A DNA stretch of 64,000 bases from Gammaproteobacteria bacterium. Its GTDB lineage: Bacteria > Pseudomonadota > Gammaproteobacteria > Natronospirales > REEB76. Numbering within the stretch: the first letter of the stretch is position 1; every line of letters starts with the position of its first letter. Position numbers and translations under genes: made by a program. Below, one piece after another: positions 1-64,000 of this stretch. The notes beneath the pieces were generated by a model. The model saw only the letters and a list, made by a program, of their open reading frames with translations, had not been told where the DNA came from and ran no database searches. The stretch covers positions 22,882 to 86,881 of the forward strand of contig JBAWFD010000101.1 of NCBI GenBank assembly GCA_049591615.1. The letters run 5' to 3'.

Positions 1-2
1 TA

Positions 3-341
3 CGTGAGGGGCATGCCACTGAAGGTACTGCCAGCAGTCTTTTTATAGTGCATCAGGATGTGCTTATCACGCCACCCAAAAGTTCCGAGTTATTGCCCAG
101 CATCACCCGCGACGTGATTGTGGAATTAGCTGCTCAGCACCAAATAGCATGCCGGGAAGCCCACGTTCCCATCGTACAATTACGCGCCGCACAGGAAATC
201 TGGTTCGCGAGCTCCACGCGCGAGGCCTACCCGGTGACAGAATTGGATGGGCACAAGGTCGGTGAAGGCCGGCCCGGTGATCAATGGCGACGGATGTATG
301 CTCTGTTTCAACATCACAAGGCGGAGCAAATAGGCAGTTGA
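3..341 (+). CDS. Fold-type IV (D-amino-acid / branched-chain) aminotransferase, C-terminal fragment cut by the window edge
   Basis: The frame is open from base 3. The translation ...EGTASSLFIVHQDVLITPP...SITRDVIVELA... resembles class IV aminotransferase C-termini. It lies upstream of ybeD-lipB-lipA. Confidence 0.6.
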   Translation, partial: REGHATEGTASSLFIVHQDVLITPPKSSELLPSITRDVIVELAAQHQIACREAHVPIVQLRAAQEIWFASSTREAYPVTELDGHKVGEGRPGDQWRRMYALFQHHKAEQIGS

Positions 342-368
342 TGTACTTGAATTTCCACATCCAACTCT

Positions 369-686
369 ATGCCTGATTCTGCAATGAAGTCCCCTTCTGC
401 ACCACCTGAGTCAGCACAAACACTCAAAACAGCGTCGCCGCTGACGTATCCCACTGCATTCCCCATCAAGGTCATGGGCAGAGATACGCCGGAATTCCAC
501 CAGACGGTAGCGGCAGTATTTTCTCGACATGCAGCCCCATGGGAGACATTGCCGGTAAGCCGCCAGCCAAGCAGTGAGGGGCGCTTCATCTCGCTAACCG
601 TGACCATCGTTGCCGAGAGTCGCGCTCAACTGGATGCGCTCTACACCGAGCTTTCCGGCAGCGAACATGTGCTTGTGACATTGTGA
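369..686 (+). CDS. ybeD: YbeD-like DUF493 (UPF0250) protein
   Basis: [11 protein letters not shown]...FISLTVTI...QLDALY pattern typical of YbeD. GTGA overlap with lipB at 683-686. Conserved ybeD-lipB synteny. Confidence 0.75.
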
Positions 687-1312
687 CTCACAGATTGCCG
701 CTGCTGAAGGATATGGGGCGTGTCGAATACCTGCCCACCTGGCACGCCATGCAGCGCTTCACCGAGGACCGCGATGCCGGCACACCCGACGAGATCTGGT
801 TTCTGGAACATCCGCCGGTATTCACCCTCGGACTGGCGGGCAAGATGGAACATGTACTGGCACCCGGAATTATTCCGGTGATCCATATTGATCGCGGTGG
901 CCAAGTCACCTATCACGGGCCTGGCCAGTTGGTGGTGTATCCACTGATAGACCTCAAGCGCCTAGGACTGGGTGTGCGTGCCCTGGTCGAAGCCATTGAG
1001 AACAGCGTCATCGCTACGCTGAATGATTTTGGCATTGCAGCAGTCTCGAAACGCGAGGCGCCTGGGGTGTACACCCACGATGGCCGCAAGCTTGCGTCGC
1101 TGGGCCTGAGGGTGCGCCATGGGTGCAGTTATCACGGCCTGGCGTTCAATATCGCCATGGACCTGGAACCTTTCTCACGTATCAATCCCTGCGGTTACAC
1201 CGGTCTGCAGATGTCTCAGGTGAGCGCACTGGGTGGGCCCAAGGACATGTACGCAGTTTCGGCACGGCTCAAACCGCACTTACTCGAATATCTGGGTTAC
1301 AATAAAAGCTGA
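683..1312 (+). CDS. lipB: Octanoyltransferase (lipoyl(octanoyl) transferase)
   Basis: [33 protein letters not shown] and the CSYHGLAFN motif. Adjacent to lipA. Confidence 0.9.
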
Positions 1313-1362
1313 ATCTTCAGATTCCAAGCGGTGTCAGTGCCGCACCCCACATAGGATTTCTT

Positions 1363-2334
1363 GTGAGCGACATCCCTGCCGCGCGTCCGCGGTTACAGCC
1401 CGGCAAGAAGCTCAGTGCCGCTGAGAAGATGGCGCGCATCCCGGTCAGGATCGAACCCACGATCACGCCCCTGCGCAAACCCGCATGGATCCGTGTGCGT
1501 TCCTGGGCAACGCCGGAAGTGGCACGGCTCAAGCGGATACTGCGTGATAACCATCTGCACACCGTGTGTGAAGAAGCTTCCTGCCCCAACATCGGCGAGT
1601 GCTTCGGCAAAGGTACCGCCACCTTCATGATCATGGGCGATATCTGTACGCGCCGCTGCACTTTTTGCGACGTAGCCCATGGCCGTCCTCGCGAACTGGA
1701 TACGGAAGAACCGCTCAACCTCGCCAGGACCATCAGGGACATGGGTTTGCGCTACGTGGTGGTCACCTCCGTGGATCGGGATGACCTGCGTGACGGAGGT
1801 GCCGGTCATTTTGTTGCCTGTATCCAAGCTATACGTGAGCTCAGTCCATTGACGAAAATCGAGGTGCTGGTGCCGGATTTCCGTGGCCGCATGGATATGG
1901 CGCTGGCGCTCATGCATGACGCGCCACCGGATATCTTCAATCATAATCTGGAGACCGTGCCGCGTATTTACCGGGAAGTACGCCCCGGTTCCGATTACCA
2001 ACACTCACTGATGCTGCTCAAACGCTTCAAGAAAGCGCATCCTGAGATACCGACGAAATCCGGAATCATGCTGGGGCTTGGCGAACAGATTTCCGAAGCA
2101 TTAAACGTGATGAAGGATCTGCGGACCTGTGAAGTAGACATGCTCACAGTGGGCCAATATTTGCAACCCAGCCGATTTCACCACCCGGTTATCCGCTATG
2201 TAACGCCCGAGGAATTCAAACAGATCGAAACTGAAGGCTATGCGCTTGGTTTCCAGCACGTGGCCAGTGGGGCGCTGGTGCGTTCGTCCTACCATGCTGA
2301 CCACCAGGCTCAAGGCTTGATGCGTTCTGCCTAA
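1363..2334 (+). CDS. lipA: Lipoyl synthase (radical SAM)
   Basis: [12 protein letters not shown] and [10 protein letters not shown] cysteine clusters. GTG start at 1363; the N-terminal extent is uncertain. Confidence 0.95.
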
Positions 2335-2452
2335 TGCCATAATGAGTTTCATTGCACGCATGATAATCTGATTTAGATTTCAACTGCATAGTGTGTATAG
2401 AAGCTGTTATATAGCTTTAAGCTAGCGTGAATATCAGGAGCATAAAACCAGC

Positions 2453-4171
2453 ATGATTCCGATTTTTAAAAAACTGCCGATACCTTTCATACTCCTGATA
2501 GTCTCGAGCTGCGGCGGTAACAGTTCGGCGATAAACAACCCTACAATTACATTGGTTACCCCGGTGTCGACTGTGATCGCTGCCGGTTCAACCTTGCAGC
2601 TGCAAGCCACGGTCGGCGGCAGCAACAACACCACCGTGCTCTGGTATGTGAACAATGTCCCCGGCGGCAATAGCACTGTGGGGACCATCACTCCGCAAGG
2701 GCTCTATACAGCACCTTATATTCCCACCTCGAATGGCTCGATTCTCATCAGTGCATCTCCCCAGGTCTACCCGGTGATTAGCACCTCAATACAAATCGGT
2801 ATCACCTTTGCCAATGTTTCACTGAGTGGAAATTATGTTTTCAGCATGAGCGGTACCGAATCCGGGAGCCCCTGGATAGCCGCAGGCAGCTTTACGGCTA
2901 ACGGCAACGGCACCATCAGCAATGGCACCGAGGACATCAATGGGCCGGCCGGTGTTTCGACAGCATTGCCATTCAATGGCAGCTATCTTATTAATGCCAA
3001 CGGGCAGGGAGTCGCTACTTTTACCAGTGCACAGGGAAGTGTCACGATGGAATTTACCTTGAATACCCAGGGACAATCGGTGGTGATGCGCACTGATTCC
3101 GGTGACATCGCTACCGGCACATTTTATCCACAGCTATCTACGGCTTTGACGCTTACCAGCCTGAACTCTGCGTATGTCTTCAGTTTCGCAGGCACTAACC
3201 CATCCAGGTCTCTCCTGAATGTCGTTGGTTATTTCAATACCAATGGCTCTTCCAATCTAACAAATGCGCAAGAAGATCTGAATGATGGCGGTACGACGAC
3301 CAATCAGGCGTTTAGCGGCTCGTATACGATAGTCAACAATGGCCGTGGCACGGCCACGTTTACCGATTCGACCGGCACCCGCAGCTATGCTTTCTACATC
3401 GTCGCGCCTACCCAACTCCAATTCGTCGAGATTGATAATTTGGGTTATCTGAACGGTACAGTGTTTCAGCAGCAATCAATCACGCCTACTACTGCGCTCG
3501 CGGGAGGCTATGTGTTTTATGCCTCAGGGATCAATGGCACTGCGGCCTACGGTACTGCGGGTGGTTTCTTCACCAATACGACTACTTACGGGAACATCAG
3601 TTCAGGAACCGATGACATTAATAATGCTGGGACTAATCCGACTAATCCTACACTGACCGGCAGCTTCACCACCGGCACAAGCGGGCGGGGTACCATCACC
3701 CTAACAGGCGGCAGCGGCACGACCAACTACGTCTATTATTTCATATCACCTGATGCCGCTGTTCTGTTAACCACCGATAGCGGTATCAATGCGAGTGGGG
3801 AATTATTCTTGCAATCTGGCGGATATTCCACCTCCGCCATATATGGAAGTTATACATTCACGCAATTAAGCCCCGTGAGCTTCCTCCCGCCCTCGGCAGC
3901 AGTCGGCATACTCAATTTTAACGGCGATGGCGCGATAGCCGGTTTTCAAGATACAAATATTAATGGTGTCAGCTCTGGACAACAGTCCGTCACCGGTACC
4001 GACACGGTGACAGGCGTAACAAACGGCGCGTCGACCCGCGGCTTAGCCATGCTCACCACCAGCGACGGAACAATTACAAATTATGCTTTTTACCCGATCT
4101 CAGGCGGCTCGGTGATCATGTTGGGTGCCAGCGCCTCACTGGTTGTGGCAACACTGGTTAGTCAATATTGA
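2453..4171 (+). CDS. Secreted lipoprotein with an N-terminal Ig-like (BIG2-like) segment and four ~105-aa tandem repeats; function unknown
   Basis: Signal peptide plus lipobox LIVSSC|GG and an AGGAG SD upstream. The N-terminal segment VTPVSTVIAAGSTLQLQATV...GLYTAP is Ig-like. The repeats cover aa ~123-571. GC is low (~45-47% in sampled lines). Confidence 0.6.
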   Translation: MIPIFKKLPIPFILLIVSSCGGNSSAINNPTITLVTPVSTVIAAGSTLQLQATVGGSNNTTVLWYVNNVPGGNSTVGTITPQGLYTAPYIPTSNGSILISASPQVYPVISTSIQIGITFANVSLSGNYVFSMSGTESGSPWIAAGSFTANGNGTISNGTEDINGPAGVSTALPFNGSYLINANGQGVATFTSAQGSVTMEFTLNTQGQSVVMRTDSGDIATGTFYPQLSTALTLTSLNSAYVFSFAGTNPSRSLLNVVGYFNTNGSSNLTNAQEDLNDGGTTTNQAFSGSYTIVNNGRGTATFTDSTGTRSYAFYIVAPTQLQFVEIDNLGYLNGTVFQQQSITPTTALAGGYVFYASGINGTAAYGTAGGFFTNTTTYGNISSGTDDINNAGTNPTNPTLTGSFTTGTSGRGTITLTGGSGTTNYVYYFISPDAAVLLTTDSGINASGELFLQSGGYSTSAIYGSYTFTQLSPVSFLPPSAAVGILNFNGDGAIAGFQDTNINGVSSGQQSVTGTDTVTGVTNGASTRGLAMLTTSDGTITNYAFYPISGGSVIMLGASASLVVATLVSQY

Positions 4172-4296
4172 CGGATACCAGCTGCAGGTATTGCAGTGTG
4201 CGAATGCAATATTTAGCAACAACACGATCCTCGTAAATGCAGAAGCATGCAAAGTGGCGGATAATATCCGTTCAAGTTAAGGAGCGCCGATTCCCA

Positions 4297-5127
4297 ATGT
4301 CGCTGAAAACAATTGCTATCTTTGTTGTCATGTGCATTAGCCTGCTGACTGAGGGCTGCGGCAGCAGCTCGAGCTCTTCCAGTTCCAGTAATACGACCGT
4401 GATCCTGCAAGTCGTGCCAGGGCCATGGAAGGGAACCTATAATCTCAACGGTAGCAGCAACATACCCGTGACCGGCACCGTGGCGGCCGGTGGTTTCGGC
4501 TATTTTGCCGACAACGACGGCAACGTGTTCCTGGTGGAGAATGTGCCCGAAGAATCACCTTTCTCCAGCATTGCTATTGCGACTGCCCCATCGGGACAGA
4601 CTTTTCCGGACGGTAACAGCGTCGATACATTCTCTGTCAATGGCAACTATGTTTCGACAGCCACCTCAACGAACATGACGGGCTCCCTTACGGGGATCGA
4701 TCCCAGCAGCTATGTATCCTATATTGGCTACGCAACTACCGGCGTGAATGGCAATTTCACTCTGGATTCCACTGTGCCCTATACGGGGACTCCGTCTATC
4801 GCCGGCTTGCAGGGCCAGTGGAATGGTTATTACACTGGCAAGACGTCTACCTCGGCAGATATCACAATCAACGCGGATGGCATTTTCAGCGGCAACGATG
4901 GCTACGGTTGCAGCATCAGCGGCAGCCTTGTGCAACAGGACCCCGGTACCAATACATACTTTGTGAACTATGTAAGCAGCGGCTCAGGTTGTCCTGGCGA
5001 CATGAATGGCTTGGCTTATGAAAGTACGATCGATGTATCAGGTGATTTTAGTGGCGCGGCCGGGACTTATTTCTATATGGGGCTATTCGGCCCGAACGTG
5101 GCGTACAGCGCGGAGTTCAAATTGTGA
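4297..5127 (+). CDS. Putative lipoprotein with a poly-Ser linker; function unknown
   Basis: MSLKTIAIFVVMCISLLTEGC followed by GSSSSSSSSSN. TAAGGAG lies upstream of the ATG at 4297, and the longer ORF from 4237 is judged an artefact. G/N/T/S/Y-rich composition like the preceding gene. Confidence 0.5.
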   Translation: MSLKTIAIFVVMCISLLTEGCGSSSSSSSSSNTTVILQVVPGPWKGTYNLNGSSNIPVTGTVAAGGFGYFADNDGNVFLVENVPEESPFSSIAIATAPSGQTFPDGNSVDTFSVNGNYVSTATSTNMTGSLTGIDPSSYVSYIGYATTGVNGNFTLDSTVPYTGTPSIAGLQGQWNGYYTGKTSTSADITINADGIFSGNDGYGCSISGSLVQQDPGTNTYFVNYVSSGSGCPGDMNGLAYESTIDVSGDFSGAAGTYFYMGLFGPNVAYSAEFKL

Positions 5128-5204
5128 GAATACCCAAGCTGCGTGGTGAGCAGAAGTGAACTTCAACTATTACTTAATACAAACGTCGTCCAAATATCAA
5201 GTCA

Positions 5205-5861
5205 TCACTCAACATTTTCAAGCGTTTCGATAGTTCCCACGTCACTCCACTTTCCAGAATAGAATTCACCGCTGACCTTTTTATCGCGCATGGCCTTTTG
5301 CCACAACGGCAACATCGGGAATTTCCCTGGGCTACAACCATTGAAAAACAGCGGATCGTGAATGCCGATTCCGCTATAAGTGAGACTTGGAATACCAGCA
5401 GCAAGCAAGCGTCCATCGGCTGAAAGATGAAAATCCCCCTGCGGATGATCTACAGGATTCCCGACTACGATCAGATGCGCAAGATCACCCGGTTTGAGTG
5501 CTGGCTCCAATCCTCCAAAGGGGAAATCTGTATAGATATCGCCATTCACAACCAGGAATGGCTCACTCCCAAGTAACGGCAGTGCGTTTAAGATCCCGCC
5601 GCCAGTATCCAATGCGCCGGGCGGTTCCTCGGAATAGCGTATTTGTACGCCATAACGTGAACCATCACCCAGATGACTTTTGATCTTGTCTCCCAACCAC
5701 GAAATGTTGATCACGATATCCGTGAAACCGACAGACTGCAGTCGTTCCAGATGATGGACAATCAACGGCTTGCCATGCACGACCAGCAACGGTTTTGGCG
5801 TTCTATCCGTAAGCGGTCGCAGGCGTTCACCACGACCGGCGGCCAGGATCATCACTTTCAT
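5205..5861 (-). CDS. murU: Nucleotidyltransferase, MurU-like (N-acetylmuramate-1-phosphate uridylyltransferase)
   Basis: MKVMILAAGRGERLRPLT...PKPLL motif. 4-nt overlap with the upstream kinase. Same amgK-murU pair next to lptD as in Pseudomonas. Confidence 0.75.
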   Translation of the reverse strand: MKVMILAAGRGERLRPLTDRTPKPLLVVHGKPLIVHHLERLQSVGFTDIVINISWLGDKIKSHLGDGSRYGVQIRYSEEPPGALDTGGGILNALPLLGSEPFLVVNGDIYTDFPFGGLEPALKPGDLAHLIVVGNPVDHPQGDFHLSADGRLLAAGIPSLTYSGIGIHDPLFFNGCSPGKFPMLPLWQKAMRDKKVSGEFYSGKWSDVGTIETLENVE

Positions 5862-6850
5862 GTCGCAGCCGTGGCTTTCTGGGCGCGGCTTTCTACTGAG
5901 TCTAGTAGCAATAACAAAGGTGTGAATTCCTTGTAAAGCTTGCCAGTCTCGCGCACATAGTTCAGGAATCGGGGTGTATCTTTCAGATAGCCGGACTTAC
6001 CATCCCGGTAGTATATGCGTGCAAAAATACCCAGTACCTTGAGGTGTCGTTGCAGACCGATCCAATCGAAGGCACGCTGGAACTCCGGTGATGCCTGCAC
6101 CGCCAGTCCCGCCTCTCGCGCCAGGTGCCAATAGTGGTTTCGCCAGGCATCCACTTGTTGCTGTTTCCAGGAAATGAAGGCATCCTTAAATAAGGACACA
6201 ACATCGTAAGTGATTGGGCCATACACGGCATCCTGGAAGTCCAACACACCGGGATTCGGTGTACTCAGCATCAGATTGCGTGGCATGTAATCGCGATGGA
6301 CATAGGCCCTGGGCTGGGCAAGGGCGCTGTCTTCCAATAATCTAAAAGTGGTATCCAGGAGTTCATGTTCCACATCGGTCAGTGTGATGTTCAGATGGCG
6401 CAGGACATACCACTCCCTGAACAACTCCAATTCCTTGTGCAGCAGAGCTCGATTATAAGCCGGCAATACTCCAGGCCGGCTGGCCCGCTGCCATCTAATC
6501 AATGTACTTATAGCATCTGTCATCAAGGCATCAGCATTGTCCGCCTTGAGCACATCCAGATATGTTTGCTGTCCCAGGTCGCTTAGCAGCAGAAATCCCC
6601 GCACCAGATCCTCCGCCAGTACCTCGGGTGCGTGCACGTTAGCGTCCTTCAACATGCGGGCGATGCGCACAAATGGCCGGCAATCTTCGTGCGGGGGTGG
6701 CGCATCCATCACGATATAGGACTGGGTCCCCGTCACGATGCGAAAATACCGCCGAAAACTGGCGTCGACAGAAATCGGTTCCAGACTCAGCGTTCGCAGG
6801 TGCAATGCTTCCGCCGCCCAGATACGCAGTTGCTCAAACCTTTCCGGCAT
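5858..6850 (-). CDS. amgK: Aminoglycoside-phosphotransferase-fold kinase, AmgK-like (anomeric MurNAc/GlcNAc kinase)
   Basis: VHRDYMPRNLML (HRD..N) and VLDFQDAV motifs. Start set at MPERFEQL (ATG at 6850), divergent from lptD. Confidence 0.7.
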   Translation of the reverse strand: MPERFEQLRIWAAEALHLRTLSLEPISVDASFRRYFRIVTGTQSYIVMDAPPPHEDCRPFVRIARMLKDANVHAPEVLAEDLVRGFLLLSDLGQQTYLDVLKADNADALMTDAISTLIRWQRASRPGVLPAYNRALLHKELELFREWYVLRHLNITLTDVEHELLDTTFRLLEDSALAQPRAYVHRDYMPRNLMLSTPNPGVLDFQDAVYGPITYDVVSLFKDAFISWKQQQVDAWRNHYWHLAREAGLAVQASPEFQRAFDWIGLQRHLKVLGIFARIYYRDGKSGYLKDTPRFLNYVRETGKLYKEFTPLLLLLDSVESRAQKATAAT

Positions 6851-6880
6851 CCCAGCGTACTCCCATGGTTTGAACAGGTT

Positions 6881-9193
6881 ATGAAAGTGTGCGATTGTAC
6901 CCCGCGTTGCATACGGTTCTGGAGTCTGTTGGTGAATGTGAGCCGCGCGCTTATCCTCTCTGTCGCACTGCTCGCCTCCGCGCCGCTGCTTGCCGATACT
7001 CCACCTGGGACCATTGGCTATAACCAATGGGCAACCTGCTCAGCCCTGCCGCCTTCCACGCTAATTACTGCCGCACCCGCCGCCAGCTCTATTAACCCAC
7101 CTACGCATGTGGCTGCCGATCAACTCACCGGCTACTTGCACGGCGAGTCATTGCTAACCGGCAATGTCCTGGCCATCCAGGGAGACAGGCAAATGCTCGC
7201 TGATAGCATGCGCTATAACAGCGTATCTGGCGACACCCACGCGCTAGGCGATGTACATTTCAGGTCGCCAAACATCGTGTTACGCGGTCCTTCCGCGGAT
7301 TACAACTTCAACAGCGAGAGTGGCTTGTTCAACGATGCCGAGTTCGTTCTGCCTCAGCGTCATGGCCGCGGTACGGCCAAGATTCTGAAAGTCCTGGACG
7401 AAAATCATGACCTACTCACAGACGTACATTACACCACCTGCCCCGTCGGTAGTCATGACTGGATGTTGAATGCCCCCGATCTGGAATTGGATCAGACCAC
7501 CAATACCGGCGTGGGACATAACGTCACCGTTGATTTCTTTGGCGTGCCCATATTCTGGACGCCCTATATAAACTTCCCATTGAATGATGAACGCAAATCC
7601 GGATTTCTGGCTCCGTCATTTGGATTTGACACTCTGTCAGGCTTTGACATCACAACCCCATACTATCTGAACCTGGCACCTAACTATGATGCCACATTGA
7701 GTCCACGCATCATCAGCAAGCGCGGCTTCGATATGGGCGGTGAATACCGTTATCTGACCGATAGCAGTAATGGATTACTCGATTTAAACTACCTGCCACA
7801 CGACCAGATCGCAGACCAGGAACGTGGACTGGTGAATTACTCTGATCTCACCAAACTGGGGCTCGGATGGAATTTCAATGGCGCTTACAATTGGGTATCG
7901 GATAACCTGTACTTCCAGGATCTGGGTGATAGCCTAGCTGTCATATCCACGACGACCCAGGAACGCCATGCTGCCATCAGTTATGGCTTGCCGGATTCGA
8001 ACTGGACGTTCATGACCCAAGTGCAGGAATGGCAGATTGTCGATCCCACTGTCCTGCCTTCCGAATATCCTTACAAACGTCTTCCACAGACGGTGCTCAG
8101 CTGGCAAAGCGACCCCAGCAGCAATGGACCGCAATATGCGTTCAACAGTGAGCTGGTGCAGTTCCAGCAGGACGAGGAGATCGGCGCCCTGCGTATGGAT
8201 ATCAAACCAGACGTCAGTTATACCTTTGGCAATGCTGGTTATTACTTCACGCCTACCGCGGCGATGCGACTAACCGAGTGGGATCTCAACCAGAATGTAC
8301 CGCCTGGCACCGAGTCACAACTTTCCCGCGCCACTCCCATCATCAGCCTCGATAGTGGGCTGTTTCTGCAACGGGATGTGGGTAACAGTGGCAACTATGT
8401 GCAGACTCTGGAACCGCGGCTTTTTTATCTGTACGTGCCCTATCGCGATCAATCACAGATTCCGATCTTTGACACTATACAACCACAGTTCAACTTCCTG
8501 GAATTATTTAGTGATAACAGTTTTGTCGGGGCTGACCGTCAGAGCGATGCCAACCAGTTAAGCTATGCCCTGACCAGTCGTCTATTGGATACCTCCGATG
8601 GCTCACAGTTGCTGGAGGCGGATATCGGTCAGATTCGCTACTTTAGCAACCGTGACGTGCAGTTGCCCGGAGTCGCGCCACAGACCTATCTGTTTTCCGA
8701 TGTGATTGGCGATCTGACGTTAAACATCAATGACAACTGGTCCGCCATGTATGATCAGCAATGGGACCCCACCACGCGCCAGACGGATGTGGCTTCGATC
8801 GGTGTCCAGTACCATCCAGCATTTCACCAGGTGATCAACCTGGCATACCGCTATAACCGGTCACTGGACCTGAAACAGACCGATCTGTCGTTCGCCTGGC
8901 CTCTCAGCACCCACTGGAGCATGGTAGGCCGCTGGAACTACGATGTGCAAAACAAAGTCACACTGGAGAGCTTTGAAGGGTTTGAGTACGATAGCTGCTG
9001 CTGGACCTTCCAGATAGTGCACCGCAACTACATCACCCAGTTGGGTACTCAATCCGGCACCCAGACAGGTCAAACGAACTCCATGTTTTTCTTCCAGTTG
9101 CAACTCAAGGGTCTTACCACTATCGGACGCCACCTCGAGGATTTCCTGCAAAATGGTATCCTAGGCTATTCCGGTTCCACCCAACCACAGTAA
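6881..9193 (+). CDS. lptD: LPS-assembly outer-membrane protein LptD
   Basis: Signal peptide ...ALILSVALLASAPLLA, a long beta-barrel-type sequence and lptD-surA-pdxA-rsmA synteny. Start is the ATG at 6881 or the GTG at 6932/6938. The 6632 ORF start overlaps amgK and is rejected. Confidence 0.9.
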   Translation: MKVCDCTPRCIRFWSLLVNVSRALILSVALLASAPLLADTPPGTIGYNQWATCSALPPSTLITAAPAASSINPPTHVAADQLTGYLHGESLLTGNVLAIQGDRQMLADSMRYNSVSGDTHALGDVHFRSPNIVLRGPSADYNFNSESGLFNDAEFVLPQRHGRGTAKILKVLDENHDLLTDVHYTTCPVGSHDWMLNAPDLELDQTTNTGVGHNVTVDFFGVPIFWTPYINFPLNDERKSGFLAPSFGFDTLSGFDITTPYYLNLAPNYDATLSPRIISKRGFDMGGEYRYLTDSSNGLLDLNYLPHDQIADQERGLVNYSDLTKLGLGWNFNGAYNWVSDNLYFQDLGDSLAVISTTTQERHAAISYGLPDSNWTFMTQVQEWQIVDPTVLPSEYPYKRLPQTVLSWQSDPSSNGPQYAFNSELVQFQQDEEIGALRMDIKPDVSYTFGNAGYYFTPTAAMRLTEWDLNQNVPPGTESQLSRATPIISLDSGLFLQRDVGNSGNYVQTLEPRLFYLYVPYRDQSQIPIFDTIQPQFNFLELFSDNSFVGADRQSDANQLSYALTSRLLDTSDGSQLLEADIGQIRYFSNRDVQLPGVAPQTYLFSDVIGDLTLNINDNWSAMYDQQWDPTTRQTDVASIGVQYHPAFHQVINLAYRYNRSLDLKQTDLSFAWPLSTHWSMVGRWNYDVQNKVTLESFEGFEYDSCCWTFQIVHRNYITQLGTQSGTQTGQTNSMFFFQLQLKGLTTIGRHLEDFLQNGILGYSGSTQPQ

Positions 9194-9209
9194 TCAAGGT
9201 TCCCACTGC

Positions 9210-10607
9210 ATGCAGATTTCCGCCCTCCGATTTACCGCGGTGCTGTCCGCCGCCCTGCTGCTATGTCAGGCCTGTGCTTCCACACCCAAGCCCAATCCAA
9301 ACATCAGCCCGACCGCGGTCATGAACCCAGCACCCGCAGCAGCTAGTGTCACTGCCGCGGCCATCGCCAAAGCCTCCTCAACCGGGGTTCTGCTGGACCG
9401 GGTGGTGGCAGTGGTAAACGACCAGGTCATCCTTCAGAGCGAGCTGGACGTGCGGGTGGCTGCCATCACGAGGCAAATCCAGGCAGAGGGCACAACATTA
9501 CCCCCCGAAAACATACTGCGCAAACAAGTATTGGATCAAACGATTATAACCAAGCTGGAATTGCAGCAGGCCGCCATCAAAGGGATTAGCGTGAGTGACG
9601 ATGCTCTCAATCAGACCGTCAATCGTATCGCAGAACGCAACGGCATCACCTTCAATCAGCTGCCGGAAAAACTGCAGCAGTCGGGGATTAACTACGCGGA
9701 TTTCCGCCAGGAGCTGCGCAACCAGCTCATCATCCATAACCTGCAGCAGCAACTGGTGAACGACCAAATGCACATCACGCCACGCGAGATCCAGGCCCAA
9801 ATTGCGATGGATGCGGCCAACGGCAATGCCAATAGCCAATATCATATCTCGCAGATTTTGGTCACCCTGCCATTGGATCCGAGTGCCGCACAAGTTGCTG
9901 AGGCCCGCAAGAAAGCCCAGGATATCTATCAGCAGATTAAGAAGGGAGCGGATTTCGCCGCCATGGCGGTAGAGTACTCACAAGGTCAACAGGCACTCAA
10001 GGGTGGTGATCTGGGCTGGCGTAAAGGCTCCGAGCTGCCAACAATTTTTGCAGATGTCATCCGCCAGATGAAACCGGGTGACGTCACCGAACCCCTATCT
10101 AGCCCCAGCGGCTTTCATATCTTGAAACTGGATGATGTGAAACGCGCCGATAATAAAGTGCTGGTTAACCAAACACATGCCCGCCACATCCTCCTCAGAC
10201 CCAGCGCCATCATGACGGATGCACAAGCGCAAGCGAAACTGGAGGACCTGCGCAAGGAAATTCTGAATGGCGCGGATTTTGCCAAGCTGGCCGAGAAATA
10301 TTCTGAGGACCCAGGCTCCGCCAGCAATGGCGGTGATTTGGGCTGGCTGGATCCGGGTGCCACAGTACCGGAATTCCAGTCGCAGATGGACAAACTCCAG
10401 GTAGGCGAGATCAGCGAGCCATTCAAGACCCAGTTCGGCTGGCACATCGTGCAGGTACTAGGCCGACGCCAAGTAGACCAGACTCAGGAATACACACGCA
10501 ACAAGGCCTATGAGGCCATCTATGCGCGTAAATCCGAGGAAATCATTCAGAATTGGACTACTGCGCTCAGGGGGTCGGCGTATATCGAAACCTTCCTGGA
10601 TAAATAG
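9210..10607 (+). CDS. surA: Periplasmic chaperone / peptidyl-prolyl isomerase SurA
   Basis: Signal peptide, two parvulin-like segments (HISQILV..., ARHILLR...GGDLGW) and synteny. Confidence 0.9.
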   Translation: MQISALRFTAVLSAALLLCQACASTPKPNPNISPTAVMNPAPAAASVTAAAIAKASSTGVLLDRVVAVVNDQVILQSELDVRVAAITRQIQAEGTTLPPENILRKQVLDQTIITKLELQQAAIKGISVSDDALNQTVNRIAERNGITFNQLPEKLQQSGINYADFRQELRNQLIIHNLQQQLVNDQMHITPREIQAQIAMDAANGNANSQYHISQILVTLPLDPSAAQVAEARKKAQDIYQQIKKGADFAAMAVEYSQGQQALKGGDLGWRKGSELPTIFADVIRQMKPGDVTEPLSSPSGFHILKLDDVKRADNKVLVNQTHARHILLRPSAIMTDAQAQAKLEDLRKEILNGADFAKLAEKYSEDPGSASNGGDLGWLDPGATVPEFQSQMDKLQVGEISEPFKTQFGWHIVQVLGRRQVDQTQEYTRNKAYEAIYARKSEEIIQNWTTALRGSAYIETFLDK

Positions 10608-10627
10608 CCAGGCCCTGCCAAATAAAA

Positions 10628-11614
10628 ATGTCAGCTCAGCGGCAACGCATTGCACTCACTACCGGTGAACCGGCTGGCATTGGTCCGGATATCTGCATTC
10701 AACTTGCGCAATCCGCGCATGCTGTCGACCTCATCGCCATCGGTGATGCAGAGTTGCTACTGGCGCGCGCGCGCGCCCTGCAGATGCCGCTGATAGTCAC
10801 GCCCTACAACCGGTCTGAAAGCAATCTACAACAGGCCGGCCAACTGCGGGTATTGTCGTTAAAAGCATCGGCGCCAGTAAGAACTGGCTCACCTGATCCC
10901 GCCAATAGCCGCTATGTTCTGGATAGCCTGGATCGCGCCGTGGATGGCTGCCTAAGTGGCGAATTTGATGCCATGGTCACTGCGCCGGTGCACAAGGGCG
11001 TTATCAATGAAGCCGGCATTCCATTCACTGGCCATACAGAATACTTGGCAGCACGCTGCAAATCCCGGGCCCCAGTCATGCTGCTTGCTACCAATAGCTT
11101 GCGCGTCGCACTGGCTACGACACACCTGCCTTTATCGCAAGTGCCAAGTGCGATAAGCCAAGCGATGCTGATGCGTACTCTGCGCACACTGCATGCCGAT
11201 CTGCAAAAACGCTTTGATATTCAACAGCCGCATATTCTGGTATTGGGGCTCAATCCGCATGCCGGTGAAGGCGGTCATCTGGGTCGCGAAGAAATCGAAA
11301 TTATCACGCCAGCCCTGGAGGCTCTGCGTACGCAAAATATGCATCTTACCGGTCCGGTGGCTGCTGATACTGCATTCAGTACCGAGCATCTGATGGGTGT
11401 GGATGCTGTGCTTGCTATGTACCACGACCAGGGATTGCCGGTACTGAAACAAGCCGGCTTTGGCCAGGCGGTGAACATCACCCTCGGCCTGCCCATCATC
11501 CGCACCTCGGTCGATCACGGTACAGCACTGGAGCTGGCAGGTACCGGTCGGGCGAAACACACCAGTCTCGAAGCCGCCCTCCGCATGGCCGTCGAATTGA
11601 GCCAGCGAAAGTGA
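10628..11614 (+). CDS. pdxA: 4-hydroxythreonine-4-phosphate dehydrogenase
   Basis: IALTTGEPAGIGPD, TGHTEYL, LNPHAGEGG and SVDHGTA motifs. Confidence 0.92.
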   Translation: MSAQRQRIALTTGEPAGIGPDICIQLAQSAHAVDLIAIGDAELLLARARALQMPLIVTPYNRSESNLQQAGQLRVLSLKASAPVRTGSPDPANSRYVLDSLDRAVDGCLSGEFDAMVTAPVHKGVINEAGIPFTGHTEYLAARCKSRAPVMLLATNSLRVALATTHLPLSQVPSAISQAMLMRTLRTLHADLQKRFDIQQPHILVLGLNPHAGEGGHLGREEIEIITPALEALRTQNMHLTGPVAADTAFSTEHLMGVDAVLAMYHDQGLPVLKQAGFGQAVNITLGLPIIRTSVDHGTALELAGTGRAKHTSLEAALRMAVELSQRK

Positions 11615-12405
11615 TACAACGCGACAGGTCAAGACCATTTCAAGCGCGCAAACGTTTCGGTCAGCATTTCCTGCATGATCGCAACGTCATCAACAAAATC
11701 CTGCTGGCCATCGATCCACAGCCGCACGATGTACTCGTGGAAATCGGCCCCGGCATGGGCGCCATTACCCTGCCGCTGCTGGAACGTTGCGGGGCATTGA
11801 CCGCCGTAGAACTGGATCGCGACGTGATCCCTGCGCTACAAGCAGCCGCCAAAGACAAGGGTGATTTGCGTCTCATTCAGGCCGACGCATTGAAAACCGA
11901 CTTTCATACTCTCACGCCAGAAGGATGCAAACTCCGGCTGGTGGGTAACCTGCCCTACAATATCTCCACGCCTCTGCTGTTTCACTGCCTAGACCAGATA
12001 GATGTGATTGCTGATATGCATTTCATGCTGCAGAAGGAGGTCGTGCAGCGCATGGCGGCACAGCCGGGCAGCAAGGATTATGGACGGCTCACGGTCATGC
12101 TGGCAGTGCGCTGCCGGGTGGAACCACTGCTCAACATTGGCGCGGGTGCATTTAAGCCGCCACCCAGGGTGGAATCCGCCTTCGTACGCCTGATACCCTA
12201 TGCACAAGCACCGTTCCCTTTGGGCGATACTGCACGCTTTAAAACCCTGGTCAATCAAGCTTTCAGCCGGCGGCGCAAGACCTTGCGCAATGCTCTCTTG
12301 GGTCTGGTGGACGAATCCGCCATCCGCCGAGCTGGCTTGGACCCTGCGGTACGACCCGAAACCTTGAGCGCCGCCGATTACGCGCATCTGGCTGATGGTA
12401 TATAA
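11611..12405 (+). CDS. rsmA: 16S rRNA (adenine1518/1519-N6) dimethyltransferase
   Basis: FGQHFLHD, VEIGPGMGAIT and GNLPYNISTP motifs. GTGA overlap with pdxA. Confidence 0.92.
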   Translation: MIQRDRSRPFQARKRFGQHFLHDRNVINKILLAIDPQPHDVLVEIGPGMGAITLPLLERCGALTAVELDRDVIPALQAAAKDKGDLRLIQADALKTDFHTLTPEGCKLRLVGNLPYNISTPLLFHCLDQIDVIADMHFMLQKEVVQRMAAQPGSKDYGRLTVMLAVRCRVEPLLNIGAGAFKPPPRVESAFVRLIPYAQAPFPLGDTARFKTLVNQAFSRRRKTLRNALLGLVDESAIRRAGLDPAVRPETLSAADYAHLADGI

Positions 12406-12481
12406 CTCCCGAGACTGAGATGCTTGCAATAGGCGCTGTCAGAGCTTAAAACGTCCTATCCAGAAAATCAGGAAGTGCCGT

Positions 12482-12916
12482 ATGAGCGTCTATAGCCAAG
12501 TCATGGTTGCCGTGGACCTGACCGAAGACAGTACTGCTGTGGCCCGCCGTGGGCACGCGTTGGCCACCCTTTGTGAAGCCAACCTGAGCTTTGTACATGT
12601 GGTGGAATTCATACCGGTGGATCCGGCCGGTGAAGCCCTGCTGCCGCCGCCCGTGGACTTGGAAGGTGAGCTGGTACAAGGCGCCCGCCAACGGTTGGAT
12701 GCCCTTTGCGACAACCTGGGCCTGCAAAAGACGCGCCGTCGGGTGGAAGTAGGCAACATCAAGGCCGAGATCCTGCGGGTTGCAACTGAGGAACGGGCCG
12801 ATTGTCTGGTGCTGGGCAGCCATGGGCGCCACGGTCTGGCACTACTGCTCGGCTCCACGGAGAAATCCCTGCTGCATAAGGCTCCTTGCGATGTACTGGC
12901 GGTGCGTTTGAGCTGA
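12482..12916 (+). CDS. Universal stress protein (UspA family)
   Basis: VMVAVDLTEDS...ADCLVLGSHGRHG...LLGSTEKSLLHKAPCDVLAV is the canonical Usp layout. Confidence 0.8.
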   Translation: MSVYSQVMVAVDLTEDSTAVARRGHALATLCEANLSFVHVVEFIPVDPAGEALLPPPVDLEGELVQGARQRLDALCDNLGLQKTRRRVEVGNIKAEILRVATEERADCLVLGSHGRHGLALLLGSTEKSLLHKAPCDVLAVRLS

Positions 12917-13014
12917 GCACACACCCATCTGTCATTAATTTACTGACAGCAAGCCGTTGGTTTTCGATAAAATAAGGCTTGCCAATCAAATCTCATGCCC
13001 TATCCATGATCGAG

Positions 13015-13389
13015 ATGTCCATCAATAATATCCATGTGGATGTAGAAACAGCTTTTGTGCCGGCCCAATCGGACCCTGGCCAGAACCGCTTTGTATTCGC
13101 CTATACCATCACTATCCGTAATCAGGGCTCATTACCGGCCAAACTCCTGACCCGCCACTGGCTAATCACCGATGCCAACGGCAAGGTGCAGGAGGTACGC
13201 GGTGAAGGTGTCGTGGGCGAACAACCGCATTTGAAGCCCGGAGAAGGTTTTCGTTATTCCAGTGGCGCGATACTGGAGACTCCGGTGGGAGCCATGCAGG
13301 GTGCCTACCAACTGGTGAACGACCAAGGCGAACATTTCGATGCCCCCATAGCACCCTTCCGGCTCGCGGTGCCAGGCTTACTGCACTGA
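13015..13389 (+). CDS. apaG: ApaG (DUF525) protein
   Basis: [13 protein letters not shown]...[28 protein letters not shown]. Start is the ATG at 13015 or 13006; the TTG at 12979 is unlikely. Confidence 0.85.
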
Positions 13390-14243
13390 TGGCAGTTTTC
13401 GCCGTCGGTGACGTCCAGGGCTGTTACGACGATCTGCAACGGTTGCTGGAGCGTCTTAACTTCAATCCGGAGGATGATACGCTGTGGTTAACCGGTGATC
13501 TGGTCAACCGCGGACCGCAATCTCTGGAGGTTTTGCGCTTCGTTAAGAGCCTGGGCAAAGGCGCCGTCTCGGTGCTCGGCAATCATGATCTGCACTTGCT
13601 GGCGCTTGCGGCCGGTATCGATAAACCCAAGCCCACCGACAGTCTGGATGCGGTGCTGACTGCTTCTGACCGAGATGAATTGCTGGACTGGCTGCGCCAC
13701 CGGCCATTGTTACACCAGGACCAAGCCTTGGGTTACACGCTGATCCATGCGGGACTGCCGCCCCAATGGGATTCTGCGATTGCGCAAGCCTGTGCGAACG
13801 AACTTGAGTACGTGCTGCGTGGCCATGATTACCTGGAATTCTTCAGGCACATGTATGGTAACCGTCCAAATCGCTGGTCTGATGCATTGCAAGGTATGGA
13901 ACGGTTGCGCTTCATCGTGAACTGCTTCACGCGCTTGCGTTACTGCACGCCGCAAGGCGCACTGGATCTGGCATCCAAAGGTGCCCCCGGAACACAACCT
14001 CAGGGCTACCTGCCCTGGTTCATGGTTCCGGAGCGCGCCAGTGCCGAATTGCACATCCTCTTCGGTCACTGGTCAGCCTTAGGCGAGATCAAGGGTCATA
14101 ATGTCTATCCGTTGGATACCGGCTGTGTCTGGGGTGGAAAACTATCCGCCCTGCGGCTCGATGGTGACGACAGTGGTAGCTGGTATTGCGTGGACTGTCC
14201 CGGCGCCCGGGAGCAGGCTGAAACGCAGTACTTTAGAATCTGA
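13389..14243 (+). CDS. apaH: Bis(5'-nucleosyl)-tetraphosphatase (symmetrical)
   Basis: AVGDVQGCYDDL, GDLVNRGP and GNHD metallophosphatase motifs. 1-nt overlap with apaG. Confidence 0.9.
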   Translation: MAVFAVGDVQGCYDDLQRLLERLNFNPEDDTLWLTGDLVNRGPQSLEVLRFVKSLGKGAVSVLGNHDLHLLALAAGIDKPKPTDSLDAVLTASDRDELLDWLRHRPLLHQDQALGYTLIHAGLPPQWDSAIAQACANELEYVLRGHDYLEFFRHMYGNRPNRWSDALQGMERLRFIVNCFTRLRYCTPQGALDLASKGAPGTQPQGYLPWFMVPERASAELHILFGHWSALGEIKGHNVYPLDTGCVWGGKLSALRLDGDDSGSWYCVDCPGAREQAETQYFRI

Positions 14244-14245
14244 TT

Positions 14246-15055
14246 ATGGCCAGCAGTACCTCCATCATGAATCTGCGCCTCGACGGCAAACAGGCACTGG
14301 TCTGCGGTGCGAGTCAGGGCATCGGTGCAGCTGCCGGTCGCGCCCTGGCGGAACTGGGCGTCAACGTCACACTGGTGGCGCGTTCGCGAGACAAGCTGGA
14401 AGCAATCCTGGCGCAACTCACCACCGGCAGCGGCCAGCGGCATGACTATTTCATTGCCGATTTCGACCAGCCGGAGACGCTCAAGACGGCGCTTGGCCTG
14501 TGGCTGAAGAATCACGCGCAGGCACATATCCTCATCAATAATTCCGGCGGCCCACCCGGCGGATCCGCCCATGCCGCGAGTATCGAAGAATATCAAAAAG
14601 CCTTCATGCGTTTCATGCTCTGCGGTCAGATGCTAGTGCAAGCGGTGCTGCCCGGTATGCAAAAATCAGGCTATGGTCGCATCATCAATGTGATTTCTAC
14701 ATCGGTGAAGGAACCTATCAAGGGACTGGGTGTGTCGAACACCATCCGCTGGGCAGTGGCAGGTTGGGCCAAGACCCTGGCCAGCGAGCTCGGACCTCAC
14801 GGCATCACGGTCAACAACATCCTGCCCGGCTTCACCCGTACACCCCGAATCGCCAGCTTGTTCAAGGCGCGTGCGGAAAAAGAACAACGCACCGTCTCTG
14901 ATATCGAAAAGGAAGCCATGTCACTGATCCCGCTGAGGCGGTTCGCAGAGCCTGAGGAGATCGCCGCCGCCATCGCCTTCCTGGCCTCACCTGCCGCGAG
15001 CTATATCAATGGCATCAACCTGCCGGTGGATGGTGGTCGTCTCCAAAGCCTCTAG
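14246..15055 (+). CDS. Short-chain dehydrogenase/reductase family protein with an atypical active-site region
   Basis: ALVCGASQGIGAA Rossmann motif, NNSGG and PG...T. By eye the YxxxK position reads S-N-T-I-R. Starts 2 nt after the apaH stop and ends 1 nt before the next gene. Confidence 0.7.
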   Translation: MASSTSIMNLRLDGKQALVCGASQGIGAAAGRALAELGVNVTLVARSRDKLEAILAQLTTGSGQRHDYFIADFDQPETLKTALGLWLKNHAQAHILINNSGGPPGGSAHAASIEEYQKAFMRFMLCGQMLVQAVLPGMQKSGYGRIINVISTSVKEPIKGLGVSNTIRWAVAGWAKTLASELGPHGITVNNILPGFTRTPRIASLFKARAEKEQRTVSDIEKEAMSLIPLRRFAEPEEIAAAIAFLASPAASYINGINLPVDGGRLQSL

Positions 15056-15056
15056 C

Positions 15057-16502
15057 ATGCAGAAACTTGCCAACTATATAGATGGTAAAACCCCCCCAGC
15101 GGCTTCGGGCGGCTGGCTTGAAGATTTTGAACCAGCCACCGGCCAGGTGTATGCGCATTGCCCTGATTCCGAAAAGGCCGATATAGACAATGCTGTCGCC
15201 GCTGCCCAGCATACCTTCCCGGCCTGGTCAGCCACGCCTGCGGCCGAGCGCGGCGAGAGGCTGCACAGACTCGCGGCGTTAATCGAACGCGATCTCGAAA
15301 AGCTGTCGCATGCTGAGAGCAAGGACTCTGGCAAACCCATCGCCCTCGCCCGCAGCCTGGATATCCCCCGGGCCGTAACCAACCTGCGTTTCTTTGCCGC
15401 CGCCGCCAGCCAGTTCGCCAGCGAATCGCATGCCATGGAATCCGGCGCCATCAACTATACGCTGCGCCCACCCCTGGGCGTGGTCGGCTGCATCTCGCCC
15501 TGGAACCTGCCGCTGTACCTGTTCACCTGGAAGATTGCTCCGGCACTCGCGGCCGGTAACTGCGTAGTGGCGAAACCTTCTGAACTTACGCCTATGACCG
15601 CCTATCTGTTCTCGGAACTCTGCATCGAAGCCGATCTGCCGCCCGGCGTGCTCAATGTTGTGCACGGCCTCGGGTCAAAAGCCGGTACGGCCCTGGTTGA
15701 ACATCCGCAGGTGAAGGCTATCTCCTTCACTGGTGGCACCCGGACCGGCGCCGACATCGCCGCTCGTGCGGGACCCAAGTTCAAGAAGTTGTCACTGGAA
15801 CTGGGCGGCAAGAACCCGACCCTGGTGTTCGCCGACTGTGATTTCGAAACCACGGTGTCGGAAACTGTGCGAGCAGCGTTCTCCAATCAGGGTGAGATCT
15901 GCCTGTGCGGCTCACGCATACTTATCGAACGCAGCCTGTATGCGCGCTTTCGCGACGCATTCGTGGCGCGCGCCCGTAGCTTGCGTCAGGGCGATCCAAA
16001 AGATGAGCGTACTGAACAAGGCGCGTTGATCTCCGCGGCACATCTGCAAAAAGTCATGGGATACGTCGAGCTCGCCCAGAAAGAGGGTGGAAAGATCCTG
16101 TGCGGAGGTCGGCGTGCAAAACTCGGCGGCCGCTGCGCCGACGGTTGGTTCGTGGAGCCGACAGTCATCGAAAACCTGGCGTCAGATTGCCGCACTAACC
16201 AGGAAGAAATCTTCGGCCCGGTGGTCACGCTGATTCCTTTCGACACCGAAGACCAAGCCGTTGCTTACGCCAATGGGACGCCTTACGGCCTCGCTGCCTC
16301 TCTCTGGAGCCGCGATATAGCGCGCTGCCACCGCGTAGCCGCGAGGCTGGAAGCTGGTCTCATCTGGATCAACTGCTGGATGCTGCGCGACCTGCGCGTG
16401 CCTATGGGCGGCGTGAAGCAGTCCGGTACCGGTCGTGAAGGCGGCTGGGAAGCCATGCGCTTCTTCACAGAAGCGCGCAACATCTGCATCAAGTATGAAT
16501 AA
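15057..16502 (+). CDS. NAD-dependent aldehyde dehydrogenase, probably 2-aminomuconate-6-semialdehyde dehydrogenase
   Basis: ALDH motifs ELGGKNP and EICLCGSR (catalytic Cys) and EEIFGPV. Context between the RidA, HAAO and ACMSD genes. Confidence 0.75.
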   Translation: MQKLANYIDGKTPPAASGGWLEDFEPATGQVYAHCPDSEKADIDNAVAAAQHTFPAWSATPAAERGERLHRLAALIERDLEKLSHAESKDSGKPIALARSLDIPRAVTNLRFFAAAASQFASESHAMESGAINYTLRPPLGVVGCISPWNLPLYLFTWKIAPALAAGNCVVAKPSELTPMTAYLFSELCIEADLPPGVLNVVHGLGSKAGTALVEHPQVKAISFTGGTRTGADIAARAGPKFKKLSLELGGKNPTLVFADCDFETTVSETVRAAFSNQGEICLCGSRILIERSLYARFRDAFVARARSLRQGDPKDERTEQGALISAAHLQKVMGYVELAQKEGGKILCGGRRAKLGGRCADGWFVEPTVIENLASDCRTNQEEIFGPVVTLIPFDTEDQAVAYANGTPYGLAASLWSRDIARCHRVAARLEAGLIWINCWMLRDLRVPMGGVKQSGTGREGGWEAMRFFTEARNICIKYE

Positions 16503-16917
16503 GCGCAGCAAGATAGCATCCACCAACGCACCAGAGCCGGTCGGGCTTTATCCGCATGCGCGGCGCGTCGGTGATCTGCTGTTCCTCTCCGGTGTAGGCC
16601 CGCGCAAGCGCGGCAGCAAAGATATCCCCGGTGTGAAGCTCGACGCCCATGGAAATGTCCTCAGTTATGAAATCGAGGCCCAGTGCCATTCGGTGTTCGA
16701 GAATGTGCGCCTGATACTGGAAGATGCCGGTTCTGGCTGGGACCGGCTGGTGGACGTGTGCGTATTCCTCACCGACATGCGGCGCGACTTCGTCACCTAC
16801 AACCGAATCTACGCCGAATACTTCAAAGATAACCAGCCCTGTCGCACCACGGTGGAAGTGACAGCGCTGCCGACGCCCATCGCCATCGAACTCAAATGCA
16901 TTGCCACGATTGACTGA
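16495..16917 (+). CDS. RidA/YjgF-family deaminase, putative 2-aminomuconate deaminase
   Basis: [25 protein letters not shown]...CRTTVEV RidA signature. 8-nt overlap with the ALDH gene. Confidence 0.7.
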
Positions 16918-16934
16918 GATTTGGGGAGGACGCC

Positions 16935-17456
16935 ATGAGCGCCATGAACGTACTCAATTTCCATAAATGGATCGACGACAACCGTCATCTGCTAAAGCCG
17001 CCAGTCGGCAACAAATGCGTCTATGACGGCGACTTCATCGTCATGGTGGTGGGTGGGCCCAATTCCCGCAAGGACTATCACTACGACGAAGGTCCGGAAT
17101 TCTTTCATCAGATCGAAGGTGAGATGCTGCTGAAGACCATGCAGGGTGGCAGGCCGGTCGATTACCCTATCCGCGCCGGCGAGATATTCCTGCTGCCGCC
17201 ACGCGTGCCGCATTCACCACAGCGTTTCGCCAACTCCGTTGGCCTCGTAATCGAGCGCAAGCGTCTGCCTGACGAACAGGATGGGCTGCTGTGGTTCTGC
17301 GAACGATGCCACAGCAAACTCTATGAGGAATACTTCAGACTGCTGAACATCGAGAAGGATTTCCCGCCGGTGTTTGACCGGTTCTTCGGCAACCTGGAGT
17401 ATCGCACCTGCAAAAAATGCGGTGCCGTGATGGATGCGCCGGACAAGAAAAAATAA
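16935..17456 (+). CDS. nbaC: 3-hydroxyanthranilate 3,4-dioxygenase
   Basis: Cupin core [18 protein letters not shown]...[16 protein letters not shown] and a C-terminal CERC...CKKC rubredoxin-like site. GGGGAGGA SD upstream. Confidence 0.9.
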
Positions 17457-17459
17457 CAC

Positions 17460-18470
17460 ATGCTGAAGATAGACATCCACACCCACATCCTGCCCAGCAA
17501 CTGGCCGGACCTGAAGGAAAAATACGGCTACGGCGGTTTCGTGCAGCTGCATCACCACGGTCCAGGTTGCGCACGCCTGCTGAAAGACGGTGAATTTTTC
17601 CGGGAGGTGCAAGCCAATTGCTGGGATGGCGAGGTCCGGCTGCGCGAATGCGCTGCCCATGGAGTGGGCGTGCAGGTATTGTCCACCGTACCGGTGATGT
17701 TCAGCTATTGGGCAAAGCCCAAAGATACCTTGGACCTGTCCCGCCTGTTGAACGATCACATCGCCGGCCTGGTGGCAGAACACCCGCGCCGCTTCGTCGG
17801 CCTCGGCACACTGCCACTGCAATCACCGGAGCTGGCCATCCGCGAACTGCAACGTTGCATCCAAGAGCTGGGATTTCCTGGTGTACAGATCGGCACGCAT
17901 GTGAACGGCATGAACCTGGACGATCCGCAGCTGTTTCCGGTGTTCGAAGCCGCCCAGGAACTGGGTGCTGCAGTCTTCGTGCATCCCTGGGACATGCTCG
18001 GCAAGGAGCGTATGCGCAAATACTGGACACCGTGGCTGGTGGCCATGCCGGCGGAGACCTCATTGGCCGTGTGCTCGATGATCTTCGGTGGCATATTCGA
18101 ACGTCTGCCCAAACTGCGTGTGTGTTTCGCCCATGGGGGTGGTGCATTTCCTGCCACCCTGGGGCGCATCGAGCATGGCTTCCAGGTGCGTCCCGATTTG
18201 TGCGCCGTGGACAACAGCATCAATCCCGCAAATTATCTCGGCAAGTTTTATGTGGATTCATTGGTGCATCACGCGGGCATGTTGAACTATATGATCGATC
18301 TCCTGGGTGCGAACAGCATCGCACTCGGCAGCGACTATCCATTTCCCCTGGGTGAACATATGCCGGGCCAGCTCATCGAATCCATGCCGCTTGACACCGA
18401 GACCAAACAGCGGCTTTTGCATGGTACCGCTCTGGAGTGGTTGCGGCTCGATAAGGCGCAGTACCTGTGA
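17460..18470 (+). CDS. nbaD: 2-amino-3-carboxymuconate-6-semialdehyde decarboxylase (amidohydrolase family)
   Basis: IDIHTHILP...FVHPWDM...FAHGGGAFP...[10 protein letters not shown]. Confidence 0.85.
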
Positions 18471-19243
18471 ATATCCTGCGTTTTGAAATCGGCAACCATC
18501 ATTGCAGCGTGGACACGGCGCGTGGTGTATCGCTGGCGATACCCCTGCAGTTCGACGGTCCACAGCCCAACTTTTTCGCGGCACCCACCGCCAGTGCCGA
18601 AGCGCTGCAGACGGATGACTTCATCGGCGATACCCATCAGGGTGGCAGCTGCAATGTCAGCCATTACCACCTGGTCCCCCACTGCAATGGCACGCACACG
18701 GAATGCATCGGTCACGTGGTGGACGATGCCGCCACCGTGACCGAGCAGCTGCGTCAATCACTGCTGCCGGCCACCCTGGTCACGCTTGCGCCGCGTCATA
18801 ACCTCATCGATGCGGCGCTGATCAAGATGAGCCTGCAGCATCATCCGATGCCCGAACTGCATACGGCCTTCATCATCCGCACCCTGCCCAACACCCGGGA
18901 AAAGCTCTCACACCGGTACGATGTTGTGCCGCCGGCGTATCTGGCTGAAGAAGCCGTAGGCTTGCTGGTGGCTGCCGGCGTCGAACACCTGCTGGTGGAT
19001 CTGCCATCCCTCGATCCCATGCACGACGAGGGACGGCTGGCGGCACACCGCGCTTTCTGGGGCTTGCCCGCCAGCAGCCGACGCCTAGCCGATGCCAAGC
19101 GGCCGCGCGCCACCATCACCGAGATGATCTATGTGCCCGATCAGGTCAAGGACGGCTACTACCTGCTGGACCTGCAGATCCCGGCGTTCATGAGTGACGC
19201 TGCACCCAGCCGACCTGTAATCTATCCGGTAGAAATGAAATGA
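18467..19243 (+). CDS. Cyclase-family protein, putative kynurenine formamidase with a variant metal motif
   Basis: [12 protein letters not shown] resembles the cyclase/KynB HxGTHxDxPxH motif with D->E and P->I. ATGA-type overlaps with both neighbours. Confidence 0.5.
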
Positions 19244-20520
19244 TCTTCCGCACCGATGCCAAGTTCGCCGCTGAGATGGACCGGTCTGACCCGTTGGCCG
19301 ATTATCGCTACAAATTTCACATTCCAACCTACGAGGATGGCGAAGAAATATATCTATGCGGCAACTCTCTCGGGTTACAGCCGAAAGCCACCGAACGTTA
19401 CCTACATGAGGAACTGGAGGACTGGGCGCGTCTGGGTGTGAAGGGCCATTTCGCCGGACGCCGCCCATGGATGCCTTATCACGAACTGTTCAGCGAGCGC
19501 AGCGCGCGCCTGGTGGGCGCCGAACCGCTGGAAGTCATCAACATGAATTCACTCACCGTCAACCTGCACCTGATGCTGGTGAGTTTCTACCGGCCTACGG
19601 CAGCACGCAACCGCATACTCATCGAGCGCAGCGCCTTTCCCTCCGATCGATACGCGGTGGCATCCCAGATCCGTTTCCACGGCTTCGACCCGGACACCAG
19701 CCTGGTGGAACTCGCATCTGCCGGAGCCCTGCGGACACTGGATATAGATGAGGTGGAGGCCCTCATCCGTGCCGAAGGTGAGCGTCTTGCGCTGGTGATG
19801 CTACCGGGGGTGCAGTACGCCAGCGGCCAGGTATTTGATATGGCACGCATCACGCGCGCGGCCCATGCGGTGGGCGCGGTAGCCGGTTTCGACCTGGCGC
19901 ATGCCGCCGGCAACTTGCCGCTGCAGCTCCACGATTGGGACGTGGATTTTGCCGTATGGTGCAACTACAAATATATGAATGCCGGTCCTGGTGCGGTAGC
20001 CGGCTGCTTCGTGCACGCGCGCCACGCCCGCGCGCTTGAGCTGCCGCGCTTTGCCGGCTGGTGGGGTCACGACAAGGCTACGCGCTTCCGTATGGGTCCG
20101 GAGTTCGTGCCCATGCCCGGCGCGGAAGGCTGGCAGATCAGCAACCCACCAATCCTGGCGCTGGCACCCTTGCTGGCGTCCTTGGAGATCTTCGATGACG
20201 TAGGCATGCCTAAACTGCGGGAGAAATCCCTGCAGCTCAGCGGTTATCTTGAATTCCTGCTGGACCAGCGACTGCCAGAAGCAGTTGAGATACTCACGCC
20301 GCGTAATCCTACCGAACGCGGTTGCCAGCTATCGCTGCGGATCTCAGGCAGCCACAGTCGTGCCAGGGAGATCTTTACGCGCCTGGAGCAGGCCGGCGTG
20401 ACCGCCGACTGGCGCGAACCGGATGTCCTGCGTATTGCTCCGGTGCCGCTCTACAACACTTATGCCGACGTGTACCGCTTCGTGGACATCCTTGATAAGG
20501 TGGTCAGTGACGCGTTATAA
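19240..20520 (+). CDS. kynU: Kynureninase
   Basis: IYLCGNSLGLQPK, DLAHAAGN and the WCNYKYMNAGPG PLP-lysine region. Confidence 0.9.
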   Translation: MIFRTDAKFAAEMDRSDPLADYRYKFHIPTYEDGEEIYLCGNSLGLQPKATERYLHEELEDWARLGVKGHFAGRRPWMPYHELFSERSARLVGAEPLEVINMNSLTVNLHLMLVSFYRPTAARNRILIERSAFPSDRYAVASQIRFHGFDPDTSLVELASAGALRTLDIDEVEALIRAEGERLALVMLPGVQYASGQVFDMARITRAAHAVGAVAGFDLAHAAGNLPLQLHDWDVDFAVWCNYKYMNAGPGAVAGCFVHARHARALELPRFAGWWGHDKATRFRMGPEFVPMPGAEGWQISNPPILALAPLLASLEIFDDVGMPKLREKSLQLSGYLEFLLDQRLPEAVEILTPRNPTERGCQLSLRISGSHSRAREIFTRLEQAGVTADWREPDVLRIAPVPLYNTYADVYRFVDILDKVVSDAL

Positions 20521-20572
20521 AACGCGTACATTAACCCCGCACAAAGATAATTAAAAAATCGCTTTTGTCATT

Positions 20573-21934
20573 ATGCATACTGATAAAGAGATTACATTGA
20601 TTGGCGCCGGCCTGGCCGGCAGCCTGCTGTCCATCTTCCTGGCGCGCCGTGGTCTCCAAGTGACGGTCTACGAACGCCAGCCCGACATGCGGCATCACGA
20701 CATCGCTGCCGGCCGATCCATCAATCTGGCCCTGGCCCAGCGTGGCATCCGGCCACTCAAAGAGGCTGGCATATTCGAACAGGTCTCGAAGCTCCTGATC
20801 CCCATGCGCGGACGCATGCTGCACGATGAGCAGGGCCACACGACACTGACACCTTACGGCCGTAAATCCACCGAAGTTATTCATTCGATCTCGCGGCCTG
20901 GTCTGAACAGATTGCTCATGAATGCCGCGCAGGCCGCGGGTGCCAACATACTGTTCCAGCAGCGTTGCGAGGACATGGATTTCGAAAATTCTACACTGAC
21001 ACTCAGTGATCAATCCGGCAAACAATATTCCATCAATGCCCACAGCGTGATCGCCACGGATGGCGGCGGATCGACGCTACGCCAGGCCCTGGTGAAACGG
21101 CTTGGCGTCAACGTGGTGGAAGATATCCTGCCCCACGGTTACAAGGAACTCGCCATCAACGCTGGTGCAGACGGCCACCATCGTTTGGATCGCGAAGCCT
21201 TGCACATCTGGCCACGCGGCGGTTACATGCTCATCGCCCTGCCGAACCTGGACGGCAGCTTCACGGTGACCTTGTTTTTGCCCATGCAAGGCGACCCCAG
21301 TTTTGCTTCCCTGGATAAGCCCAGGGCCGTGCTGAAATTCTTTGAGAAGAATTTCCCCGACGCTCTGCAGCTATTACCCAATCTGGAAAATGAATTCTTT
21401 GCACATCCCATCGGATTCATGGGCACGGTGCATTGCGCGCGCTGGCATGCGGATGGCAAGCTTCTGTTGCTGGGAGATGCCGCCCACGCCATCGTGCCTT
21501 TCCACGGTCAGGGCATGAACTGCGCCTTCGAGGATTGCCTGCTCCTGGACCGATGTCTGGATAAATACGGCGATGATTGGCAAAGCATATTCAGCGAGTT
21601 CGAGACCTTGCGTCGCCCGGATACCGAAGCCATCGCCGAGATGGCACTGGAAAACTACGTGGAGATGCGTGCTATGGTACGCAATTCCAGGTTCCAGCTG
21701 CAAAAGCAACTTGGCTTCCTGCTGGAAGAGCGTCACCCAGGCATATTCGTGCCACGCTACTCCATGGTGATGTTCCATCACTTACCTTATTCCGAGGCCA
21801 GGCGCCGCGGTGCGATTCAGCAACGGATACTTGACGATCTGACCGCTGATACTACGTCCCTCGAGCAGGTGGATTTTGAGCGCGCCGATGCGCTGATCGA
21901 TGAAACTCTCGGAACCAGCAGGATAGAGGCATGA
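20573..21934 (+). CDS. kmo: Kynurenine 3-monooxygenase (FAD)
   Basis: ITLIGAGLAGSLLSIFLARRG dinucleotide fold. LLGDAAHAIVPFHGQGMNCAFED FAD motif. Confidence 0.88.
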   Translation: MHTDKEITLIGAGLAGSLLSIFLARRGLQVTVYERQPDMRHHDIAAGRSINLALAQRGIRPLKEAGIFEQVSKLLIPMRGRMLHDEQGHTTLTPYGRKSTEVIHSISRPGLNRLLMNAAQAAGANILFQQRCEDMDFENSTLTLSDQSGKQYSINAHSVIATDGGGSTLRQALVKRLGVNVVEDILPHGYKELAINAGADGHHRLDREALHIWPRGGYMLIALPNLDGSFTVTLFLPMQGDPSFASLDKPRAVLKFFEKNFPDALQLLPNLENEFFAHPIGFMGTVHCARWHADGKLLLLGDAAHAIVPFHGQGMNCAFEDCLLLDRCLDKYGDDWQSIFSEFETLRRPDTEAIAEMALENYVEMRAMVRNSRFQLQKQLGFLLEERHPGIFVPRYSMVMFHHLPYSEARRRGAIQQRILDDLTADTTSLEQVDFERADALIDETLGTSRIEA

Positions 21935-22983
21935 ACACTCATCCTTTCCTTCAGGGCCTGGGCAGCAACCCCGATTTCCTACTGCAGAATTTTGACCTGG
22001 CAAATCGTCGTGCACTGGTGGTGCGGGTCAACGAGAGTGTTTACCGGGAAGCATCCTTCCTGGATGACCGCATATTAAATCCCCAGACGGAAGGATTCTG
22101 GCTGCCGCTGGAATCTGTGTTGCAGCAGACGGGCCAGCTTACACCCGCTAAGCCGCACTATATTTTCCATGTTGGGCATTGCGGTTCCACACTCATTTCG
22201 CGTCTGCTCGCGGAACTGCCTCATTGTCTACCGTTGCGGGAACCGATGTCGCTTTTAACTCTTGCAGTTGCCAGACGCGAACTGGGCCGTGTTTCTTCCT
22301 GGTTGACGACTGCGCAATGGAACCAGCTGCTACAGACTGCCATCAGCTCGCTCGCCAGGACTTACCGGAAATCTGATAAATCCCTGATTAAGGTCACCAG
22401 TAATGCAGGCAACCTGCTGGAATCCCTACTACCAGTATCGGAAGGGGACTCGCATATCTTGATGATGTATATCAGTCTGGAATCCTATCTGGCGGTTATG
22501 TTGCGGACTCAGGATCTTCGCGCCAGCATCCATGCTTTTTCACCTGTATGGATGACAGATTTCTGCCGTCTGACGGGAAGAACTGATCTGTGTTTAGCTG
22601 AACTCGGCGATGCACAACAAATCACTCTTAAATGGCTTGTTATCTTGATGCTGTTCGTGCGGGCGGGAACATCATCACAGTCTGAGTCACAATTGCTCAA
22701 CTTCGACAAATTCCTCATGAATCCTCTGGAGCGATTCATGCAGATAACCGGATTATTTAAACTTGAATGCGACATGGAAAAAGCTCGACAGCTGCTTGAT
22801 GGGCCTATGATGCAGAGATATTCCAAGATTCCAACGCAGAGCTTCAATCACACGCAACGCAATAGCGAACTGCGGGACGCGCGTCAGAAATTCCAGCCTG
22901 AGATTAATGCTGGCCTCAAGTGGGCAGAGACGCTATGTCGCGAAATACCCGCACTTGCGTCTGTGGCCGCTTATCTCGGTTAA
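21931..22983 (+). CDS. Hypothetical protein, sulfotransferase-fold-like
   Basis: HYIFHVGHCGSTLISRLLAELPHCLPLREP resembles the PAPS 5'-phosphosulfate-binding loop (G-x-x-R/x-S-G-S-T-L-L...EP). ATGA overlap with kmo. GC is visibly lower (~40-47% in sampled lines). Confidence 0.4.
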   Translation: MNTHPFLQGLGSNPDFLLQNFDLANRRALVVRVNESVYREASFLDDRILNPQTEGFWLPLESVLQQTGQLTPAKPHYIFHVGHCGSTLISRLLAELPHCLPLREPMSLLTLAVARRELGRVSSWLTTAQWNQLLQTAISSLARTYRKSDKSLIKVTSNAGNLLESLLPVSEGDSHILMMYISLESYLAVMLRTQDLRASIHAFSPVWMTDFCRLTGRTDLCLAELGDAQQITLKWLVILMLFVRAGTSSQSESQLLNFDKFLMNPLERFMQITGLFKLECDMEKARQLLDGPMMQRYSKIPTQSFNHTQRNSELRDARQKFQPEINAGLKWAETLCREIPALASVAAYLG

Positions 22984-23004
22984 ATACTGCTTGTATCGCC
23001 AAGC

Positions 23005-23505
23005 TTAGGCCACATTGCGAGGTAGCTTGCGCTCCAGCGTGATGAAGGAATACGGGTGGGCATTAAGCATGTCAGCTGCATGATCCTCGCGTGCTATCTC
23101 ACGCCAGCTTGAGGTATCAATCGCCGGGAAGAAGGTATCTGCATCGAAATGCGCGTGCACACGCGTCAGGTATATCCGCTGTGTCCGCGGCAAGGCCTCG
23201 TGGTAGATCTCGCCGCCGCCGATGACCATACTTTCTGCAGACCCAGCGGCCAGCACTAAAGCATCTGTGAATGACTGCGTGACTTCGCAGCCAGGAGGGC
23301 TGTAGCCAGGTCTACGGGAAACCACGATGTTGCGTCGCTCTGGCAAGGGCTTGCCGATGGCCTCGAACGTCTTGCGCCCCATGATGACCGGTTTGCCAAG
23401 TGTTATTGATTTGAAATGCTTGAGATCAGCCGGCAGATGCCATGGCATGCGGCCGGCCTTGCCGATCTCGTTGTTTTCACCAGCGGCAACAACCAGAGAA
23501 AGCAT
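23005..23505 (-). CDS. folA: Dihydrofolate reductase
   Basis: IGKAGRMPWHLPADLKHFKSITLGKPVIMGRKTFEAIG. Confidence 0.9.
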   Translation of the reverse strand: MLSLVVAAGENNEIGKAGRMPWHLPADLKHFKSITLGKPVIMGRKTFEAIGKPLPERRNIVVSRRPGYSPPGCEVTQSFTDALVLAAGSAESMVIGGGEIYHEALPRTQRIYLTRVHAHFDADTFFPAIDTSSWREIAREDHAADMLNAHPYSFITLERKLPRNVA

Positions 23506-23558
23506 TAATCCGACTTGGCACCGATCGGTGCTGTATTAATAGCGAACATGCAATGCGT

Positions 23559-24353
23559 TCAAACAGCGATCTGCGCTTTGATGGCGGAGTGGCTCTGGTA
23601 ACCGGTAATCTCGAAATCTTCATACTGATAATCGAACAGGCTCGGCGGTTTGCGCTTGATATGCAGGCTCGGTAATCGATGCGGTTCGCGTGATAATTGT
23701 TCATCCACCTGCTGCAGATGATTCAGATACAGATGGCAGTCGCCCCCGGTCCAGATGAACTCTCCCGGCTTGAGGCCAGTCTGTTGCGCGAGCATATGCG
23801 TGAGCAGTGCGTAGGAACAGATATTGAATGGCACGCCTAGGAAGATATCGGCGCTGCGTTGGTAGAGCTGGCAGGATAACCGGCCTTCGGCTACATAGAA
23901 CTGGAAGAACGCATGACAGGGTTGCAACGCCATCTCCTGCAGATCGGCCACGTTCCAGGCGCTGACGATGATGCGGCGCGAATCGGGGGTGTTACGCAGT
24001 TGCTCGAGCACCTTCTTTACCTGGTCGATATGGCGCCCATCCGGCGCCGGCCAGGAACGCCATTGATAACCGTACACCGGCCCGAGATCGCCATTCTCGT
24101 CTGCCCATTCATCCCAGATGCTGACGCCATGCTCATGCAGATATCGGGTATTGGTATCGCCACGCAAGAACCACAGGAGTTCATGGATGATGGAGCGGAA
24201 ATGCAGTTTCTTGGTGGTGACCGCCGGAAATCCTGCATTCAGGTCGAACCGCATCTGGTAACCGAATACCGAAAGCGTACCGGTGCCGGTACGGTCACTC
24301 TTGCGCGTACCATGGTCACGCACATGCCGCATGAGTTCCAGGTACTGTCGCAT
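23559..24353 (-). CDS. thyA: Thymidylate synthase
   Basis: [11 protein letters not shown]...DRTGTGT...[12 protein letters not shown]...[13 protein letters not shown]. Start at the internal ATG (24353), 264 aa. TGATG 1-nt overlap with lgt. Confidence 0.95.
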
Positions 24354-25240
24354 CAGGCGACTCCAGTAGGTTGTTTGTGGCGGTAGGCAAGAATCAGTAA
24401 CACGATGCCAAGGATAATCAGCGGTAGCGAGAGAACCTGTCCCATGGTGAGCCAGCCGAAAGCCAGATAACCGAACTGCGGATCCGGCAGGCGCACGAAC
24501 TCCACCAGGAAACGGAAGATGCCGTACAGCAGTGCGAACAAGGCGGAGACCGCCATGCGCGGTCGCGGTTTGAGTGAGAACACCCACAGCACCACAAACA
24601 GCACCACGCCTTCCAGCAGGAACTCGTAGAGTTGCGATGGTTGGCGCGGCTGGCTGTAGCCGTTCACCAGGTGTTGGCAGTATTCACCACCAGAGAAGCG
24701 TGTGTTGATACAGGGGATGCGCATAGCCCATGGAAGAGTCGAAGGCTTGCCCCACAATTCACCATTGATGAAATTACCGATGCGCCCGGCTGCCAGCCCA
24801 ATGGGCACCACCACCGCGGCGAAGTCCGCTACCTCGAAATAGCGTTTGTGGTATTTGCGCGCGAACAACCCGAAGGCCGCCATCACCCCCAATAGGCCTC
24901 CATGAAAGCTCATGCCGCCGTCCCAAACCTGAAAGATATACAGAGGGTTCTGCCATTCGAGCCAATGGCCCTGATTGTCGTAGGCATAGAACAGCGTGTA
25001 GCCGATGCGTCCACCCAGCACCACGCCCAGAGCCACATAGAACAGCAGATCTGCGAGTTGCTCCTTACTCCAGCCGCTGCCGGGCCTGCGCGCGCGCAGG
25101 TAGGCGGCCAGATAGCAGCCGAGGAACCCCAGCAGGTAGGTGATCCCGTACCAGTGGATGGCGGGCTGGAACACATGGCCGAAGAGATGCCAGGTTCCAA
25201 GACTGAGTGCTACAGGATCAAAATCTGGGTAAGTCAGCAT
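24353..25240 (-). CDS. lgt: Phosphatidylglycerol-prolipoprotein diacylglyceryl transferase
   Basis: [21 protein letters not shown] and [13 protein letters not shown]. Start set at MLTYPDFDP (25240). Confidence 0.9.
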
Positions 25241-25266
25241 GGGCTCGCAGTTTATCGGCTGGACCT

Positions 25267-26454
25267 TCAGGCGTCCACAACGCGCACGAAAAATGCCTTG
25301 AGATAACTGGTTTCGGGAATCGCCGGGTGTATAGGATGATCGGCCGACTGGCCGCCCTGCTCCAGCACCTGCACGTGACGGTCCAGGTGGCGGGCAGCCG
25401 ACTGAATGCCGGCGAGCAAGGCCTCGGCTGGCATATGGTAGGAACATGAGCAGGTGATCAGCAGACCGTCCCGCTCCAACACCTGCATACCGAGCTGGTT
25501 AAGTCGCTGGTAGGCTTCGCGGCCGGCCATGAGGTCTTTCTTGCGTTTCACGAACGCGGGCGGATCCAGGATCACCACGTCGAACTTTTCACCGACGGCG
25601 TGCAATTCCCGCAGCGCATCGAAGGCATCGGCTACGCGCACCTCGATCTGTACGTCGTTGAGCAGCGCATTACGCGTGGCTCGCGTCAGAGCCGCATTGG
25701 AGCTATCCACACATAGGGACTCGCGCGCCTGTTGGGCGACCGCCTGGATGCCCCAGGCACCCACATAGCTGAAGACATCCAGCACCCGCTTGCCGGGGAT
25801 GTAACGCAGCATGCGTCCGCGATTGTCATGCTGGTCGAAGAACCAGCCGGTCTTCTGGCCGCCTGTCAGCGGCACTTCGAATCGGCAGGCATGCTCTTCG
25901 ATACTCACCACATCGGGTACCTCGCCCTGCACTACTTCCGTATACAGCGGCAGGCCTTCCAGTTCACGGATACCCACATCATTACGCACCAGGATTCCGG
26001 AAGGTTTCATAACCTTCGTGAGCGCGGCCACGATGTCGGGCTTCATCGTCTCCATGCCGGCGGTGGTGATCTGCATCACCAGCACATCGCCATAACGGTC
26101 CACCACCAATCCGGGAAGATTGTCGGATTCGCCAAACACCAGGCGGTAAAACGGCTTGGCATACAGCCGGGCACGCAGCGACAAGGCGATATTCAGCCGA
26201 TGCACCAACAGGGAGCGATCCGGCACATGCTCCGCATCTCGCGACAGCAGGCGCGCGCAGATCAATGAGTTTGGATTGACATAGCCGCTGCCGATGGTGC
26301 GGCCGTTGGAAGCCTGGATCTCGATCAGCTCACCCGGCACAAAGGCTTTCAGGGGCGTGCGCGCGATATCCACCTCATTGCTGAAGACCCACAAGTGGCC
26401 GGCACGCAGGCGCCGATCTTCGTTCTTTTTCAAAATCAGCGGTGGCAATGACAT
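25267..26454 (-). CDS. rlmI: Class I SAM-dependent rRNA (cytosine-C5) methyltransferase, RlmI-like
   Basis: [26 protein letters not shown]-like N-terminus. [12 protein letters not shown]...ILDPPAF methyltransferase core. Start at MSLPP; the longer ORF runs into a REP element. Confidence 0.8.
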
Positions 26455-26462
26455 TGCATTAT

Positions 26463-26506
26463 CCCCCTCGCCCCGTTTGCGGGGAGAGGGATGGGGTGAG
26501 GGGTGG
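26463..26506 (-). repeat. REP-like intergenic hairpin repeat (copy a)
   Basis: The minus strand reads CCACCCCTCACCCCATCCCTCTCCCC-GCAAAC-GGGGCGAGGGGG. It lies between the rlmI start and the divergent DUF255 gene. Confidence 0.7.
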
Positions 26507-26554
26507 ATCATCAAAGGTCTATAGTGTGCTGCATTCTACCAATCTCATACTCCC

Positions 26555-28624
26555 ATGAGTGACCACTCACATACCAATAATCTATTCCACGAGACCAGTC
26601 CCTACCTGCTGCAACACGCCCATAATCCGGTGGACTGGCATGCATGGAATGACTCAGCACTGGCACTGGCGCGTGAACAGAATAAACCCATCCTGCTGTC
26701 CATCGGTTATTCCGCCTGCCATTGGTGCCACGTGATGGCCCACGAATCTTTCGAGGATCCGGATACCGCCGCGCTCATGAATAGTTCGTTTGTGAACATC
26801 AAGGTGGACCGGGAAGAGCGCCCGGACCTGGATCGGGTGTACCAGCTGGCGCATCAGATCCTGGCGCAGCGTGGCGGTGGCTGGCCCTTGACTGTATTTC
26901 TCACTCCGGACGACCTGACGCCGTTCTTCGCCGGCACCTATTTCCCTCTGGTACCGCGCTACGGCATGCCGTCCTTCAAGGAGGTGCTCACGCGCGTGAG
27001 CGCCTTCTACCGTGACCATCAGGAGCAGCTGCGGCAGCAAAACACAACGTTGCAGCAAATCTTTCTGCGTATGCAGGATGAAAACACCGGGCCGGCAAAC
27101 ACCTTGGACTCCACACCCATAGAAACTGCCCAGCACACGCTGGCACAGAGTTTCGATGCGCATTTCGGTGGCTTCGGCCGCGCTCCGAAATTCCCCCATA
27201 CGCCGGCCCTCGAATTCCTGCTGCGGCGTACTGGAGATGCCGCTCTGGATACGGAATCACGGAATCAGGCACGAAGCATGTTGACCACCACTCTCGTAGG
27301 CATGGCTAGGGGCGGCATTCATGATCAGTTGGGAGGCGGTTTTAGCCGCTATTCCGTAGACGCGGAATGGAACATCCCGCATTTCGAGAAAATGCTCTAC
27401 GACAACGGCCCCTTGCTGACGCTGTATGCGCAAGCCTGGGCGCTCACCGGCGACGTCTTATATAAGCGGGTGTCTGAAGGCATCGCCGACTGGGTGATGA
27501 ATGAGATGCAGTCGCCGGCCGGTGGTTACTACGCCAGCCTGGATGCGGACTCCGAGGGCCATGAAGGTCAGTACTACGTATGGGACCGGGAGGAGATCCG
27601 TGCTCTGCTCACGCAGCAGGAATATGCCGTATGCGCGCCGCATTACGCACTCGATAGCGCACCCAACTTCGAAGGCCACTGGCACCTGCGTGTGCGCCGA
27701 TCCCTGTCCGATGTGGCGCGTGCCGAGGGTCTGACCGATGCGCAGGCCGAGACCTTACTGCATTCCGCGCGTGCAAAACTGCTAGCGGTACGTGTTCAGC
27801 GTCTACGTCCGGCCCTCGATGACAAGGTGCTCACCGCCTGGAACGGCCTCATGATCGCCGGCATGGCCAGTGCCGGCCGCCTGCTTGACCGTCAAGACTG
27901 GATCGATTCGGCTAAACGTGCTGCGCAGTTTATCTATACGCGTCTGTGGCATGAACAACATTTGCGGGCTAGCTTCTGTGCGGAGCGCGCAGACCTGCCC
28001 GCCTACCTGGACGACTATGCCTTCCTGCTGGATGGGCTCTTGCAACTGCTGCAGGTTCGGTGGAATGCGGGATGGTTCGCTTGGATACAAGCTCTGGCAG
28101 ACACACTGCTCGCGCAGTTTGAAGACCCGACCCATGGCGGTTTCTGGTTCACGGCCCACGACCAGCCAACACCGCTGCAGCGTCCCAAAACCTTTGGTGA
28201 TGAGTCCATGCCGGCGGGAAATGCCATGGCCGCCCGCGCGTTGTTAAGTCTCGGCCACCTGTGTGCCGAACCCCGATATATCTATGCTGCTGAGCGCGCG
28301 CTCAAAGCGGCGCTGCCTTCCGCGAATCGATATCCCGACGGACATCTCTCAACCTTTATGGCCCTGTGTTCAGCGCTACAGCCACCTACGATGGTTATTC
28401 TGCGGGGACAAAAAGACAGGCTTCGCGAATGGCAGTCAGAATTAGACAAAAAGTACGATACACAGCGGGTGGCTCTGGCCATCCCGAATGATGTTTCAGG
28501 TTTGACCGGCCTGCTGGCCTATTGCGCGCCGCGGGGCAATATCTGCGCCTATGTTTGTCAGGGTACAAGCTGTTCCCTGCCGATAACTTCATTGGCTGAA
28601 CTGCTCAAGGCTCTGCCACCATGA
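26555..28624 (+). CDS. Thioredoxin-domain protein (DUF255 / YyaL, SPATA20-like) with an N-acylglucosamine-epimerase-like alpha-toroid
   Basis: [17 protein letters not shown]...[17 protein letters not shown] is the DUF255 signature. About 690 aa in length. Confidence 0.8.
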
Positions 28625-29121
28625 AACAGGTGTTGCTAATACGGCATGCTGAGGCGGAAGTACCAGCGGACGCCATGCTCGCCGGTCGCAGCGATGCACA
28701 ACGCCGGCTCACCAGTGCCGGCGTACATCAGATGCGCAATGGTGTTGCGGGTCTCGCCACCCTGGCGGATGACATACACGTGATCCTCTCCAGTCCCCTC
28801 GTGCGCGCAATCCAGACCGCCGAAATTCTCTCGACGGCATTCCCGAAAGCAGAGCGTCTGCAACATGCGCGCCTGGCGCCGGGTTTCGATGCCGGCAAAC
28901 TGCTGGCATGGGTCGCACGCCAAACCAGCGGGATCGCACTAGTGGGCCACGAACCTGATCTCAGCTTGTGGATCGGCTACATGACTATCGGCATTTCCCG
29001 CGGCTTGGTGCACATGAAAAAAGGTAGCGTCTGCCGCCTGGACATGCCTGATCATTGCCAGCCAGGCGAAGCTCGCATCGCCTGGTGCCTGACCCTAAAG
29101 CAACTGGTAAGACTTGGCTAA
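28621..29121 (+). CDS. sixA: Histidine phosphatase family protein, SixA-like
   Basis: LLIRHAEAE (RHG-type motif) ...VGHEPDL. ATGA overlap with the upstream gene. Confidence 0.7.
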
Positions 29122-29190
29122 TGCACAGGGAGTGCCTAATCGGAGTGATCTGCTGCAAGTACCTGATTCATCTGCACCAATTTATGCTTG

Positions 29191-29204
29191 AGCTTGTACA
29201 AGCT
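29191..29204. promoter_or_regulatory. Perfect 14-bp palindrome upstream of the ECF sigma gene
   Basis: AGCTTGTACAAGCT at 29191-29204, followed by GCTTTTAAGC and GCTTAAGC. It is about 90 nt upstream of the sigma start. Confidence 0.3.
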
Positions 29205-29293
29205 TTTAAGCGTGCTTAAGCAGAGATGGATGGTCTAAAACGTCAAATCAATATCAGCTATATTTCCTTCCCCAGTAAACCCTTTCTACCCCG

Positions 29294-29887
29294 ATGTCAT
29301 CTACTAAGGATATGGGAACCGCCCTTGTATCCATGACCCCTATAGAGGCCTGGAAGGAAAGCCCCGAGGAGGCGGCCGGGCTGGTGAGCCGCGCCCAGGC
29401 CGGCGATACGGCTGCATTCGAGCGGCTCTACCGGCAGCATGCAGGCCGCATGTATGCCGTGTGCCTGCGCATCATCGCCGATCGGCCCGCGGCCGAGGAA
29501 TGTACCCAGGATGCCTTCGTCCGTGCCTGGGGCGCGCTCGACAAATTCCGCGGTGATAGCAGTTTTGGCACTTGGCTGACGCGCATCGCCATCAACGTGG
29601 CACTGCAGCGACTGAAGCTCGACCGGCGGCACCTGCGCCTGATTCAACCCGACGGCGAAAAGATATTGGAGAGCTTGCCGGGGGCTTCAGATACACCCGA
29701 GGCAGATATGGATCTTGAACGTCTGATCGCGTCGTTGCCCCCTGCTGCGCGCATGGTATTCGTGCTGCACGCCATCGAGGGCTATAGCCATGAGGAAATT
29801 GCGGAGTTGACCGGCAGGTCTATCGGTACCTGCAAGGCGCACGTGCACCGAGCACGGCAAATATTGCAAGCGAGGATGCAGATATGA
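29294..29887 (+). CDS. ECF-type RNA polymerase sigma-70 factor
   Basis: Region 2 (FERLYRQHAGRMYAVCLRI...AEECTQDAFVRAW) and region 4 (EGYSHEEIAELTGRSIGTCKAHVHRAR). Confidence 0.85.
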   Translation: MSSTKDMGTALVSMTPIEAWKESPEEAAGLVSRAQAGDTAAFERLYRQHAGRMYAVCLRIIADRPAAEECTQDAFVRAWGALDKFRGDSSFGTWLTRIAINVALQRLKLDRRHLRLIQPDGEKILESLPGASDTPEADMDLERLIASLPPAARMVFVLHAIEGYSHEEIAELTGRSIGTCKAHVHRARQILQARMQI

Positions 29888-30411
29888 ATATACATGATGA
29901 AAAGCGACTGGACGCTGGCCTGGCAAAACTGCCGCGCAGCATCGAACCTCAACAGGACCTGTGGCCTGGAATCTATGCACGCATCACGCAACACCAGTCG
30001 CTGCGTTCGCGCCGTAGCGGGAGCTACGGTCTCGCAGCCGCAGCGCTGCTGGTGGTCGGTGTAGCCGCTGTCTGGATCAGCCTCAACCTACACGCACCTG
30101 CACCAGACAAAAATTTAGCTGAGGTTGTGCCGCACACAAAATCCACACAGGCCATGCCTAATGATCTAAATCTTCAATTTGCAGCACAACTTGCCAGCGA
30201 TAAAGGCCTGCCATCAGCGGCGCGCATGGCGCTGGTGGATAATTTGCGTATTATCCATGACGCTATCCTCCGCACTCAGGCAGCGGTGAAGAAATATCCC
30301 AGTGATGTAAACCTGCAATCACTGTTACTTGATTTATATCAGCAGGAGGCCCGGCTGATGGCCGAAGCCCAGCAGGCCCAGATCCAAACTACTATGAGGA
30401 CTACACTATGA
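29884..30411 (+). CDS. Putative membrane-anchored anti-sigma factor
   Basis: ATGA overlap with the sigma gene. Single TM segment (YGLAAAALLVVGVAAVWISL) between the cytoplasmic and periplasmic parts. Confidence 0.55.
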   Translation: MNIHDEKRLDAGLAKLPRSIEPQQDLWPGIYARITQHQSLRSRRSGSYGLAAAALLVVGVAAVWISLNLHAPAPDKNLAEVVPHTKSTQAMPNDLNLQFAAQLASDKGLPSAARMALVDNLRIIHDAILRTQAAVKKYPSDVNLQSLLLDLYQQEARLMAEAQQAQIQTTMRTTL

Positions 30412-31355
30412 AACGCGCACTCATCATCATTTCCTATTTGCTACTGTCACTGGTAGGGATCGGTATCCTGGCTTCAGCTGTGATGCTCACCGCCAATTCC
30501 GCCTATGCGCACCCGGTCAACGATGGCACACCCATCAATGAGACTCGCAGCGCCAAGGCCAATGGCAGCGTGGCGATCTCTAACGTGGCTGGCTCCGTGA
30601 AAGTCCAGGGCTGGAACAAGAACGAGATTCATGTGGGCGGGATGCTCGGCCGAGGTACAGAGCGTCTCGATATCACGACCTCCGGCGATGGCTACAGCAT
30701 CCGCGTGATTCTGCCCAGAGATTCCGATGATAATGTTGAGGGCTCGGACTTGGTGATCAATGTGCCCATTGCCAGCCGCTTGTCGGTGAATACAGTGAGT
30801 GCCGGCATCGATGCTGATGCTCTCAACGGAACCGCACAACTTGTAAGTGTGAGCGGCAACGTGACGCTTAAGTCCAATGACAGTGATATCTCCGCCAGAT
30901 CCGTGAGCGGTGCGGTGAATATCCTGGGTTCCACCAACGACGCCTATGTGCGCGCCCATAGCGTTAGCGGTGATGTCAAAATCGATGGAGTGGGTGGTGA
31001 CCTGCAGGCCGAGAGTGTCAGCGGTACTGCTAAAGTTATCCAGAGTCGCCTGAGCCGCGCACAATTGAGCTCCACTTCAGGCAACGTGGACTTCACCGGT
31101 GCACTGCAGAAGAATGGCAGCTATTCCTTCAACAGCATCAGCGGCAATCTGACGCTGGTATTGCTAGTCACCCCCGATGCGCGCTTCGATATTTCCAGCT
31201 TCAGTGGCGACATCAACAACGCGTTTGGCCCCAAGGCGCAACGCACCAGTGAATACTACGCACCGGGTGAAGAACTGCACTTCGTGAGCGGCAGCGGCAG
31301 CGCCCAAGTCAACGCCCGCACCCTGAGCGGTAATATCTCCCTGCGCACACCTTGA
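30408..31355 (+). CDS. DUF4097-like beta-helical repeat protein (LiaG/YvlB-type putative adhesin)
   Basis: N-terminal TM/signal segment. Reiterated SVSG-x-V/I motifs (SVSGNVTL, SVSGAVNI, SVSGDVKI, SVSGTAKV, SISGNLTL, LSGNISL). ATGA overlap with the anti-sigma gene. Confidence 0.65.
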   Translation: MKRALIIISYLLLSLVGIGILASAVMLTANSAYAHPVNDGTPINETRSAKANGSVAISNVAGSVKVQGWNKNEIHVGGMLGRGTERLDITTSGDGYSIRVILPRDSDDNVEGSDLVINVPIASRLSVNTVSAGIDADALNGTAQLVSVSGNVTLKSNDSDISARSVSGAVNILGSTNDAYVRAHSVSGDVKIDGVGGDLQAESVSGTAKVIQSRLSRAQLSSTSGNVDFTGALQKNGSYSFNSISGNLTLVLLVTPDARFDISSFSGDINNAFGPKAQRTSEYYAPGEELHFVSGSGSAQVNARTLSGNISLRTP

Positions 31356-31367
31356 AGATTCCGTGCT

Positions 31368-31408
31368 AACTCCCAGCCCCATACAATGAGGTTGGGAGTT
31401 ATATTTTG
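31368..31408. terminator. Putative bidirectional intrinsic terminator between the DUF4097 gene and the protease gene
   Basis: 11-bp stem AACTCCCAGCC / GGTTGGGAGTT (one G-U) with an 11-nt loop, followed by ATATTTTG. It sits in a convergent intergenic region. Confidence 0.6.
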
Positions 31409-31458
31409 CATCGTGTGATAGACGCTGGTATTCGCCGCATCTGACAGCTACTGGATAT

Positions 31459-34257
31459 CTACAGTACTATGCGCTGCCAGCCCTGCTGCGTATGCACGAC
31501 TTCGTAGGTCGGCCAGTAACGCAGATCAAGTTTCAGAGTGATGATCTGGCGGCCGCCATCCCAAGTGCGCACGCTCAGGCGCACAGTATCGCCGTCGTGC
31601 TTGTCTTTCACCGCGGCGATGAAGCTGCCCATGTCTGACGTACTGCGACCATCCACAGCCAGAATGCTCTGGCCCGGTGTCAGTCCGTAACGGCTAGCGG
31701 GTGATCCGAAATTGTAATAATCCACCAGCACGCCTGTGGTCGGCACATCGCTCTGTGCTGCAGTATGTTGTGGCTTCTGCAAGAGCGCGCCGGCCCACAT
31801 GAGGATGCGTTGGGTACCATCGCCATTCAGGCTCACGGTGGGCACCGTCACAGTCATGATATGGCCGTTGCGCAACAGTGTGAGCGCTACCTGTGGCCGT
31901 TGGCTGGCGGCTGCAACTTCCCGGTAGCCGATTGCGGGCTTGCCCTCCACCGTCAGCAGCAGATCGCCTGTCTGCAACAGCTTCGCGGCCGGCGTGCCGG
32001 CCGTCAGCCGCCAAACCGCCAATACCTGACGGCGTTGCGGTTCGGCGGCTTCCAGACGCTGGGCCCAATCCGCCGGCAGTCCCAGTTTGCGTGCCTGGGC
32101 AAGTGGTATCGGGTATAACTCCACATCCAATGTATGCACCAGACCGGTGCCTTCCACGGTGCGCAGCATATCCTGCAGTACTTCGGCGGGGATGCCGCGC
32201 TGCATCTCGCGTGTGTGGCCTCCATCATCGTAGGCGAAACTCGCCCACAACGCAGTGACGAGGCCGTCGCGATCCGTGAGCACCCCGGTGATATTCGCGG
32301 GTGGATTCACCAAGCTCAGCACTTCCAGGTTGGTATCGCGGAAGCGAAAGTCGCGTGAGGGCGGAAACATGACTGGATCAAGGGAAGCCACACGAGTTTC
32401 CTGACTGGCAAGCACCTGATTAGACTGCAATCCCACAACCCAGCCGGTATCGCCGACGCGCGCGGCCCGGTTACTGAAGCGGATAGCGCGCACCGGCGTT
32501 TTGCCGATAAGTGTGGTGTCATACCGAATCACTGCCAGATCATGCAAAGGATCGACGTAGATGACCTTGGCGGGAATTTCCAGAGAACCTGCAAACGTCA
32601 AGCGCACATCACCCATGGCCACCGGTACCGTATCCCGGTCCACCACCACCAGACCACGCGCCGCGTCCACGATGACACCAGTACCGATGTAATGGGTATC
32701 GCCAACGCCGTCGATGGGGTAAGGCATATCGAAATTCACGAATACCAGCGATGGCGCCAAGCGCTGCATGCGGACGTCATCGTAATGTGGAAAGCTGACT
32801 GTCGCCGGCAGCAATGGCGGCGGCGCGGGCGGCGGCAGTAAAACCGTACACGGCCAGTTGCCAGTCGCATCGTCGCGCGGGCAACGGTCCGCCGGGTACC
32901 AGCGCCGATCGATGCTGATGATGCCCAAAATGGAATGGCTGGGGTCCGTGAGGCTGAAATAACGCACGGTCACCTGCGCCAGGTCCGGTAGCGTTATCAG
33001 GACTTTCTGGAATTCATCCAGATCCCTTACCGCTACGCCGTTAAAGTCCATGATGACGCTGCCGCGCCCGATGCCAGCGGTGCTGAATACGTAACCGGGG
33101 TTGGCCACGTACACGCCGCTGACCGGTACGTTGAAACTATGGGCCTGCTGATAGGAAAGATCGTTCAATACCGCGCCGCCAAACTCCAGATAATCATCCG
33201 GCATGATGCTGTCCAGATTCTGTACCTTGACCTGCGCAGTCACCGGCACGCCGCCGCGGTTAAGTTCGAGCGTCAGGGTTTTACCAATGGAGCTGTCGAG
33301 GATCTCTTCCAATGGCATGAAACTGGTAATGGTTTGACCATTCACGCCCAGCAGAATATCGCCCGTTTGCAGAATGCCATCTGCCGGTCCGCCCGGCTGA
33401 ACCTGATACGCTACCAACAGGCCGCTGGCTTGCGGATCACGCTTGCGCAAGCGTGTCTCATCAGCGGCCGGAAGGCCCAGGCGTTCCAGTTCATCGTAAT
33501 ACTGGAAATCGAATACTGTTTGAATGGTGCCGCGGGTCACAGGTTTGCCGGCTTCGATGAGATTCAGTGCGCGTACCACCGGGCCCAGTGGCAGGAAATA
33601 ACTGGAAGCCGCATCGGCGCGCGCACCGGCATTGAGTGCGATCACATCCCCGTTGATATCGATGACTGGTGAGCCGGAGGAACCGCCGCTGGTACCGGAC
33701 ACTGCCTGCATATAGAAAGTATTGAAATCATTGTAGCCGCCCGGGCCATATTCAGGTGCCGCGCGGTCGGTGCGAGCCAGCGTGCCGCTGAGGATGGACA
33801 ACTGTTCGCCCGCATCATTGCCGATGACGCGGATCTCCTCGCCTACGCGCGCGGACCGTGGTGCGAGCACCAGCGCGCTTGGATGCATGTACTTGAGCGC
33901 CTTGGGATCGTAGCGGTAGAAGCCGAAATCATGCACTGGATCCCGGTAGATGGGTGTCAGCGGCACGACTTCATGATCCTGGAATACGGCCTCAGCCACC
34001 ACCGGCCCGGAGGTGACCACGTGACGGTTAGTTAGGATGATGCCGCGTGCTGCGTCCACCACGAAACCCGTGGCCTGGCCACTCAGATTCCATTCGGTGT
34101 CGAAGGCGCGGGTGGCATCCACGCGGATGGACACGATGCCGGGGGACACGCGTGCGATGGTATCAGTCCACTGCTGGTCGTTGCCGCTGTTGGCGGCAAA
34201 CGCCGAAGCACTGCATAACAGCAGCAACAGGACTGAGAAGCGGCGCGTAGATGGCAT
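31459..34257 (-). CDS. Secreted Nma111/Deg7-like tandem HtrA-type serine protease with PDZ domains
   Basis: Signal peptide LLLLLCSASAFA. The first half has TNRHVV (His), HDFGF (Asp) and GTSGGSSGSPV (Ser). The second half repeats the fold, but VDRDTV replaces the His motif. 932 aa. Confidence 0.75.
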   Translation of the reverse strand: MPSTRRFSVLLLLLCSASAFAANSGNDQQWTDTIARVSPGIVSIRVDATRAFDTEWNLSGQATGFVVDAARGIILTNRHVVTSGPVVAEAVFQDHEVVPLTPIYRDPVHDFGFYRYDPKALKYMHPSALVLAPRSARVGEEIRVIGNDAGEQLSILSGTLARTDRAAPEYGPGGYNDFNTFYMQAVSGTSGGSSGSPVIDINGDVIALNAGARADAASSYFLPLGPVVRALNLIEAGKPVTRGTIQTVFDFQYYDELERLGLPAADETRLRKRDPQASGLLVAYQVQPGGPADGILQTGDILLGVNGQTITSFMPLEEILDSSIGKTLTLELNRGGVPVTAQVKVQNLDSIMPDDYLEFGGAVLNDLSYQQAHSFNVPVSGVYVANPGYVFSTAGIGRGSVIMDFNGVAVRDLDEFQKVLITLPDLAQVTVRYFSLTDPSHSILGIISIDRRWYPADRCPRDDATGNWPCTVLLPPPAPPPLLPATVSFPHYDDVRMQRLAPSLVFVNFDMPYPIDGVGDTHYIGTGVIVDAARGLVVVDRDTVPVAMGDVRLTFAGSLEIPAKVIYVDPLHDLAVIRYDTTLIGKTPVRAIRFSNRAARVGDTGWVVGLQSNQVLASQETRVASLDPVMFPPSRDFRFRDTNLEVLSLVNPPANITGVLTDRDGLVTALWASFAYDDGGHTREMQRGIPAEVLQDMLRTVEGTGLVHTLDVELYPIPLAQARKLGLPADWAQRLEAAEPQRRQVLAVWRLTAGTPAAKLLQTGDLLLTVEGKPAIGYREVAAASQRPQVALTLLRNGHIMTVTVPTVSLNGDGTQRILMWAGALLQKPQHTAAQSDVPTTGVLVDYYNFGSPASRYGLTPGQSILAVDGRSTSDMGSFIAAVKDKHDGDTVRLSVRTWDGGRQIITLKLDLRYWPTYEVVHTQQGWQRIVL

Positions 34258-34314
34258 ATGGTGAATCCGTCAGTGAGTAATAACTGATATGTCCGGAGTG
34301 TTGCTCCAGGATAT

Positions 34315-35247
34315 CTACAATTTGTAACCGAAAACCTGTTCGAAGCGCTGTGCGAATTCCTCACGGCTGAAGTGATGGTTCTGGGTACCGCGAGACGCGA
34401 TCTTGATCGATCCCATGAGCGAGGCGATGTTACCGGTGGTCTCCAGGTCCTTGTCATGCATCAGGCCGTATATGAGACCTGCCCGATAAGCGTCCCCACA
34501 GCCGGTGGGATCGCGTACCTCTTTGGTAACTACTGCTGGTACGTCGATGCGGCGCTGTTTGCTATAGATCACCGAACCCTTGGCGCCCCAGGTAACAACC
34601 AATGCCGCCACCTGGTCGGCGATCGCGTAGGCGCTGAGACCGGTTTTCTGTTCCAGCATCTGGGATTCGTAATCGTTGAGCGCCACCCAGGTGGCCATCT
34701 CGATGAATTCCTTGAGTTCCTTGCCGGAGAACAGCGGCAGGCCTTGACCGGGGTCGAACAGGAATGGGATACCGGCATCATAGAACTGGTGCGCGTGTTG
34801 CAGCATACCGAACTTGCCGTCCGGCGCGATGACGCCGAAGTTCATGCCTTTGTCCGCGGGCACGCTTTGTTCATGGGCATGCTGCATGGCGCCCGGATGG
34901 AAAGCCGTGATCTGGTTGTTATCCGTATCGGTGGTGATAAAGGCCTGTGCGGTGTAGGTACCCGGGACTCCTTTGATGTATTCCCTGCTCACGCCATGCT
35001 TGTCCATCCAGTCGGCGTACGGTTTGAAATCCGTGCCGACAGTCGCCATGGGGTAGCCATTGCCGCCCAACAGTTTCAGGTTATAGGCGATATTGCCGGC
35101 GGTACCGCCGAATTCGCGGCGCAGCTCTGGCACCTCAAAACATACATTCAAGATATGGATCTTGTCCGGCAGGATGTGATTCTTGAACGGCTCCGTGTAC
35201 GCCATGATGGTGTCGTAGGCCATGGAGCCGCAAATGAGTGCTGACAT
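34315..35247 (-). CDS. PfkB-family carbohydrate/nucleoside kinase (adenosine-kinase-like)
   Basis: GGTAGNIAYNL...DPTGCGDAYRAG PfkB signatures. Confidence 0.8.
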   Translation of the reverse strand: MSALICGSMAYDTIMAYTEPFKNHILPDKIHILNVCFEVPELRREFGGTAGNIAYNLKLLGGNGYPMATVGTDFKPYADWMDKHGVSREYIKGVPGTYTAQAFITTDTDNNQITAFHPGAMQHAHEQSVPADKGMNFGVIAPDGKFGMLQHAHQFYDAGIPFLFDPGQGLPLFSGKELKEFIEMATWVALNDYESQMLEQKTGLSAYAIADQVAALVVTWGAKGSVIYSKQRRIDVPAVVTKEVRDPTGCGDAYRAGLIYGLMHDKDLETTGNIASLMGSIKIASRGTQNHHFSREEFAQRFEQVFGYKL

Positions 35248-35263
35248 GCAGGTGGACTCCGAT

Positions 35264-35635
35264 TCAGATCAGGACAAAACACCAGACCAGCACGGCGTTC
35301 AGCAACGCGATCATCACGGCTGCCGAGCCGATATCCTTGGCCAAGCCGGAGAGTTCATGCCGTTCCTTACCGATTCGGTCCACTGCGATCTCGATGCCGG
35401 TGTTGAGCAATTCGGTCACCAATACCAGCAAGAGGCTGCTGATAAGCAGCGCACGTGCTACACCTGAATTTCCAAGCCATATTGCCAGTGGTATACCGGG
35501 GATCAGGGCCAATAGCTCCAGCCGCAGCGCTTCCTCGTTCCGCATGCCCCAGCGCAGTGCACTCACACCCACACGCGTGGCACGCAGCAATCGCTGGATA
35601 CCAGTGATCCCATCCGTGCTGCGTACCACATTCAT
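35264..35635 (-). CDS. dgkA: Diacylglycerol kinase
   Basis: LLVLVTELLNTGIEIAVDRIG...LAKDIGSAAV. About 120 aa with three TM segments. Confidence 0.85.
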   Translation of the reverse strand: MNVVRSTDGITGIQRLLRATRVGVSALRWGMRNEEALRLELLALIPGIPLAIWLGNSGVARALLISSLLLVLVTELLNTGIEIAVDRIGKERHELSGLAKDIGSAAVMIALLNAVLVWCFVLI

Positions 35636-35644
35636 CGTGGGTGA

Positions 35645-36148
35645 TTATCCACCGAGGGCTTGTAGGGCGGCTTGGTAATCCGGTTCATTGGAGATGTCCG
35701 GGACCATCTGTGTATAGACAACCTTGTCGTTGGCATCCAGCACCACCACCGCACGCGCAGTGACGCCCGCCAATGGACCGTCCTGGATAAGCACGCCATA
35801 GTCTTGCGCGAATTTTTTATCGCGCATGAGCGACAGAGGTACCACGTTTTCCAGATGCTCCACGCCACAGAAACGACCCATGGCGAACGGCAGATCGGCG
35901 GACACGATCAGGATCACGGTGTCTTTGTGTGCCTTGGCATGATCATTGAATTTCTTGGTGGACAGGGCACATACCGGCGTATCCAGGCTTGGAACGATGT
36001 TGAGGAGCTTCTTCTTGCCCTTGTAATCAGCCAGCGACACGTCTTTCAGGTCCTTGGAAGTGAGCTTGAAATCCGGCGCTTGACTGCCGGTTTTCGGCAG
36101 CTCGCCACTGGTATGCACGGGATTTCCACGTAATGCGATCTTGGCCAT
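35645..36148 (-). CDS. tpx: Thiol peroxidase
   Basis: APDFKLT...[14 protein letters not shown]...CGVE. Confidence 0.92.
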
Positions 36149-36194
36149 GATGAATCTCCTTCAATTGCAAAAGTAAAGCAGTGCGGGGTACCCG

Positions 36195-36238
36195 CCCCTC
36201 ACTCTACCCTCTCGCCCACAGGGGCAGAGGTCAGAGTG
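36195..36238 (+). repeat. REP-like intergenic hairpin repeat (copy d)
   Basis: CCCCTCACTCTACCCTCTCGCCC-ACA-GGGGCAGAGGTCAGAGTG. It lies between the gcvP stop and the tpx start. Confidence 0.7.
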
Positions 36239-36259
36239 TGCGACCGAATGGCCACACGA

Positions 36260-39181
36260 TCATTCATATGCACTCACGGGTGGACAACCGCACATCAGGT
36301 TCTTATCGCCATAAACATTGTCGGCACGGCTCACCGGCGGCCAGTATTTCTGTCTACGCAGAGATACCAGCGGGTAAGCCGCCTGCTCACGTGAGTATGC
36401 ATGCGTCCACTTGTCGGCGGTGACCATCTCGGCGGTATGCGGGGCGTGCTTGAGCGGATTATCCTCCCGGTCCAGTTTGCCCTGCTCAACCGCACGGATT
36501 TCCTCGCGGATAGCAATCATGGCCTCTACGAAACGATCCAGCTCAGCCTTGGATTCCGATTCAGTGGGTTCCACCATGAGCGTGCCTGGCACCGGGAAAC
36601 TCATGGTAGGTGCGTGGAAGCCATAATCCATGAGGCGCTTGGCCACGTCCTCCACGCTGATGCCGCTGCTCTCCTTCAAAGGCCGCAGATCGAGGATGCA
36701 TTCATGCGCCACCAGACCCCCAGGCCCGGTGTACAGCACCGGGTAATGGGGCGCGAGCTTCTTCGCCAGATAATTGGCGTTCAGGATCGCCACTTCGCTG
36801 GCCGCCGTGAGCCCGGCTGCGCCCATCATGGCGATGTACATCCAGGAGATGGGCAATATGGAAGCGGATCCATAGGGCGCGCCGGTGATGCCGCCGATGC
36901 CGTCGCGGCCGCGCTCGTAACCCACGGCCCGTAGATTCGGCAGGAATTTCGCCAGGTGCGCGGCCACTGCCACCGGACCCACGCCGGGTCCGCCGCCGCC
37001 ATGCGGGATACAAAAGGTCTTGTGCAGATTCAGGTGTGAGACATCACCGCCGAATTGGCCGGGTGCCGCCAGACCCACCATGGCATTCAGGTTGGCGCCG
37101 TCCACGTACACCTGGCCGCCGTGCTGGTGCACGATCTCGCACACCTGGCGTACATCCGTTTCGAACACCCCATGGGTCGAAGGATAAGTGATCATGATGG
37201 CGGCCAGATCGCGCTTGTATTCCTCGGCCTTGGCCTTGAGGTCCCCGAGATCGATGTTGCCATACTCGTCACAGGCCACCACTACGACGCGCATGCCTGC
37301 CATCATGGCCGAGGCCGGATTGGTACCGTGAGCCGAAGAAGGAATCAAGCAAACCGTGCGCCGCGCATCACCATGCGATGCATGGTAGGCCTTGATGATC
37401 AGCAGGCCAGCATATTCGCCCTGGGAGCCGGCATTGGGCTGCAGGGAAACCGCCGCATAGCCGGTGATGGCTACCAGCATTTGTTCGAGTTGCGCGATCA
37501 TGACCCGGTAGCCGGCAGTCTGCTCCATGGGCGCGAACGGATGCATGGCACCGAACTCCGGCCAAGTGACCGGCAGCATCTCACTGGTGGCATTCAGTTT
37601 CATGGTGCAGGATCCCAGCGGGATCATGCTGCGGTCCAAGGCCAGGTCCTTGTCGGCCAGGCTGCGCAGATAGCGCAGCATCTCGTGCTCCGAGTGATGC
37701 TGGTTGAAGACCGGATGCGTGAGATAGGCGCTGGTGCGCAACAACTTGTTGGGAATGCCGCCTAGTGCAGGGTCCTCAGTCAGTGTCAGGGAGTACATAT
37801 CGGCATCATTACCCTGCGCTTCAGCGAATACCGATAGGAGTACCAGCACATCCTCACGCGACGTGGTCTCATCCAGTGAGATACCTACATGCCGTTCATC
37901 GACCACACGCAGATTCATGCGGTGGCCATGCACTAACGCATGCACGGCAGCCGTGTGCTTGCCGGTAGTGATGGTCAGGGTATCGAAGAAGGATGCATTC
38001 ACCACCTCCAAACCCAGCTGCTTCAGGCCAACCGCAAGCATCGCTGTCAGACGCTGCACTCGCTCAGCCATAGTGCGCAAACCTTTGGGGCCGTGATAGA
38101 CCGCATACATGCCCGCCATGATGGCCAGCAGTGCTTGGGCCGTGCAGATGTTGGAGGTGGCTTTCTCGCGGCGGATGTGTTGCTCGCGAGTTTGCAATGC
38201 GAGTCGATAGGCCTGCTTGCCTTGGGCGTCCACGGTCACACCCACCAGGCGCCCCGGCATCGATCGTTTGTAGGCATCGCGGGTAGCCAGATACGCGGCA
38301 TGCGGCCCGCCGAATCCCATGGGTACGCCGAAACGCTGGCTGTTGCCCACAGCTACATCCGCACCCCATTCACCCGGCGGCGTGAGCAGCGTGAGCGCCA
38401 AGAGGTCGGCGGCCACCACAACGCCCGCACCTTTAGCATGCATCTTCTCCGTGAGCGCGCGGTAATCGCGCACCTCACCATTCACGCCTGGATACTGCAA
38501 GAGCACGCCGAAGCAATCGGCGTTGGCAGCGTCACTGGCTTTGCCAGTCTTCACGATGATTCCAAGTGATCTGGCGCGGGTCTGTACCACCTCGATGGTC
38601 TGGGGCAGCACATCGTCTGCCACGAAAAATACATCGGAACTGGATTTGCCGGCCCGTTTCACCAGGGTCATGGCTTCGGCGGCAGCACTGGCCTCGTCCA
38701 GCAGGGAGGCATTGGCAATGTCGAGGGCCGTGAGATCGATGACCATCTGCTGGAAATTGACGAGCGCTTCGAGACGCCCCTGGGAGATTTCCGGTTGGTA
38801 GGGTGTGTAAGAGGTATACCAGGCGGGATTCTCGAACACGTTGCGCAAGATTACGCCGGGCGTATAGGTGCCGTAATAGCCCTGGCCGATGAATGATTTG
38901 TAAACCTGGTTCTTGTCGGCCAGAATCCTGAGCTCCACCAGCGCTTCCTGTTCAGATTTCGGCTGCGAGAAGCTGCCCAGTGGCATGGCGCTTGGCAGCC
39001 GGATGCTGGCCGGCACCACCGCTTCCATGAGTGCCTTGCGGGTGGCATAGCCCAATTCGTTCAGCATCCGCTGCTGTTCGGCGGCGTCCGATCCTATATG
39101 CCGGCCAATGAACGCACCATGCTGCTCCAGCTCGTTGAGGGAGCCGTGGGAAACCTTCGAAAGTTCAGTCACTGCATTCAT
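36260..39181 (-). CDS. gcvP: Glycine dehydrogenase (decarboxylating), single-chain P protein
   Basis: 973 aa. FIGRHIG..., [14 protein letters not shown] and [18 protein letters not shown]. Confidence 0.95.
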
Positions 39182-39261
39182 GCCTGGAAAATCTCACAAA
39201 ACCGCGACACATGCGATATATGCGTCCACACGCTTGGAAACCAAGACCTGATTCTAGGCTC

Positions 39262-39651
39262 TCAGTCCTCGTCCTTCAGTACCTGTTCGTAAGCCCTGGC
39301 ATCCAGCAGCGCTTTCAAATCTGCCGGGTTCGCGGGTTTGACGCGCAGTATCCAGTTGCCATAGGGATCCGCATTGATCTTCTCGGGCGCATCCGAGAGC
39401 CCGGAGTTGCCTTCGAGCACCTCACCCGCTATCGGGCTGTATATATCGGAGGCCGCCTTGACGGATTCCACCACCGCACAAGCTTCACCGGCCGCCAGCT
39501 TGCGACCGGATTGCGGCACCTCCACAAACACGATGTCGCCGAGCGCTTCCTGGGCATGGTCGGTGATGCCGATGGTGACGCTGCCGTCACTGGTGCTGTT
39601 CACCCATTCGTGGCTCTTGGTGTACTTAAGATCGGCTGGAACTTTGCTCAT
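39262..39651 (-). CDS. gcvH: Glycine cleavage system H protein
   Basis: LKYTKSHEW...[13 protein letters not shown] lipoyl-lysine motif. Confidence 0.95.
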
Positions 39652-39679
39652 GGGCTTCTCCGAGATACTTTGAATACAG

Positions 39680-40765
39680 TTACTTTATTAATGCCTTGCC
39701 ATTACGGGCGAATGGCGGCTTCACCACCCGTGCTCTACTGAGCTTGCCGCGTATATCCACCTGTACCGCATCGCCGGTGTTCACCGGCACGCGCGCCAAG
39801 GCGATGGAGCGCTCCAGCGTGGGCGAGAACGTGCCGCTGGTGATCTCACCTACACCGGCACCATCCACAATCACGGTCTGGTGGCTGCGCATGACGCCTT
39901 TATCTTCGAGCACTAATCCCACAAACTTACGTTTGATGCCGGCATCGCGCTGGGCTTCGAGGGCGTAGCGCCCGATAAAAACCCGCTCCACCGGTTCCCA
40001 GGCGACGGTCCAGTCAAGACCGGATTCCAAGGGCGTCACATTCTCGTCCATATCCTGGCCGTAGAGATTCATGGCGGCTTCCAGGCGCAGTGTGTCACGT
40101 GCGCCGAGCCCACAGGGCACTACACCTTGAGCGATCAGCGCCTGCCAAAATGCCACAGCCTGCCCAGGCGGCAGCATGATCTCGAAACCGTCCTCGCCGG
40201 TGTAGCCGGTGCGTGCGATAAAGAAACCGCCGAACTTGAGCGCCATAAACGGTTTGAGTGCCAGCGCCGGCTCGCGCGCAGCGTCGGGCAATGCCCGCAC
40301 GGCTTTCTCACGCGCCTTCGGTCCCTGGACCGCTATCATGACCAGATCCCGTTCGCTGATCTGCACGTCGAATGCCTGCGCTTGTTCGCCGATCCACGCC
40401 ATATCCTTGTCGTGAGTGGCGGCGTTCACCACCATGCGGAACCAGTCGTTGCGTAGGTAGTACACGATCAGGTCGTCGATGATGCCGCCTTGCTCGTTGA
40501 GCATGCAGCTGTACAGTGCCTTGCCCGGTACGCGCAGCTTGTCCACATCGTTGGCCAACAGCATGCGCAGAAACTCGCGCGTCTTCGGGCCTTCCAGATC
40601 CACCACCGTCATGTGCGAGACATCGAACATGCCGGCATCGCGCCGCACTGCATGATGCTCCTCGATCTGTGAACCGTAATTGACCGGCATGTCCCAGCCG
40701 CCAAAATCCACCATGCGAGCGCCGGCGGCTACGTGCGTTTCATACAAAACTGTGTGCTTGCCCAT
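39680..40765 (-). CDS. gcvT: Aminomethyltransferase (glycine cleavage T protein)
   Basis: [26 protein letters not shown]...FDVSHM. Start set at MGKHT (40765); the GTG at 40828 lies inside a terminator-like hairpin. Confidence 0.92.
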
Positions 40766-40788
40766 GTGGACGGAAACCCAAGTGGCTG

Positions 40789-40820
40789 AAAACAAAAGGC
40801 GGCGGGTAATCCCACCGCCC
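40789..40820 (-). terminator. Intrinsic-terminator-like hairpin 24 nt upstream of the gcvT start (terminator of the DUF885 gene and/or gcvT leader attenuator)
   Basis: The minus strand reads GGCGGTGGG-ATTA-CCCGCCGCC (9 bp, one G-U) followed by TTTTGTTTT. Confidence 0.6.
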
Positions 40821-40927
40821 ACGGACACTTATCCGGTGAAAGGGCTGTCCCGCAGGTTAAATAGAGCCTGCGGGAGCAGCAAAATGATACCGGAAAGCTC
40901 TGGCCTACACCACGCAGGCCGTCCGCT

Positions 40928-42736
40928 TCAGGTATGCGCCGGCTCAGGTTTGCCTGCCAGACTGTCCTGGATCCATTGATCCACCACTTTCTTCAGGACT
41001 GTGAGTGGCAGGTTGCCATGCTCCAGCACTGCTGCATGAAAAGCCTTGATGTCGAACTTGGCTCCCAGAGTTTTTTCCGCCTGTTTGCGCAGATTCTGGA
41101 TCTCGATCTCGCCGATCATGTAGGACAAGGCTTGTCCGGGCCAGGCGATGTAGCGGTCCACCTCGGTGTTGATGTTCTGCACACTCAGGGCGGTGTTGTC
41201 CTCGAAATACTTGACGGCCTGCGCGCGCGTCCAGCCCTCGGAATGTATACCAGTGTCTACCACCAGCCGCACCGCGCGCCACATCTGGTAATCCAAGTAG
41301 CCAAATTTCGAATATGGATTGTCGTAAAGCCCCATCTCGTTGCATAGGGTTTCGGTATACAACGCCCAGCCTTCCCCATAGGAGCTGTAATAATCGAAAC
41401 GTCGGAAGTCCGGGAGGTTTTTCAATCCCATGGCGATCGGAATCTGCAACTGATGGCCCGGTCGGCCTTCGTGGCAGGTGAGCACCTGGATATCGTATTT
41501 CGGGCGGCTTTCGGGTTTATATAAGTTCACCGCCATATAGCCCGCTACGCTGAAATCGCCGGCGGGCGGCACCGAGTAGGCCGGATAAGTATCCGGCGCG
41601 AGCGATGCTGGGATGGGATAGACGCCGTAAGGCACACGCGGCAGCAGCCATATGGGGAAATATTGCACCAGGTGCGGATCCACGGTCTTGGCCGCAGCAC
41701 GATAGGCTTCCAGGAGATCCTGCGGATTCTTGTAATAGAAGCGCGGATCGGTGCGCAGGTAATGCAGGAAGTCCTGGTAACTGCCCTTGAATCCCACCTG
41801 CTCGAATATCTTTTCCATCTCCGCATGAATCTGCGCCACCTTCTGCAATCCCAACTGGTGGATCTGCTCCGGCGTCATGTCGGTAGTGGTATAGCGCCGC
41901 ACCTGAAAGGCGTAATACGCCTTGCCATCAGGCAGCGCCTCAGCAGCAATGCTGGTACGGCAATGAGGCAGATAATCCGTGTCGTAGTATTTCTGGAGTT
42001 TTTGGTAGGCGGGAACTACGACATCCATGATGGCTGCCTTAGCGGCAGCACGCATCCGATCCTGTTCAGCTGCGGGGATGATCTCGGGCATCTTGTTAAA
42101 AGGCGCATAGAAAGCGCTGTCTACCGGGTTGGCCACGACGTTGGCGGCAATCTGGTGCGGGATGCGCTGCATCACTACCTTGGGCTCCGTCATGCCGCGT
42201 TTGACGCCTTCCTTTAGCAGGTCAATGGTTTGATCCATATAGACATTGATGGTCTGCAGGCGCTTGATGTAGTTCTCGTAATCCTTGGGGTTCTCGAAAC
42301 GCAAAGTTTGGGTCAGGGTGCTCAGGGTCTGGATGCCATCCAGCTGGTTCATGGGCATCAGGTAATCACCGAAACTGTAGCCCTCGGCCTGATCCTGGTA
42401 ACGGTATTTAAACAGGTCGTAAGTGACTTGGTCTTCACCGATCAGCTGGCTGCGATCAATGGCTGCCAGATCTTTGAGCGTTTGCAGATTCTCATCGTGT
42501 TCCCGGGCGATGGCCGCGAGGCTCACATTCGGCCACTCACCATCGTATTCATGAAAACCATCAGCTGAAGCCTCGAGCGGATGTTCACGCATCTCCCGTT
42601 GCCAGGCAGAATCGACGAGTGAGTGTAATGCAACGACCGCTTGATTGTCAGCAGACTGGCTATCGGCTGCCCAGCTTGGAATTGTTATAAAAAAAGAGAT
42701 CGTCAGCACAATTATAACAGGTAGGCATTTTTTCAT
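40928..42736 (-). CDS. DUF885-family secreted protein (metallopeptidase-like)
   Basis: Signal peptide MKKCLPVIIVLTISFFITIPSWA. HEGRPGHQLQ (HExxPGHxxQ, characteristic of DUF885). Confidence 0.7.
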   Translation of the reverse strand: MKKCLPVIIVLTISFFITIPSWAADSQSADNQAVVALHSLVDSAWQREMREHPLEASADGFHEYDGEWPNVSLAAIAREHDENLQTLKDLAAIDRSQLIGEDQVTYDLFKYRYQDQAEGYSFGDYLMPMNQLDGIQTLSTLTQTLRFENPKDYENYIKRLQTINVYMDQTIDLLKEGVKRGMTEPKVVMQRIPHQIAANVVANPVDSAFYAPFNKMPEIIPAAEQDRMRAAAKAAIMDVVVPAYQKLQKYYDTDYLPHCRTSIAAEALPDGKAYYAFQVRRYTTTDMTPEQIHQLGLQKVAQIHAEMEKIFEQVGFKGSYQDFLHYLRTDPRFYYKNPQDLLEAYRAAAKTVDPHLVQYFPIWLLPRVPYGVYPIPASLAPDTYPAYSVPPAGDFSVAGYMAVNLYKPESRPKYDIQVLTCHEGRPGHQLQIPIAMGLKNLPDFRRFDYYSSYGEGWALYTETLCNEMGLYDNPYSKFGYLDYQMWRAVRLVVDTGIHSEGWTRAQAVKYFEDNTALSVQNINTEVDRYIAWPGQALSYMIGEIEIQNLRKQAEKTLGAKFDIKAFHAAVLEHGNLPLTVLKKVVDQWIQDSLAGKPEPAHT

Positions 42737-42877
42737 TACATAATCTCCACGATACTGGTTACAGGTTTGATTTCTAACTCCATGTGTTTATTTAGGGCTG
42801 TGAGCTATTCTTATTTACTATCGGAATGAATTTCAAACTGGACAAGAATGCTATGCCCTCTTGAAATTCTGTTCCTG

Positions 42878-43294
42878 TTATAAAACCGGACTTTGAGCGT
42901 TCTGAATACTCCAGTTGTATGGCACGGTGTGGATCATCCGGATGGATGCAGGTGATACCAAATATTTCAATAATAAGCGTCTCGCCTGGGGCGACAGGAG
43001 AACCAGCAAAAAGTAAACCAGGTCTTTAGCTGGAGCAGCAAACGCGGAAAAGAATAACACTCCGATTGATGCCAGGCATACGATACAAACAAAGAAAATG
43101 GTTAACCCTAGACTCATCCAGCGCGCCCAGGGCTTGCCTGCGGCTAGTCCCAAGGCTCCCGTCACGAACAGTGCGCATAACAACCAGCCCAAAAGATCAA
43201 ATTTCGTATGCTGATGTGGATGCCAGGTGAAAACTACGGCTACATAGCCGGCCAGTGAAAGACTGGATATCACCACGAGTGTCCGACGATTCAC
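42878..43294 (-). CDS. Hypothetical small integral membrane protein
   Basis: Four hydrophobic segments, GTG start, lower GC (~48% in a sampled line). No motif recognised. Confidence 0.4.
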   Translation of the reverse strand: MNRRTLVVISSLSLAGYVAVVFTWHPHQHTKFDLLGWLLCALFVTGALGLAAGKPWARWMSLGLTIFFVCIVCLASIGVLFFSAFAAPAKDLVYFLLVLLSPQARRLLLKYLVSPASIRMIHTVPYNWSIQNAQSPVL

Positions 43295-43321
43295 CGGTTT
43301 AATTAGGTCGTTGTTGGGAAT

Positions 43322-44428
43322 TTAAGCAGTAATTGCAAGCATCCGCTCCAATGCGGTCTTTGCCAGTCTTGCATCGGTTTCCGGTACCTTGATCCGATTG
43401 ACTAGGTTGCCTTCGGCCAGATTCTCTAAGGTCCAGGCGAGATGCTGCGGATCGATACGGAACATAGTAGAGCACATGCATACCATGGGCGACATGAAAT
43501 GCACACTGACGCCCTTGTGCTTCACTTCCTCATGCAGGCGGTTGACCAGGTTGAGTTCCGTGCCCACCAGCCAGCGGGAACCGGCTTCGGCAGCATGCAC
43601 AGTCGTCTGGATGAATTCGGTGGAGCCTACATAATCGGACTTCAGACACACCTCGAAAGTGCATTCCGGGTGGCAGATGATTTTGGCAGCGGGATATTTC
43701 TGCTTAAAGTTGTCTATGTGTTCCGGACGGAACATCTGGTGTACTGAACAGTGTCCATTCCATAGCAGGATTTTTGCCTTGATAATTTGTTCTTTCGTGA
43801 GTCCGCCCATGGGCTGGTTGAAATCCCACACGTCCATCTCGTCCATCGGCACGCCCAGTTTGTAAGCGCTCCAGCGGCCCAGATGCTGGTCGGGGAAGAA
43901 CAGCACTTTGCCCCGCTGCTTGAGCGCCCACTCCAGAATCCCGCGGGCGTTGGTGCTGGTGCAGACGATGCCGCCATGTCGGCCGCAGAAAGCCTTCAGG
44001 TCCGCAGCCGAATTGATATAGGTGATGGGCGTGATCTCTTCATCCGGCTCCAGCGCAGTCGCTAGTTCACGCCAGGCCTTCTCCACCTTGGCGAGATTCG
44101 CCATGTCGGCCATGGAACAGCCGGCGGCCAGATCCGGCAACAACACCGTCTGTTCAGGGCGCGAGAGGATATCCGCCACCTCTGCCATGAAATGCACGCC
44201 GCAGAACACGATGGTCTCGGCATCCACCTGGGAAGCGAGGCGCGAGAGCTTAAGCGAATCGCCGGTGAGATCGGCGTGGCGATAGACTTCTTCGCGCTGG
44301 TAATGATGGCCGAGGATCACCGCGCGGCCCCTGAGTTTGGCTTTGGCCGCATGAATGCGTGCGTCGCAGGTTTCTTCTTCGAGCGACGTATACAGATCGA
44401 ATGCCAACGCAGGAACTGCCACGCTCAC
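43322..44428 (-). CDS. nadA: Quinolinate synthase
   Basis: AVILGHHYQ...FCGVHFMAE...CSMA...TSTNA...HPEC. GTG start at 44428 or 44422. Confidence 0.9.
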   Translation of the reverse strand: MSVAVPALAFDLYTSLEEETCDARIHAAKAKLRGRAVILGHHYQREEVYRHADLTGDSLKLSRLASQVDAETIVFCGVHFMAEVADILSRPEQTVLLPDLAAGCSMADMANLAKVEKAWRELATALEPDEEITPITYINSAADLKAFCGRHGGIVCTSTNARGILEWALKQRGKVLFFPDQHLGRWSAYKLGVPMDEMDVWDFNQPMGGLTKEQIIKAKILLWNGHCSVHQMFRPEHIDNFKQKYPAAKIICHPECTFEVCLKSDYVGSTEFIQTTVHAAEAGSRWLVGTELNLVNRLHEEVKHKGVSVHFMSPMVCMCSTMFRIDPQHLAWTLENLAEGNLVNRIKVPETDARLAKTALERMLAITA

Positions 44429-44514
44429 TTACCTCGGAAAGTACCAACTGTAGCCAGATATTTTACTCCTGTGCAGACGATACGGTTTTTGATTACCGAG
44501 GTATTGAATTAGGC

Positions 44515-44550
44515 CTACCCTCTGCCCTTCGTGGGAGAGGGCAAGGGTTA
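44515..44550 (+). repeat. REP-like intergenic hairpin repeat (copy e1, divergent)
   Basis: CTACCCTCTGCCCTTCGTGGGAGAGGGCAAGGGTTA. It lies between nudB and nadA. Confidence 0.55.
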
Positions 44551-44575
44551 GCGGGATTAGGCAAATATAGAAATA

Positions 44576-44611
44576 CCCCTCATCCGACCTTTCTCCCGCA
44601 AGGTGAGAAGG
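44576..44611 (+). repeat. REP-like intergenic hairpin repeat (copy e2)
   Basis: CCCCTCATCCGACCTTTCTCCC-GCAA-GGTGAGAAGG, directly after the nudB stop. Confidence 0.65.
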
Positions 44612-44613
44612 AA

Positions 44614-45051
44614 TTAAGAATTAGGGACGAGCTTCAATATGGCCTCTCTGTCAGTACGGGAACTGGCTTGCCTCGCGGCTTCGTCATGTAGCAGCCAGCA
44701 GTATTCCTTATGTTCCTCGGGATCAAGTTGGACAGCGATGACTGACGGCAAGCATAATGAAAATATGTGCTCGATATTTTCCATCACGTCTGGCGCGAAC
44801 CTGGCGCGCCAGGCAGGATGGATGGGATAGCGATTAACTATGCCGCTGTCGGTAAGGCCTTCATCAACGTCTAATCCAGTTTCTTCACGCACTTCCCGAA
44901 TAGCCGCCTGCCGAGGTGTTTCACCTTGCTCCAGGCTGCCGGTAACTGACTGCCAGAAATCAAGCGGGTCACAGCGACGCAAGCGCAATACTTCTCCATG
45001 ATCGGTGAAAATGACGACCAATACGGAATCGGGGCGCTTGAATTCACTCAT
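44614..45051 (-). CDS. nudB: NUDIX hydrolase, NudB-like (dihydroneopterin triphosphate pyrophosphatase)
   Basis: WQSVTGSLEQGETPRQAAIREVREETGL Nudix box. Normally adjacent to aspS. Confidence 0.75.
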   Translation of the reverse strand: MSEFKRPDSVLVVIFTDHGEVLRLRRCDPLDFWQSVTGSLEQGETPRQAAIREVREETGLDVDEGLTDSGIVNRYPIHPAWRARFAPDVMENIEHIFSLCLPSVIAVQLDPEEHKEYCWLLHDEAARQASSRTDREAILKLVPNS

Positions 45052-45305
45052 AAGCGATTATTAATATGCGCGAATCTTGCCTATTTAATTATAGGCTGAA
45101 TAACCGCATCTGTTGGAAGCAACCTTTTCCCAATCCTTGAATTTTATTCTCAACAGTTTGTTTCCGACAATTGGTATCCGTTAAGCTGACCGCTTGCCAT
45201 GGTAAATAATCCGAAAGTGCAACCGCCATACGAATCAACACAACAAAAAGTTAGGAAACTTGGGGTTATACTCAGTCGTTGCGAGATGCATTCAGGAATA
45301 TTTAA

Positions 45306-46640
45306 ATGAAAGCCATATTTGCGATCATTAGATCACATTCTTTTCTGGTGATCGTATTCCTGTTGCTGGCGCATGCAGTCAATGCCACTCAGGCACATAA
45401 GCACATAATCCTTATGACATACTGGTCTAACGATACAACAAAATATGCGTCTTATCCCATCCCTGGCAGTTTAAATCAAAGTGGAACCCTTCAGCACAAT
45501 GAAGCGCTATTGCAACAATTGAATGCAGTTAATGTCCTTGGCTATGCCTTTTTGCAGGTCGACGGGTCCGGTCATGTATATTTTAGTCGTCCATCTGTTG
45601 ACCTGTCTGAGAGCGACATCACAGGCTTTTGCGTTAAACAGCCTTCAAGTTGTCCACACGTGGTTAACGCATGGTCAGGCAACTTTTCCGCCTTTGCAAG
45701 GCTAGACAACAGGGATCATTCGCTACAAAAGGTAATCTCCATAGGAGGCGCTGGGAGTCAGAAAACCTTTGAAAATGCGATTCACAATCCAGAAACATTC
45801 ATTCAGTCTGCAACCTATCTTATTCATGCATACCACTTGAATGGGATTGATCTCGACTTCGAACCAGATGCGTTTTTTTATTTGCATGAAGGTCAATCAT
45901 ATGCGCAGCTAGTCCTGGACTTAAGGAGAGCGCTTGGCAAGGAAGCATTCATCAGTATTGAGGTGCCCGGCGACTGGGAAACGTTGCGCAGTGTCAATTG
46001 TCCAACCAATAATTCATGTAGTAACAACCTCGGCATTATTGCCGATAATGCTTATGTCTCGCTCATGGGCTTTGACTTTCATGGTCCATATTACCCAGGG
46101 ATGGTTACCAGCAATGACTCGAACCTTTATTGTGATCCAGATGAACCCTTACTTTCAAATTATTATCATGCCAGTGTCAATCAAGCGATCGGATATCTGA
46201 CTTTTAACAAAGTACCAGCCAAAAAGATTATTTTGGGTTTCCCGGCTTATTTCAGGGCCTATGGTGGTGTCGAGGTTGCGCCAGGCAGTTATGGTCTGTA
46301 TCAGCCATTCGATAAATCAAAAACACCAGCTTATGATCTAGGCACGAAGGGAAAAGGCTCTTATCGGGTTGCGAGAAGACTTTTGAAATCGGGATTCACA
46401 CAACATTACCTCCTAGTTAACGACAAGATCAGTGCCGTCTACGCGTATAACGAATCGACTCAGCAATGGATAAGTTACGATGATCAGGTGTCGATTACCT
46501 CTAAAGCTAAGTACGTACTTTCCAGGCGTCTTGCGGGGATGATGATGTGGGAAATTGGGGAAGACATGCCAATTAACAGCCCCACGTCACTTTTACGGAG
46601 CGCACATACCGCTTTATTCAATACGAAGACGGGGCAATAA
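45306..46640 (+). CDS. Secreted glycoside hydrolase family 18 (chitinase-like) protein
   Basis: Signal peptide ...LLLAHAVNA. SIGGAGS and LNGIDLDFE (the DxxDxDxE catalytic motif is retained). GC is low (~45-47% in sampled lines). Confidence 0.75.
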   Translation: MKAIFAIIRSHSFLVIVFLLLAHAVNATQAHKHIILMTYWSNDTTKYASYPIPGSLNQSGTLQHNEALLQQLNAVNVLGYAFLQVDGSGHVYFSRPSVDLSESDITGFCVKQPSSCPHVVNAWSGNFSAFARLDNRDHSLQKVISIGGAGSQKTFENAIHNPETFIQSATYLIHAYHLNGIDLDFEPDAFFYLHEGQSYAQLVLDLRRALGKEAFISIEVPGDWETLRSVNCPTNNSCSNNLGIIADNAYVSLMGFDFHGPYYPGMVTSNDSNLYCDPDEPLLSNYYHASVNQAIGYLTFNKVPAKKIILGFPAYFRAYGGVEVAPGSYGLYQPFDKSKTPAYDLGTKGKGSYRVARRLLKSGFTQHYLLVNDKISAVYAYNESTQQWISYDDQVSITSKAKYVLSRRLAGMMMWEIGEDMPINSPTSLLRSAHTALFNTKTGQ

Positions 46641-46690
46641 TTCTACGTCTTCTATGCCTTTAAACACCTGTGCATCGCTGTTAATTTATT

Positions 46691-47245
46691 TTATGCTAAC
46701 TCCTGCCAATCAAGGATATTGTCTAACGGATGATTCATCACCTTATGCTCAAGAAGCGATTCGCTGATGGCATCTTTTTTGGTTCCAGTCCCGCGCACTG
46801 CTTCGAGGTATACGTTCAGGCTTTTAGTACTGCGTAACACAGTCGCGATCTTCAGATATTCAGGCAATTCAACAGAGCCTTTGAGTTTCAGGATAGCCAC
46901 GCCTTTATTGGAGCTCTTCGCAAAGCCGATCGCATAGGGAATCCACCAGGATTTGCAAGTCTCTTTGCTCACCAAACTCAAGATATGGGTCGAAAGCAGT
47001 ATCCCACGTTCTATGCATTTGGTGACGCGCGCTGGCTCTTTCAGCAATGCATCCATCTCGATGTCGGCATCGGTCTCATCGAAATAAACATCCAGGCCTC
47101 CATGCTCCATGATGTAATTTGCGATCGCATGCACCACGTTCCTGTCGATCTGGAAATGGGATATGTAGATGCAGGATCCGGCATTACCTGCTTTGGCGGC
47201 GAGTGCATGTTGCTCTGTCAGTAATGCTCTATTGCGTCCAGCCAC
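46691..47245 (-). CDS. TIR-like domain protein (orphan)
   Basis: CIYISHFQIDRNVVHAIANYIMEHGGLDVYFDE...ILSLVSKETCKSWWIPYAIGFA follows the bacterial TIR / DUF1863 pattern (FISH..D...L...G..V..D ... S.W...E.G). GTG start preceded by a TAAGGAG SD. Low GC. Confidence 0.45.
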   Translation of the reverse strand: MAGRNRALLTEQHALAAKAGNAGSCIYISHFQIDRNVVHAIANYIMEHGGLDVYFDETDADIEMDALLKEPARVTKCIERGILLSTHILSLVSKETCKSWWIPYAIGFAKSSNKGVAILKLKGSVELPEYLKIATVLRSTKSLNVYLEAVRGTGTKKDAISESLLEHKVMNHPLDNILDWQELA

Positions 47246-47266
47246 ACATCGCTCCTTATGAAATGT

Positions 47267-49051
47267 TTACGGTTCTTTGTGTGCCGGCGGCAAATGCAAG
47301 CAGATATGCAATTCCTTGAGCTCCGCATCATTGACATCCGCGGGCGCGTCAGTGAGCGGATCCCAGGCCGTCTGGGTCTTGGGGAAGGCGATGACCTCGC
47401 GGATGTTGGGGGCGCCGGCCATGTGCATCACCAGCCGGTCCATCCCCAGGGCGATGCCGCCGTGGGGTGGACAACCGGACTTGAGTGCGTCCAGCAGGAA
47501 GCCAAACTTCCTACGCGCCTGCTCATCGCTGATGCCGAGCATGCGGAACACGGCCGACTGCATGTCCTGGTTGTGGATGCGGATGGAGCCGCCACCCAGC
47601 TCGGTGCCGTTCAGCACCAGGTCGTAGGCGCGCGAGCGGATGCCACCCGGGTCCTTCTCCATCGCGGAGACATCATCCACTTTGGGTGAAGTGAACGGAT
47701 GGTGCAGGAAGATCCAGCGCTTGTCCTTCTCGTCCCACTCGAACATGGGGAATTCCACTACCCACAGCGGCGCCCACTCGCCTTGCATCAGGCCTCGGTC
47801 CTGGCCGAGCTTCAGACGCAACGCACCCATCGAGTCGTTCACGATGCGGGCCTTATCGGCACCGAAAAAGATCACGTCGTTGTTGGCAGCGCCGCAGCGC
47901 TTGAGGATGCCTTGCAGGGCGGCATCCGACAGGAACTTGATGATGGGCGACTGCAGACCCTCGCGCCCCTTAGCGAGGTCGTTCACCTTTATATAGGCGA
48001 GACCTTTGGCGCCATAGCGCGCCACAAACGCGGTGCAGTCGTCAATCTCGCTGCGCGGCAGTTCGCCGCCCTTGGGCAGGCGCAGGGCGGCGACCCGGCC
48101 ATCTTTGGCGTTCGCCGGTCCGGCAAACACCTTGAACTCACAATCCTTCACCAGGTCGGCCACGTCCACCAGTTCCAGCCGGATGCGCAGGTCCGGCTTG
48201 TCGGAGCCGTAACGGCGCATGGCTTCGTCGTACGGCATGCGCAAAAACGGATCGGTCAGCTCGACGCCCAGCACTTCCTTGAAGGTGTGCCGGATCATGC
48301 CCTCGGTGATGTCCATGACCTGGCTCTCGTTCAGGAACGAGGTCTCGATGTCGAGCTGGGTAAATTCCGGCTGGCGGTCGGCACGCAGGTCCTCATCGCG
48401 GAAACAGCGCGCGATCTGGTAGTAGCGGTCGAAACCCGACATCATCAGCAACTGTTTGAACAGCTGCGGCGACTGCGGCAGTGCGAAGAACTTGCCGGGA
48501 TGGGTACGGCTCGGCACCAGATAATCGCGCGCGCCTTCCGGCGTGGGCTTGGTGAGGATCGGGGTCTCCACATCGATGAAACCCTGCTGGTCCAGATGGC
48601 GGCGCAGTGCGTTGATGATGCGGTGGCGCAGCCGCAGTCGCTGCTGCATCACCGGCCGGCGCAGATCGATATAACGATACTGGAGCCGGCGCTCTTCGTT
48701 CACATCGTCTTCATCGAGCATGAAGGGCGGGGTTTCGGCACGATTGAGCAATTGCATCTCCTGCGCCAGCACTTCCACCTTACCGCTGGGCAGGTTCGGG
48801 TTTTCCGTGCCCTGGGGGCGGTGGCGGACCTTGCCTTTCACGCTCACCACGAATTCGCTGCGCAGGCGCTCCGCATCGACGAACAGCTCCGCACGCTCCG
48901 GATCGAAAACCACTTGCACCAGGCCTTCCCGGTCGCGCAGATCGACGAAGATCACGCCACCGTGGTCGCGACGCCGGTGTACCCAGCCAGCGATGCGGAT
49001 CTCCTTTTCCAGTAGGGTTTCGTTGACCTGGCCGCAATAGTGAGTACGCAT
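47267..49051 (-). CDS. aspS: Aspartate--tRNA ligase
   Basis: MRTHYCGQV...[19 protein letters not shown]...[18 protein letters not shown]...GGIALGMDR. Start at the second ATG (49051). Confidence 0.95.
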
Positions 49052-49117
49052 GAAAAATTCCTGAGATGACGTTGTCATAAAATCGGGAGAAACTGGGGTC
49101 GAGGCAGGCGCGCGATG

Positions 49118-49801
49118 TTACGGTTCATGCTTCCTGTGTGCAATACCGGGCGTGGTCTTACCGTATGCGGTGCGCGGATAGGTTGGCACGATCACGCCCA
49201 GGGAGATGATCATCCTCAAGGCCTCGTCCACGCTCATTTCCAATTCGATTACGTCTTCCGGCGGCACCATGATCAGGAACCCGGACGTCGGGTTGGGGGT
49301 GGTGGGGATAAAGACACTGATGAGCTTGCTGGGGGCTTTCACGTCCAGCTCACCCAGAGAATCGTTGGTGACGAACGCCAGGCTCCAGGTATCCTTGTGC
49401 GGGTAGCGGATCAAAACCACTTTACGGAACGACTTGCCCTTATTGGAAAACATGGTGTCGGAGATCTGCTTGGCGGTCGAATACACTGAGCGCACCAGCG
49501 GGATATGCTCGAGGATCTCCTCGCCCAGTTGCACTAGTTGCTTGCCGAGGAAATTGCTGGCGATGAAACCGGTGATGAACAGGATCAGGAACGCCATGAT
49601 GACGCCGAGCCCGGGGATGTGAAAACCGATGAGATGGATGGGCTGCCACTTTTCAGGCAGCAGCAGCACCAGGTTGTCCAGGTAACCAACGAAGATACTC
49701 AGGACAAAAAGCGTCGCCACGATCGGCAGCCAGATGACGATACCGGTAATCAGATAGCGCCGGATACGGCTCTGGACAGGTTTGGCTGTAGTAGTGGCCA
49801 T
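49118..49801 (-). CDS. DUF502-family membrane protein
   Basis: RRYLITGIVIWLPIVATLFV... and IPLVRSVYSTAKQI are typical of DUF502. 1-nt TAATG overlap with the upstream gene. Confidence 0.7.
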   Translation of the reverse strand: MATTTAKPVQSRIRRYLITGIVIWLPIVATLFVLSIFVGYLDNLVLLLPEKWQPIHLIGFHIPGLGVIMAFLILFITGFIASNFLGKQLVQLGEEILEHIPLVRSVYSTAKQISDTMFSNKGKSFRKVVLIRYPHKDTWSLAFVTNDSLGELDVKAPSKLISVFIPTTPNPTSGFLIMVPPEDVIELEMSVDEALRMIISLGVIVPTYPRTAYGKTTPGIAHRKHEP

Positions 49802-50154
49802 TACTCGGCTTTTGCGGCTTTAGCCGGTTTGGGTTTGCTCTCGGACTTGCTCTCGCTCTTTTTAGCCGTGGTCTCCTTGGCCGGTTCCGCGGCTTTCTTA
49901 TCCTTGCTCTCCTTCTTGTCCTTGGTTTCTGCGGCGGGCTTATCGCCTTCACCGAGCACGTTGCGTTTATTGCCAGATTTGAAATCAGTCTCGTACCAGC
50001 CGCCGCCCTTGAGCCGGAAACCGGCCGCTGACATTAGCTTATGTAGTGCCGGTTTGCCGCACTCCGGGCACTTCTTCAGGGGTACGTCGCTGAGTTTCTG
50101 CAAAGCCTCCAGACGATGGCCACAGGCTTCACACTCGTATTCATAGATAGGCAT
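49801..50154 (-). CDS. FmdB-family zinc-ribbon protein with a Lys/Glu/Ser-rich tail
   Basis: MPIYEYECEACGH...CPECG CxxC pairs. Start at the ATG at 50154. Confidence 0.8.
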   Translation of the reverse strand: MPIYEYECEACGHRLEALQKLSDVPLKKCPECGKPALHKLMSAAGFRLKGGGWYETDFKSGNKRNVLGEGDKPAAETKDKKESKDKKAAEPAKETTAKKSESKSESKPKPAKAAKAE

Positions 50155-50287
50155 GCCGATCCGCCTCATTGAAAAACCCAGTTGATTGCCCCATGTATGG
50201 GGCCTGACAATCCGACCTCACGCTGTCTCCCCGTGGCAGCCGACGCGTGCCATTATAACCTTGCCGGTCGCTTCACCAGGAAACCCC

Positions 50288-52102
50288 ATGCCCCCAGCGC
50301 TAAATCGTAGTCACACACTCCGTTCACTATTGCCGTTTATCTGGGAATTCCGCGGCCGTGCCATGCTGGCGCTCGCTTTCCTGATAATCGCCAAGATCGC
50401 CACCGTGATGATCCCGGTGGCCCTCAAGCATCTGGTGGACGACCTCAACCCGGTGCATCACGCCGCGCTGGTGCTACCAGTCGCGCTGCTCATCGGCTAC
50501 GGCGTGCTGCGCTTTGCCAGCACCCTGTTCGGGGAATTACGCGACCTGGTGTTCGAATTCGCCGCCCTGCGCGCCGTGCGCCGTATCGCCCTACGCGTAT
50601 TCCGGCATCTGCACGACCTGGACCTGGCTTTCCACCTGGAACGCCAGACCGGCGGACTGTCCCGGGACATCGAGCGCGGCACCCGCGGCATCAGCTTCGT
50701 ACTGAGCTTCATGTTGTTCAACATCCTGCCGACGTTGCTGGAAATCGGACTGGTGCTGGGCATCTTCCTGTGGAATTTTTCCGCCTGGTTCGCGCTCATC
50801 ATCGTACTGTCGGTCGTACTTTATATCGCCTTCTCAATCCTGGTGACTGAGTGGCGCATCCAGCACATGCGGCGCATGAACGAGCTGGATTCGAAAGCCA
50901 ACACGCGCGCCGTCGACAGTCTGCTGAATTACGAGACGGTGAAGTATTTCACCAATGAGGATTTCGAAGCCCAACGATACGACAAGGAGATGGCTTCTTG
51001 GGAGCGGGAAGCCCTCAAGACCCAGTATTCCCTGTCCACCCTGAACAGTGGCCAAGCGCTGATCATCTCCGTGGGCGTCATTGCCATGATGCTACTGGCC
51101 GGTTACGAAGTGGTGCATGGCCGCATGACGCTGGGCGATTTCGTCATGGTCAACGCCTACATCGTGCAACTGTTCATGCCGCTGAATTTTCTGGGGTTCG
51201 TATACCGTGAGATGAAGCGCTCGGTTGTCGACATGGAACGCATGTTCGCGCTGCTGGACCGCAATACCCAGGTGGCGGATAAACCTGGCGCGACGGCACT
51301 CAAGGTTAGCCAGGGTGAAATCCGTTTCGAGAACATACGCTTCGGCTATAACAAGGACCGTGAGATATTGCACGGCGTGAGTTTTGCGGTGCCGGCCGGC
51401 TCGAAAGTGGCGGTGGTGGGGCCGAGCGGCGCAGGCAAATCTACGCTCGCGCGTCTGCTGTTCCGTTTCTACGACGCCACCGGTGGACGCATCCTGGTCG
51501 ATGGCCAGGACATCCGCGATGTGACCCGCGACAGTCTGCGGCGCAACATTGGCATCGTCCCCCAGGACACGGTGCTGTTCAATGACACCATCTATTACAA
51601 CATCATCTATGGCCGGCCGGATGCAAACCGATCGGAAGTTGAACAGGCCGCGGCCATGGCGAATCTCAAACAATTCATTGAGGTGCTGCCACAAGGTTAT
51701 GAAACACTCGTGGGTGAGCGCGGCCTAAAATTATCCGGCGGCGAAAAGCAGCGCGTGGCCATCGCTCGCGCGATTCTCAAAAATCCGCCAATCCTGGTAT
51801 TCGACGAAGCCACGTCCAGTCTTGACTCCAACGCCGAGCAGGCGATCCTGGTGGCTATGCGCGAACTGGCGGAACACCGCACCAGCCTGGTGATTGCGCA
51901 CCGCCTCTCAACCATCGTGGATGCGGACGAGATCGTGGTGCTGGATCAGGGCGCGGTGGTGGAACGCGGCACCCATCATGAACTACTGCGCGTCGGCGGA
52001 TTGTATGCGCAGATGTGGGCCCTGCAGCAGCGTGAAGCGGAAGAGAAACAGAAGAAAGCCGCCGAACAACCCATCCCACCCGCGTTCGCCCTGAATGGCT
52101 AA
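50288..52102 (+). CDS. ABC transporter, fused permease/ATPase (ATM1/ABCB7-type exporter)
   Basis: Six-TM N-terminus. GPSGAGKST Walker A, LSGGEKQRVAIARA signature and ILVFDEATS Walker B. Start at the ATG at 50288. Confidence 0.85.
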   Translation: MPPALNRSHTLRSLLPFIWEFRGRAMLALAFLIIAKIATVMIPVALKHLVDDLNPVHHAALVLPVALLIGYGVLRFASTLFGELRDLVFEFAALRAVRRIALRVFRHLHDLDLAFHLERQTGGLSRDIERGTRGISFVLSFMLFNILPTLLEIGLVLGIFLWNFSAWFALIIVLSVVLYIAFSILVTEWRIQHMRRMNELDSKANTRAVDSLLNYETVKYFTNEDFEAQRYDKEMASWEREALKTQYSLSTLNSGQALIISVGVIAMMLLAGYEVVHGRMTLGDFVMVNAYIVQLFMPLNFLGFVYREMKRSVVDMERMFALLDRNTQVADKPGATALKVSQGEIRFENIRFGYNKDREILHGVSFAVPAGSKVAVVGPSGAGKSTLARLLFRFYDATGGRILVDGQDIRDVTRDSLRRNIGIVPQDTVLFNDTIYYNIIYGRPDANRSEVEQAAAMANLKQFIEVLPQGYETLVGERGLKLSGGEKQRVAIARAILKNPPILVFDEATSSLDSNAEQAILVAMRELAEHRTSLVIAHRLSTIVDADEIVVLDQGAVVERGTHHELLRVGGLYAQMWALQQREAEEKQKKAAEQPIPPAFALNG

Positions 52103-52115
52103 TGCGTCATCTGTT

Positions 52116-52146
52116 CTCACTCCCTCTCCCACAAGGGGGAGAGGGA
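52116..52146 (+). repeat. REP-like intergenic hairpin repeat (copy c)
   Basis: CTCACTCCCTCTCCC-ACAA-GGGGGAGAGGGA, just after the ABC transporter stop. Confidence 0.7.
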
Positions 52147-52195
52147 ATAATGAGTGGTCGGCAAGGCGTGAACGCGTATTTCACGGTAACAAGTG

Positions 52196-53035
52196 ATGGA
52201 AAAAATTAAAATCAGCCATTCTGTCCTTATAACGGGTTGCTCCAGCGGCATCGGTCTGGCCACCGCGCAAGTGCTTAAGGCACGCGGTTGGGATGTCATC
52301 GCCAGTGCCCGCAAGACCGAGGATATCCAGCGCCTCAAGCAGATGGGCTTGCAGGCCATCCGCCTCAATATCGCCGACCCGGTTTCCATCGAAGACGCGC
52401 TGAACGAAACCCTGACCCTGACGGGCGGCCGACTGGACGCGCTGGTGAACAACGCCGGCATCGCCATCCCCGGCGCAGTCGAGGATCTGTCCAGCGAGAT
52501 ATTACAGCGCCAGTTTGACACCAATTTCTTCGGCACCCTGGAACTTACGAATGCGGTGCTGCCCATCATGCGCCGGCAAGGCCATGGCCGCATCGTGATG
52601 CTCAGCTCCATTCTCGGTCGCGTGGCCATGCCCTGGCGGGGTGCCTACAACGCCAGCAAATTCGCGCTGGAGGGCATCACCGACAGCCTGCGGCTGGAAT
52701 TGCGCAGCACGGCTATAAGAATTTCGCTCATCTGTCCCGGCCCGGTGAAAAGCCGTTTCCGGGACAACACCCTCGCCAACTTCGATGCATACTTGGATGC
52801 GGCCTCGAGCCCGTACCGTGACCGTTACGCGCGCCTCAAAGCCCAGACCGGAGTGGAGAAGGACAATACGCCGTTTACGGTACCGCCAGAGAACGTGGCC
52901 AGGAAAATCGCCAGCGCACTGGAAAGCGCGCATCCAAAAGCTCGCTATTACGTTACCGTCCCGGCCTACGCCCTCGCCCTCCTGCGCTGTGTGCTGCCAA
53001 CACGCTGGATGGATGCATTACTCGCCAGAATTTAG
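52196..53035 (+). CDS. Classical SDR-family NAD(P)-dependent oxidoreductase
   Basis: VLITGCSSGIGLA, NNAG and YNASKFAL (YxxxK). Confidence 0.8.
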   Translation: MEKIKISHSVLITGCSSGIGLATAQVLKARGWDVIASARKTEDIQRLKQMGLQAIRLNIADPVSIEDALNETLTLTGGRLDALVNNAGIAIPGAVEDLSSEILQRQFDTNFFGTLELTNAVLPIMRRQGHGRIVMLSSILGRVAMPWRGAYNASKFALEGITDSLRLELRSTAIRISLICPGPVKSRFRDNTLANFDAYLDAASSPYRDRYARLKAQTGVEKDNTPFTVPPENVARKIASALESAHPKARYYVTVPAYALALLRCVLPTRWMDALLARI

Positions 53036-53073
53036 ATTCCTGCATCACCAATTTAGCTTTTGGTTGCACAGAT

Positions 53074-54150
53074 TTACACCGGGTAAGCTCCGACACTGTT
53101 TAATAATCCAACCGCTTCATCAAACCCTTGCGCGATATTCATATTCTGCACTGCCTGTCCCGCCATGCCCTTCACCAGATTATCCAGCGCAGCCATGAGC
53201 ACCACGTTTCCGTCTTTCTCATGTACGGCGAGGTCGCAGAAATTGCTGCCCACAACAGCAGCGACACGCGGTGTGTCTTCCACCAGCCGCACGAACGGCG
53301 CATCCCGGTAGAAGTCCATACATTTTTTCCTGAGTGACTTCGCGTTCAATCCGATAGCGGTCGGTGGGTGTAGTTGTACAGTGGCAAATATTCCTCGCAC
53401 CAGCGGCGCTGAGTGCGGTACGAAGGCCAAGCTATAACCATTGGTTTTTTCTGCATCCAGCAGGCGTGTAACTTCCGCTTCGTGTTGATGATTCAGCACT
53501 TTATAAGCACGAAAGTCATTGGCACGCGTCGGGTGGTGCGTAGTCTCGGTGGGCGTGGCGCCGGCGCCGGATGAACCGGTGGTCGCGCTCACCGCGATGA
53601 ATCCCAGGTCTTTCAGTCCTGCCAGCGGCAGCAGGGCGAGCTGGATGGCGGTGGCGAAACAGCCGGGGCTGGCGATGCGCCTGGCGCCTTTGATCTTTTC
53701 TGTTTGCCATTCCGGCAGACCATAAACAAAACTGCCAAGCGCCTGTGGGTACGGATGTGGTTTTCCGTAGGCACGCTCGAAGGCTTCCGCATCATCCAGC
53801 CGGAAATCACCGGATAGATCGATGAGCGTGAGTCTGTCCGATAGTTTGTGCTTCGACCAATCCGCTTCCAGACCAGCCAACTGTTGCGCCAGTTCGAAAT
53901 GCGGCATGGCGGAAAACACTATGGGATTGTCCGATTCCGCGAACGCAGACCAGTCGGGCTGTGCCTCGAAGTTGCCGTCCACCAGGCTGCGAAGGTTTGG
54001 ATGTACTTTCCAGAACGGTTGGTCCGCGTATTTGCGCGAGACGGCGCGGATACTCTCCACCTGCGGATGCTGCGACAGCAGCCGCAGTAGTTCGCCGCCG
54101 CCGTAACCAGAGCCACCCAAAATATAAACACTGATTGTTGTCGTTGTCAT
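53074..54150 (-). CDS. argC: N-acyl-gamma-glutamyl-phosphate reductase
   Basis: VYILGGSGYGGGELLRLL...ASPGCFATA (active-site Cys). Confidence 0.9.
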   Translation of the reverse strand: MTTTTISVYILGGSGYGGGELLRLLSQHPQVESIRAVSRKYADQPFWKVHPNLRSLVDGNFEAQPDWSAFAESDNPIVFSAMPHFELAQQLAGLEADWSKHKLSDRLTLIDLSGDFRLDDAEAFERAYGKPHPYPQALGSFVYGLPEWQTEKIKGARRIASPGCFATAIQLALLPLAGLKDLGFIAVSATTGSSGAGATPTETTHHPTRANDFRAYKVLNHQHEAEVTRLLDAEKTNGYSLAFVPHSAPLVRGIFATVQLHPPTAIGLNAKSLRKKCMDFYRDAPFVRLVEDTPRVAAVVGSNFCDLAVHEKDGNVVLMAALDNLVKGMAGQAVQNMNIAQGFDEAVGLLNSVGAYPV

Positions 54151-54162
54151 GCTTGTGTTGCT

Positions 54163-54197
54163 CCTTCTCCCTGCGGAAGAAGGTTAAGATGAGGGGG
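54163..54197 (-). repeat. REP-like intergenic hairpin repeat (copy b0)
   Basis: The minus strand reads CCCCCTCATCTTAACCTTCTTCC-GCAG-GGAGAAGG. It is head-to-head with copy b. Confidence 0.65.
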
Positions 54198-54199
54198 AA

Positions 54200-55312
54200 T
54201 TATTCACCCCTCACCCTACCCTCTCCCACAAGGGGAGAGGGTGAAAGAGAGACTTTCGTAGTGTTCACAACCCCACGCTTGGCAATTACATCCAGCAGAT
54301 GATTGCCGAGCGCCTTTGCATGGGTAAGCGCATTGATCGCAGGCTTGTCTACAGCACGTTCTACAAAACGTACGCCCACATTATTGTCGGTACACGGACC
54401 GGTGACCAAATCCACATCGATGTCGTACTCACTCCGCAGATGCTCCACGCCACCGGCCACGCCCACCGGATCATTGGCGCAGAACACGAAGGCCGCGGTC
54501 AGCGCGCGCAGTTCCGCATCCGCAAGTATCGCCTGCACGCCATATTCGCCCATGATGCCGTCGCCGGTCTCCGCTACGATGACATCGAAACGGCGTGTGG
54601 AGAGTTCCGCGAAGATGGTCTTGGCCACCTGCGCCGCGCTCTCCGGTCCGGTGCATGCAATGCCCGCGTCGGTGAAATCCAGCGTCACTTCGGCACCATA
54701 GTCGCGCATGCTCAGTGTATCGCGCATCAGGGAGACGCCGGTGAGCTTGGCACCGCCCACGCGGTAACCCGCCTGACTGAGCCTGCGCACGATTGCGCAA
54801 GCGGCGGCTGTCTTACCGGCGTTCATGCAGGTGCCGGCCACGTAGATGACTTTGCAGTTAGGCACCTTGCCATCCGCTTTGAGCGCGCCCATGCGGATAT
54901 TCGCGGGTTCCCCGAGCCGCGACTGGAACTCCGGGTACACCAGCACCTGGCCCAGCACCTCGAACTCGAAAGGTTGGCCCACATCCGGGTTGTGGGATAT
55001 GCATTCGCCGATGACGCCGCCCATATTCAGGATGTGCAGCTTCTGGCCGGGCGCAACGCTTTTCGGCAGCACACCTTCGTAACCATGCAGGGCGTTGCGA
55101 TGACCCAAAGCGCCCACCACGATGTCGTCGCCGTGCAGCACGTTCAGGCGGCCGTGTACATCCTCCAGCTGGTTATAGCCGGACTTGTCGCCAAGGATGC
55201 GGCCCGCCAGCACCGCGCCGTGTTCCGCGCGCACCTCGGCTGACAGGGTGAGCATGCGATCCAGCTTCAGGTTGCGCGTAACTGATGCGATCTTGTCCGC
55301 GCTGATCCTCAT
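54200..55312 (-). CDS. Uncharacterised protein with an unassigned N-terminal domain and a C-terminal dethiobiotin-synthetase/CobQ/DUF1611-like P-loop domain
   Basis: ATGA overlap with the argG stop (55309-55312). Walker-A-like VAGTCMNAGKT (aa 158-167) and DVIVAETGDG (aa 243-252). The last ~15 aa (SLSPSPLVGEGRVRGE) are encoded by a REP-like repeat. Start set at MRISADK. Confidence 0.6.
   Translation of the reverse strand: MRISADKIASVTRNLKLDRMLTLSAEVRAEHGAVLAGRILGDKSGYNQLEDVHGRLNVLHGDDIVVGALGHRNALHGYEGVLPKSVAPGQKLHILNMGGVIGECISHNPDVGQPFEFEVLGQVLVYPEFQSRLGEPANIRMGALKADGKVPNCKVIYVAGTCMNAGKTAAACAIVRRLSQAGYRVGGAKLTGVSLMRDTLSMRDYGAEVTLDFTDAGIACTGPESAAQVAKTIFAELSTRRFDVIVAETGDGIMGEYGVQAILADAELRALTAAFVFCANDPVGVAGGVEHLRSEYDIDVDLVTGPCTDNNVGVRFVERAVDKPAINALTHAKALGNHLLDVIAKRGVVNTTKVSLSPSPLVGEGRVRGE
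54205..54243 (+). repeat. REP-like intergenic hairpin repeat (copy b)
   Basis: CACCCCTCACCCTACCCTCTCCC-ACAA-GGGGAGAGGGTG. It overlaps the 3' end of the unknown arg-operon CDS. Confidence 0.7.
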
Positions 55313-56505
55313 TTGTTTTCTCCTGCACGTAACGCAAGTATCTGCTGCACGCCATAGAGTTTGGCGAAACCCGCGGCCTCCGCGCCGCTCCACAGACGGT
55401 TGGCTTCACCATAACTTGCAACTTTGGCATCCATAAGTGAACGCGGCGAGCGCACGCCATCCACAGCAAACGTGCGCGGATACAGCGTGAGTTTCACCTC
55501 GCCCGTCACCGGTTTTTGGCTGGACTTCAGGAAGGCTTCCAGATCCCGCGCCAGAGGATCAAAGAAATGGCCTTCATGCAGCAATTGACCGTAGAGATTG
55601 CCCAGGTTGTCCTTCCAGAATTGCTGCTTGCCGGTGAGGGTAAGTTTTTCCAGCTCACGATGTGCACCGATCAGCAGATGCGCCGCCGGCGCCTCGAAGC
55701 CGACGCGTCCCTTGATGCCCAGGATGGTGTCGCCCAGATGCACGCCGCGGCCGATTCCGTATGGGCGGCCGATAGAATTCAGTTCTGCGATGAGCGCTAC
55801 CGGATCCAACGATTGACCATCTACAGCAGCAGGCACGCCCTGCTTGTAGCCCAATGTCATGGGCCTGGATGTGAGTTTCGCGGCATCGATCTCACCGCCG
55901 GGAAACACCGCTTCCGGTAGCACACTCCAGGAATCCAGCGTCTCGCGTCCACCCACGGAGGTGCCCCACATGCCTTCGTTCACGGAATAATGTTCGGTCT
56001 TTTCAGGAAGCTCGAAGCCGTGCTTCTTCAGATAGGCACGCTCCTCGGCACGGCTCAATGCCAGCGTGCGGATCGGGGTGATGAGTTCCAGTTCGGGAGC
56101 CAGGGCGCGGAATGCCACGTCGAAACGCACCTGGTCGTTGCCGGCGCCGGTGGAGCCGTGCGCCAGTGCGGTGGCGCCGAGTCTCTTTGCAAGCGCCACC
56201 ACTTCCGCCGCCTGGGCCACGCGCTCCGCCGATACACTCAGTGGATACAGATTGCCGCGCAGCACGTTGCCATAGATGAGATAGCGAAGATAACGGTCGA
56301 AGAGATCCGCGCGCGCGTCGATGGTGTGATGGGCTTGCGCGCCCAGTTTCGGAGACAGGTCTTCGATGCGCCGCAGTTCCCCGGTACTGAAGCCACCAGT
56401 ATTCACCGTGACGGTGGTGACCTGGTAACCCTGCTCCCGAAGATGGATGACGCAGAAGGAGGTATCCAGTCCGCCGGAGAAAGCCAGCACTACATGTTTA
56501 GTCAT
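55309..56505 (-). CDS. argG: Argininosuccinate synthase
   Basis: VVLAFSGGLDTS...AHGSTGAGNDQVRF. Start at MTKHVV (56505), an 8-nt overlap with argH. Confidence 0.93.
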   Translation of the reverse strand: MTKHVVLAFSGGLDTSFCVIHLREQGYQVTTVTVNTGGFSTGELRRIEDLSPKLGAQAHHTIDARADLFDRYLRYLIYGNVLRGNLYPLSVSAERVAQAAEVVALAKRLGATALAHGSTGAGNDQVRFDVAFRALAPELELITPIRTLALSRAEERAYLKKHGFELPEKTEHYSVNEGMWGTSVGGRETLDSWSVLPEAVFPGGEIDAAKLTSRPMTLGYKQGVPAAVDGQSLDPVALIAELNSIGRPYGIGRGVHLGDTILGIKGRVGFEAPAAHLLIGAHRELEKLTLTGKQQFWKDNLGNLYGQLLHEGHFFDPLARDLEAFLKSSQKPVTGEVKLTLYPRTFAVDGVRSPRSLMDAKVASYGEANRLWSGAEAAGFAKLYGVQQILALRAGENK

Positions 56506-57886
56506 GCCACTCACCACCGATCTTCTTATGCCAGATGTCTTTTTCACATTTTTCAATACGGCTTCGAGTCGCCGAGATCCAGCGTTCTGCGTGTTTGCAT
56601 TCTTCCGCGATGGAGCCCAGCCCCAGGTTGTCTAGGCCACCAATATGGATAGACTTCAATGCTTGGCGATCCGGCTTGAACGTTCCATCCTGCAGCTGCT
56701 GCGCGACTCGCTGGTATGCATCGCGGAACGGGACACCCTGCTGAGCCAAACGGGTGGCTTCATGGGCGGCATACAGCTCATCGCCACAGGCAGCGCGTGC
56801 GCGCTCGGCATTTACTTTAAGACCCGGCACCAGTTGCACGAGCGTGGCCAACAACGCGTGCGCCGTATCCAGGGCTTCGAACAGCGGTTTTTTCAACAAC
56901 TGGAAGTCGCGGTGGTAATTGGATGGCAGGCCGCCGGCCAGCTCCTGCAGCATCGCCACATGCCCGCGCAGTTCGCGGCAGCGGGCACGCGCCAGCTCCA
57001 CCACGTCCGGGTTGCGTTTCTGGGGCATGATGGACGAGCCGGTGGTGAAGGCCTCTGGTAACTCCAGGTATCCGAATTCAGGCATCGAATACAGCGCCAC
57101 ATCCCAGAGAAACTTCTCCAATACCAAGCCGATGGATGCCATCCCATTCACCAGAGCCAGTTCATGGCGGCCGCGGGAATTCATCACATCGGCGGGGCTG
57201 ATCTGAACGCCGGAGAATCCCAGTAGCCCGGCGAGATACTCCCGATCAAGCGGTAGGGGCACACCGAAACCGGCGGCAGCGCCCAGAGGGCAGCGGTCCA
57301 GGCGTGCGTATACTGCCTGCATCGCCTGCAGTTCTTCCCCGAGTCCCGCAGCGAACGCACCCGCCCACAATCCAAAACTCGAAGGCATGGCGCGGCGCAG
57401 ATGCGTGTAACCCGGCAGGCTCTCATCTGCATGTGCATGCGCGAATTGGATGAATGCATCCGCTAGCTGTGCAGTCTGTTTTGCGATACTGAGCAAAGCC
57501 TCGCGCATGTACAGGCGCAGCGCCAAGATTACCTGGTCGTTGCGCGAGCGGCCCAGATGGATGCGTTTGCCCGCATCACCCAGTTGTTGCGTGAGCAACT
57601 GCTCGATGGCGGTGTGGCAGTCTTCCTGAGCCGGGTCGATACCGAGTTCGCCAAGGCGCGCGTGTAACGCGATCTTGGCCAAGGCATCCACCAGCACCTG
57701 AGCATCTTTCAACGCTATCAGACCCGCGTGCGCCAGCATGCGTGCATGCGCGGCGCTGCCGAGCGCATCGAAACTCAACAGGCGCTTATCCAGTTCCGGA
57801 TCATCGCCCACGCTGAGGCGATGCATGGCTGCGTCCAGCGGTAGACCCTTTTCCCAGAGACGCGATGGACCTTTTGCGTCGTTCAT
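56498..57886 (-). CDS. argH: Argininosuccinate lyase
   Basis: GRSRNDQV and GSSIMPQKRNPDV signatures. ATGA overlap with argB. Confidence 0.93.
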   Translation of the reverse strand: MNDAKGPSRLWEKGLPLDAAMHRLSVGDDPELDKRLLSFDALGSAAHARMLAHAGLIALKDAQVLVDALAKIALHARLGELGIDPAQEDCHTAIEQLLTQQLGDAGKRIHLGRSRNDQVILALRLYMREALLSIAKQTAQLADAFIQFAHAHADESLPGYTHLRRAMPSSFGLWAGAFAAGLGEELQAMQAVYARLDRCPLGAAAGFGVPLPLDREYLAGLLGFSGVQISPADVMNSRGRHELALVNGMASIGLVLEKFLWDVALYSMPEFGYLELPEAFTTGSSIMPQKRNPDVVELARARCRELRGHVAMLQELAGGLPSNYHRDFQLLKKPLFEALDTAHALLATLVQLVPGLKVNAERARAACGDELYAAHEATRLAQQGVPFRDAYQRVAQQLQDGTFKPDRQALKSIHIGGLDNLGLGSIAEECKHAERWISATRSRIEKCEKDIWHKKIGGEWHD

Positions 57887-58803
57887 GCGGCCTGCACTTT
57901 GCTGCCGGTCTCGCGCGCCACGATCATGGTGCCGCTACCCTGGTTGGTGAAGACTTCCGTGAGCACCGCGTCCGGCTGGATGCCGCTCACCAGATGCGCG
58001 CTGTGCACGCCGCCACTGAGGGCGCGGCGCGCCGCTGCCAGTTTGGGGCGCATGCCGCCGCTGACCTTGCCGCTCTTCTCCAGCTGCTCCGTCCCTGACA
58101 GCGTCGTATACGGCACCAGGCTCGAGGGCCTTGCCAAATCCTCCAGCAGTCCCGGCACCTTCAGCAGAAAGAACAGTTTCTCCGCTTTGAGTGCCACTGC
58201 GATCTCGGCGGCTACCGTATCGGCGTTGGTGTTGAACACCTCGCCCTTGTCGTTCGCCGACAGCGGTGTGATCACCGGCACATAGCCGCCGTCCAGTAGA
58301 TGCGTGAGCAGCGCCGGATTCACCCGGTCGATGTCCCCGACCAAGCCAAAATCCACGAACTCGATCTGGCCGGCGTCATTCTTGATCTGCACCGGCTGGC
58401 GCTTGTGGGCGGAGAGGATATCGCCGTCCACGCCGCTGACGCCGCTCACCGGCAGGCCGGCCGCGCGCAGGTCCGCCAGCAGATCGGTATGCACCGAACC
58501 AGCCAGCACCATCTTGGCGGCTTCCAATACCTGCTTGGTGGTCACGCGCCGGCCCGCGATCTTCTCCACCGGCAGATCCAGGGATTCACACAGGGCGTCC
58601 AGTCCGCTGCCGCCACCGTGCACGATCACCAGCTTGATGGAGAAGCTCCACAACACGTTGAGTTCTTCGCACACGGCGCGGCGCGTGGCGGCGTTCTCCA
58701 GCACCTCGCCGCCTAGCTTAAAGACGAAGATCTTGCCGCGGAAGGCGCGCACGTACTGGGCCGCGGAGCGTAGCGACGCATAACTGTCAGGTGACATGGA
58801 CAT
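57883..58803 (-). CDS. argB: N-acyl-glutamate kinase (stand-alone, no fused NAGS domain)
   Basis: IFVFKLGGEVL...VIVHGGG...NTNADTVAAEIA. 306 aa. Confidence 0.9.
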   Translation of the reverse strand: MSMSPDSYASLRSAAQYVRAFRGKIFVFKLGGEVLENAATRRAVCEELNVLWSFSIKLVIVHGGGSGLDALCESLDLPVEKIAGRRVTTKQVLEAAKMVLAGSVHTDLLADLRAAGLPVSGVSGVDGDILSAHKRQPVQIKNDAGQIEFVDFGLVGDIDRVNPALLTHLLDGGYVPVITPLSANDKGEVFNTNADTVAAEIAVALKAEKLFFLLKVPGLLEDLARPSSLVPYTTLSGTEQLEKSGKVSGGMRPKLAAARRALSGGVHSAHLVSGIQPDAVLTEVFTNQGSGTMIVARETGSKVQAA

Positions 58804-58818
58804 GGTTAATCTCCCTCA

Positions 58819-59817
58819 TCAGTTCAACAGCCGGTGCAGCAGCACCCGCTGTACATGGAAACGGTTCTCGGCCTCGTCGATGACGCGGCTGTGGGTGCCG
58901 TCCAGCACTTCATCGGCCACTTCCACATTGCGCCGCACCGGTAGGCAATGCAGGAAGATCGCATCGCTGCTCGCACGGGATAATGTTTTATCGGTGATCA
59001 GCCAGTCTTTGTGGGCGGCGATGCGCGCCGTCGCGCCATCCGCTGCCACCGGTTTGGTCGCCGGACCCCAGGCCTTTGCATAGATGACCTGGCTACCGCT
59101 CACAGCATGCTGTTGATCCGTAGTGACCGTCACCAAACCACCGCTTTGCCGTGCATAGGTCTGCGCCTCAGCCAGCACCGCAGGATGCAGATCGAAACCC
59201 GGTGGATGCGCGACCCGCACTTCGCAGCCAGCAGCCGCAGCCGTGAGTAAAAACGAATGCGGTACGGCTTTCGGCAGCGATTTGATATGCGGCGCCCAAG
59301 TAAGCGTCACCGGCAGTTTCTTCGTTGTCCCGAAACTTTCACGCACTGTCAACAGATCCGCCAACCCCTGGCAGGGATGTTCGCGTGCTGACTCCATGCT
59401 GATGACCGGCACGCCCGCCAGCTCACAGAAAGCGTTCATCACCGGATCAGCTGCGTCCGCATCATCGTCCTGGAGCGCGCCGAACGTGCGCACCGCCAAC
59501 GCGTCCACATAACGGCCCAGTACCGGGATGGCTTCGCGGATATGCTCCGGCCGGTCGCCGTCCATGACCACACCTGTGCGGTCTTCCAGTTTCCAAATGC
59601 CGCTGCCCACCTCCAGCACGATGGCATGGCCGCCGCCGCGCAACATGGCGGCTTCGAATGAAGCACGTGTGCGCAGCGAGGGATTGAAGAACACCATGCC
59701 GAGAATCTTGTGGGCCAGATGCGCACCGGGCGTTTGGTTTTTCCAGGCCAGTGCTTCGGCGAAAACATTTGCGACGCCGGCCACACCCAGATCGGCGATG
59801 CGGGTGAAATGCTTCAT
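58819..59817 (-). CDS. argF': N-acyl-L-ornithine carbamoyltransferase (AOTCase/SOTCase family, Pro at the specificity position)
   Basis: FFNPSLRTR, VVMDGDRPEHIRE, HPCQGLADL, YAKAWG, HCLPVRRN and DEAENRFHVQ closely track my recollection of Xanthomonas AOTCase. Classical OTCase would have HPTQ. Confidence 0.85.
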   Translation of the reverse strand: MKHFTRIADLGVAGVANVFAEALAWKNQTPGAHLAHKILGMVFFNPSLRTRASFEAAMLRGGGHAIVLEVGSGIWKLEDRTGVVMDGDRPEHIREAIPVLGRYVDALAVRTFGALQDDDADAADPVMNAFCELAGVPVISMESAREHPCQGLADLLTVRESFGTTKKLPVTLTWAPHIKSLPKAVPHSFLLTAAAAGCEVRVAHPPGFDLHPAVLAEAQTYARQSGGLVTVTTDQQHAVSGSQVIYAKAWGPATKPVAADGATARIAAHKDWLITDKTLSRASSDAIFLHCLPVRRNVEVADEVLDGTHSRVIDEAENRFHVQRVLLHRLLN

Positions 59818-60971
59818 GCCGCCATGCCTTCAGTCTGAAAAGCTGCAATGCTCGCCAGTAATTTTTCCACGGCTTGATCAGTGACAGTCAGCGGCGGCAT
59901 GAGTCGTAATATCCCTGGGTCGTCGGAACCGCCCACCAGAATTTGGTGTTTCAATAAATGGGTTTTGAGTGCCTTGGCTTGTGTGGCCGCATCCAGCCCC
60001 AGCAACAGACCTTCGCCGCGTACTTTGAGTACGACCCCATTGCTCAGGCCGCTGCGAATAGTTTTCGCCAGATTATTGGCACGCTCCATCAGATTCTCGT
60101 CGACGATCACCTTGAGTGTCGCGATCAGCGCTGCACAAGCCAAGGGACCGCCACCAAAAGTGCTACCGAGATCGCCGGGTTTGAGGGCTGAGGCCACCCC
60201 ATCGTTCATAAGCAGGCCGCCCATGGGCACGCCCGAGGCCATACCTTTCGCGCAGGTAATCATGTCGGGCGTAACGCCATAGAAATTCGCCGCAAACGGC
60301 ATGCCCAATCGGCCTATGCCGGTTTGCACCTCATCAAAAATCAGCAGTGCGCCGGCTTGCGTGCATTTCTGCCGCAGCGCAGAAAACCATTTCGCGTTCG
60401 CAGTTTTCACGCCGGCCATGGACTGGATCGGTTCCACGATCACCGCCGCTACCTGCGAGAAATCAGCGGATTCGAGTGCCGCAGGGTCCGCGAACGGCAG
60501 GAATTGGGTCGGCGCCAATAACGTCTGGTAATCCTTTCTCAAGGCCGACGAATCGGTGACCGACAGCGCCAGTAACGAGCGCCCGTGGAACGCGCCCTGA
60601 AACGCGACCAAGTGGCTGCGTCTGGTGAGCTTGATGGCGACCTTGAGAGCGCTCTCATTGGCTTCGGCGCCGGAGTTGCAGAAGAACACCGCTGCCATGC
60701 CAGCGCCACCGAATTCCACCAACGCTTGCGCAGCCCGGTCACGCACCGGCAACTGTGCGGCCGCCGAATAGAAGATCAGCTTGCGGGCCTGCTCGGTGAT
60801 GGCCGCGGCTACCGCCGGATGGCAATGGCCGGTGCTGGCCACGCAATGGCCACCGTAGAAATCCAGGTAGGCCATACCCTGGTCATCGAAAACCCGCTCG
60901 CCTTGTCCTGAGACCAGCGGAAATGGGTATGGCGCATAGGTGGGGAGTAACGGTGAAACAGCGGTTTTCAC
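59814..60971 (-). CDS. argD: N-acyl-ornithine aminotransferase (class III PLP)
   Basis: YLDFYGGHCVASTGHCHP...LIFDEVQTGIGRLG...TFGG. GTG start at 60971 preceded by GGGGGG. ATGA overlap with argF'. Confidence 0.88.
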   Translation of the reverse strand: MKTAVSPLLPTYAPYPFPLVSGQGERVFDDQGMAYLDFYGGHCVASTGHCHPAVAAAITEQARKLIFYSAAAQLPVRDRAAQALVEFGGAGMAAVFFCNSGAEANESALKVAIKLTRRSHLVAFQGAFHGRSLLALSVTDSSALRKDYQTLLAPTQFLPFADPAALESADFSQVAAVIVEPIQSMAGVKTANAKWFSALRQKCTQAGALLIFDEVQTGIGRLGMPFAANFYGVTPDMITCAKGMASGVPMGGLLMNDGVASALKPGDLGSTFGGGPLACAALIATLKVIVDENLMERANNLAKTIRSGLSNGVVLKVRGEGLLLGLDAATQAKALKTHLLKHQILVGGSDDPGILRLMPPLTVTDQAVEKLLASIAAFQTEGMAA

Positions 60972-61030
60972 CGGGTCCCCCCAAATAAATATGCATGCAT
61001 GGATGAATAAAATGGTGGCAGTTCGTATAT

Positions 61031-61068
61031 AATGCGACTTTATACAAACTAATGCGAAATAATGCAAG
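61031..61068. promoter_or_regulatory. Two tandem ARG-box-like sites in the argD/argR divergent region
   Basis: AATGCGACTTTATACAAA (61031-61048) and AATGCGAAATAATGCAAG (61051-61068) compared with the E. coli consensus wnTGAATwwwwATTCAnw. They are spaced 20 bp start to start. A further ATGCAT/ATGAAT half-site cluster lies at 60990-61008. Confidence 0.4.
61039..61067 (-). promoter_or_regulatory. Candidate sigma70 promoter of the arg operon overlapped by the ARG-box-like sites
   Basis: Minus strand TTGCAT (61067-61062), 17 nt, then TATAAA (61044-61039). This is about 70 nt upstream of the argD GTG. Confidence 0.3.
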
Positions 61069-61137
61069 GGTTCGCGTTTATTTATTCAGTCAGAGGCCCA
61101 GGTCTTTACAGCACACAAATGCCGGGTTCGGGAAAAA

Positions 61138-61554
61138 ATGACACTCGATGAAGCCATCCTACAGTTGGTGGAACAGCGTGAAATCACCGATCAATCGGTT
61201 TTTTTGGGCCTGTTGAAACACATCGGCCATGCGGTCACCCAGCCGACCCTGTCACGACACATGAAGAAATTGGGCGTCCATAAGGTGACCGGCCGTTACC
61301 AGCAGGTCGAACCGTTGCCGGAGAAACTGCCAGTCTTCTCCCTCACCCAGGTGCCGCCCAATCTGGTGATCATCCGTACGCGCCCCGGTTATGCCCAGCC
61401 ATTGGCGGTCAAACTTGATCAGCAGAAGATCGAAGGTGTCGGGGGCACGCTAGCAGGTGATGACACGGTGTTCATCGCCGTGGCTTCGCCGGCCAGGTTC
61501 AGGGCAGTGGCCGATGCCGTAGAGGTGTTGCTATCCGGCGGAGCGGCTGCCTGA
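61138..61554 (+). CDS. argR: Arginine repressor
   Basis: N-terminal wHTH (ITDQSVFLGLLKHIGHAVTQPTLSRHMKKLG) and a C-terminal GTLAGDDTVFI oligomerisation/arginine-binding motif. Divergent from the arg operon. Confidence 0.85.
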   Translation: MTLDEAILQLVEQREITDQSVFLGLLKHIGHAVTQPTLSRHMKKLGVHKVTGRYQQVEPLPEKLPVFSLTQVPPNLVIIRTRPGYAQPLAVKLDQQKIEGVGGTLAGDDTVFIAVASPARFRAVADAVEVLLSGGAAA

Positions 61555-61561
61555 CTCTGGA

Positions 61562-62290
61562 TCACTTGTCCAATTCTGGATAGTGACGGAATAATCCATC
61601 TTCATTGAATGATATGCGCTGCCCGGATGCGAGATACGCCGCGATTCGCGGACGCTTCAACACGCGATCATGCAAGCCGATGACTTTGGGATATTTCACT
61701 TCGATGCGGGATTGGTTGCGGGGGAACGCATAGCGCAATCCTTCAATGATCTGGAACAGCGACAGATCCGGATAAGTAAGTGCAGATCCAACCAGAAACT
61801 GGTCGCCAGATGGATTCTGTTTAAGCACTCTCTCGAAATAACCCAGATACTTGGGCAATCTTTGCTTAAGAAACGAGACCGTGCGTTTACGCGCCTCCAG
61901 CTTCTGGTCCTGGTAGTACTCGGTGGGTCCGAGTGGATGATGGGTATCGTGGATCTCTACAATCCAATCGGTCATCGTGAGTTGCAGCTGATTTGTCCAT
62001 ATACGACCCGCTTCATTTGCCGGCGCAAGCCCATGATGTGTGCCCAAGTACATGAGAATGTTGGCAGTATGCGAGATAAACAAATCGCCGGCTTTCAGTA
62101 CTGGGACTGCGAAGGATGGATGTGCTGCTTTGGTATCGCCGAGTAGGGCCTGCAGTTTGCTGACAGCCTGCTCCTCACCTGCGGGATCTTTAGCAATATC
62201 CAGATAAGGGACGCCAGCCTCCTCGAGAGCCAGCCGGATGAATTCACCACGCCCCTGGATGCCGGGCCAGTAATACAATTCATAAGTCAT
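61562..62290 (-). CDS. Glutathione S-transferase family protein
   Basis: YELYYWPGIQGRGEFIRLALEEAGVPY N-terminal thioredoxin-like GST domain. C-terminal helical domain. Confidence 0.75.
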   Translation of the reverse strand: MTYELYYWPGIQGRGEFIRLALEEAGVPYLDIAKDPAGEEQAVSKLQALLGDTKAAHPSFAVPVLKAGDLFISHTANILMYLGTHHGLAPANEAGRIWTNQLQLTMTDWIVEIHDTHHPLGPTEYYQDQKLEARKRTVSFLKQRLPKYLGYFERVLKQNPSGDQFLVGSALTYPDLSLFQIIEGLRYAFPRNQSRIEVKYPKVIGLHDRVLKRPRIAAYLASGQRISFNEDGLFRHYPELDK

Positions 62291-62293
62291 GAG

Positions 62294-62524
62294 TCACCTC
62301 CGGAGAAATGGCCAGAGCAGTTCACCGGATTGCAGGCGACGACCCTTGACTGCGACATTCACCCAGACTGATCCCCACCAGATCGATGCCAATCCAATCA
62401 ACACCCACAGCCATTGATATCTTGCCATTCCCACGAGCATGCTGATTATCCCGGCTGCGATGAAGATCACTGCCAAGCCAACCGCGAGGCCGCGATCGAA
62501 TCTCGAAAGTTTAGCCTTAGTCAC
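62294..62524 (-). CDS. Hypothetical small membrane protein
   Basis: Two hydrophobic segments in 76 aa. Only 3 nt from the GST start. No motif recognised. Confidence 0.35.
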   Translation of the reverse strand: MTKAKLSRFDRGLAVGLAVIFIAAGIISMLVGMARYQWLWVLIGLASIWWGSVWVNVAVKGRRLQSGELLWPFLRR

Positions 62525-62588
62525 AGATATTGCGGCCTCCCCAATCGCATGGGTTTCAGCTATGGTCTCGGATATTTGACAGATAGAT

Positions 62589-62945
62589 TTAAATAATCAG
62601 AAGCATCAGCACGGCCACGATGGCCGGGAGCGCCTGTACCAGCAGGATCTTGCGACTCACACTCAATCCACCATATAGCCCCGCCGCTACCACGCACAAC
62701 AGGAAAAACAGTTTTACATCCTGGCCGGCGGCGCCCAACCACAATCCCCAAATCAAGCCTGCGGCGAGGAATCCATTATATAAGCCCTGATTTGCCGCCA
62801 GAGATTTTGATGCTTTGGCGAATTCGGGCGTCAGCCGAAAAATCTTGAGGCCGTAGGGTTTGTCCCAGAGAAACATCTCAAGCACCAGGAAATAGATATG
62901 CAGAACGGCGACCAGCCCGATCAGGATGTCGGTAGCATGAGTCAT
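62589..62945 (-). CDS. DUF1304-family membrane protein
   Basis: ILIGLVAVLHIYFLVLEMFLW...ANQGLYNGFLAAGLIWGL is typical of DUF1304. Confidence 0.7.
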   Translation of the reverse strand: MTHATDILIGLVAVLHIYFLVLEMFLWDKPYGLKIFRLTPEFAKASKSLAANQGLYNGFLAAGLIWGLWLGAAGQDVKLFFLLCVVAAGLYGGLSVSRKILLVQALPAIVAVLMLLII

Positions 62946-63022
62946 GGTTTTGCTCCTCGATTGCGACCCTAGCTTACCTTTTTCTGACGCCTGCTGTTGA
63001 CGGCTCTCGACAGAAGGGAGCT

Positions 63023-64000
63023 TCAGGCGTTTGCAGCTTTGGCTTTCCTGGGTTTCGCCTTGCTGAACTCGAAGCCGATATCCCGGGCATCCACCTTGAT
63101 GGTATCGCCGGGTCCGAACTCTCCAGCGAGTATCTTCTGGGCCAGTGGATTCTCCAGTTGCTGCTGGATGGCGCGCTTCAGTGGACGTGCGCCATAGACC
63201 GGGTCGTAGCCAGCGCGTCCTAACTTATCGAGCGCCGACTCACTGATTTCGAGACCGATATCGCGATCGGCCAGCCGTTTCTGCAGCTGCTCCACCTGGA
63301 TGCGGGCGATGGCGCGGATCTGGTCCTTGCCGAGCGGATGGAATACCACAGTCTCGTCCACCCGGTTGATGAACTCGGGACGGAAGTGCTGGGCCACGAT
63401 CTCCATCACTGCATCTTTCATCTTCTGGTAATTCTCCTCGCCAGCCATCTCCATGATGACCTGCGAGCCCAGATTGGAGGTCATCACCACCACCGTGTTC
63501 TTGAAGTTCACGCTGCGTCCCTGGCCGTCCGTGAGACGGCCATCGTCCAGCACCTGCAACAACACGTTGAATACATCCGGGTGGGCCTTTTCGATCTCAT
63601 CCAGCAGGATTACGGAATAGGGCTTGCGGCGCACCGCTTCCGTAAGATAACCGCCCTCCTCGTAACCCACGTAGCCAGGCGGTGCACCGATGAGTCGCGC
63701 TACGGAATGCTTCTCCATAAATTCCGACATGTCGATGCGCACCATGGCGTCTTCGGTATCGAACAGGAACCAGGCGAGTGCCTTGGTGAGTTCGGTCTTG
63801 CCGACGCCGGTGGGCCCTAGGAACAGGAATGAACCGGACGGCCGGTTGGGGTCAGAGAGTCCCGCGCGCGAACGGCGGATGGCATTGGAGACGGCGCGCA
63901 CCGCTTCATCCTGGCCGACCACGCGGGTCATGAGCGCATCTTCCATGCGCAGCAGTTTTTCCTTCTCGCCCTCCAGCATCTTGGAGACCGGGATGCCGGT
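63023..64000 (-). CDS. clpB: ATP-dependent chaperone ClpB, C-terminal part (second AAA+ domain), truncated by the window edge
   Basis: [22 protein letters not shown]...[19 protein letters not shown]...[15 protein letters not shown]...[10 protein letters not shown]. The frame is open to base 64000. Confidence 0.93.

Follow-up and report, generated by a model that had tools for sequence, protein, structure and literature searches.

The closest described bacterial systems are the nba cluster of Pseudomonas fluorescens KU-7, the amn cluster of Pseudomonas sp. AP-3, and the tryptophan cluster of Burkholderia cenocepacia J2315, referred to here as the classical clusters. Operons of the nba type include genes encoding 4-oxalocrotonate decarboxylase (4-OD), a hydratase, an aldolase, and acetaldehyde dehydrogenase, together with a LysR regulator. 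The glutarate branch of animals proceeds through kynurenine 3-monooxygenase (KMO), kynureninase (KYNU), 3-hydroxyanthranilate 3,4-dioxygenase (HAAO), ACMS decarboxylase (ACMSD), and ALDH8A1 to an ASPDH-family reductase (ASPDH/AMR), with no dedicated deaminase. Ascomycete (Aspergillus) 3-hydroxyanthranilate clusters contain the dioxygenase (3-HAO), ACMSD, 2-aminomuconate-6-semialdehyde dehydrogenase (AMSDH), and a bacterial-like deaminase but no 4-OD set, KMO, or KYNU; a syntenic short-chain dehydrogenase/reductase (SDR) has been reported in some of them (PMC7842363). Outside the 4-oxalocrotonate route, the step past 2-aminomuconate is still open (bioRxiv 10.64898/2026.06.05.730449), and a literature search found no description of an enzyme that reduces 2-oxohex-3-enedioate.

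The DNA analyzed here, a 64-kb window from an uncultured soil gammaproteobacterium related to Natronospirales, contains nine codirectional, tightly packed open reading frames on the plus strand at positions 14246 to 22983. The region is a genuine kynurenine (tryptophan-breakdown) cluster, and the bacterial type to which it belongs is widespread and animal-like. Upstream, it adjoins the housekeeping genes surA-pdxA-rsmA-apaGH, the upstream core genes apaG-apaH lying at 12979..14243 (plus strand; PF04379 and PF00149), and its downstream end is marked by a convergent folA gene (23005..23505, minus strand; PF00186, 204 bits) whose position is kept in relatives. No dedicated regulator is encoded within the cluster. 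The apaH stop codon occupies 14241-14243 and the ATG of the first cluster gene, encoding an SDR, begins 2 nt beyond it at 14246, a junction that is also present in relatives and in Natronospira. Each of the remaining junctions was likewise read directly and bears out the nine-gene operon, with its gaps and overlaps, of the preliminary description. The SDR stop codon (15053-15055) is separated by 1 nt from the ATG of the aldehyde dehydrogenase (ALDH) gene at 15057, which overlaps the RidA gene by 8 nt at 16495-16502 (ATGAATAA). A 17-nt gap containing a GGAGG ribosome-binding site precedes the 3-HAO gene, and a 3-nt gap separates the latter from the ACMSD gene. The ACMSD and cyclase genes overlap in GTGA (18467-18470), the cyclase and KYNU genes in ATGA (19240-19243), and the KMO gene and the ninth gene (gene 9) in ATGA (21931-21934), whereas KYNU and KMO are separated by 52 AT-rich nt. 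The gene order was found again in about 36 related genomes and is therefore not a product of chance.

Seven of the nine genes could be assigned securely or plausibly, on the basis of sequence matches, to AMSDH, a RidA-type deaminase, 3-HAO, ACMSD, a KynB-like cyclase, KYNU, and KMO; profile and solved-structure matches agree with the identities previously named. The AMSDH (15057..16502, plus strand; PF00171, 561 bits) has AMSDHs as its best solved relatives (4u3w at 455 bits, with 7bzv and 4i1w in the range of 433 to 455 bits) and scores 547 bits against TIGR03216, under the 693-bit cutoff of that profile. The RidA/YjgF-family protein (16495..16917, plus strand; PF01042) is probably a 2-aminomuconate deaminase, with the 2-aminomuconate deaminase 6izh as its best solved relative (E value, 4.6e-23) and generic RidA proteins scoring only slightly lower. 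The 3-HAO (16935..17456, plus strand; PF06052, 217 bits) exceeds the cutoffs of both NF009763 (254 bits) and TIGR03037 (238 bits). The ACMSD (17460..18470, plus strand; PF04909) matches human ACMSD (2wm1) with 507 bits and 63% identity, compared with 232 bits for the P. fluorescens enzyme (2hbv). Similarly, the kynureninase (19240..20520, plus strand), which appears to be of the animal-like, 3-hydroxykynureninase type, scores 464 bits against TIGR01814, over the cutoff, and 394 bits against the human enzyme (3e9k/2hzp) versus 185 bits against that of P. fluorescens (1qz9). By these scores, both enzymes are nearer to their human than to their Pseudomonas counterparts. The KMO (20573..21934, plus strand; PF01494) matches P. 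fluorescens KMO (5fn0) with 397 bits and an E value of 7.5e-118.

The earlier claim that every step from N-formylkynurenine is covered depends, for the formamidase, on a very divergent cyclase-family protein (18467..19243, plus strand), the weakest of the step assignments. This putative kynurenine formamidase scores 43.7 bits against PF04199 (cutoff, 23.1 bits) and 36.5 bits against the arylformamidase equivalog TIGR03035, under its 223-bit cutoff. Its sole solved relatives, matched only weakly, are the KynB structures 4co9 and 4cz1 (E value, 5e-4 with the single sequence and 7e-5 with a profile). Compared with the KynB metal motif HxGTHxDxPxH, the cyclase carries a variant with one extra residue and a D-to-E replacement that is invariant in six orthologs. 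Three related clusters lack the cyclase gene.

Clustered genes for 3-HAO, ACMSD, AMSDH, and a RidA-type 2-aminomuconate deaminase are common to the classical clusters and this operon, and the ALDH (43 to 47% identity) and the deaminase belong to the same bacterial families as those of nba-type clusters, for which the Polaromonas JS666 plasmid NC_007949.1 and a Cupriavidus pauculus plasmid were examined. The ACMSD, in contrast, is only 38 to 39% identical to nba-type ACMSD, far from its identity to the human enzyme, and the operon contains an atypical SDR where nba-type operons have the 4-OD, hydratase, aldolase, acetaldehyde dehydrogenase, and LysR genes. The order of reactions is that of the animal glutarate branch, which the operon also resembles in its animal-like ACMSD and kynureninase, in the lack of a 4-oxalocrotonate branch, and in the NAD(P)H-dependent step that would be expected past 2-aminomuconate. 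It differs from the animal pathway in the bacterial type of its AMSDH and in containing a RidA-type deaminase and an SDR with no ASPDH homolog. The Aspergillus clusters have the same core of 3-HAO, ACMSD, AMSDH, and deaminase, and the fungal SDR can be likened to this one by description only.

The window had been described as lacking tryptophan 2,3-dioxygenase (TDO), 4-OD, the hydratase, and the aldolase, and two kinds of search agree. Open reading frames of at least about 120 amino acids in the window gave no Pfam match to any of the four, nor was there a Pfam match to FAA_hydrolase or HMGL in the window, and tblastn of the window with TDO and MhpD/MhpF/MhpE queries returned nothing below an E value of 0.1. 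Across 165 loci with SDR-type or gene-9-type clusters, no homolog of MhpD, MhpF, or MhpE was found at an E value of ≤0.01. As a positive control, the same Mhp queries strongly matched the classical nba-type clusters, which contain no ortholog of the SDR. The lack of TDO is local and does not extend to the operon type: TDO is the first gene of the same operon type in other phyla and lies directly upstream of the SDR gene in seven loci.

The SDR gene (14246..15055, plus strand; PF13561/PF00106) likely starts at 14267 rather than at the ATG at 14246, giving a protein of 262 amino acids, as in its homologs. The protein is 31% identical to Escherichia coli FabG and resembles the FabG/ketoreductase type in its Rossmann fold, GxxxGxG and NNxG motifs, and the Ser of the catalytic triad. 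Unlike that type, it has S157 and R161 at the positions of FabG Y151 and K155, as do all of the aligned orthologs (11/11). Of the hallmarks of classical SDRs, the Gly-rich dinucleotide motif and NNAG are thus found and Ser-Tyr-Lys (YxxxK) is not. The protein retains GxSQGIG (here GASQGIG), NNSGG, and A-R after beta-2; because the dinucleotide-binding motifs and the conserved Arg after beta-2 are kept, the sequence suggests NADP(H) as the cofactor. The motif ISTSVK[EQ]PxxGLGVSNT[IV]R is invariant in orthologs from four phyla. The best solved relatives (5va8, 5vps, 5idx, 2z1n, and 1o5i) are structural-genomics proteins with no named substrate. The SDR also resembles the conserved-domain group "BKR-like SDR-like," a group described as having no perfect catalytic tetrad. 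Invariant Ser and Arg in place of the carbonyl-reducing Tyr and Lys would fit the reduction of something other than a carbonyl, such as a conjugated C=C bond, although the loss of the catalytic Tyr could alternatively reflect a nonredox role.

Orthologs of the SDR with 50 to 71% identity adjoin kynurenine genes in contigs of the Calditrichota, Planctomycetota, and Gammaproteobacteria and in Bacteroidota-like contigs; those of a Calditrichaeota MAG, Mariniblastus, a Bacteroidota-like contig, Natronospira bacteriovora, and strain AB-CW1 are 57 to 60% identical and belong to the same module. The association occurs in several gene orders. The Calditrichaeota MAG has the order TDO-SDR-ALDH-RidA-HAO-ACMSD-Cyc-..-KYNU-..-KMO, in Mariniblastus SDR-ALDH-RidA is divergent from Cyc-KYNU-KMO, and where clusters are split, the SDR remains with the lower module (HAO, ACMSD, ALDH, and RidA). 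Of 80 metagenome loci, 52 had at least one kynurenine gene near the SDR, as did 5 of the 6 named genomes inspected. Of the 28 loci in which the SDR was flanked by 4 kb or more in each direction, 19 had a kynurenine gene nearby and 9 had none, as was also the case in Aureispira. Unbiased clustering of neighbors gave ALDH (31), ACMSD (26), HAO (24), RidA (23), KYNU (16), and KMO (11) as the six commonest families. Of the 19 full-length clusters of the close lineage, 4 (L003, L015, L017, and L020) lack the SDR. A catechol-type O-methyltransferase (PF01596) recurs adjoining the operon in 11 other loci.

The preliminary description left the fate of the C6 dicarboxylate unexplained by the genes present, which overlooks the SDR, a conserved operon member across phyla and the obvious candidate for what follows. 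The best explanation of the whole locus, with a probability of roughly 0.5, is that an operon for kynurenine catabolism was inserted between apaH and folA and that its SDR carries the carbon to 2-oxoadipate. By homology, the divergent KynB-like cyclase would convert N-formylkynurenine to kynurenine, KMO would form 3-hydroxykynurenine, and the animal-type kynureninase would release 3-hydroxyanthranilate and alanine. 3-HAO would then produce ACMS, the animal-type ACMSD would yield 2-aminomuconate semialdehyde, AMSDH would oxidize this to 2-aminomuconate, and the RidA-type deaminase would generate 2-oxohex-3-enedioate and ammonia. The SDR is proposed to reduce the conjugated C=C bond of 2-oxohex-3-enedioate with NADPH, giving 2-oxoadipate; alternatively, it may reduce 2-aminomuconate first, with the RidA protein hydrolyzing the resulting enamine or imine. 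Housekeeping enzymes encoded at other loci would then feed the carbon into the 2-oxoadipate/glutaryl-CoA route; TDO would likewise be encoded elsewhere in the genome, and the SDR route would replace the 4-OD, hydratase, and aldolase branch of the nba, amn, and Burkholderia clusters. A role for the SDR in the pathway is a candidate assignment that comes from genomic association and elimination. The specific proposal of a previously undescribed NADPH-dependent 2-oxohex-3-enedioate reductase, or of a 2-aminomuconate reductase that acts together with the RidA protein, is a tentative reading that falls somewhat short of an even chance.

KMO, kynureninase, and 3-HAO also form the core of the de novo NAD (quinolinate) pathway of the Xanthomonas/Cytophaga kind. 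It is extremely unlikely that the cluster serves that pathway, because the accompanying ACMSD, AMSDH, and deaminase divert ACMS from quinolinate, the window includes nadA (43322-44428), and no nadC is clustered; the cluster is thus catabolic, as the preliminary description had held. The proposed role of the SDR must be weighed against a rather unlikely alternative in which the operon ends at 2-aminomuconate or 2-oxohex-3-enedioate, 4-OD, hydratase, and aldolase encoded elsewhere complete the pathway, and the SDR is auxiliary or unrelated, for example, detoxifying a side product such as a reactive aldehyde, quinone, or imine. The known bacterial route does run via 4-oxalocrotonate, the gene absences in the window cover only 64 kb of the genome, and the SDR is both missing from some related clusters and sometimes found without kynurenine neighbors. 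However, classical clusters hold the lower-pathway genes inside the same operon, and those genes are missing from all of the 165 loci searched. In addition, the neighbors of the SDR are almost exclusively kynurenine genes, and its conservation over four phyla with an invariant active-site region argues for one specific substrate. Counting against the proposed role, too, is that genes for 2-oxoadipate dehydrogenase or glutaryl-CoA dehydrogenase do not cluster with the SDR in the neighbor survey. The lack of clustered genes for downstream carbon assimilation would favor a role in nitrogen scavenging or detoxification instead of complete carbon catabolism: the cell would recover alanine and ammonia, the C6 dicarboxylate would be excreted or would decay spontaneously, and the SDR would lie off the main line. 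Spontaneous deamination of 2-aminomuconate (half-life of about 160 min at pH 7.6) and the attachment of an operon without its own regulator to housekeeping genes point the same way, but neither a dedicated deaminase nor a conserved SDR would be needed were the product discarded, and the operon is intact over many lineages, making this reading very unlikely.

Gene 9 (21931..22983, plus strand), previously listed as unknown, has no Pfam or NCBIfam match. Its AF2 model (mean pLDDT, 92.7) confidently predicts a sulfotransferase fold of an uncharacterized family: the 50 best Foldseek PDB matches are all PAPS sulfotransferases (best E value, 2.4e-5), with TM-scores of only 0.4 to 0.6 and 8 to 14% identity. 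The overall fold is common to tyrosylprotein sulfotransferases (TPSTs), the curacin ST domain, Stf0/Stf1, and Sulfotransfer_3. Invariant residues comprise HCGSTL (83-88), R103-E104, and K154/T156/S157/N161. The P-loop-like HCGSTL would form the 5'-phosphosulfate loop at the position of RSGTTL/PKSGTT, with His replacing the usual sulfate-contacting Lys/Arg; K154/T156/S157 are candidates for the second (3'-phosphate-binding) motif, and Glu104 and Lys154 may correspond to the catalytic Glu and Lys of TPST. Whichever main-line explanation applies, the gene 9 product could O-sulfate 3-hydroxykynurenine, the phenol made by KMO, or 3-hydroxyanthranilate, buffering a redox-toxic intermediate or making a secondary product. 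Besides the fold itself, this is favored by the 4-nt overlap with KMO, which many relatives with as little as 46% identity retain, by distant homologs that adjoin hydroxylases (2OG-Fe(II) oxygenases), and by the O-methyltransferase beside other loci, which hints at o-aminophenol conjugation. The distant homologs also adjoin TPR-sulfotransferases. Such a role is nevertheless quite unlikely given the His in the phosphosulfate loop and the distribution of the gene. Gene 9 follows KMO in one uncultured, vertically related lineage only, at one chromosomal site, and operons of this type in other phyla lack it; in two relatives (L033 and L035), a GGDEF-EAL gene on the opposite strand lies between KMO and gene 9, which still adjoins folA. 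Gene 9 is probably a lineage-specific accessory and not a core gene; it would be cotranscribed yet dispensable for the pathway.

If the SDR does carry the carbon to 2-oxoadipate, bacteria of at least four phyla would possess a direct route from tryptophan to this compound. The route would represent a third independent solution past 2-aminomuconate, beside the 4-oxalocrotonate branch and the metazoan ASPDH/AMR, and the SDR would provide a lead for the corresponding step in fungi.

Nine plus-strand genes occupy positions 14246-22983 and encode, in order, an atypical short-chain dehydrogenase/reductase (SDR), an aldehyde dehydrogenase (ALDH), a RidA-type protein, 3-hydroxyanthranilate dioxygenase (HAO), ACMSD, a divergent cyclase-family protein (Cyc), kynureninase (KYNU), KMO, and a last open reading frame referred to here as gene 9 (21931-22983). 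The coordinates of the preliminary description were confirmed by direct reading of all junctions, and the ORF calls run on the plus strand without interruption from surA (9210) through 22983. The apaH stop codon (14241-14243) lies just ahead of the SDR start codon (ATG, 14246); the methionine at 14267 is the annotated SDR start in most database homologues. A 1-nt gap separates SDR from ALDH, ALDH and RidA overlap by 8 nt (ATGAATAA), and 4-nt overlaps join ACMSD to Cyc, Cyc to KYNU, and KMO to gene 9. The RidA-HAO and HAO-ACMSD gaps are short, and that between KYNU and KMO is 52 nt and AT rich. No terminator-like site was seen between apaH and the cluster or between gene 9 and the convergent folA in a scan of 12300-23700, in which promoter and terminator matches were rarer than in shuffled sequence and so uninformative; no Rfam family matched 12000-24000 at E <= 0.1.

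The cluster fills the gap between apaH and folA within a conserved core neighborhood, with surA-pdxA-rsmA-usp-apaG-apaH on one flank and folA-thyA-lgt on the other. At the stop codon of the kynureninase gene (TAA, 20518-20520), in the AT-rich stretch toward KMO, the sequence forms a perfect small palindrome, ACGCGT-TATAAA-ACGCGT (20509-20526). The closest relative retains part of it and more distant ones do not, the aligned spacer shows no conservation across relatives, and the hairpin is probably insignificant. Further upstream, two plus-strand ORFs (2453-4171, 572 amino acids; 4237-5127, 296 amino acids) have no significant Pfam match, only a weak Ig-like one; they are flanked by lipA and the lptD-surA genes, where the GC content is lower (about 0.51).

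The kynurenine pathway enzymes are assigned with unequal strength. KMO scores 397 bits against Pseudomonas fluorescens KMO, kynureninase exceeds the TIGR01814 cutoff, HAO exceeds the cutoffs of two equivalog models, and ACMSD scores 507 bits against a solved ACMSD. The best solved relatives of the ALDH are 2-aminomuconate-6-semialdehyde dehydrogenases (AMSDH), and that of the RidA protein is the 2-aminomuconate deaminase 6izh, with a modest lead over generic RidA proteins. Judged by its scores, the putative kynurenine formamidase Cyc is the weakest assignment in the pathway: it gives 43.7 bits with Pfam Cyclase and 36 bits with the arylformamidase equivalog, against a cutoff of 223 bits, its metal motif is a variant form, and its sole match among solved structures is KynB (E of about 1e-4). 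ACMSD (17460-18470) shares 63% identity with human ACMSD across its whole length (507 bits, versus 232 bits for P. fluorescens NbaD), and kynureninase (19240-20520) scores 394 bits against human KYNU and 185 bits against the Pseudomonas enzyme. Both are thus closer to the human enzymes, which makes the upper and middle pathway animal-like in type. Bacterial and animal proteins are seldom this similar, a point relevant to the debate on where the eukaryotic kynurenine pathway came from.

The presence of ACMSD, AMSDH, and the deaminase in the cluster, together with nadA (quinolinate synthase; 43322-44428, minus strand) elsewhere in the window, supports a catabolic rather than an NAD-synthetic role, as first proposed; given nadA, this organism can make NAD by way of aspartate. 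The nadA region is of lower GC content (about 0.49 to 0.52 at 42 to 48 kb) and adjoins a GH18 glycosyl hydrolase gene (45306-46640). The preliminary description had also reported that tryptophan 2,3-dioxygenase (TDO) and the 4-oxalocrotonate lower pathway were missing locally, and this was borne out: Pfam scans of the window's called ORFs found no TDO, no decarboxylase or hydratase of the FAA-hydrolase family, and no aldolase, and tblastn of the window with TDO from a related operon and with Escherichia coli MhpD, MhpF, and MhpE, the lower-pathway queries, gave zero matches. Homologs of these three were likewise found in none of 165 fetched loci. The queries were validated on positive controls, classical nba-type clusters on plasmids, where in-operon matches were 51% (hydratase), 30 to 32% (4-oxalocrotonate decarboxylase), about 68% (acetaldehyde dehydrogenase), and about 80% (aldolase) identical to them. 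Unlike those clusters, the present operon type combines an animal-like ACMSD and kynureninase with the lack of a 4-oxalocrotonate branch, and the classical plasmid clusters contain no ortholog of the atypical SDR.

A hypothetical protein (P0001) from an NCBI MAG named "Gammaproteobacteria bacterium" matches the gene 9 product at 100% identity, and an exact look-up of that product in the assembly index returned no record. Copies at least 42% identical to the gene 9 of the window occur in about 36 species-level genomes, in the order apaG-apaH-(SDR)-ALDH-RidA-HAO-ACMSD-(Cyc)-KYNU-KMO-gene 9, followed by convergent folA and thyA. Among 19 full-length clusters of the close lineage, the SDR is absent from 4 and the cyclase gene from 3. 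Natronospira bacteriovora and strain AB-CW1 carry apaH-SDR-ALDH-RidA-HAO(-ACMSD-Cyc) at the same chromosomal site, which places the MAG near Natronospirales. In one relative (L003:11694-19012), a PIN/PhdYeFM toxin-antitoxin pair sits between folA and thyA together with a gene for a tRNA_bind-domain protein, a piece of thyA, and a 1,715-amino-acid nSTAND1 NTPase, an arrangement that looks like a small defense or mobile island beside the cluster. In two others (L033:6833-9757, minus strand, and its equivalent in L035), KMO and gene 9 are separated by a 974-amino-acid dCache-HAMP-GAF-GGDEF-EAL signaling gene in the opposite orientation.

Gene 9, initially listed as unknown, had no family match, and sequence and profile searches of the PDB gave only subthreshold sulfotransferase matches, so that a fold search was needed. 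An AlphaFold model built with 34 homologs is confident (pLDDT of 92.7), and all 50 of its best PDB matches are PAPS sulfotransferases; Pfam Sulfotransfer_3 is found in some homologs. Invariant features include HCGSTL at the phosphosulfate-loop position (His for Lys/Arg), R103-E104, and K154/T156/S157/N161. Gene 9 follows KMO only at a single chromosomal site, in genomes of one vertically related lineage, and the same operon in other phyla lacks it. The model, fold matches, and restricted distribution thus point to a lineage-specific accessory of sulfotransferase fold, a feature missed at first, whose link to the pathway is weak. Below 40% identity, the homologs of Dokdonella, Lysobacter, Planctomycetota, and Maricaulis have no kynurenine neighbors; the genes next to them encode 2OG-Fe(II) oxygenases (PF13640), TPR-Sulfotransfer_3 proteins, and TonB-dependent receptors. 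This hydroxylase/sulfotransferase neighborhood, seen in other Lysobacterales as well, recurs in loci L037 to L085 (e.g., L040:31-672, L037:11075-11740, L041:7857-10109, and L045:1983-4940) and is undescribed. Given this recurrent pairing, gene 9 may, with modest probability, sulfate 3-hydroxykynurenine or 3-hydroxyanthranilate. Gene 9 does not replace TDO, since its fold is that of a sulfotransferase rather than a heme dioxygenase and it is absent from the TDO-carrying operons of other phyla. Nor is a TDO hidden in the inserts of relatives' clusters, which consist of the GGDEF-EAL gene, a DUF559 endonuclease-like gene, and small proteins with no Pfam match or only a subthreshold thioredoxin one.

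The first gene of the cluster (14246-15055) has a far wider distribution. Aligned with E. coli FabG, the SDR retains the nucleotide-binding motifs and has Ser in place of the catalytic Tyr and Arg in place of Lys; it is predicted to bind a nicotinamide cofactor, probably NADPH in view of a conserved Arg after beta-2, and the alignment indicates that the residues used for carbonyl reduction are missing. The motif ISTSVK[EQ]PxxGLGVSNT[IV]R is invariant in orthologs from four phyla that are otherwise 57 to 60% identical. Look-ups in named genomes placed five of six distant orthologs within kynurenine modules: a Calditrichaeota MAG (TDO-SDR-ALDH-RidA-HAO-ACMSD-Cyc-DUF3179-DUF3179-KYNU-x-KMO), a Mariniblastus MAG (SDR-ALDH-RidA, divergent from Cyc-KYNU-KMO), a Bacteroidota-like contig, Natronospira, and AB-CW1. 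TDO, though locally absent, is therefore a member of the same operon type elsewhere, which had been overlooked. A metagenome scan with the SDR alignment yielded 80 loci (50 to 71% identity) in at least four distinct gene orders; one or more kynurenine genes flank the SDR in 52 of these, and in 19 of the 28 with at least 4 kb on each side. In an unbiased clustering of everything within 8 kb of the SDR, six neighbor families came out on top, namely ALDH (31 loci), ACMSD (26), HAO (24), RidA (23), KYNU (16), and KMO (11), and in split clusters the SDR stays with the lower module. By these sequence comparisons, the SDR is a conserved cross-phylum signature of this operon type.

Several other features accompany SDR loci. 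A catechol-type O-methyltransferase gene (PF01596) adjoins the SDR/ACMSD module in 11 loci (L143, L144 [e.g., L144:1986-2627], and nine further metagenome loci); it could conjugate phenols alongside the pathway, a role also conceivable for gene 9, or its recurrence may be mere local synteny in one marine lineage. The Calditrichaeota operon additionally holds the two DUF3179 genes and a Polyketide_cyc2 (SRPBCC) gene (extras from other phyla are at L089:6764-7696 and 9105-9677 and L088:10671-11876), and in Mariniblastus an Amidohydro_3 gene follows RidA at the place expected for ACMSD. One metagenomic SDR homolog (P0122) has 430 amino acids versus about 262 to 269, a possible fusion or miscalled gene.

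For decades, the route by which carbon passes from 2-aminomuconate to 2-oxoadipate and glutaryl-CoA has been a gap in the description of tryptophan catabolism. The preliminary description considered the fate of the C6 dicarboxylate unexplained by the genes present; it overlooked the cross-phylum conservation of the SDR, which likely supplies this step. Every other conversion between N-formylkynurenine and 2-oxohex-3-enedioate has an assigned enzyme and the SDR is the one conserved gene left, so that the most economical reading is a conjugate reduction in which the SDR would convert 2-oxohex-3-enedioate to 2-oxoadipate. Alternatively, the SDR might reduce 2-aminomuconate, after which RidA would hydrolyze the enamine or imine; either route would feed the 2-oxoadipate/glutaryl-CoA path. 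Against a role for the SDR in this step stand its loss from those 4 close clusters, the missing kynurenine neighbors at some orthologs, and the lack of clustered 2-oxoadipate-consuming genes, the genome sequence read being the window plus about 10 kb flanking each fetched gene.

In the literature searched, in which subscription journals were sparsely represented, neither a reductase acting on 2-oxohex-3-enedioate nor a bacterial one acting on 2-aminomuconate was described, and no SDR was reported from bacterial kynurenine operons. According to a recent preprint, what becomes of 2-aminomuconate had been unresolved except for the 4-oxalocrotonate route of bacteria; the preprint assigns the metazoan step to ASPDH with 2-aminohex-3-enedioate as the product, and reports that fungi use a bacterial-like deaminase, leaving the next step open (bioRxiv 10.64898/2026.06.05.730449, June 2026). 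An SDR is also syntenic with 3-hydroxyanthranilate clusters in Aspergillus (PMC7842363).

The operon type is widespread in bacteria, and the SDR is a single, small, soluble candidate protein for its lower module. The prediction is specific and cheap to test, as the substrates are already made enzymatically and there is at least one cultured carrier, Natronospira bacteriovora. If it is true, an orphan reaction would gain an enzyme, pathway reconstructions would be corrected for many soil and marine genomes, and SDRs without the catalytic Tyr would acquire a new chemistry.

Follow-up and report, generated by a model that had tools for sequence, protein, structure and literature searches.

The conversion of 2-aminomuconate to 2-oxoadipate has been an open step in tryptophan catabolism since the 1960s. 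To our knowledge, KEGG, MetaCyc and GapMind hold no gene for the reductase step, and we know of no enzyme that carries the carbon of 2-aminomuconate to 2-oxoadipate in fungi and bacteria whose deaminase is not accompanied by the decarboxylase branch. That branch comprises 4-oxalocrotonate decarboxylase, 2-oxopent-4-enoate hydratase, the DmpG aldolase and acylating acetaldehyde dehydrogenase. A June 2026 preprint assigned the metazoan 2-aminomuconate reductase to ASPDH; human ASPDH was identified through its co-evolution with kynurenine genes, and in eukaryotes the RidA-type deaminase and the ASPDH reductase are mutually exclusive (bioRxiv 10.64898/2026.06.05.730449). The ASPDH product still needs further steps to reach 2-oxoadipate. 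The step is therefore only partly orphan: the view of the initial annotation that aminomuconate reductase has no assigned gene no longer holds for metazoa. For the reduction of 2-oxohex-3-enedioate no gene was found. Our survey of the literature available without subscription found no prior assignment of a 4-oxalocrotonate, 2-oxohex-3-enedioate or 2-hydroxymuconate reductase, nor one in work linking ACMSD with an SDR or aminomuconate with fitness data.

Two described groups of atypical SDRs are relevant here. AerF of Microcystis aeruginosa (6JH7/6JHA/6JHB) and BacG (YwfH) of Bacillus subtilis (3U49/3U4C) reduce a double bond with NADPH, turning dihydro- into tetrahydro-4-hydroxyphenylpyruvate; the C=C bond concerned is conjugated to a 2-oxo acid. 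Residues K113 and Y117 of BacG are reportedly catalytic. The other group consists of SDRs that carry S-N-x-x-R, with structures from Burkholderia (5VA8, 5IDX/5IDY and 5VPS), Aeropyrum (APE0912, 2Z1N) and Thermotoga (TM1169, 1O5I), which we take to be grouped as CDD cd05344 'BKR-like SDR-like'.

The window, by which we mean the whole 64,000-nucleotide stretch of gammaproteobacterial DNA analysed here (contig JBAWFD010000101.1), encodes an atypical SDR directly upstream of a set of kynurenine genes. The upstream box and the genes are as follows.

14232..14243, + strand: conserved TTTAGAATCTGA box, containing the -10-like hexamer TAGAAT and the apaH stop codon
14246..15055, + strand: atypical SDR gene, ATG at 14246 and TAG at 15053-15055, with a 269-aa product (ORF and translation)
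15057..16502, + strand: 2-aminomuconate-6-semialdehyde dehydrogenase-type ALDH (Pfam Aldedh, 2.6e-168)
16495..16917, + strand: RidA-family protein, probable 2-aminomuconate deaminase (PF01042)
16935..17456, + strand: 3-hydroxyanthranilate 3,4-dioxygenase, HAO (NF009763, 254 bits, cutoff 220)
17460..18470, + strand: ACMSD-type amidohydrolase (PF04909, 3e-44)
18467..19243, + strand: cyclase-family kynurenine formamidase candidate (PF04199, 4e-11)
19240..20520, + strand: kynureninase (TIGR01814, 464 bits, cutoff 246)
20573..21934, + strand: FAD monooxygenase, kynurenine 3-monooxygenase candidate (PF01494)
21931..22983, + strand: gene for a 350-aa protein, the last of the same-strand block, its start overlapping the KMO stop by 4 nt

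The best PDB matches of the ALDH are AMSDH 4U3W (2e-135), 7BZV and 4I1W, and that of the RidA-family protein is the 2-aminomuconate deaminase 6IZH (4.6e-23). The ACMSD is 57–83% identical to ACMSD genes in related clusters, and the KMO candidate co-clusters with KYNU in at least 11 loci. Because ACMSD lies in the operon and NadA is encoded elsewhere in the window, a catabolic role rather than NAD synthesis is indicated. As the initial annotation observed, the operon has a deaminase and lacks a 4-oxalocrotonate branch, and a Pfam scan of all 46 ORFs extends this to the window. Genes at 55–61 kb that were considered as possible 2-oxo-acid dehydrogenases belong to arginine biosynthesis.

The SDR stop codon is separated by 1 nt from the ALDH start codon at 15057, in agreement with the spacing first noted. 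The start at 14246 is backed by four relatives (L001-L003 and L005) that keep an ATG there and carry Leu or Ser at the position of the alternative Met (residue 8). The SDR may plausibly open the kynurenine operon, as proposed, but apaH is nearly contiguous, with its stop codon (14241–14243) 2 nt upstream of the SDR start, and a scan of 12400–23600 for terminators and two-hexamer consensus promoters gave nothing above shuffled expectation. With its final base 7 nt upstream of the SDR ATG, the TAGAAT hexamer may be a promoter element that the two-hexamer scan missed. The TTTAGAATCTGA box is kept in the window and in L001-L003, and in L001 it follows the apaH stop; at the TAGAAT position, different A/T-rich hexamers are found in L004 and L005. 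The surrounding lptD-surA-pdxA-rsmA-apaG-apaH neighbourhood is common to the gammaproteobacterial relatives.

By fold, motifs and Pfam gathering thresholds, the protein is a classical SDR superfamily member. It matches adh_short_C2 (PF13561; 1e-39, 137 bits against a threshold of 27) and adh_short (PF00106; 4e-35, 121 bits against 26.6), and its AF2 model (pLDDT 90, pTM 0.90) has the alternating beta/alpha pattern. No NCBIfam model scores above its cutoff: the best, PRK08339 (NF006212), reaches 198.8 bits against 339, which places the protein outside the curated PRK08339 model. The FabG models NF009466 (159 against 222), NF004198 (126 against 296) and TIGR01830 (125 against 298) likewise fall short, and two members of the Ser-Tyr-Lys triad of FabG, Tyr and Lys, are replaced. 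The protein shares classical length and fold, the Gly-rich motif, NNxG and the catalytic Ser with FabG, but differs in the replacement of Tyr151, Lys155 and the catalytic Asn, and has no fatty-acid synthesis neighbours. JGI labels its homologues 3-oxoacyl-ACP reductase. Nor does it belong with ASPDH: its Pfam matches are to SDR families only, and its top structural neighbours are all SDRs. A second SDR in the window (52193–53035), used as an internal control, carries a canonical YNASK.

Examination of the SDR sequence highlights seven elements.

14306..14326, + strand: Gly-rich dinucleotide-binding motif G21-A-S-Q-G-I-G27, read from the sequence
14381..14383, + strand: Arg46 codon, a basic residue after strand beta2 (LVAR-S), invariant in the clade described below
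14537..14554, + strand: NNSGGP (residues 98–103), an NNAG-type motif followed by the Gly-Pro that is invariant in the atypical group
14696..14698, + strand: Ser151 codon, aligned with FabG S138 and invariant in 52 orthologues
14735..14749, + strand: S164-N165-T166-I167-R168, aligned with FabG Y151..K155 and in place of Y-x-x-x-K
14846..14848, + strand: Arg201 codon (T199-x-R201 after the PG motif), invariant in the clade
15038..15040, + strand: Arg265 codon (DGG-R), clade-specific and invariant

We mapped the active site onto Escherichia coli FabG, whose sequence was verified as identical to PDB 1I01. FabG S138, Y151 and K155 align with S151, S164 and R168, and the helix-4 Asn aligns with F123. 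Since Y151 and K155 fall on S164 and R168, the manual alignment in the initial annotation, which had S-N-T-I-R (within GLGVSNTIRWAVAGWAKTLASEL, residues 160–182) replacing YxxxK, is correct; the catalytic Asn is lost as well. The Asn-Ser-Tyr-Lys tetrad thus reads F123-S151-S164-R168, with Ser151 its sole retained member. The outcome that the initial annotation named as refuting its proposal, a canonical Tyr/Lys or orthology to a known unrelated SDR, did not appear, and the S, N and R of the replacement motif are invariant across the SDR clade. The Rossmann motif GASQGIG (residues 21–27) and NNSGG (residues 98–102, 14537–14551) are intact, as first described, and G21, G25 and G27 are invariant across 39 homologues. 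Arg46 is of a type common in NADP(H)-preferring SDRs and suggests the same preference here; the closest structures (5VA8, 5IDY, 5VPS, 6JHA/B and 3U4C) were all solved with NADP(H).

Three arginines may bear on the substrate. Arg201, a candidate carboxylate-binding residue, also occurs in 5VA8, 2Z1N, BacG and AerF, and is Met in FabG. Arg265, which may bind a distal carboxylate, is present in all 39 kynurenine-linked orthologues and in 12 of the 13 that are not linked; in outgroups the position is T, L, A, S or M. The conservation of R168, R201 and R265 would suit a dicarboxylate substrate, these roles being read from sequence position and conservation.

The S-N-x-x-R motif is not private to the window SDR, as it is common to 5VA8, 5VPS, 5IDX, 2Z1N and 1O5I. 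HMMER alignments and Foldseek comparisons (TM 0.79–0.89) place the protein in this atypical group, with which it shares both S-N-x-x-R and NNxGGP. Both in sequence and in structure these SDRs match it best (E 8e-53 to 9e-39, TM about 0.89), and they share the GGP after NNxG, R201 and NADP(H)-bound structures. However, they are at most 41% identical, separate from the kynurenine clade with a support of 198/200, and lack the clade-specific H66, G162, W174 and R265. A 40%-identical S..R SDR is found in a nonulosonic-acid sugar cluster, so the S..R motif alone does not dictate the chemistry proposed below.

AerF and BacG/YwfH are the only characterised enzymes among the top Foldseek hits (TM 0.85–0.91). 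AerF, solved with NADPH and 4-hydroxyphenylpyruvate, has a TM of 0.91 to the SDR model; the sequence matches have E values of 8e-36 (AerF) and about 1e-27 (BacG). All three are homologous, with an NADPH-binding SDR fold in which Y-x-x-x-K is absent (S..N in AerF, N..N in BacG), and they have in common a K-E-P in the loop of the active site and a T-x-R that follows the PG motif. Moreover, the functional group reduced by AerF and BacG also occurs in 2-oxohex-3-enedioate. The two enzymes are, however, only 24–38% identical to the window SDR and lie outside its clade, and the Ser151 and Arg168 of the clade are Gly and Asn in BacG/AerF. The helix-4 Lys/Tyr pair, which AerF keeps, is F123/G127 in the window SDR and H123/N127 in most orthologues. 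Because the residues equivalent to BacG K113/Y117 are not conserved, the mechanism of the SDR must differ from that of BacG in detail. The gene contexts differ too: AerF and BacG belong to prephenate-derived non-ribosomal peptide biosynthesis, whereas the window SDR is in a kynurenine catabolic setting, with kynurenine neighbours only and neither the prephenate decarboxylase nor the cupin isomerase genes (BacA/BacB, AerD/AerE).

The window SDR belongs to a clade of 52 orthologues (neighbor-joining bootstrap 198/200). The clade signature is ISTSVK[EQ]P..LGVSNT.R.A.A.W[AS]KT together with invariant H66, R201 and R265, and the window protein carries all of it. Kynurenine genes lie within 10 kb in 27 of the 42 loci encoding an SDR of at least 50% identity, versus 0 of 38 loci whose SDRs are more distant (p = 6.5e-11); the other 15 orthologue loci (e.g., in Aureispira) have no kynurenine gene within that distance. 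Neighbours include AMSDH-type ALDH, RidA deaminase, HAO, ACMSD, KMO, KYNU and sometimes TDO. In an unbiased clustering of neighbouring ORFs, the only families recurring across phyla were ALDH (25 loci), HAO (18), ACMSD (18), RidA (17), KMO (11) and KYNU (11). The linkage withstands changes in gene order and spans at least six phyla, with members in Gammaproteobacteria, Bacteroidota, Gemmatimonadota, Planctomycetota, Calditrichota and Eisenbacteria. An independent metagenome set baited with ACMSD recovered the SDR in 15 loci and has a TDO gene in seven. L082 and L109 each have a complete TDO-SDR-ALDH-RidA-HAO-ACMSD-KFA(-KYNU-KMO) operon, in which TDO directly precedes the SDR. The SDR and ALDH are adjacent in most loci. 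Three loci (L091, L093 and L106) have RidA-HAO-ACMSD with neither SDR nor ALDH nearby; L160 has ALDH and RidA with no SDR, and in L084 no ALDH adjoins the SDR. ORFs of ∼215 aa recur beside the SDR and were considered as a missing pathway enzyme, but they are mutually unrelated (FMN_bind_2, carbonic anhydrase, O-methyltransferase and DUF6090). Given its monophyly, its signature and its linkage to kynurenine genes without the decarboxylase branch, we propose the kynurenine-cluster SDRs as a new orthologous group; no curated family covers the clade.

Comparison with classical 3-hydroxyanthranilate and 2-aminophenol meta-cleavage clusters reveals a complementary pattern. Their HAO, ACMSD, ALDH and RidA genes are homologous to those of SDR-type clusters (38–47% identity), and the lower pathways share 4-oxalocrotonate as the branch-point metabolite. 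All five classical clusters compared, from Beta- and Gammaproteobacteria, Bacillota and Actinomycetota, carry the decarboxylase/hydratase/aldolase branch. None of the five has an SDR annotated in its operon, and tblastn searches of three found no orthologue. Conversely, the neighbouring ORF families of SDR-type clusters in both samples included no recurrent FAA-hydrolase, aldolase or acetaldehyde-DH family. Classical clusters have four extra genes and no clade SDR, whereas in SDR-type clusters all four are absent and the SDR is present; the predicted end products are pyruvate plus acetyl-CoA and 2-oxoadipate, respectively. The SDR occupies the place held elsewhere by the 4-oxalocrotonate decarboxylase branch, making it a strong candidate for the missing reductase to 2-oxoadipate. 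The initial annotation had suggested such a reductase from gene context; clade linkage, branch complementarity and kinship with AerF/BacG now lend it comparative support.

We predict that the protein uses its atypical SDR scaffold to act as an NADPH-dependent ene-reductase (C=C reductase), closing a lower kynurenine pathway to 2-oxoadipate, and consider the chances of this evenly balanced. By homology and context, HAO, ACMSD, the AMSDH-type ALDH and the RidA deaminase would take 3-hydroxyanthranilate via 2-aminomuconate to 2-oxohex-3-enedioate (4-oxalocrotonate/2-hydroxymuconate). The SDR would then transfer hydride from NADPH to C4 of the 2-oxo-3-enoate, with the resulting 2-enolate held by Ser151, Ser164 and Asn165 and protonated at C3 to give 2-oxoadipate. 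The two carboxylates may be bound by Arg168 (at the classical Lys position), Arg201 and the clade-specific Arg265. Such a Ser/Ser/Asn/Arg active site would have no catalytic Tyr or Lys, and the enzyme would be non-homologous to metazoan ASPDH. 2-Oxoadipate would enter the general route to glutaryl-CoA; the 10-kb flanks of the SDR clusters show no linked genes for glutaryl-CoA or 2-oxoadipate dehydrogenase. The SDR would then be a functional alternative to the decarboxylase/hydratase/aldolase branch. By extension, the clade may provide the first gene for a 2-oxohex-3-enedioate reductase and define a third, previously undescribed bacterial lower kynurenine pathway, a claim we hold at even strength for and against. 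This pathway would run from tryptophan via 2-aminomuconate and 2-oxoadipate to glutaryl-CoA, with a 'mammalian-type' end, and would occur widely among Bacteroidota, Gemmatimonadota, Planctomycetota, Calditrichota and some Gammaproteobacteria.

Several other readings were weighed. The order of the last steps could be reversed, such that the SDR reduces C4=C5 of 2-aminomuconate (or its imine tautomer) and RidA then hydrolyses the resulting 2-enamine/2-imino-adipate, yielding 2-oxoadipate and ammonia. Proteins of the RidA family usually have 2-imino/enamine acids as substrates, a metazoan nicotinamide-dependent reductase accepts 2-aminomuconate, and the tightest pairing of the SDR is with the ALDH that makes 2-aminomuconate, both being missing together from L091, L093 and L106. 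We nonetheless regard this order as unlikely: the best solved relative of the RidA protein, 6IZH, is a bona fide 2-aminomuconate deaminase, RidA homologues in classical clusters must act directly on 2-aminomuconate, and in L084 the SDR stands without its ALDH neighbour. The SDR might instead converge with the metazoan enzyme, reducing 2-aminomuconate to 2-aminohex-3-enedioate or 2-aminoadipate with no deamination. Both systems would place an NAD(P)H-dependent reduction directly after 2-aminomuconate, towards 2-oxoadipate and the glutaryl-CoA route; human ASPDH is a precedent for the chemistry, and the SDR directly adjoins the 2-aminomuconate-forming ALDH. However, ASPDH has an aspartate dehydrogenase fold and yields an amino acid with no release of ammonia, and the clusters conserve no aminotransferase or amino-acid dehydrogenase. 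The eukaryotic deaminase and reductase exclude each other (bioRxiv 10.64898/2026.06.05.730449), whereas a deaminase gene accompanies the bacterial SDR in 17 loci and does so once more in the metagenome sample, making convergence very unlikely.

The SDR could also be a carbonyl reductase or dehydrogenase for a different pathway compound, for example interconverting 2-oxoadipate and 2-hydroxyadipate or detoxifying the reactive ACMS/AMS semialdehydes, with atypical residues standing in for Tyr and Lys. The fold, cofactor site and Ser151 are intact, and mBFP, an SDR long seen merely as an NADPH-binding fluorescent protein, later gave aldehyde reductase activity. Yet the proton-relay Tyr, Lys and Asn are all missing and their replacements invariant, the nearest characterised relatives act on C=C rather than C=O, and so consistent a replacement of the 4-oxalocrotonate branch would be surprising for a side-reaction enzyme. 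We find this reading quite unlikely. The loss of three of four tetrad residues, together with the five solved S-N-x-x-R structures that have no assigned function, might alternatively point to a non-catalytic NADP(H) binder, either sensing redox state or partnering the ALDH to stabilise or channel its unstable intermediates. The strong and specific conservation of ISTSVK[EQ]P..LGVSNT.R, R201 and R265 would be unusual for a mere binder, and the pathway would be left without an enzyme to dispose of 4-oxalocrotonate; such a pseudo-enzyme is highly improbable. The related lead from NADPH-fluorescent proteins, with mBFP and an atypical SDR of Vibrio vulnificus, has low probability too, as neither protein is among the close PDB relatives. 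We give almost no credence to a FabG-like housekeeping gene placed by chance between apaH and the kynurenine genes. Source annotations of the homologues, the 2-nt apaH spacing and the shared lptD-to-apaH neighbourhood favour it, but every FabG NCBIfam model scores far below cutoff, the catalytic Tyr/Lys are absent, and the kynurenine linkage persists in phyla with no apaH nearby. Synteny effectively refutes it.

The ene-reductase proposal places a conserved bacterial gene at the gap and hence a directly testable candidate, with cultured hosts in Natronospira, Saprospira, Leeuwenhoekiella and Nonlabens. If it is correct, the KEGG, MetaCyc and GapMind reconstructions could be corrected and the 'FabG' and 'SDR family oxidoreductase' annotations of the clade replaced. 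It would also give the structurally solved but orphan S-N-x-x-R SDRs a first function, and add an enzyme that makes 2-oxoadipate, an adipate bioproduction precursor, from aromatic feedstocks.

The same-strand block ends with the gene for a 350-aa protein at 21931..22983. Searches of Pfam, NCBIfam and PDB gave no match to this protein. It has 519 homologues, the named ones solely from uncultured Gammaproteobacteria, and some of them carry PF13469 (Sulfotransfer_3).

An atypical SDR lies in the kynurenine operon of the window, downstream of a housekeeping block (lptD-surA-pdxA-rsmA-usp-apaG-apaH). The SDR, the closely spaced genes that follow it on its strand (to 22983) and two further window genes are:

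14246–15055, forward strand: atypical SDR, 269 aa (ORF; Pfam adh_short_C2 1e-39, adh_short 4e-35)
ATG at 15057, forward strand: AMSDH-type ALDH; closest solved relatives are 2-aminomuconate-6-semialdehyde dehydrogenases (4U3W 2e-135, 7BZV, 4I1W)
Downstream of the ALDH, forward strand: RidA-family protein; closest solved relative is the 2-aminomuconate deaminase 6IZH (4.6e-23)
Downstream of the SDR, forward strand: 3-hydroxyanthranilate dioxygenase (HAO), ACMSD-type amidohydrolase, cyclase-family formamidase, kynureninase and FAD monooxygenase (KMO), by family matches
21931–22983, forward strand: 350-aa gene at the operon end, its ATG overlapping the KMO stop by 4 nt
43322–44428, reverse strand: quinolinate synthase NadA, aspartate route to NAD
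52193–53035, forward strand: second SDR, 280 aa, with canonical YNASK, an internal control for the atypical motif

The SDR stop codon (TAG, 15053–15055) stands 1 nt before the ALDH start, as the initial annotation had it, and 2 nt separate the apaH TGA from the SDR ATG. Close relatives (loci L001–L003 and L005) speak for the start at 14246: they keep this ATG and have Leu or Ser at the alternative start Met8.

Alignment with E. coli FabG (sequence identical to PDB 1I01) places FabG S138, Y151 and K155 at S151, S164 and R168 of the window SDR, and the helix-4 Asn at F123, so that only one of the four classical catalytic residues, Ser151, is kept. This alignment bears out the initial annotation, which had read S-N-T-I-R in place of Y-x-x-x-K and described the Rossmann and NNSGG motifs as intact; the Gly-rich G21-A-S-Q-G-I-G27 and NNSGG (residues 98–102) are indeed both preserved. 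No NCBIfam model matches the SDR at cutoff (PRK08339 scores 199 vs 339). It falls far under the thresholds of the FabG models, and the ‘FabG’ label carried by homologues in some sources is thus unsupported.

The S-N-x-x-R motif is a feature of a known structural group. The top PDB sequence matches, the Burkholderia structural-genomics SDRs 5VA8 (8e-53), 5VPS and 5IDX, Aeropyrum APE0912 (2Z1N) and Thermotoga TM1169 (1O5I), all carry it at the same position; to our knowledge, no function has been assigned to any of them. In a structure search with an AlphaFold model of the window SDR (pLDDT 90, pTM 0.90), S-N-x-x-R entries rank first (TM about 0.89). The structures of this group that were found were all crystallized with NADP(H), in line with an invariant Arg46 after strand β2. 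Microcystis AerF is the sixth sequence match (6JH7, 8e-36) and has the best TM-score (6JHB, 0.91), with Bacillus BacG/YwfH (3U4C) close behind. Each of these two enzymes reduces a C=C bond conjugated to a 2-oxo acid. Both (BacG compared as a sequence identical to 3U49, AerF as the sequence from the same search) lack Y-x-x-x-K, with N..N in BacG and S..N in AerF, and share with the window SDR an active-site-loop K-E-P and a T-x-R following the PG motif. However, BacG K113/Y117, which we take to be its catalytic pair and which AerF conserves, correspond to F123/G127 in the window SDR and H123/N127 in most orthologues, and Ser151 and Arg168 are absent from BacG and AerF. The window SDR is therefore in the same structural neighborhood as these ene-reductases, yet outside their family.

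A genome scan yielded 80 loci, in which kynurenine genes were scored by tblastn within 10 kb. Where the SDR shares 50% identity or more with the window SDR (42 loci), 27 loci had such genes; with more distant SDRs (38 loci), none did (Fisher p = 6.5e-11). Unbiased all-against-all clustering of every ORF of these loci gave, as cross-phylum neighbor families, ALDH (25 loci), HAO (18), ACMSD (18), RidA (17), KMO (11) and KYNU (11); the remaining clusters were clade-specific housekeeping genes or antisense shadow ORFs. In an independent sample, 80 loci on metagenome contigs baited with an ACMSD alignment, 15 contain an SDR orthologue (44–58% identity to the window SDR). Where loci of this sample have an AMSDH-type ALDH and sufficient flank, the SDR is adjacent in ten and missing in two. 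A TDO-type family occurs at seven loci of this sample; at L082, whose member matches PF03301, and L109, the TDO-type gene comes directly before the SDR in complete TDO-SDR-ALDH-RidA-HAO-ACMSD-KFA(-KYNU-KMO) operons.

Cultured Natronospira bacteriovora has a window-like layout with an apaH-SDR gap of 260 nt, a Calditrichota MAG has a full operon, and in Mariniblastus, a Planctomycetota MAG, KMO-KYNU-KFA diverges from SDR-ALDH-RidA. SDR-ALDH, ALDH-SDR and HAO divergent from the SDR all occur across the loci. This variable gene order, together with linkage in at least six phyla, argues for functional coupling of the SDR to kynurenine genes over inherited synteny. In an NJ tree the 52 orthologues group together, apart from the other atypical SDRs, with a bootstrap of 198/200. 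Rhodoferax has a 40%-identical S-x-x-x-R SDR inside a nonulosonic-acid-type sugar cluster (L043, 5251–15472; with Polysacc_synt_2, RmlD-like, DegT aminotransferase and NeuB); functions thus differ across the wider atypical group, and it is the clade, rather than the motif, that goes with the function.

The association has exceptions. Some orthologues, e.g. in Aureispira, have no kynurenine genes within 10 kb, and the SDR is missing from a few kynurenine clusters. Three gammaproteobacterial apaG-apaH-RidA-HAO-ACMSD-KYNU-KMO clusters (L091 6971–11026, L093 7761–13621 and L106 7577–13640) have neither ALDH nor SDR nearby, so the two seem to come and go together. Locus L084 reads apaH-SDR-ACMSD-KMO, with ALDH, RidA and HAO not adjacent. 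Clusters of Flavobacteriales and Planctomycetota have, in place of ACMSD, a much more divergent amidohydrolase (28–30% identity to the window ACMSD, or Amidohydro_3; L011 10814–11896, L016 4087–4788, L028 5892–7016, L170 10671–11876), which may be a decarboxylase that is non-orthologous or evolves fast.

Tryptophan 2,3-dioxygenase (TDO) was not found anywhere in the 64-kb window, and the operons of close gammaproteobacterial relatives likewise lack its gene; clusters in other phyla have TDO directly upstream of the SDR (L082 5436–6542, L171 545–1645, L012 14229–15140). Either the gene for the pathway's first step must lie elsewhere, or the window operon may start from kynurenine or formylkynurenine. 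Since NadA makes quinolinate obtainable from aspartate, the ACMSD-containing operon is probably catabolic.

The initial annotation had noted a deaminase but no 4-oxalocrotonate branch. This holds: RidA is in the operon, and 46 scanned ORFs of the window include no member of the FAA-hydrolase, DmpG-aldolase or acylating acetaldehyde dehydrogenase families. Nor do FAA-hydrolase, aldolase and acetaldehyde dehydrogenase families recur in the genome-scan or ACMSD-baited loci. Classical 3-hydroxyanthranilate clusters, taken from annotated plasmids found by ACMSD protein (Polaromonas sp. JS666, Cupriavidus pauculus, Bacillus sp. F19, Vibrio nigripulchritudo and Streptomyces anthocyanicus), contain in all five cases HAO, ACMSD, ALDH and RidA plus 4-oxalocrotonate decarboxylase, hydratase, DmpG aldolase and acylating acetaldehyde dehydrogenase, and in none an annotated SDR in the operon. 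By tblastn the window SDR has no orthologue in the Polaromonas, Cupriavidus and Bacillus clusters; Vibrio and Streptomyces were assessed by annotation only. Compared at the cluster level, there are therefore two kinds with homologous upper enzymes, one with a four-gene decarboxylase branch for 4-oxalocrotonate, the other with a single SDR instead. No glutaryl-CoA genes were found linked to SDR clusters.

Homology and context show an operon able to form 2-aminomuconate and then deaminate it to 2-oxohex-3-enedioate/2-hydroxymuconate. In a 1,4-addition with NADPH, the SDR would then saturate C3=C4: hydride would go to C4, Ser151, Ser164 and Asn165 would stabilize the enolate, and protonation would follow at C3. 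The product would be 2-oxoadipate, which general metabolism could carry to glutaryl-CoA. Ene-reduction fits the loss of the proton relay required for carbonyl reduction, the analogy with the nearest characterized relatives, which are ene-reductases of 2-oxo acids, and the invariant Arg168, Arg201 and clade-specific Arg265, which suit a dicarboxylate; it also fits the mutual replacement of SDR and decarboxylase branch. The main rival has the SDR act first on 2-aminomuconate, with RidA then hydrolyzing the enamine/imine to the same end product. That order would suit the very tight SDR-ALDH pairing, down to their joint absence from L091, L093 and L106, but sits poorly with a RidA protein orthologous to true 2-aminomuconate deaminases. 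We consider some role of the SDR in the lower kynurenine pathway very likely and a reduction leading to 2-oxoadipate, before or after RidA acts, probable; for the specific scheme, NADPH reduction of 2-oxohex-3-enedioate at C3=C4, we see an even chance.

The initial annotation also held that aminomuconate reduction has no assigned gene. This is partly outdated, since a preprint reports metazoan ASPDH as a 2-aminomuconate reductase, covering the amino-acid-forming reaction in animals; fungi use a bacterial-like RidA deaminase instead, and the preprint leaves later steps open and mentions no bacterial reductase or SDR (bioRxiv 10.64898/2026.06.05.730449). A literature search, with most subscription journals outside it, found no paper naming a 4-oxalocrotonate/2-oxohex-3-enedioate reductase or linking an SDR to ACMSD clusters, and an earlier mention is possible. 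The proposed reductase is thus supported as a candidate, by comparative evidence considerably stronger than the single-operon argument, and is still unproven. The window SDR would be an ene-reductase built on the SDR fold, its active site distinctively composed, and would define an alternative end of the kynurenine pathway in bacteria, one yielding 2-oxoadipate. The candidate bears on an old question, is specific and easily tested, and has cultured hosts; against this, the chemistry proposed is plausible but would not surprise, and animals have just been reported to have a parallel solution.

Elsewhere in the window, three forward-strand ORFs (2453–4171, 572 aa; 4237–5127, 296 aa; 54299–55243, 314 aa) have no Pfam match. 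The 350-aa gene (21931–22983) has zero matches in Pfam, NCBIfam and the PDB. It has 519 homologues, the named ones all from uncultured Gammaproteobacteria and some with PF13469 (Sulfotransfer_3); its protein contains a P-loop-like HVGHCGSTLISRLL, and a homologue follows KMO in L002, L003 and L005.

Directly 5′ of the SDR start codon, a TTTAGAATCTGA box is conserved in the window (14232–14243), L001 (8202–8217), and L002 and L003 (just upstream of position 10001). In L001 it lies between genes, while in the window it and the apaH stop overlap. A two-hexamer promoter scan did not detect it. The box includes a −10-like TAGAAT ending 7 nt from the ATG, and a Shine-Dalgarno sequence is absent. A leaderless mRNA of the kynurenine operon may have its promoter here.

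Follow-up and report, generated by a model that had tools for sequence, protein, structure and literature searches.

A predicted sulfotransferase-fold gene overlapping kmo at the end of a kynurenine catabolic operon in uncultured soil Gammaproteobacteria

Introduction

Why should an operon for the catabolism of tryptophan through kynurenine end in a gene that resembles a sulfotransferase? The question is raised by a gammaproteobacterial contig of which a stretch of 64,000 nucleotides, here called the window, was analyzed. An uninterrupted open reading frame (ORF) of 350 codons (21931-22983, forward strand) lies directly downstream of kmo, the gene for a kynurenine 3-monooxygenase (KMO). It encodes a 350-aa protein with a predicted sulfotransferase fold from an unannotated family, and is referred to below as the ST-like gene. 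We know of no described bacterial kynurenine cluster with a sulfotransferase-like gene, and of no sulfated branch in bacterial tryptophan catabolism. A literature search for a bacterial sulfotransferase in kynurenine clusters, or for bacterial 3-hydroxykynurenine O-sulfate, found no bacterial precedent.

An operon-terminal gene that overlaps kmo

The kmo gene (20573-21934, forward strand) encodes a 453-aa FAD hydroxylase of the kynurenine 3-monooxygenase type, matched by Pfam FAD_binding_3 and by an NCBIfam VioC/KMO-like model. The other operon genes, identified by Pfam within 14246-21934 on the same strand, encode an SDR, an aldehyde dehydrogenase (ALDH), a RidA-type deaminase, a 3-hydroxyanthranilate dioxygenase (HAAO), an ACMSD-type amidohydrolase, a cyclase-type formamidase, and a kynureninase. 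Since nadA is located elsewhere in the window, the operon is considered catabolic and not NAD-biosynthetic. The ST-like gene is its last member. A convergent gene, named folA for its dihydrofolate-reductase-like sequence (23005-23505, reverse strand), lies 21 nt from the ST-like stop codon.

The ATG of the ST-like gene (21931-21933) shares bases with the TGA of kmo, and together they form ATGA at 21931-21934 on the forward strand. This overlap, a signature of translational coupling, had been claimed in the original prediction and is indeed present. A Shine-Dalgarno-like AGGA (21920-21923, forward strand) within the 3' end of kmo, 7 nt before the ATG, may serve in initiation. No promoter-like or terminator-like site was found at the junction, and a scan of 13000-24000 gave nothing above shuffle expectation. 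Co-directional with the kynurenine pathway genes, the ST-like gene is predicted from the overlap signature to be translationally coupled to kmo. The adjacency, which the original prediction had proposed to check in relatives, is conserved there, and so is the start/stop overlap: an [A/G/T]TGA overlap is kept at nearly all orthologous junctions (n = 30) and persists despite strongly divergent ST-like alleles, such as those of L011 and L012.

Scans of the window for tRNA genes and Rfam families returned nothing, and a gene for PAPS synthesis was not found among the scanned window ORFs (40 of about 61). The ST-like protein was also considered as a stand-in for the missing tryptophan 2,3-dioxygenase; this candidate was rejected, because the fold is that of a sulfotransferase and not of a haem dioxygenase.

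An old accessory gene of a single clade

The base composition of the ST-like gene had been called foreign, on the strength of two 60-nt lines with 47% and 40% GC compared to about 60% in kmo. Both lines exist, but they are the lowest of the gene, and the measured GC is 0.508 for the ST-like gene and 0.569 for kmo. GC3 is 0.547, compared to 0.68-0.73 in the seven genes from ALDH to kmo and 0.61-0.73 in the wider neighborhood. Over the window ORFs (n = 61), mean GC3 is 0.65 with an SD of 0.078, so the ST-like gene, approximately 1.3 SD below the mean, is not an outlier. The GC dip falls mostly in codons 200-300, its fastest-evolving stretch. At 21 orthologous loci, GC3 of the ST-like gene is close to that of its neighbors, with a median deficit of about 0.03, and a marked dip recurs only in L003, the nearest relative. 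Given this small deficit and the lack of outlier status, foreign composition is unsupported as a general property of the gene. The true GC outlier of the window is a GH18 gene (45306-46640) with a GC of 0.44.

Each of the 31 genome loci that share at least 42% identity has kmo directly upstream within the same nine-gene operon, and the same arrangement is found at two loci from a metagenome scan (L081 and L101). Operon gene order and folA synteny are conserved at orthologous loci, where the region from the SDR gene to rlmI is syntenic as a whole. The kmo-linked proteins (n = 34) are monophyletic and have the same flanks, and the gene occurs clade-wide, with identities down to 31-42%. It is present in the operon of all close relatives, and the idea of a late insertion does not agree with an identical position in each of the 34 related loci. 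The carriers form a clade of uncultured soil Gammaproteobacteria, in which sequence comparison shows a single origin of the gene. In sister lineages, kmo directly abuts folA and the ST-like gene is absent (L083, L116, L120, L137, L145, L148, L150, L151, and L156). The pathway can therefore run without it, and its absence there combined with its clade-wide presence indicates an old accessory insertion rather than a recent foreign one. None of 50 homologues outside the kmo-linked clade has kynurenine genes nearby, and the association with kmo was found in no independent lineage and not beyond shared vertical synteny, all 34 linked copies belonging to one clade. The adjacency could stem from a single insertion that was then passed on vertically.

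The gene evolves under purifying selection, with dN/dS values of 0.12-0.23. Compared to L003, its dS is 0.72 and its dN/dS 0.23, while dS of the flanking genes is 0.30-0.79. Among 46 relatives, 39 residues are invariant, and the ORF in the window is intact. In some pairs, the ST-like gene and its flanks diverge discordantly: L011 shows 80-82% identity in KMO versus 46-49% in the ST-like protein, and L015/L008 show 85% versus 52%. This discordance hints at allele exchange within the clade.

Such discordance, the lowest GC and GC3 within the operon, and the absence from the kmo|folA junction of sister lineages are the observations that would suit a recent horizontally acquired or decaying insert. 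They are opposed by the shared site in a single clade, by a GC3 that is only slightly low and orthologues that resemble their neighbors, by a dS within the range of the flanks, and by the intact, constrained reading frame. No recognizable integrase, transposase, or other mobility gene is present among the identified flanking genes, and with the gene present in close relatives, the features of a recent genomic island were not found. Readings as a pseudogene or as a product of recent horizontal transfer were rejected on the basis of dN/dS, conservation, and composition; we consider this explanation largely refuted and very improbable.

Predicted fold and family

Taken alone, the window protein gave no match above threshold in Pfam, NCBIfam, or PDB (phmmer) searches, and every source name in its family is "hypothetical protein". 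Structure prediction was more informative. The AF2 model (pLDDT 92, pTM 0.91) is a single alpha/beta domain with a parallel beta-sheet, and the best 50 Foldseek matches in the PDB are all sulfotransferases, including TPST1/2, CurM-ST, Teg12, and SULT1C2, with TM-scores up to 0.64 when normalized to TPST1. Profile comparison with hhalign matched the family to canonical Sulfotransfer_3 domains with probabilities of 94.5% (E = 7e-8) and 95.8% (E = 7e-9), the latter match being to TPR-linked Sulfotransfer_3 domains. Searched against the PDB, the family profile reached E = 7.8e-5 for both OLS-ST (4gox) and Stf1 (2zq5), and the alignment included the PSB loop. PF13469 was matched by 35 of 46 relatives (best 2e-7); the few family members checked one by one fell below the Pfam gathering cut-off. 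The sulfotransferase fold proposed originally is therefore borne out by the model, by the hhalign matches, and by the PF13469 hits among relatives; structural similarity to solved sulfotransferases is evident. Of the outcomes that the original prediction had named as refuting it, neither a lack of such similarity nor absence from the operon in close relatives was observed.

The wider family comprises 1688 clusters (50% identity) at E<1e-3. Three longer members (P0161, P0181, and P0185), scanned with Pfam as a Rosetta-stone check, had no informative additional domain. Predicted fold and profile-level family membership together place the ST-like protein in the sulfotransferase superfamily, as a divergent representative whose architecture resembles that of TPST or Sulfotransfer_3 proteins.

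Donor loop and predicted active site

The two peptides quoted in the original prediction are both present in the translation. One, FHVGHCGSTLISR (22165-22203, forward strand), was aligned by HMM to 4gox and 4gbm as a strand-loop-helix of the 5'-PSB type, with FIFHiGHcGSTL set against FILSSPRSGSTL, and the loop was also aligned by hhalign. The claimed resemblance holds in position, as HCGST falls exactly on the OLS/CurM loop; it is qualified at the basic residue, where His replaces the Lys or Arg of all characterized sulfotransferases. Within the 5'-PSB loop, His83 stands where Arg/Lys is canonical, and Cys84 takes the place of Ser. The pattern sought was [K/R]-[S/T]-G-[S/T]-[S/T]; G85-S86-T87 is invariant, and H83, C84, G85, S86, and T87 are kept in 83-84 of 84 homologues. 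The His80-x-x-His83-Cys84 cluster is likewise invariant. Only L101, the deepest kmo-linked member, has Arg at position 83, which indicates that His and Arg swap naturally in this loop.

A putative general base, Glu104, is located in R103-E104-P105 (22237-22245, forward strand), which is invariant in 84 of 84 homologues. Profile alignments place Glu104 on the conserved Glu of canonical sulfotransferase domains, and its spacing of 21 residues from His83 equals that of Arg78-Glu99 in human TPST2 and Arg74-Glu95 in the tick TPST. In TPSTs, these Arg residues function as general acid and the Glu residues as general base, and a Lys stabilizes the transition state (PMC10951654). Lys154 (22390-22392, forward strand), present without exception in two sets of sequences (139 of 139 and 84 of 84), is probably the equivalent of TPST2 Lys158, the hhalign alignment being offset by 2 residues at this point. 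Alignment and conservation thus predict a general base and a transition-state Lys of the TPST type.

According to a review of TPST structures (PMC10951654), conservation of the PSB and 3'-PB motifs extends to all sulfotransferases. The 3'-PB motif (RxPxDxxxS), which the original prediction had proposed to look for, pairs an Arg that ends a beta-strand with a Ser on the next helix. It was not recognizable: in the profile alignment, of low confidence in this region, the canonical Arg and Ser positions hold Ser182 and Val189. Across the family, the first position is D, P, S, or R and the second T, V, or A, and both also vary within the clade. As this pair is not recognizable, PAPS binding by the ST-like protein is not assured. 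Basic and aromatic residues that are invariant family-wide, Y297-S-K299 ... R310 (22819-22860, forward strand), could contact the nucleotide or the 3'-phosphate instead of the 3'-PB Arg/Ser. The second quoted peptide, LLNFDKFLMNPLERFMQITGLF (22693-22758, forward strand), contains the nearly invariant F258 and L262. It was aligned by hmmsearch with LGS1, SULT1A, OLS-ST, and Stf1 chains and falls where solved sulfotransferases conserve "YEDL..dP...l..i..FLG", so the C-terminal resemblance was correctly recognized. Two switches set the kmo-linked clade apart: Leu109 (22255-22257, forward strand), where 82% of homologues that are not kmo-linked have Arg, and Trp207 (22549-22551, forward strand), where 96% of them do. 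The exchange of Arg for hydrophobic or aromatic residues (R109L and R207W) fits a changed acceptor pocket in this clade.

Relation to known systems

TPSTs (human TPST1/2 and the tick enzyme; PDB 5wri, 3ap1) are the best structural matches, with TM-scores up to 0.64 despite a sequence identity of about 11-14%. The strand-loop-helix donor loop, a Glu 21 residues past the acid residue of the loop, and an invariant Lys are shared features. Unlike TPSTs, the ST-like protein has His for the Arg general acid, no recognizable 3'-PB Arg/Ser, and an additional N-terminal module of ~75 residues with an invariant ASFLDxR motif. The settings also differ, as TPSTs are protein-modifying enzymes of the Golgi and the ST-like protein would be cytosolic and is encoded in a bacterial operon. 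By sequence profile, the nearest relatives are PF13469 Sulfotransfer_3 enzymes (the CurM/OLS domains 4gbm and 4gox, and mycobacterial Stf1, 2zq5); the family aligns with them over the PSB loop as well as over the C-terminal "FDdfL..P...L" stretch. In the ST-like protein, by contrast, HCGST replaces RSG(S/T)T and the RxPxDxxxS 3'-PB is not recognizable. The family is separate and unannotated, with a single domain of ~350 aa, and the window protein lies below Pfam thresholds.

The reaction proposed here has a counterpart in animals, where cytosolic SULTs of insects and of the lamprey buccal gland form 3-hydroxykynurenine O-sulfate or xanthurenate sulfate. Papers that mention both 3-hydroxykynurenine and an O-sulfate include PMC10462737 and PMC9356239. 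The ST-like protein and the animal PF00685 SULTs are not homologous at the family level. Animal SULTs are canonical PF00685 proteins that have Lys in the PSB loop and use His as the base, and they are not operon-encoded. The operon itself agrees in enzyme set and order with bacterial kynurenine/2-amino-3-carboxymuconate semialdehyde clusters, which share formamidase, kynureninase, KMO, HAAO, ACMSD, aminomuconate semialdehyde dehydrogenase, and RidA-type deaminase. The sampled clusters of sister lineages end at kmo next to folA and lack the sulfotransferase-like gene.

Proposed function and alternative explanations

Our best explanation, held with less than even confidence, is that a functional, divergent sulfotransferase has been kept coupled to kmo and that its acceptor is most likely the phenolic hydroxyl introduced by KMO. 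A single insertion between kmo and folA, in the ancestor of the carrier clade, would have been followed by retention as the last cistron of the tryptophan/kynurenine operon, coupled to kmo through the NTGA overlap. The FHxGHCGST strand-loop-helix would bind a sulfonucleotide donor, most likely PAPS, at its phosphosulfate. His83 may act as general acid in place of the usual Arg/Lys, Glu104 would deprotonate the acceptor hydroxyl, and Lys154 would stabilize the sulfuryl group during transfer. As acceptor we infer 3-hydroxykynurenine or a compound derived from it, either 3-hydroxyanthranilate or xanthurenate. An accessory branch may result, made at a constant ratio to KMO and serving detoxification, export, or tailoring. 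Donor, acceptor, catalytic competence, and physiological role are all proposed here from homology and context. The chemistry would fit by analogy, since the TPST-like fold acts on aromatic amino acids at their phenolic hydroxyl, a group that 3-hydroxykynurenine also carries. The sulfation of a catabolic intermediate costs ATP and diverts carbon, which counts against this explanation. So do the His of the PSB loop, the unrecognizable 3'-PB pair, the sister lineages without the gene, and the lack of a PAPS-synthesis gene among the 40 scanned ORFs.

An active sulfotransferase could also have its acceptor outside tryptophan catabolism, such as a glycan, an envelope lipid, a protein, or a peptide. 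The operon would then provide only convenient expression for a gene that arrived once between kmo and folA and has been passed on from that position since. None of the 50 homologues outside the clade, in a family of 1688 clusters, adjoins kynurenine genes, and the family's TPR-sulfotransferase, TonB-receptor, 2OG-oxygenase, and acyltransferase neighbors suggest macromolecular or envelope substrates. The top fold matches are protein tyrosine sulfotransferases, the same pathway runs in sister lineages without the gene, and, as the whole SDR-to-rlmI region is syntenic, adjacency is weak evidence for a functional link. However, the NTGA overlap has been kept across identities of 42% to 75% and through apparent allele replacement, which speaks for selection to express the gene together with kmo. 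This clade also has its own specificity switches, and the TPR-sulfotransferase, TonB-receptor, and 2OG-oxygenase families were not detected at kmo-linked loci. On balance, we regard an unrelated acceptor as plausible but not very likely.

A further reading keeps the fold and gives up the transfer of sulfate from PAPS: the protein may use another donor or chemistry, or be a partner of KMO that binds, regulates, or chaperones it. Analogues are the orphan family member SULT4A1 and sulfotransferase-fold enzymes that sulfate only as a leaving-group strategy. A partner protein would suit stoichiometric coupling to KMO, and the change of the PSB Arg/Lys to His in a motif described as universal (PMC10951654), the 3'-PB pair, missing by profile alignment, and a His80-x-x-His83-Cys84 cluster unusual for such a loop all point in this direction. 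In contrast, Glu104, Lys154, the G-S-T of the loop, and residues of the C-terminal nucleotide region are invariant in a large old family, as is typical of a catalytic site. The loop Arg is present in L101, and K299, R310, R143, and R197 could assume the binding of the 3'-phosphate. We judge this reading distinctly unlikely.

If our preferred explanation of sulfation at the KMO-introduced hydroxyl is true, a sulfated branch would be new to bacterial tryptophan catabolism, and soil bacteria could neutralize or export the redox-toxic o-aminophenols that arise from KMO. It would also provide a function for a large family of "hypothetical proteins", and a sulfotransferase that works with a His in the PSB loop and without a canonical 3'-PB would widen the rules by which such enzymes are recognized. 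If it is false, the locus is still a well-documented case of an operon-terminal accessory gene whose adjacency stems from a single insertion and not from pathway membership.

Hydroxylases beside distant homologues

The usual neighbors of distant homologues are TPR-sulfotransferases, TonB-dependent receptors, and P4H-like 2OG oxygenases; a literature search found no precedent for such a TonB/TPR-ST/2OG cluster. A 2OG-Fe(II) oxygenase occurs within 6 kb at 22 of 49 distant loci. In 17 distant loci, 20 oxygenase genes are at most 300 bp from the family member, and six of the 20 lie directly upstream in the same direction, which is the arrangement of kmo and the ST-like gene. We count this pairing with hydroxylases in favor of sulfation at the KMO-introduced hydroxyl. 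A bolder proposal, which we consider rather unlikely in its entirety, is that the window encodes the first bacterial 3-hydroxykynurenine/3-hydroxyanthranilate O-sulfotransferase, from an unannotated family with an HCGST loop and no 3'-PB that is recurrently paired with hydroxylases in a "hydroxylate-then-sulfate" module. Hydroxylation would fall to the FAD-dependent KMO in the window and to 2OG-Fe(II) oxygenases at other loci. At two distant loci (L031 and L032), the family member adjoins a lipid-A-type acyltransferase.

Genomic context of the ST gene

The sulfotransferase-like (ST) gene (21931-22983, + strand), a 350-aa ORF read from the sequence, is joined to kmo by overlapping start and stop codons. 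As originally predicted, its ATG shares an ATGA with the stop codon of the 453-aa kmo (20573-21934, + strand), and an AGGA lies 7 nt 5' of the ATG, within the 3' end of kmo. Pfam and NCBIfam domain matches identify the upstream gene as a KMO-type FAD monooxygenase and place it eighth in a co-directional, closely packed + strand cluster, after an SDR (14246-15055), an aldehyde dehydrogenase, a RidA-type deaminase, 3-hydroxyanthranilate 3,4-dioxygenase, an ACMSD-type amidohydrolase, a cyclase-type formamidase, and kynureninase. Convergent folA, thyA, lgt, and rlmI follow 3' of the ST gene after a gap of only 21 nt.

A domain scan of the window ORFs also found nadA (quinolinate synthase; 43322-44428, - strand), so this organism can make NAD from aspartate. 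Most likely, then, the kynurenine operon, with its ACMSD gene, has a purely catabolic role and serves tryptophan breakdown, not NAD synthesis. No tryptophan 2,3-dioxygenase gene and no regulator of the pathway turned up, either within the operon or in the 40 of approximately 61 window ORFs that were scanned. The nine-gene operon begins 2 nt past the apaH stop (14243 to 14246) and is appended to a conserved surA-pdxA-rsmA-(usp)-apaG-apaH cluster (9210-14246); a promoter scan found no promoter-like site at this boundary.

Protein family and fold

The window protein has no match in Pfam, NCBIfam, or the PDB sequences. A word-indexed search retrieved 519 family proteins, each called "hypothetical protein" when the names were rechecked, and an exhaustive search at E<1e-3 gave 1688 clusters at 50% identity; none of the source databases queried has a name for the family. 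More sensitive comparisons bear out the predicted sulfotransferase fold and superfamily. Sub-threshold to moderate matches to PF13469 (Sulfotransfer_3; best 2e-7) were obtained in 35 of 46 close relatives. A 139-member profile matches 4gox (an olefin-synthase sulfotransferase domain) and 2zq5 (M. tuberculosis Stf1) at E = 7.8e-5 and other solved sulfotransferases more weakly, and profile-profile comparison with canonical TPR-linked Sulfotransfer_3 domains drawn from related loci gave probabilities of 94.5% and 95.8%. An AlphaFold2 model built on a 46-sequence alignment is confident (pLDDT 92.2, pTM 0.91), and when it was used as a Foldseek query against the PDB, all 50 best matches were sulfotransferases, led by SULT1C2, an Alicyclobacillus sulfotransferase, TPST2, CurM-ST, and TPST1, with a TM-score of up to 0.64 normalised to TPST1. 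An N-terminal module of about 75 residues, which bears the family-wide motif ASFLDxR, has no counterpart in the matched structures.

Active site

The segment originally proposed as the 5'-PSB loop aligns column for column with that of 4gox and 4gbm (FIFHiGHcGSTL in the family profile, FILSSPRSGSTL in the structures), which places His83 at the catalytic position where Arg or Lys is canonical and Cys84 at the Ser position. H83, C84, G85, S86, and T87 are each kept in 83 or 84 of the 84 homologues extracted from genomes. Among kmo-linked proteins, only the deepest-branching copy, from locus L101, departs from His83: it reads ARCGST, with the canonical Arg. Because L101 carries this Arg, there is good evidence that the donor loop would be a true PSB loop in which His and Arg are interchangeable.

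Glu104 belongs to an invariant R-E-P and lies 21 residues past His83, a spacing equal to that of Arg78-Glu99 in human TPST2 and Arg74-Glu95 in tick TPST. In TPST, Arg acts as general acid, Glu as general base, and Lys158/154 as transition-state stabiliser (PMC10951654). Profile-profile alignment pairs Glu104 with the conserved Glu of canonical domains, and Lys154 is invariant in 139 of 139 sequences. The predicted C-terminal segment also holds, as it aligns with the conserved "YEDL..dP...L..i..FLG" region of LGS1, SULT1A, OLS-ST, and Stf1.

The 3'-PB motif is different: the Arg that classically closes a strand and the Ser of the helix after it are unrecognisable in the alignment, and Ser182 and Val189, which fall at these positions, both vary within the family. 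Alternative nucleotide contacts could come from the invariant K299, R310, Y297, and R143 and from R197, which is invariant within the clade. The kmo-linked clade departs from the rest of the family at a few otherwise conserved positions, with Arg109 switched to Leu and Arg207 to Trp, changes that would be consistent with a remodelled acceptor pocket.

Distribution, origin, and selection

A scan of 185,579 species genomes yielded 245 relatives, of which 80 loci were examined. Wherever identity reaches 42% or more (31 loci), the ST gene directly follows kmo within the same nine-gene operon and faces the same convergent folA-thyA-lgt-rlmI, and an [A/G/T]TGA overlap is kept at nearly all of 30 orthologous junctions. 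In one relative, L028, an inserted 3.1-kb segment (6809-10001) separates kmo from the ST gene; an ATGA with a remnant resembling the kmo 3' end still lies directly 5' of the ST start.

A metagenome scan with KMO as seed was assessed for the best 80 of 591 KMO-encoding stretches. L101 represents a more distant lineage (KMO 54%, ST-like protein 31% identical), again with the gene between kmo and folA. In nine lineages with KMO about 49-57% identical (L083, L116, L120, L137, L145, L148, L150, L151, and L156), kmo abuts convergent folA without an ST gene. The 34 kmo-linked proteins form one clade without intruders in a neighbour-joining tree of 84 homologues, and dN/dS of 0.12-0.23 against five relatives indicates purifying selection, although ST gene dN was the highest in each comparison made. 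The single clade, the lineages lacking the gene, and this selection show that the ST gene is an old, single insertion at the kmo/folA junction, retained since; it is accessory to the pathway and has presumably been co-expressed with kmo ever since.

Divergence of the ST gene can be discordant with its flanks. The relative L011 is as near to the window as L003 is in KMO (80-82%), KYNU (89%), and folA (84%), but its ST-like protein is only 46-49% identical, compared with 75% between the window and L003; L015 and L008 share 85% identity in KMO and only 52% in ST. Over all discordant pairs (L011, L012, and L015 against window, L003, or L008), KMO identity is 80-85% and ST identity 46-52%, the far more diverged ST genes lying at about 2440-3486, 10001-11047, and 8699-9745 of the three loci. 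The likely causes are exchange of alleles among clade members or episodic acceleration, and the pattern suggests that divergent alleles are exchanged at a fixed operon position. Position and kmo overlap persist in every discordant case, an argument that selection maintains joint expression of the gene with kmo.

Base composition

The gene was originally described as foreign in composition. The two lines cited for this (GC 0.47 and 0.40) are real but mark its low extreme. Overall, GC and GC3 are 0.508 and 0.547 in the ST gene and 0.569 and 0.676 in kmo, with GC3 of 0.68-0.73 across the seven genes from ALDH to kmo. The ST GC3 is only 1.3 SD under the window mean (0.65, SD 0.078, 61 long ORFs), several other window genes are equally low, and the GC dip is concentrated in codons 200-300, also the least conserved stretch of the protein. 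Among 21 orthologous loci, ST GC3 follows its neighbours (median deficit about 0.03), and a clear dip is common only to L003, the nearest relative. The low GC is thus a mild peculiarity of one sub-lineage, in a gene that evolves fast, and does not mark a recent foreign arrival. The GH18 (chitinase-family) gene at 45306-46640 (+ strand; GC 0.44, GC3 0.45) is a likelier case of horizontal acquisition: no other window gene deviates nearly as much in composition. It lies between a NUDIX gene and a 184-aa ORF without a Pfam match.

Distant family members

No kynurenine genes occur near the 49 loci below 40% identity, which come from Dokdonella, Lysobacter, other Lysobacterales, Chromatiales, and some Planctomycetota and Alphaproteobacteria bins. 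A 2OG-Fe(II) oxygenase is encoded within 6 kb in 22 of the 49; 20 such genes (17 loci) lie no more than 300 bp from the family member. Six of the 20 are co-directional and directly upstream, the layout of kmo and the ST gene. Family members are thus paired repeatedly with oxygenases of unrelated classes, which would fit a "hydroxylate, then sulfate" scheme. Canonical TPR-Sulfotransfer_3 proteins (16/49) and TonB-dependent receptors (12/49) are also found, and together with the oxygenases these contexts suggest that ancestral acceptors were non-tryptophan, possibly macromolecular.

A lipid-A-type acyltransferase is directly upstream in two distant loci. L031 (7350-11032) has two tandem ST-like paralogues with a lipid-A-biosynthesis-type acyltransferase (PF03279) between them, and L032 a PF03279 acyltransferase directly upstream, which hints at an envelope-lipid substrate in this lineage. 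Six loci of Dokdonella and other Lysobacterales (L040, L042, L046, L054, L066, and L067; about 4-11 kb each) share a conserved, apparently undescribed cluster of a TonB-dependent receptor, two TPR-Sulfotransfer_3 proteins, and an ST-like member. A P4H-like 2OG-Fe(II) oxygenase is present only in L066 and L067, and a convergent PiuC-like 2OG oxygenase comes next in five of the six.

Possible function

Tentatively, the best-supported reading is that the ST-like protein is a catalytically active member of the sulfotransferase family, uses His, Glu, and Lys in catalysis, and is made together with KMO. The phenolic hydroxyl made by KMO on 3-hydroxykynurenine or a derivative would receive sulfate, presumably from PAPS, and sulfation would form an accessory detoxification, export, or tailoring branch. 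The genomic link to kmo rests on a single evolutionary event, and it is conceivable, if rather doubtful, that the acceptor is unrelated to tryptophan and the gene just happens to sit at the end of the operon; the settings of the distant members speak for this and the persistent kmo overlap against it. A non-canonical or non-catalytic function is suggested by the His in the loop and the missing 3'-PB motif; it is unlikely, and the invariant Glu104 and Lys154 speak against it. The late, unrelated insertion first offered as an alternative does not agree with the one clade, the dN/dS values, or the presence of the gene at every closer locus, and a recent foreign or decaying insert is essentially excluded.

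Searches of the literature turned up no earlier case of a sulfotransferase gene within a kynurenine cluster of bacteria, and the papers found on 3-hydroxykynurenine O-sulfate appear to concern animals or metabolomics. The gene would thus encode a sulfotransferase-superfamily member with non-canonical donor motifs in an apparently new pathway context.

Other ORFs in the window

Two ORFs between lipA and a nucleotidyltransferase gene (2453-4171, 572 aa, and 4237-5127, 296 aa; both + strand) have no Pfam match at E<=1e-5. At 29294-31355 (+ strand), an ORF of ECF-sigma-like appearance overlaps the next one, a 175-aa ORF with low GC3 (0.53) and no Pfam match, and a DUF4097 "toastrack" protein comes after them; this arrangement is likely a sigma/anti-sigma module.
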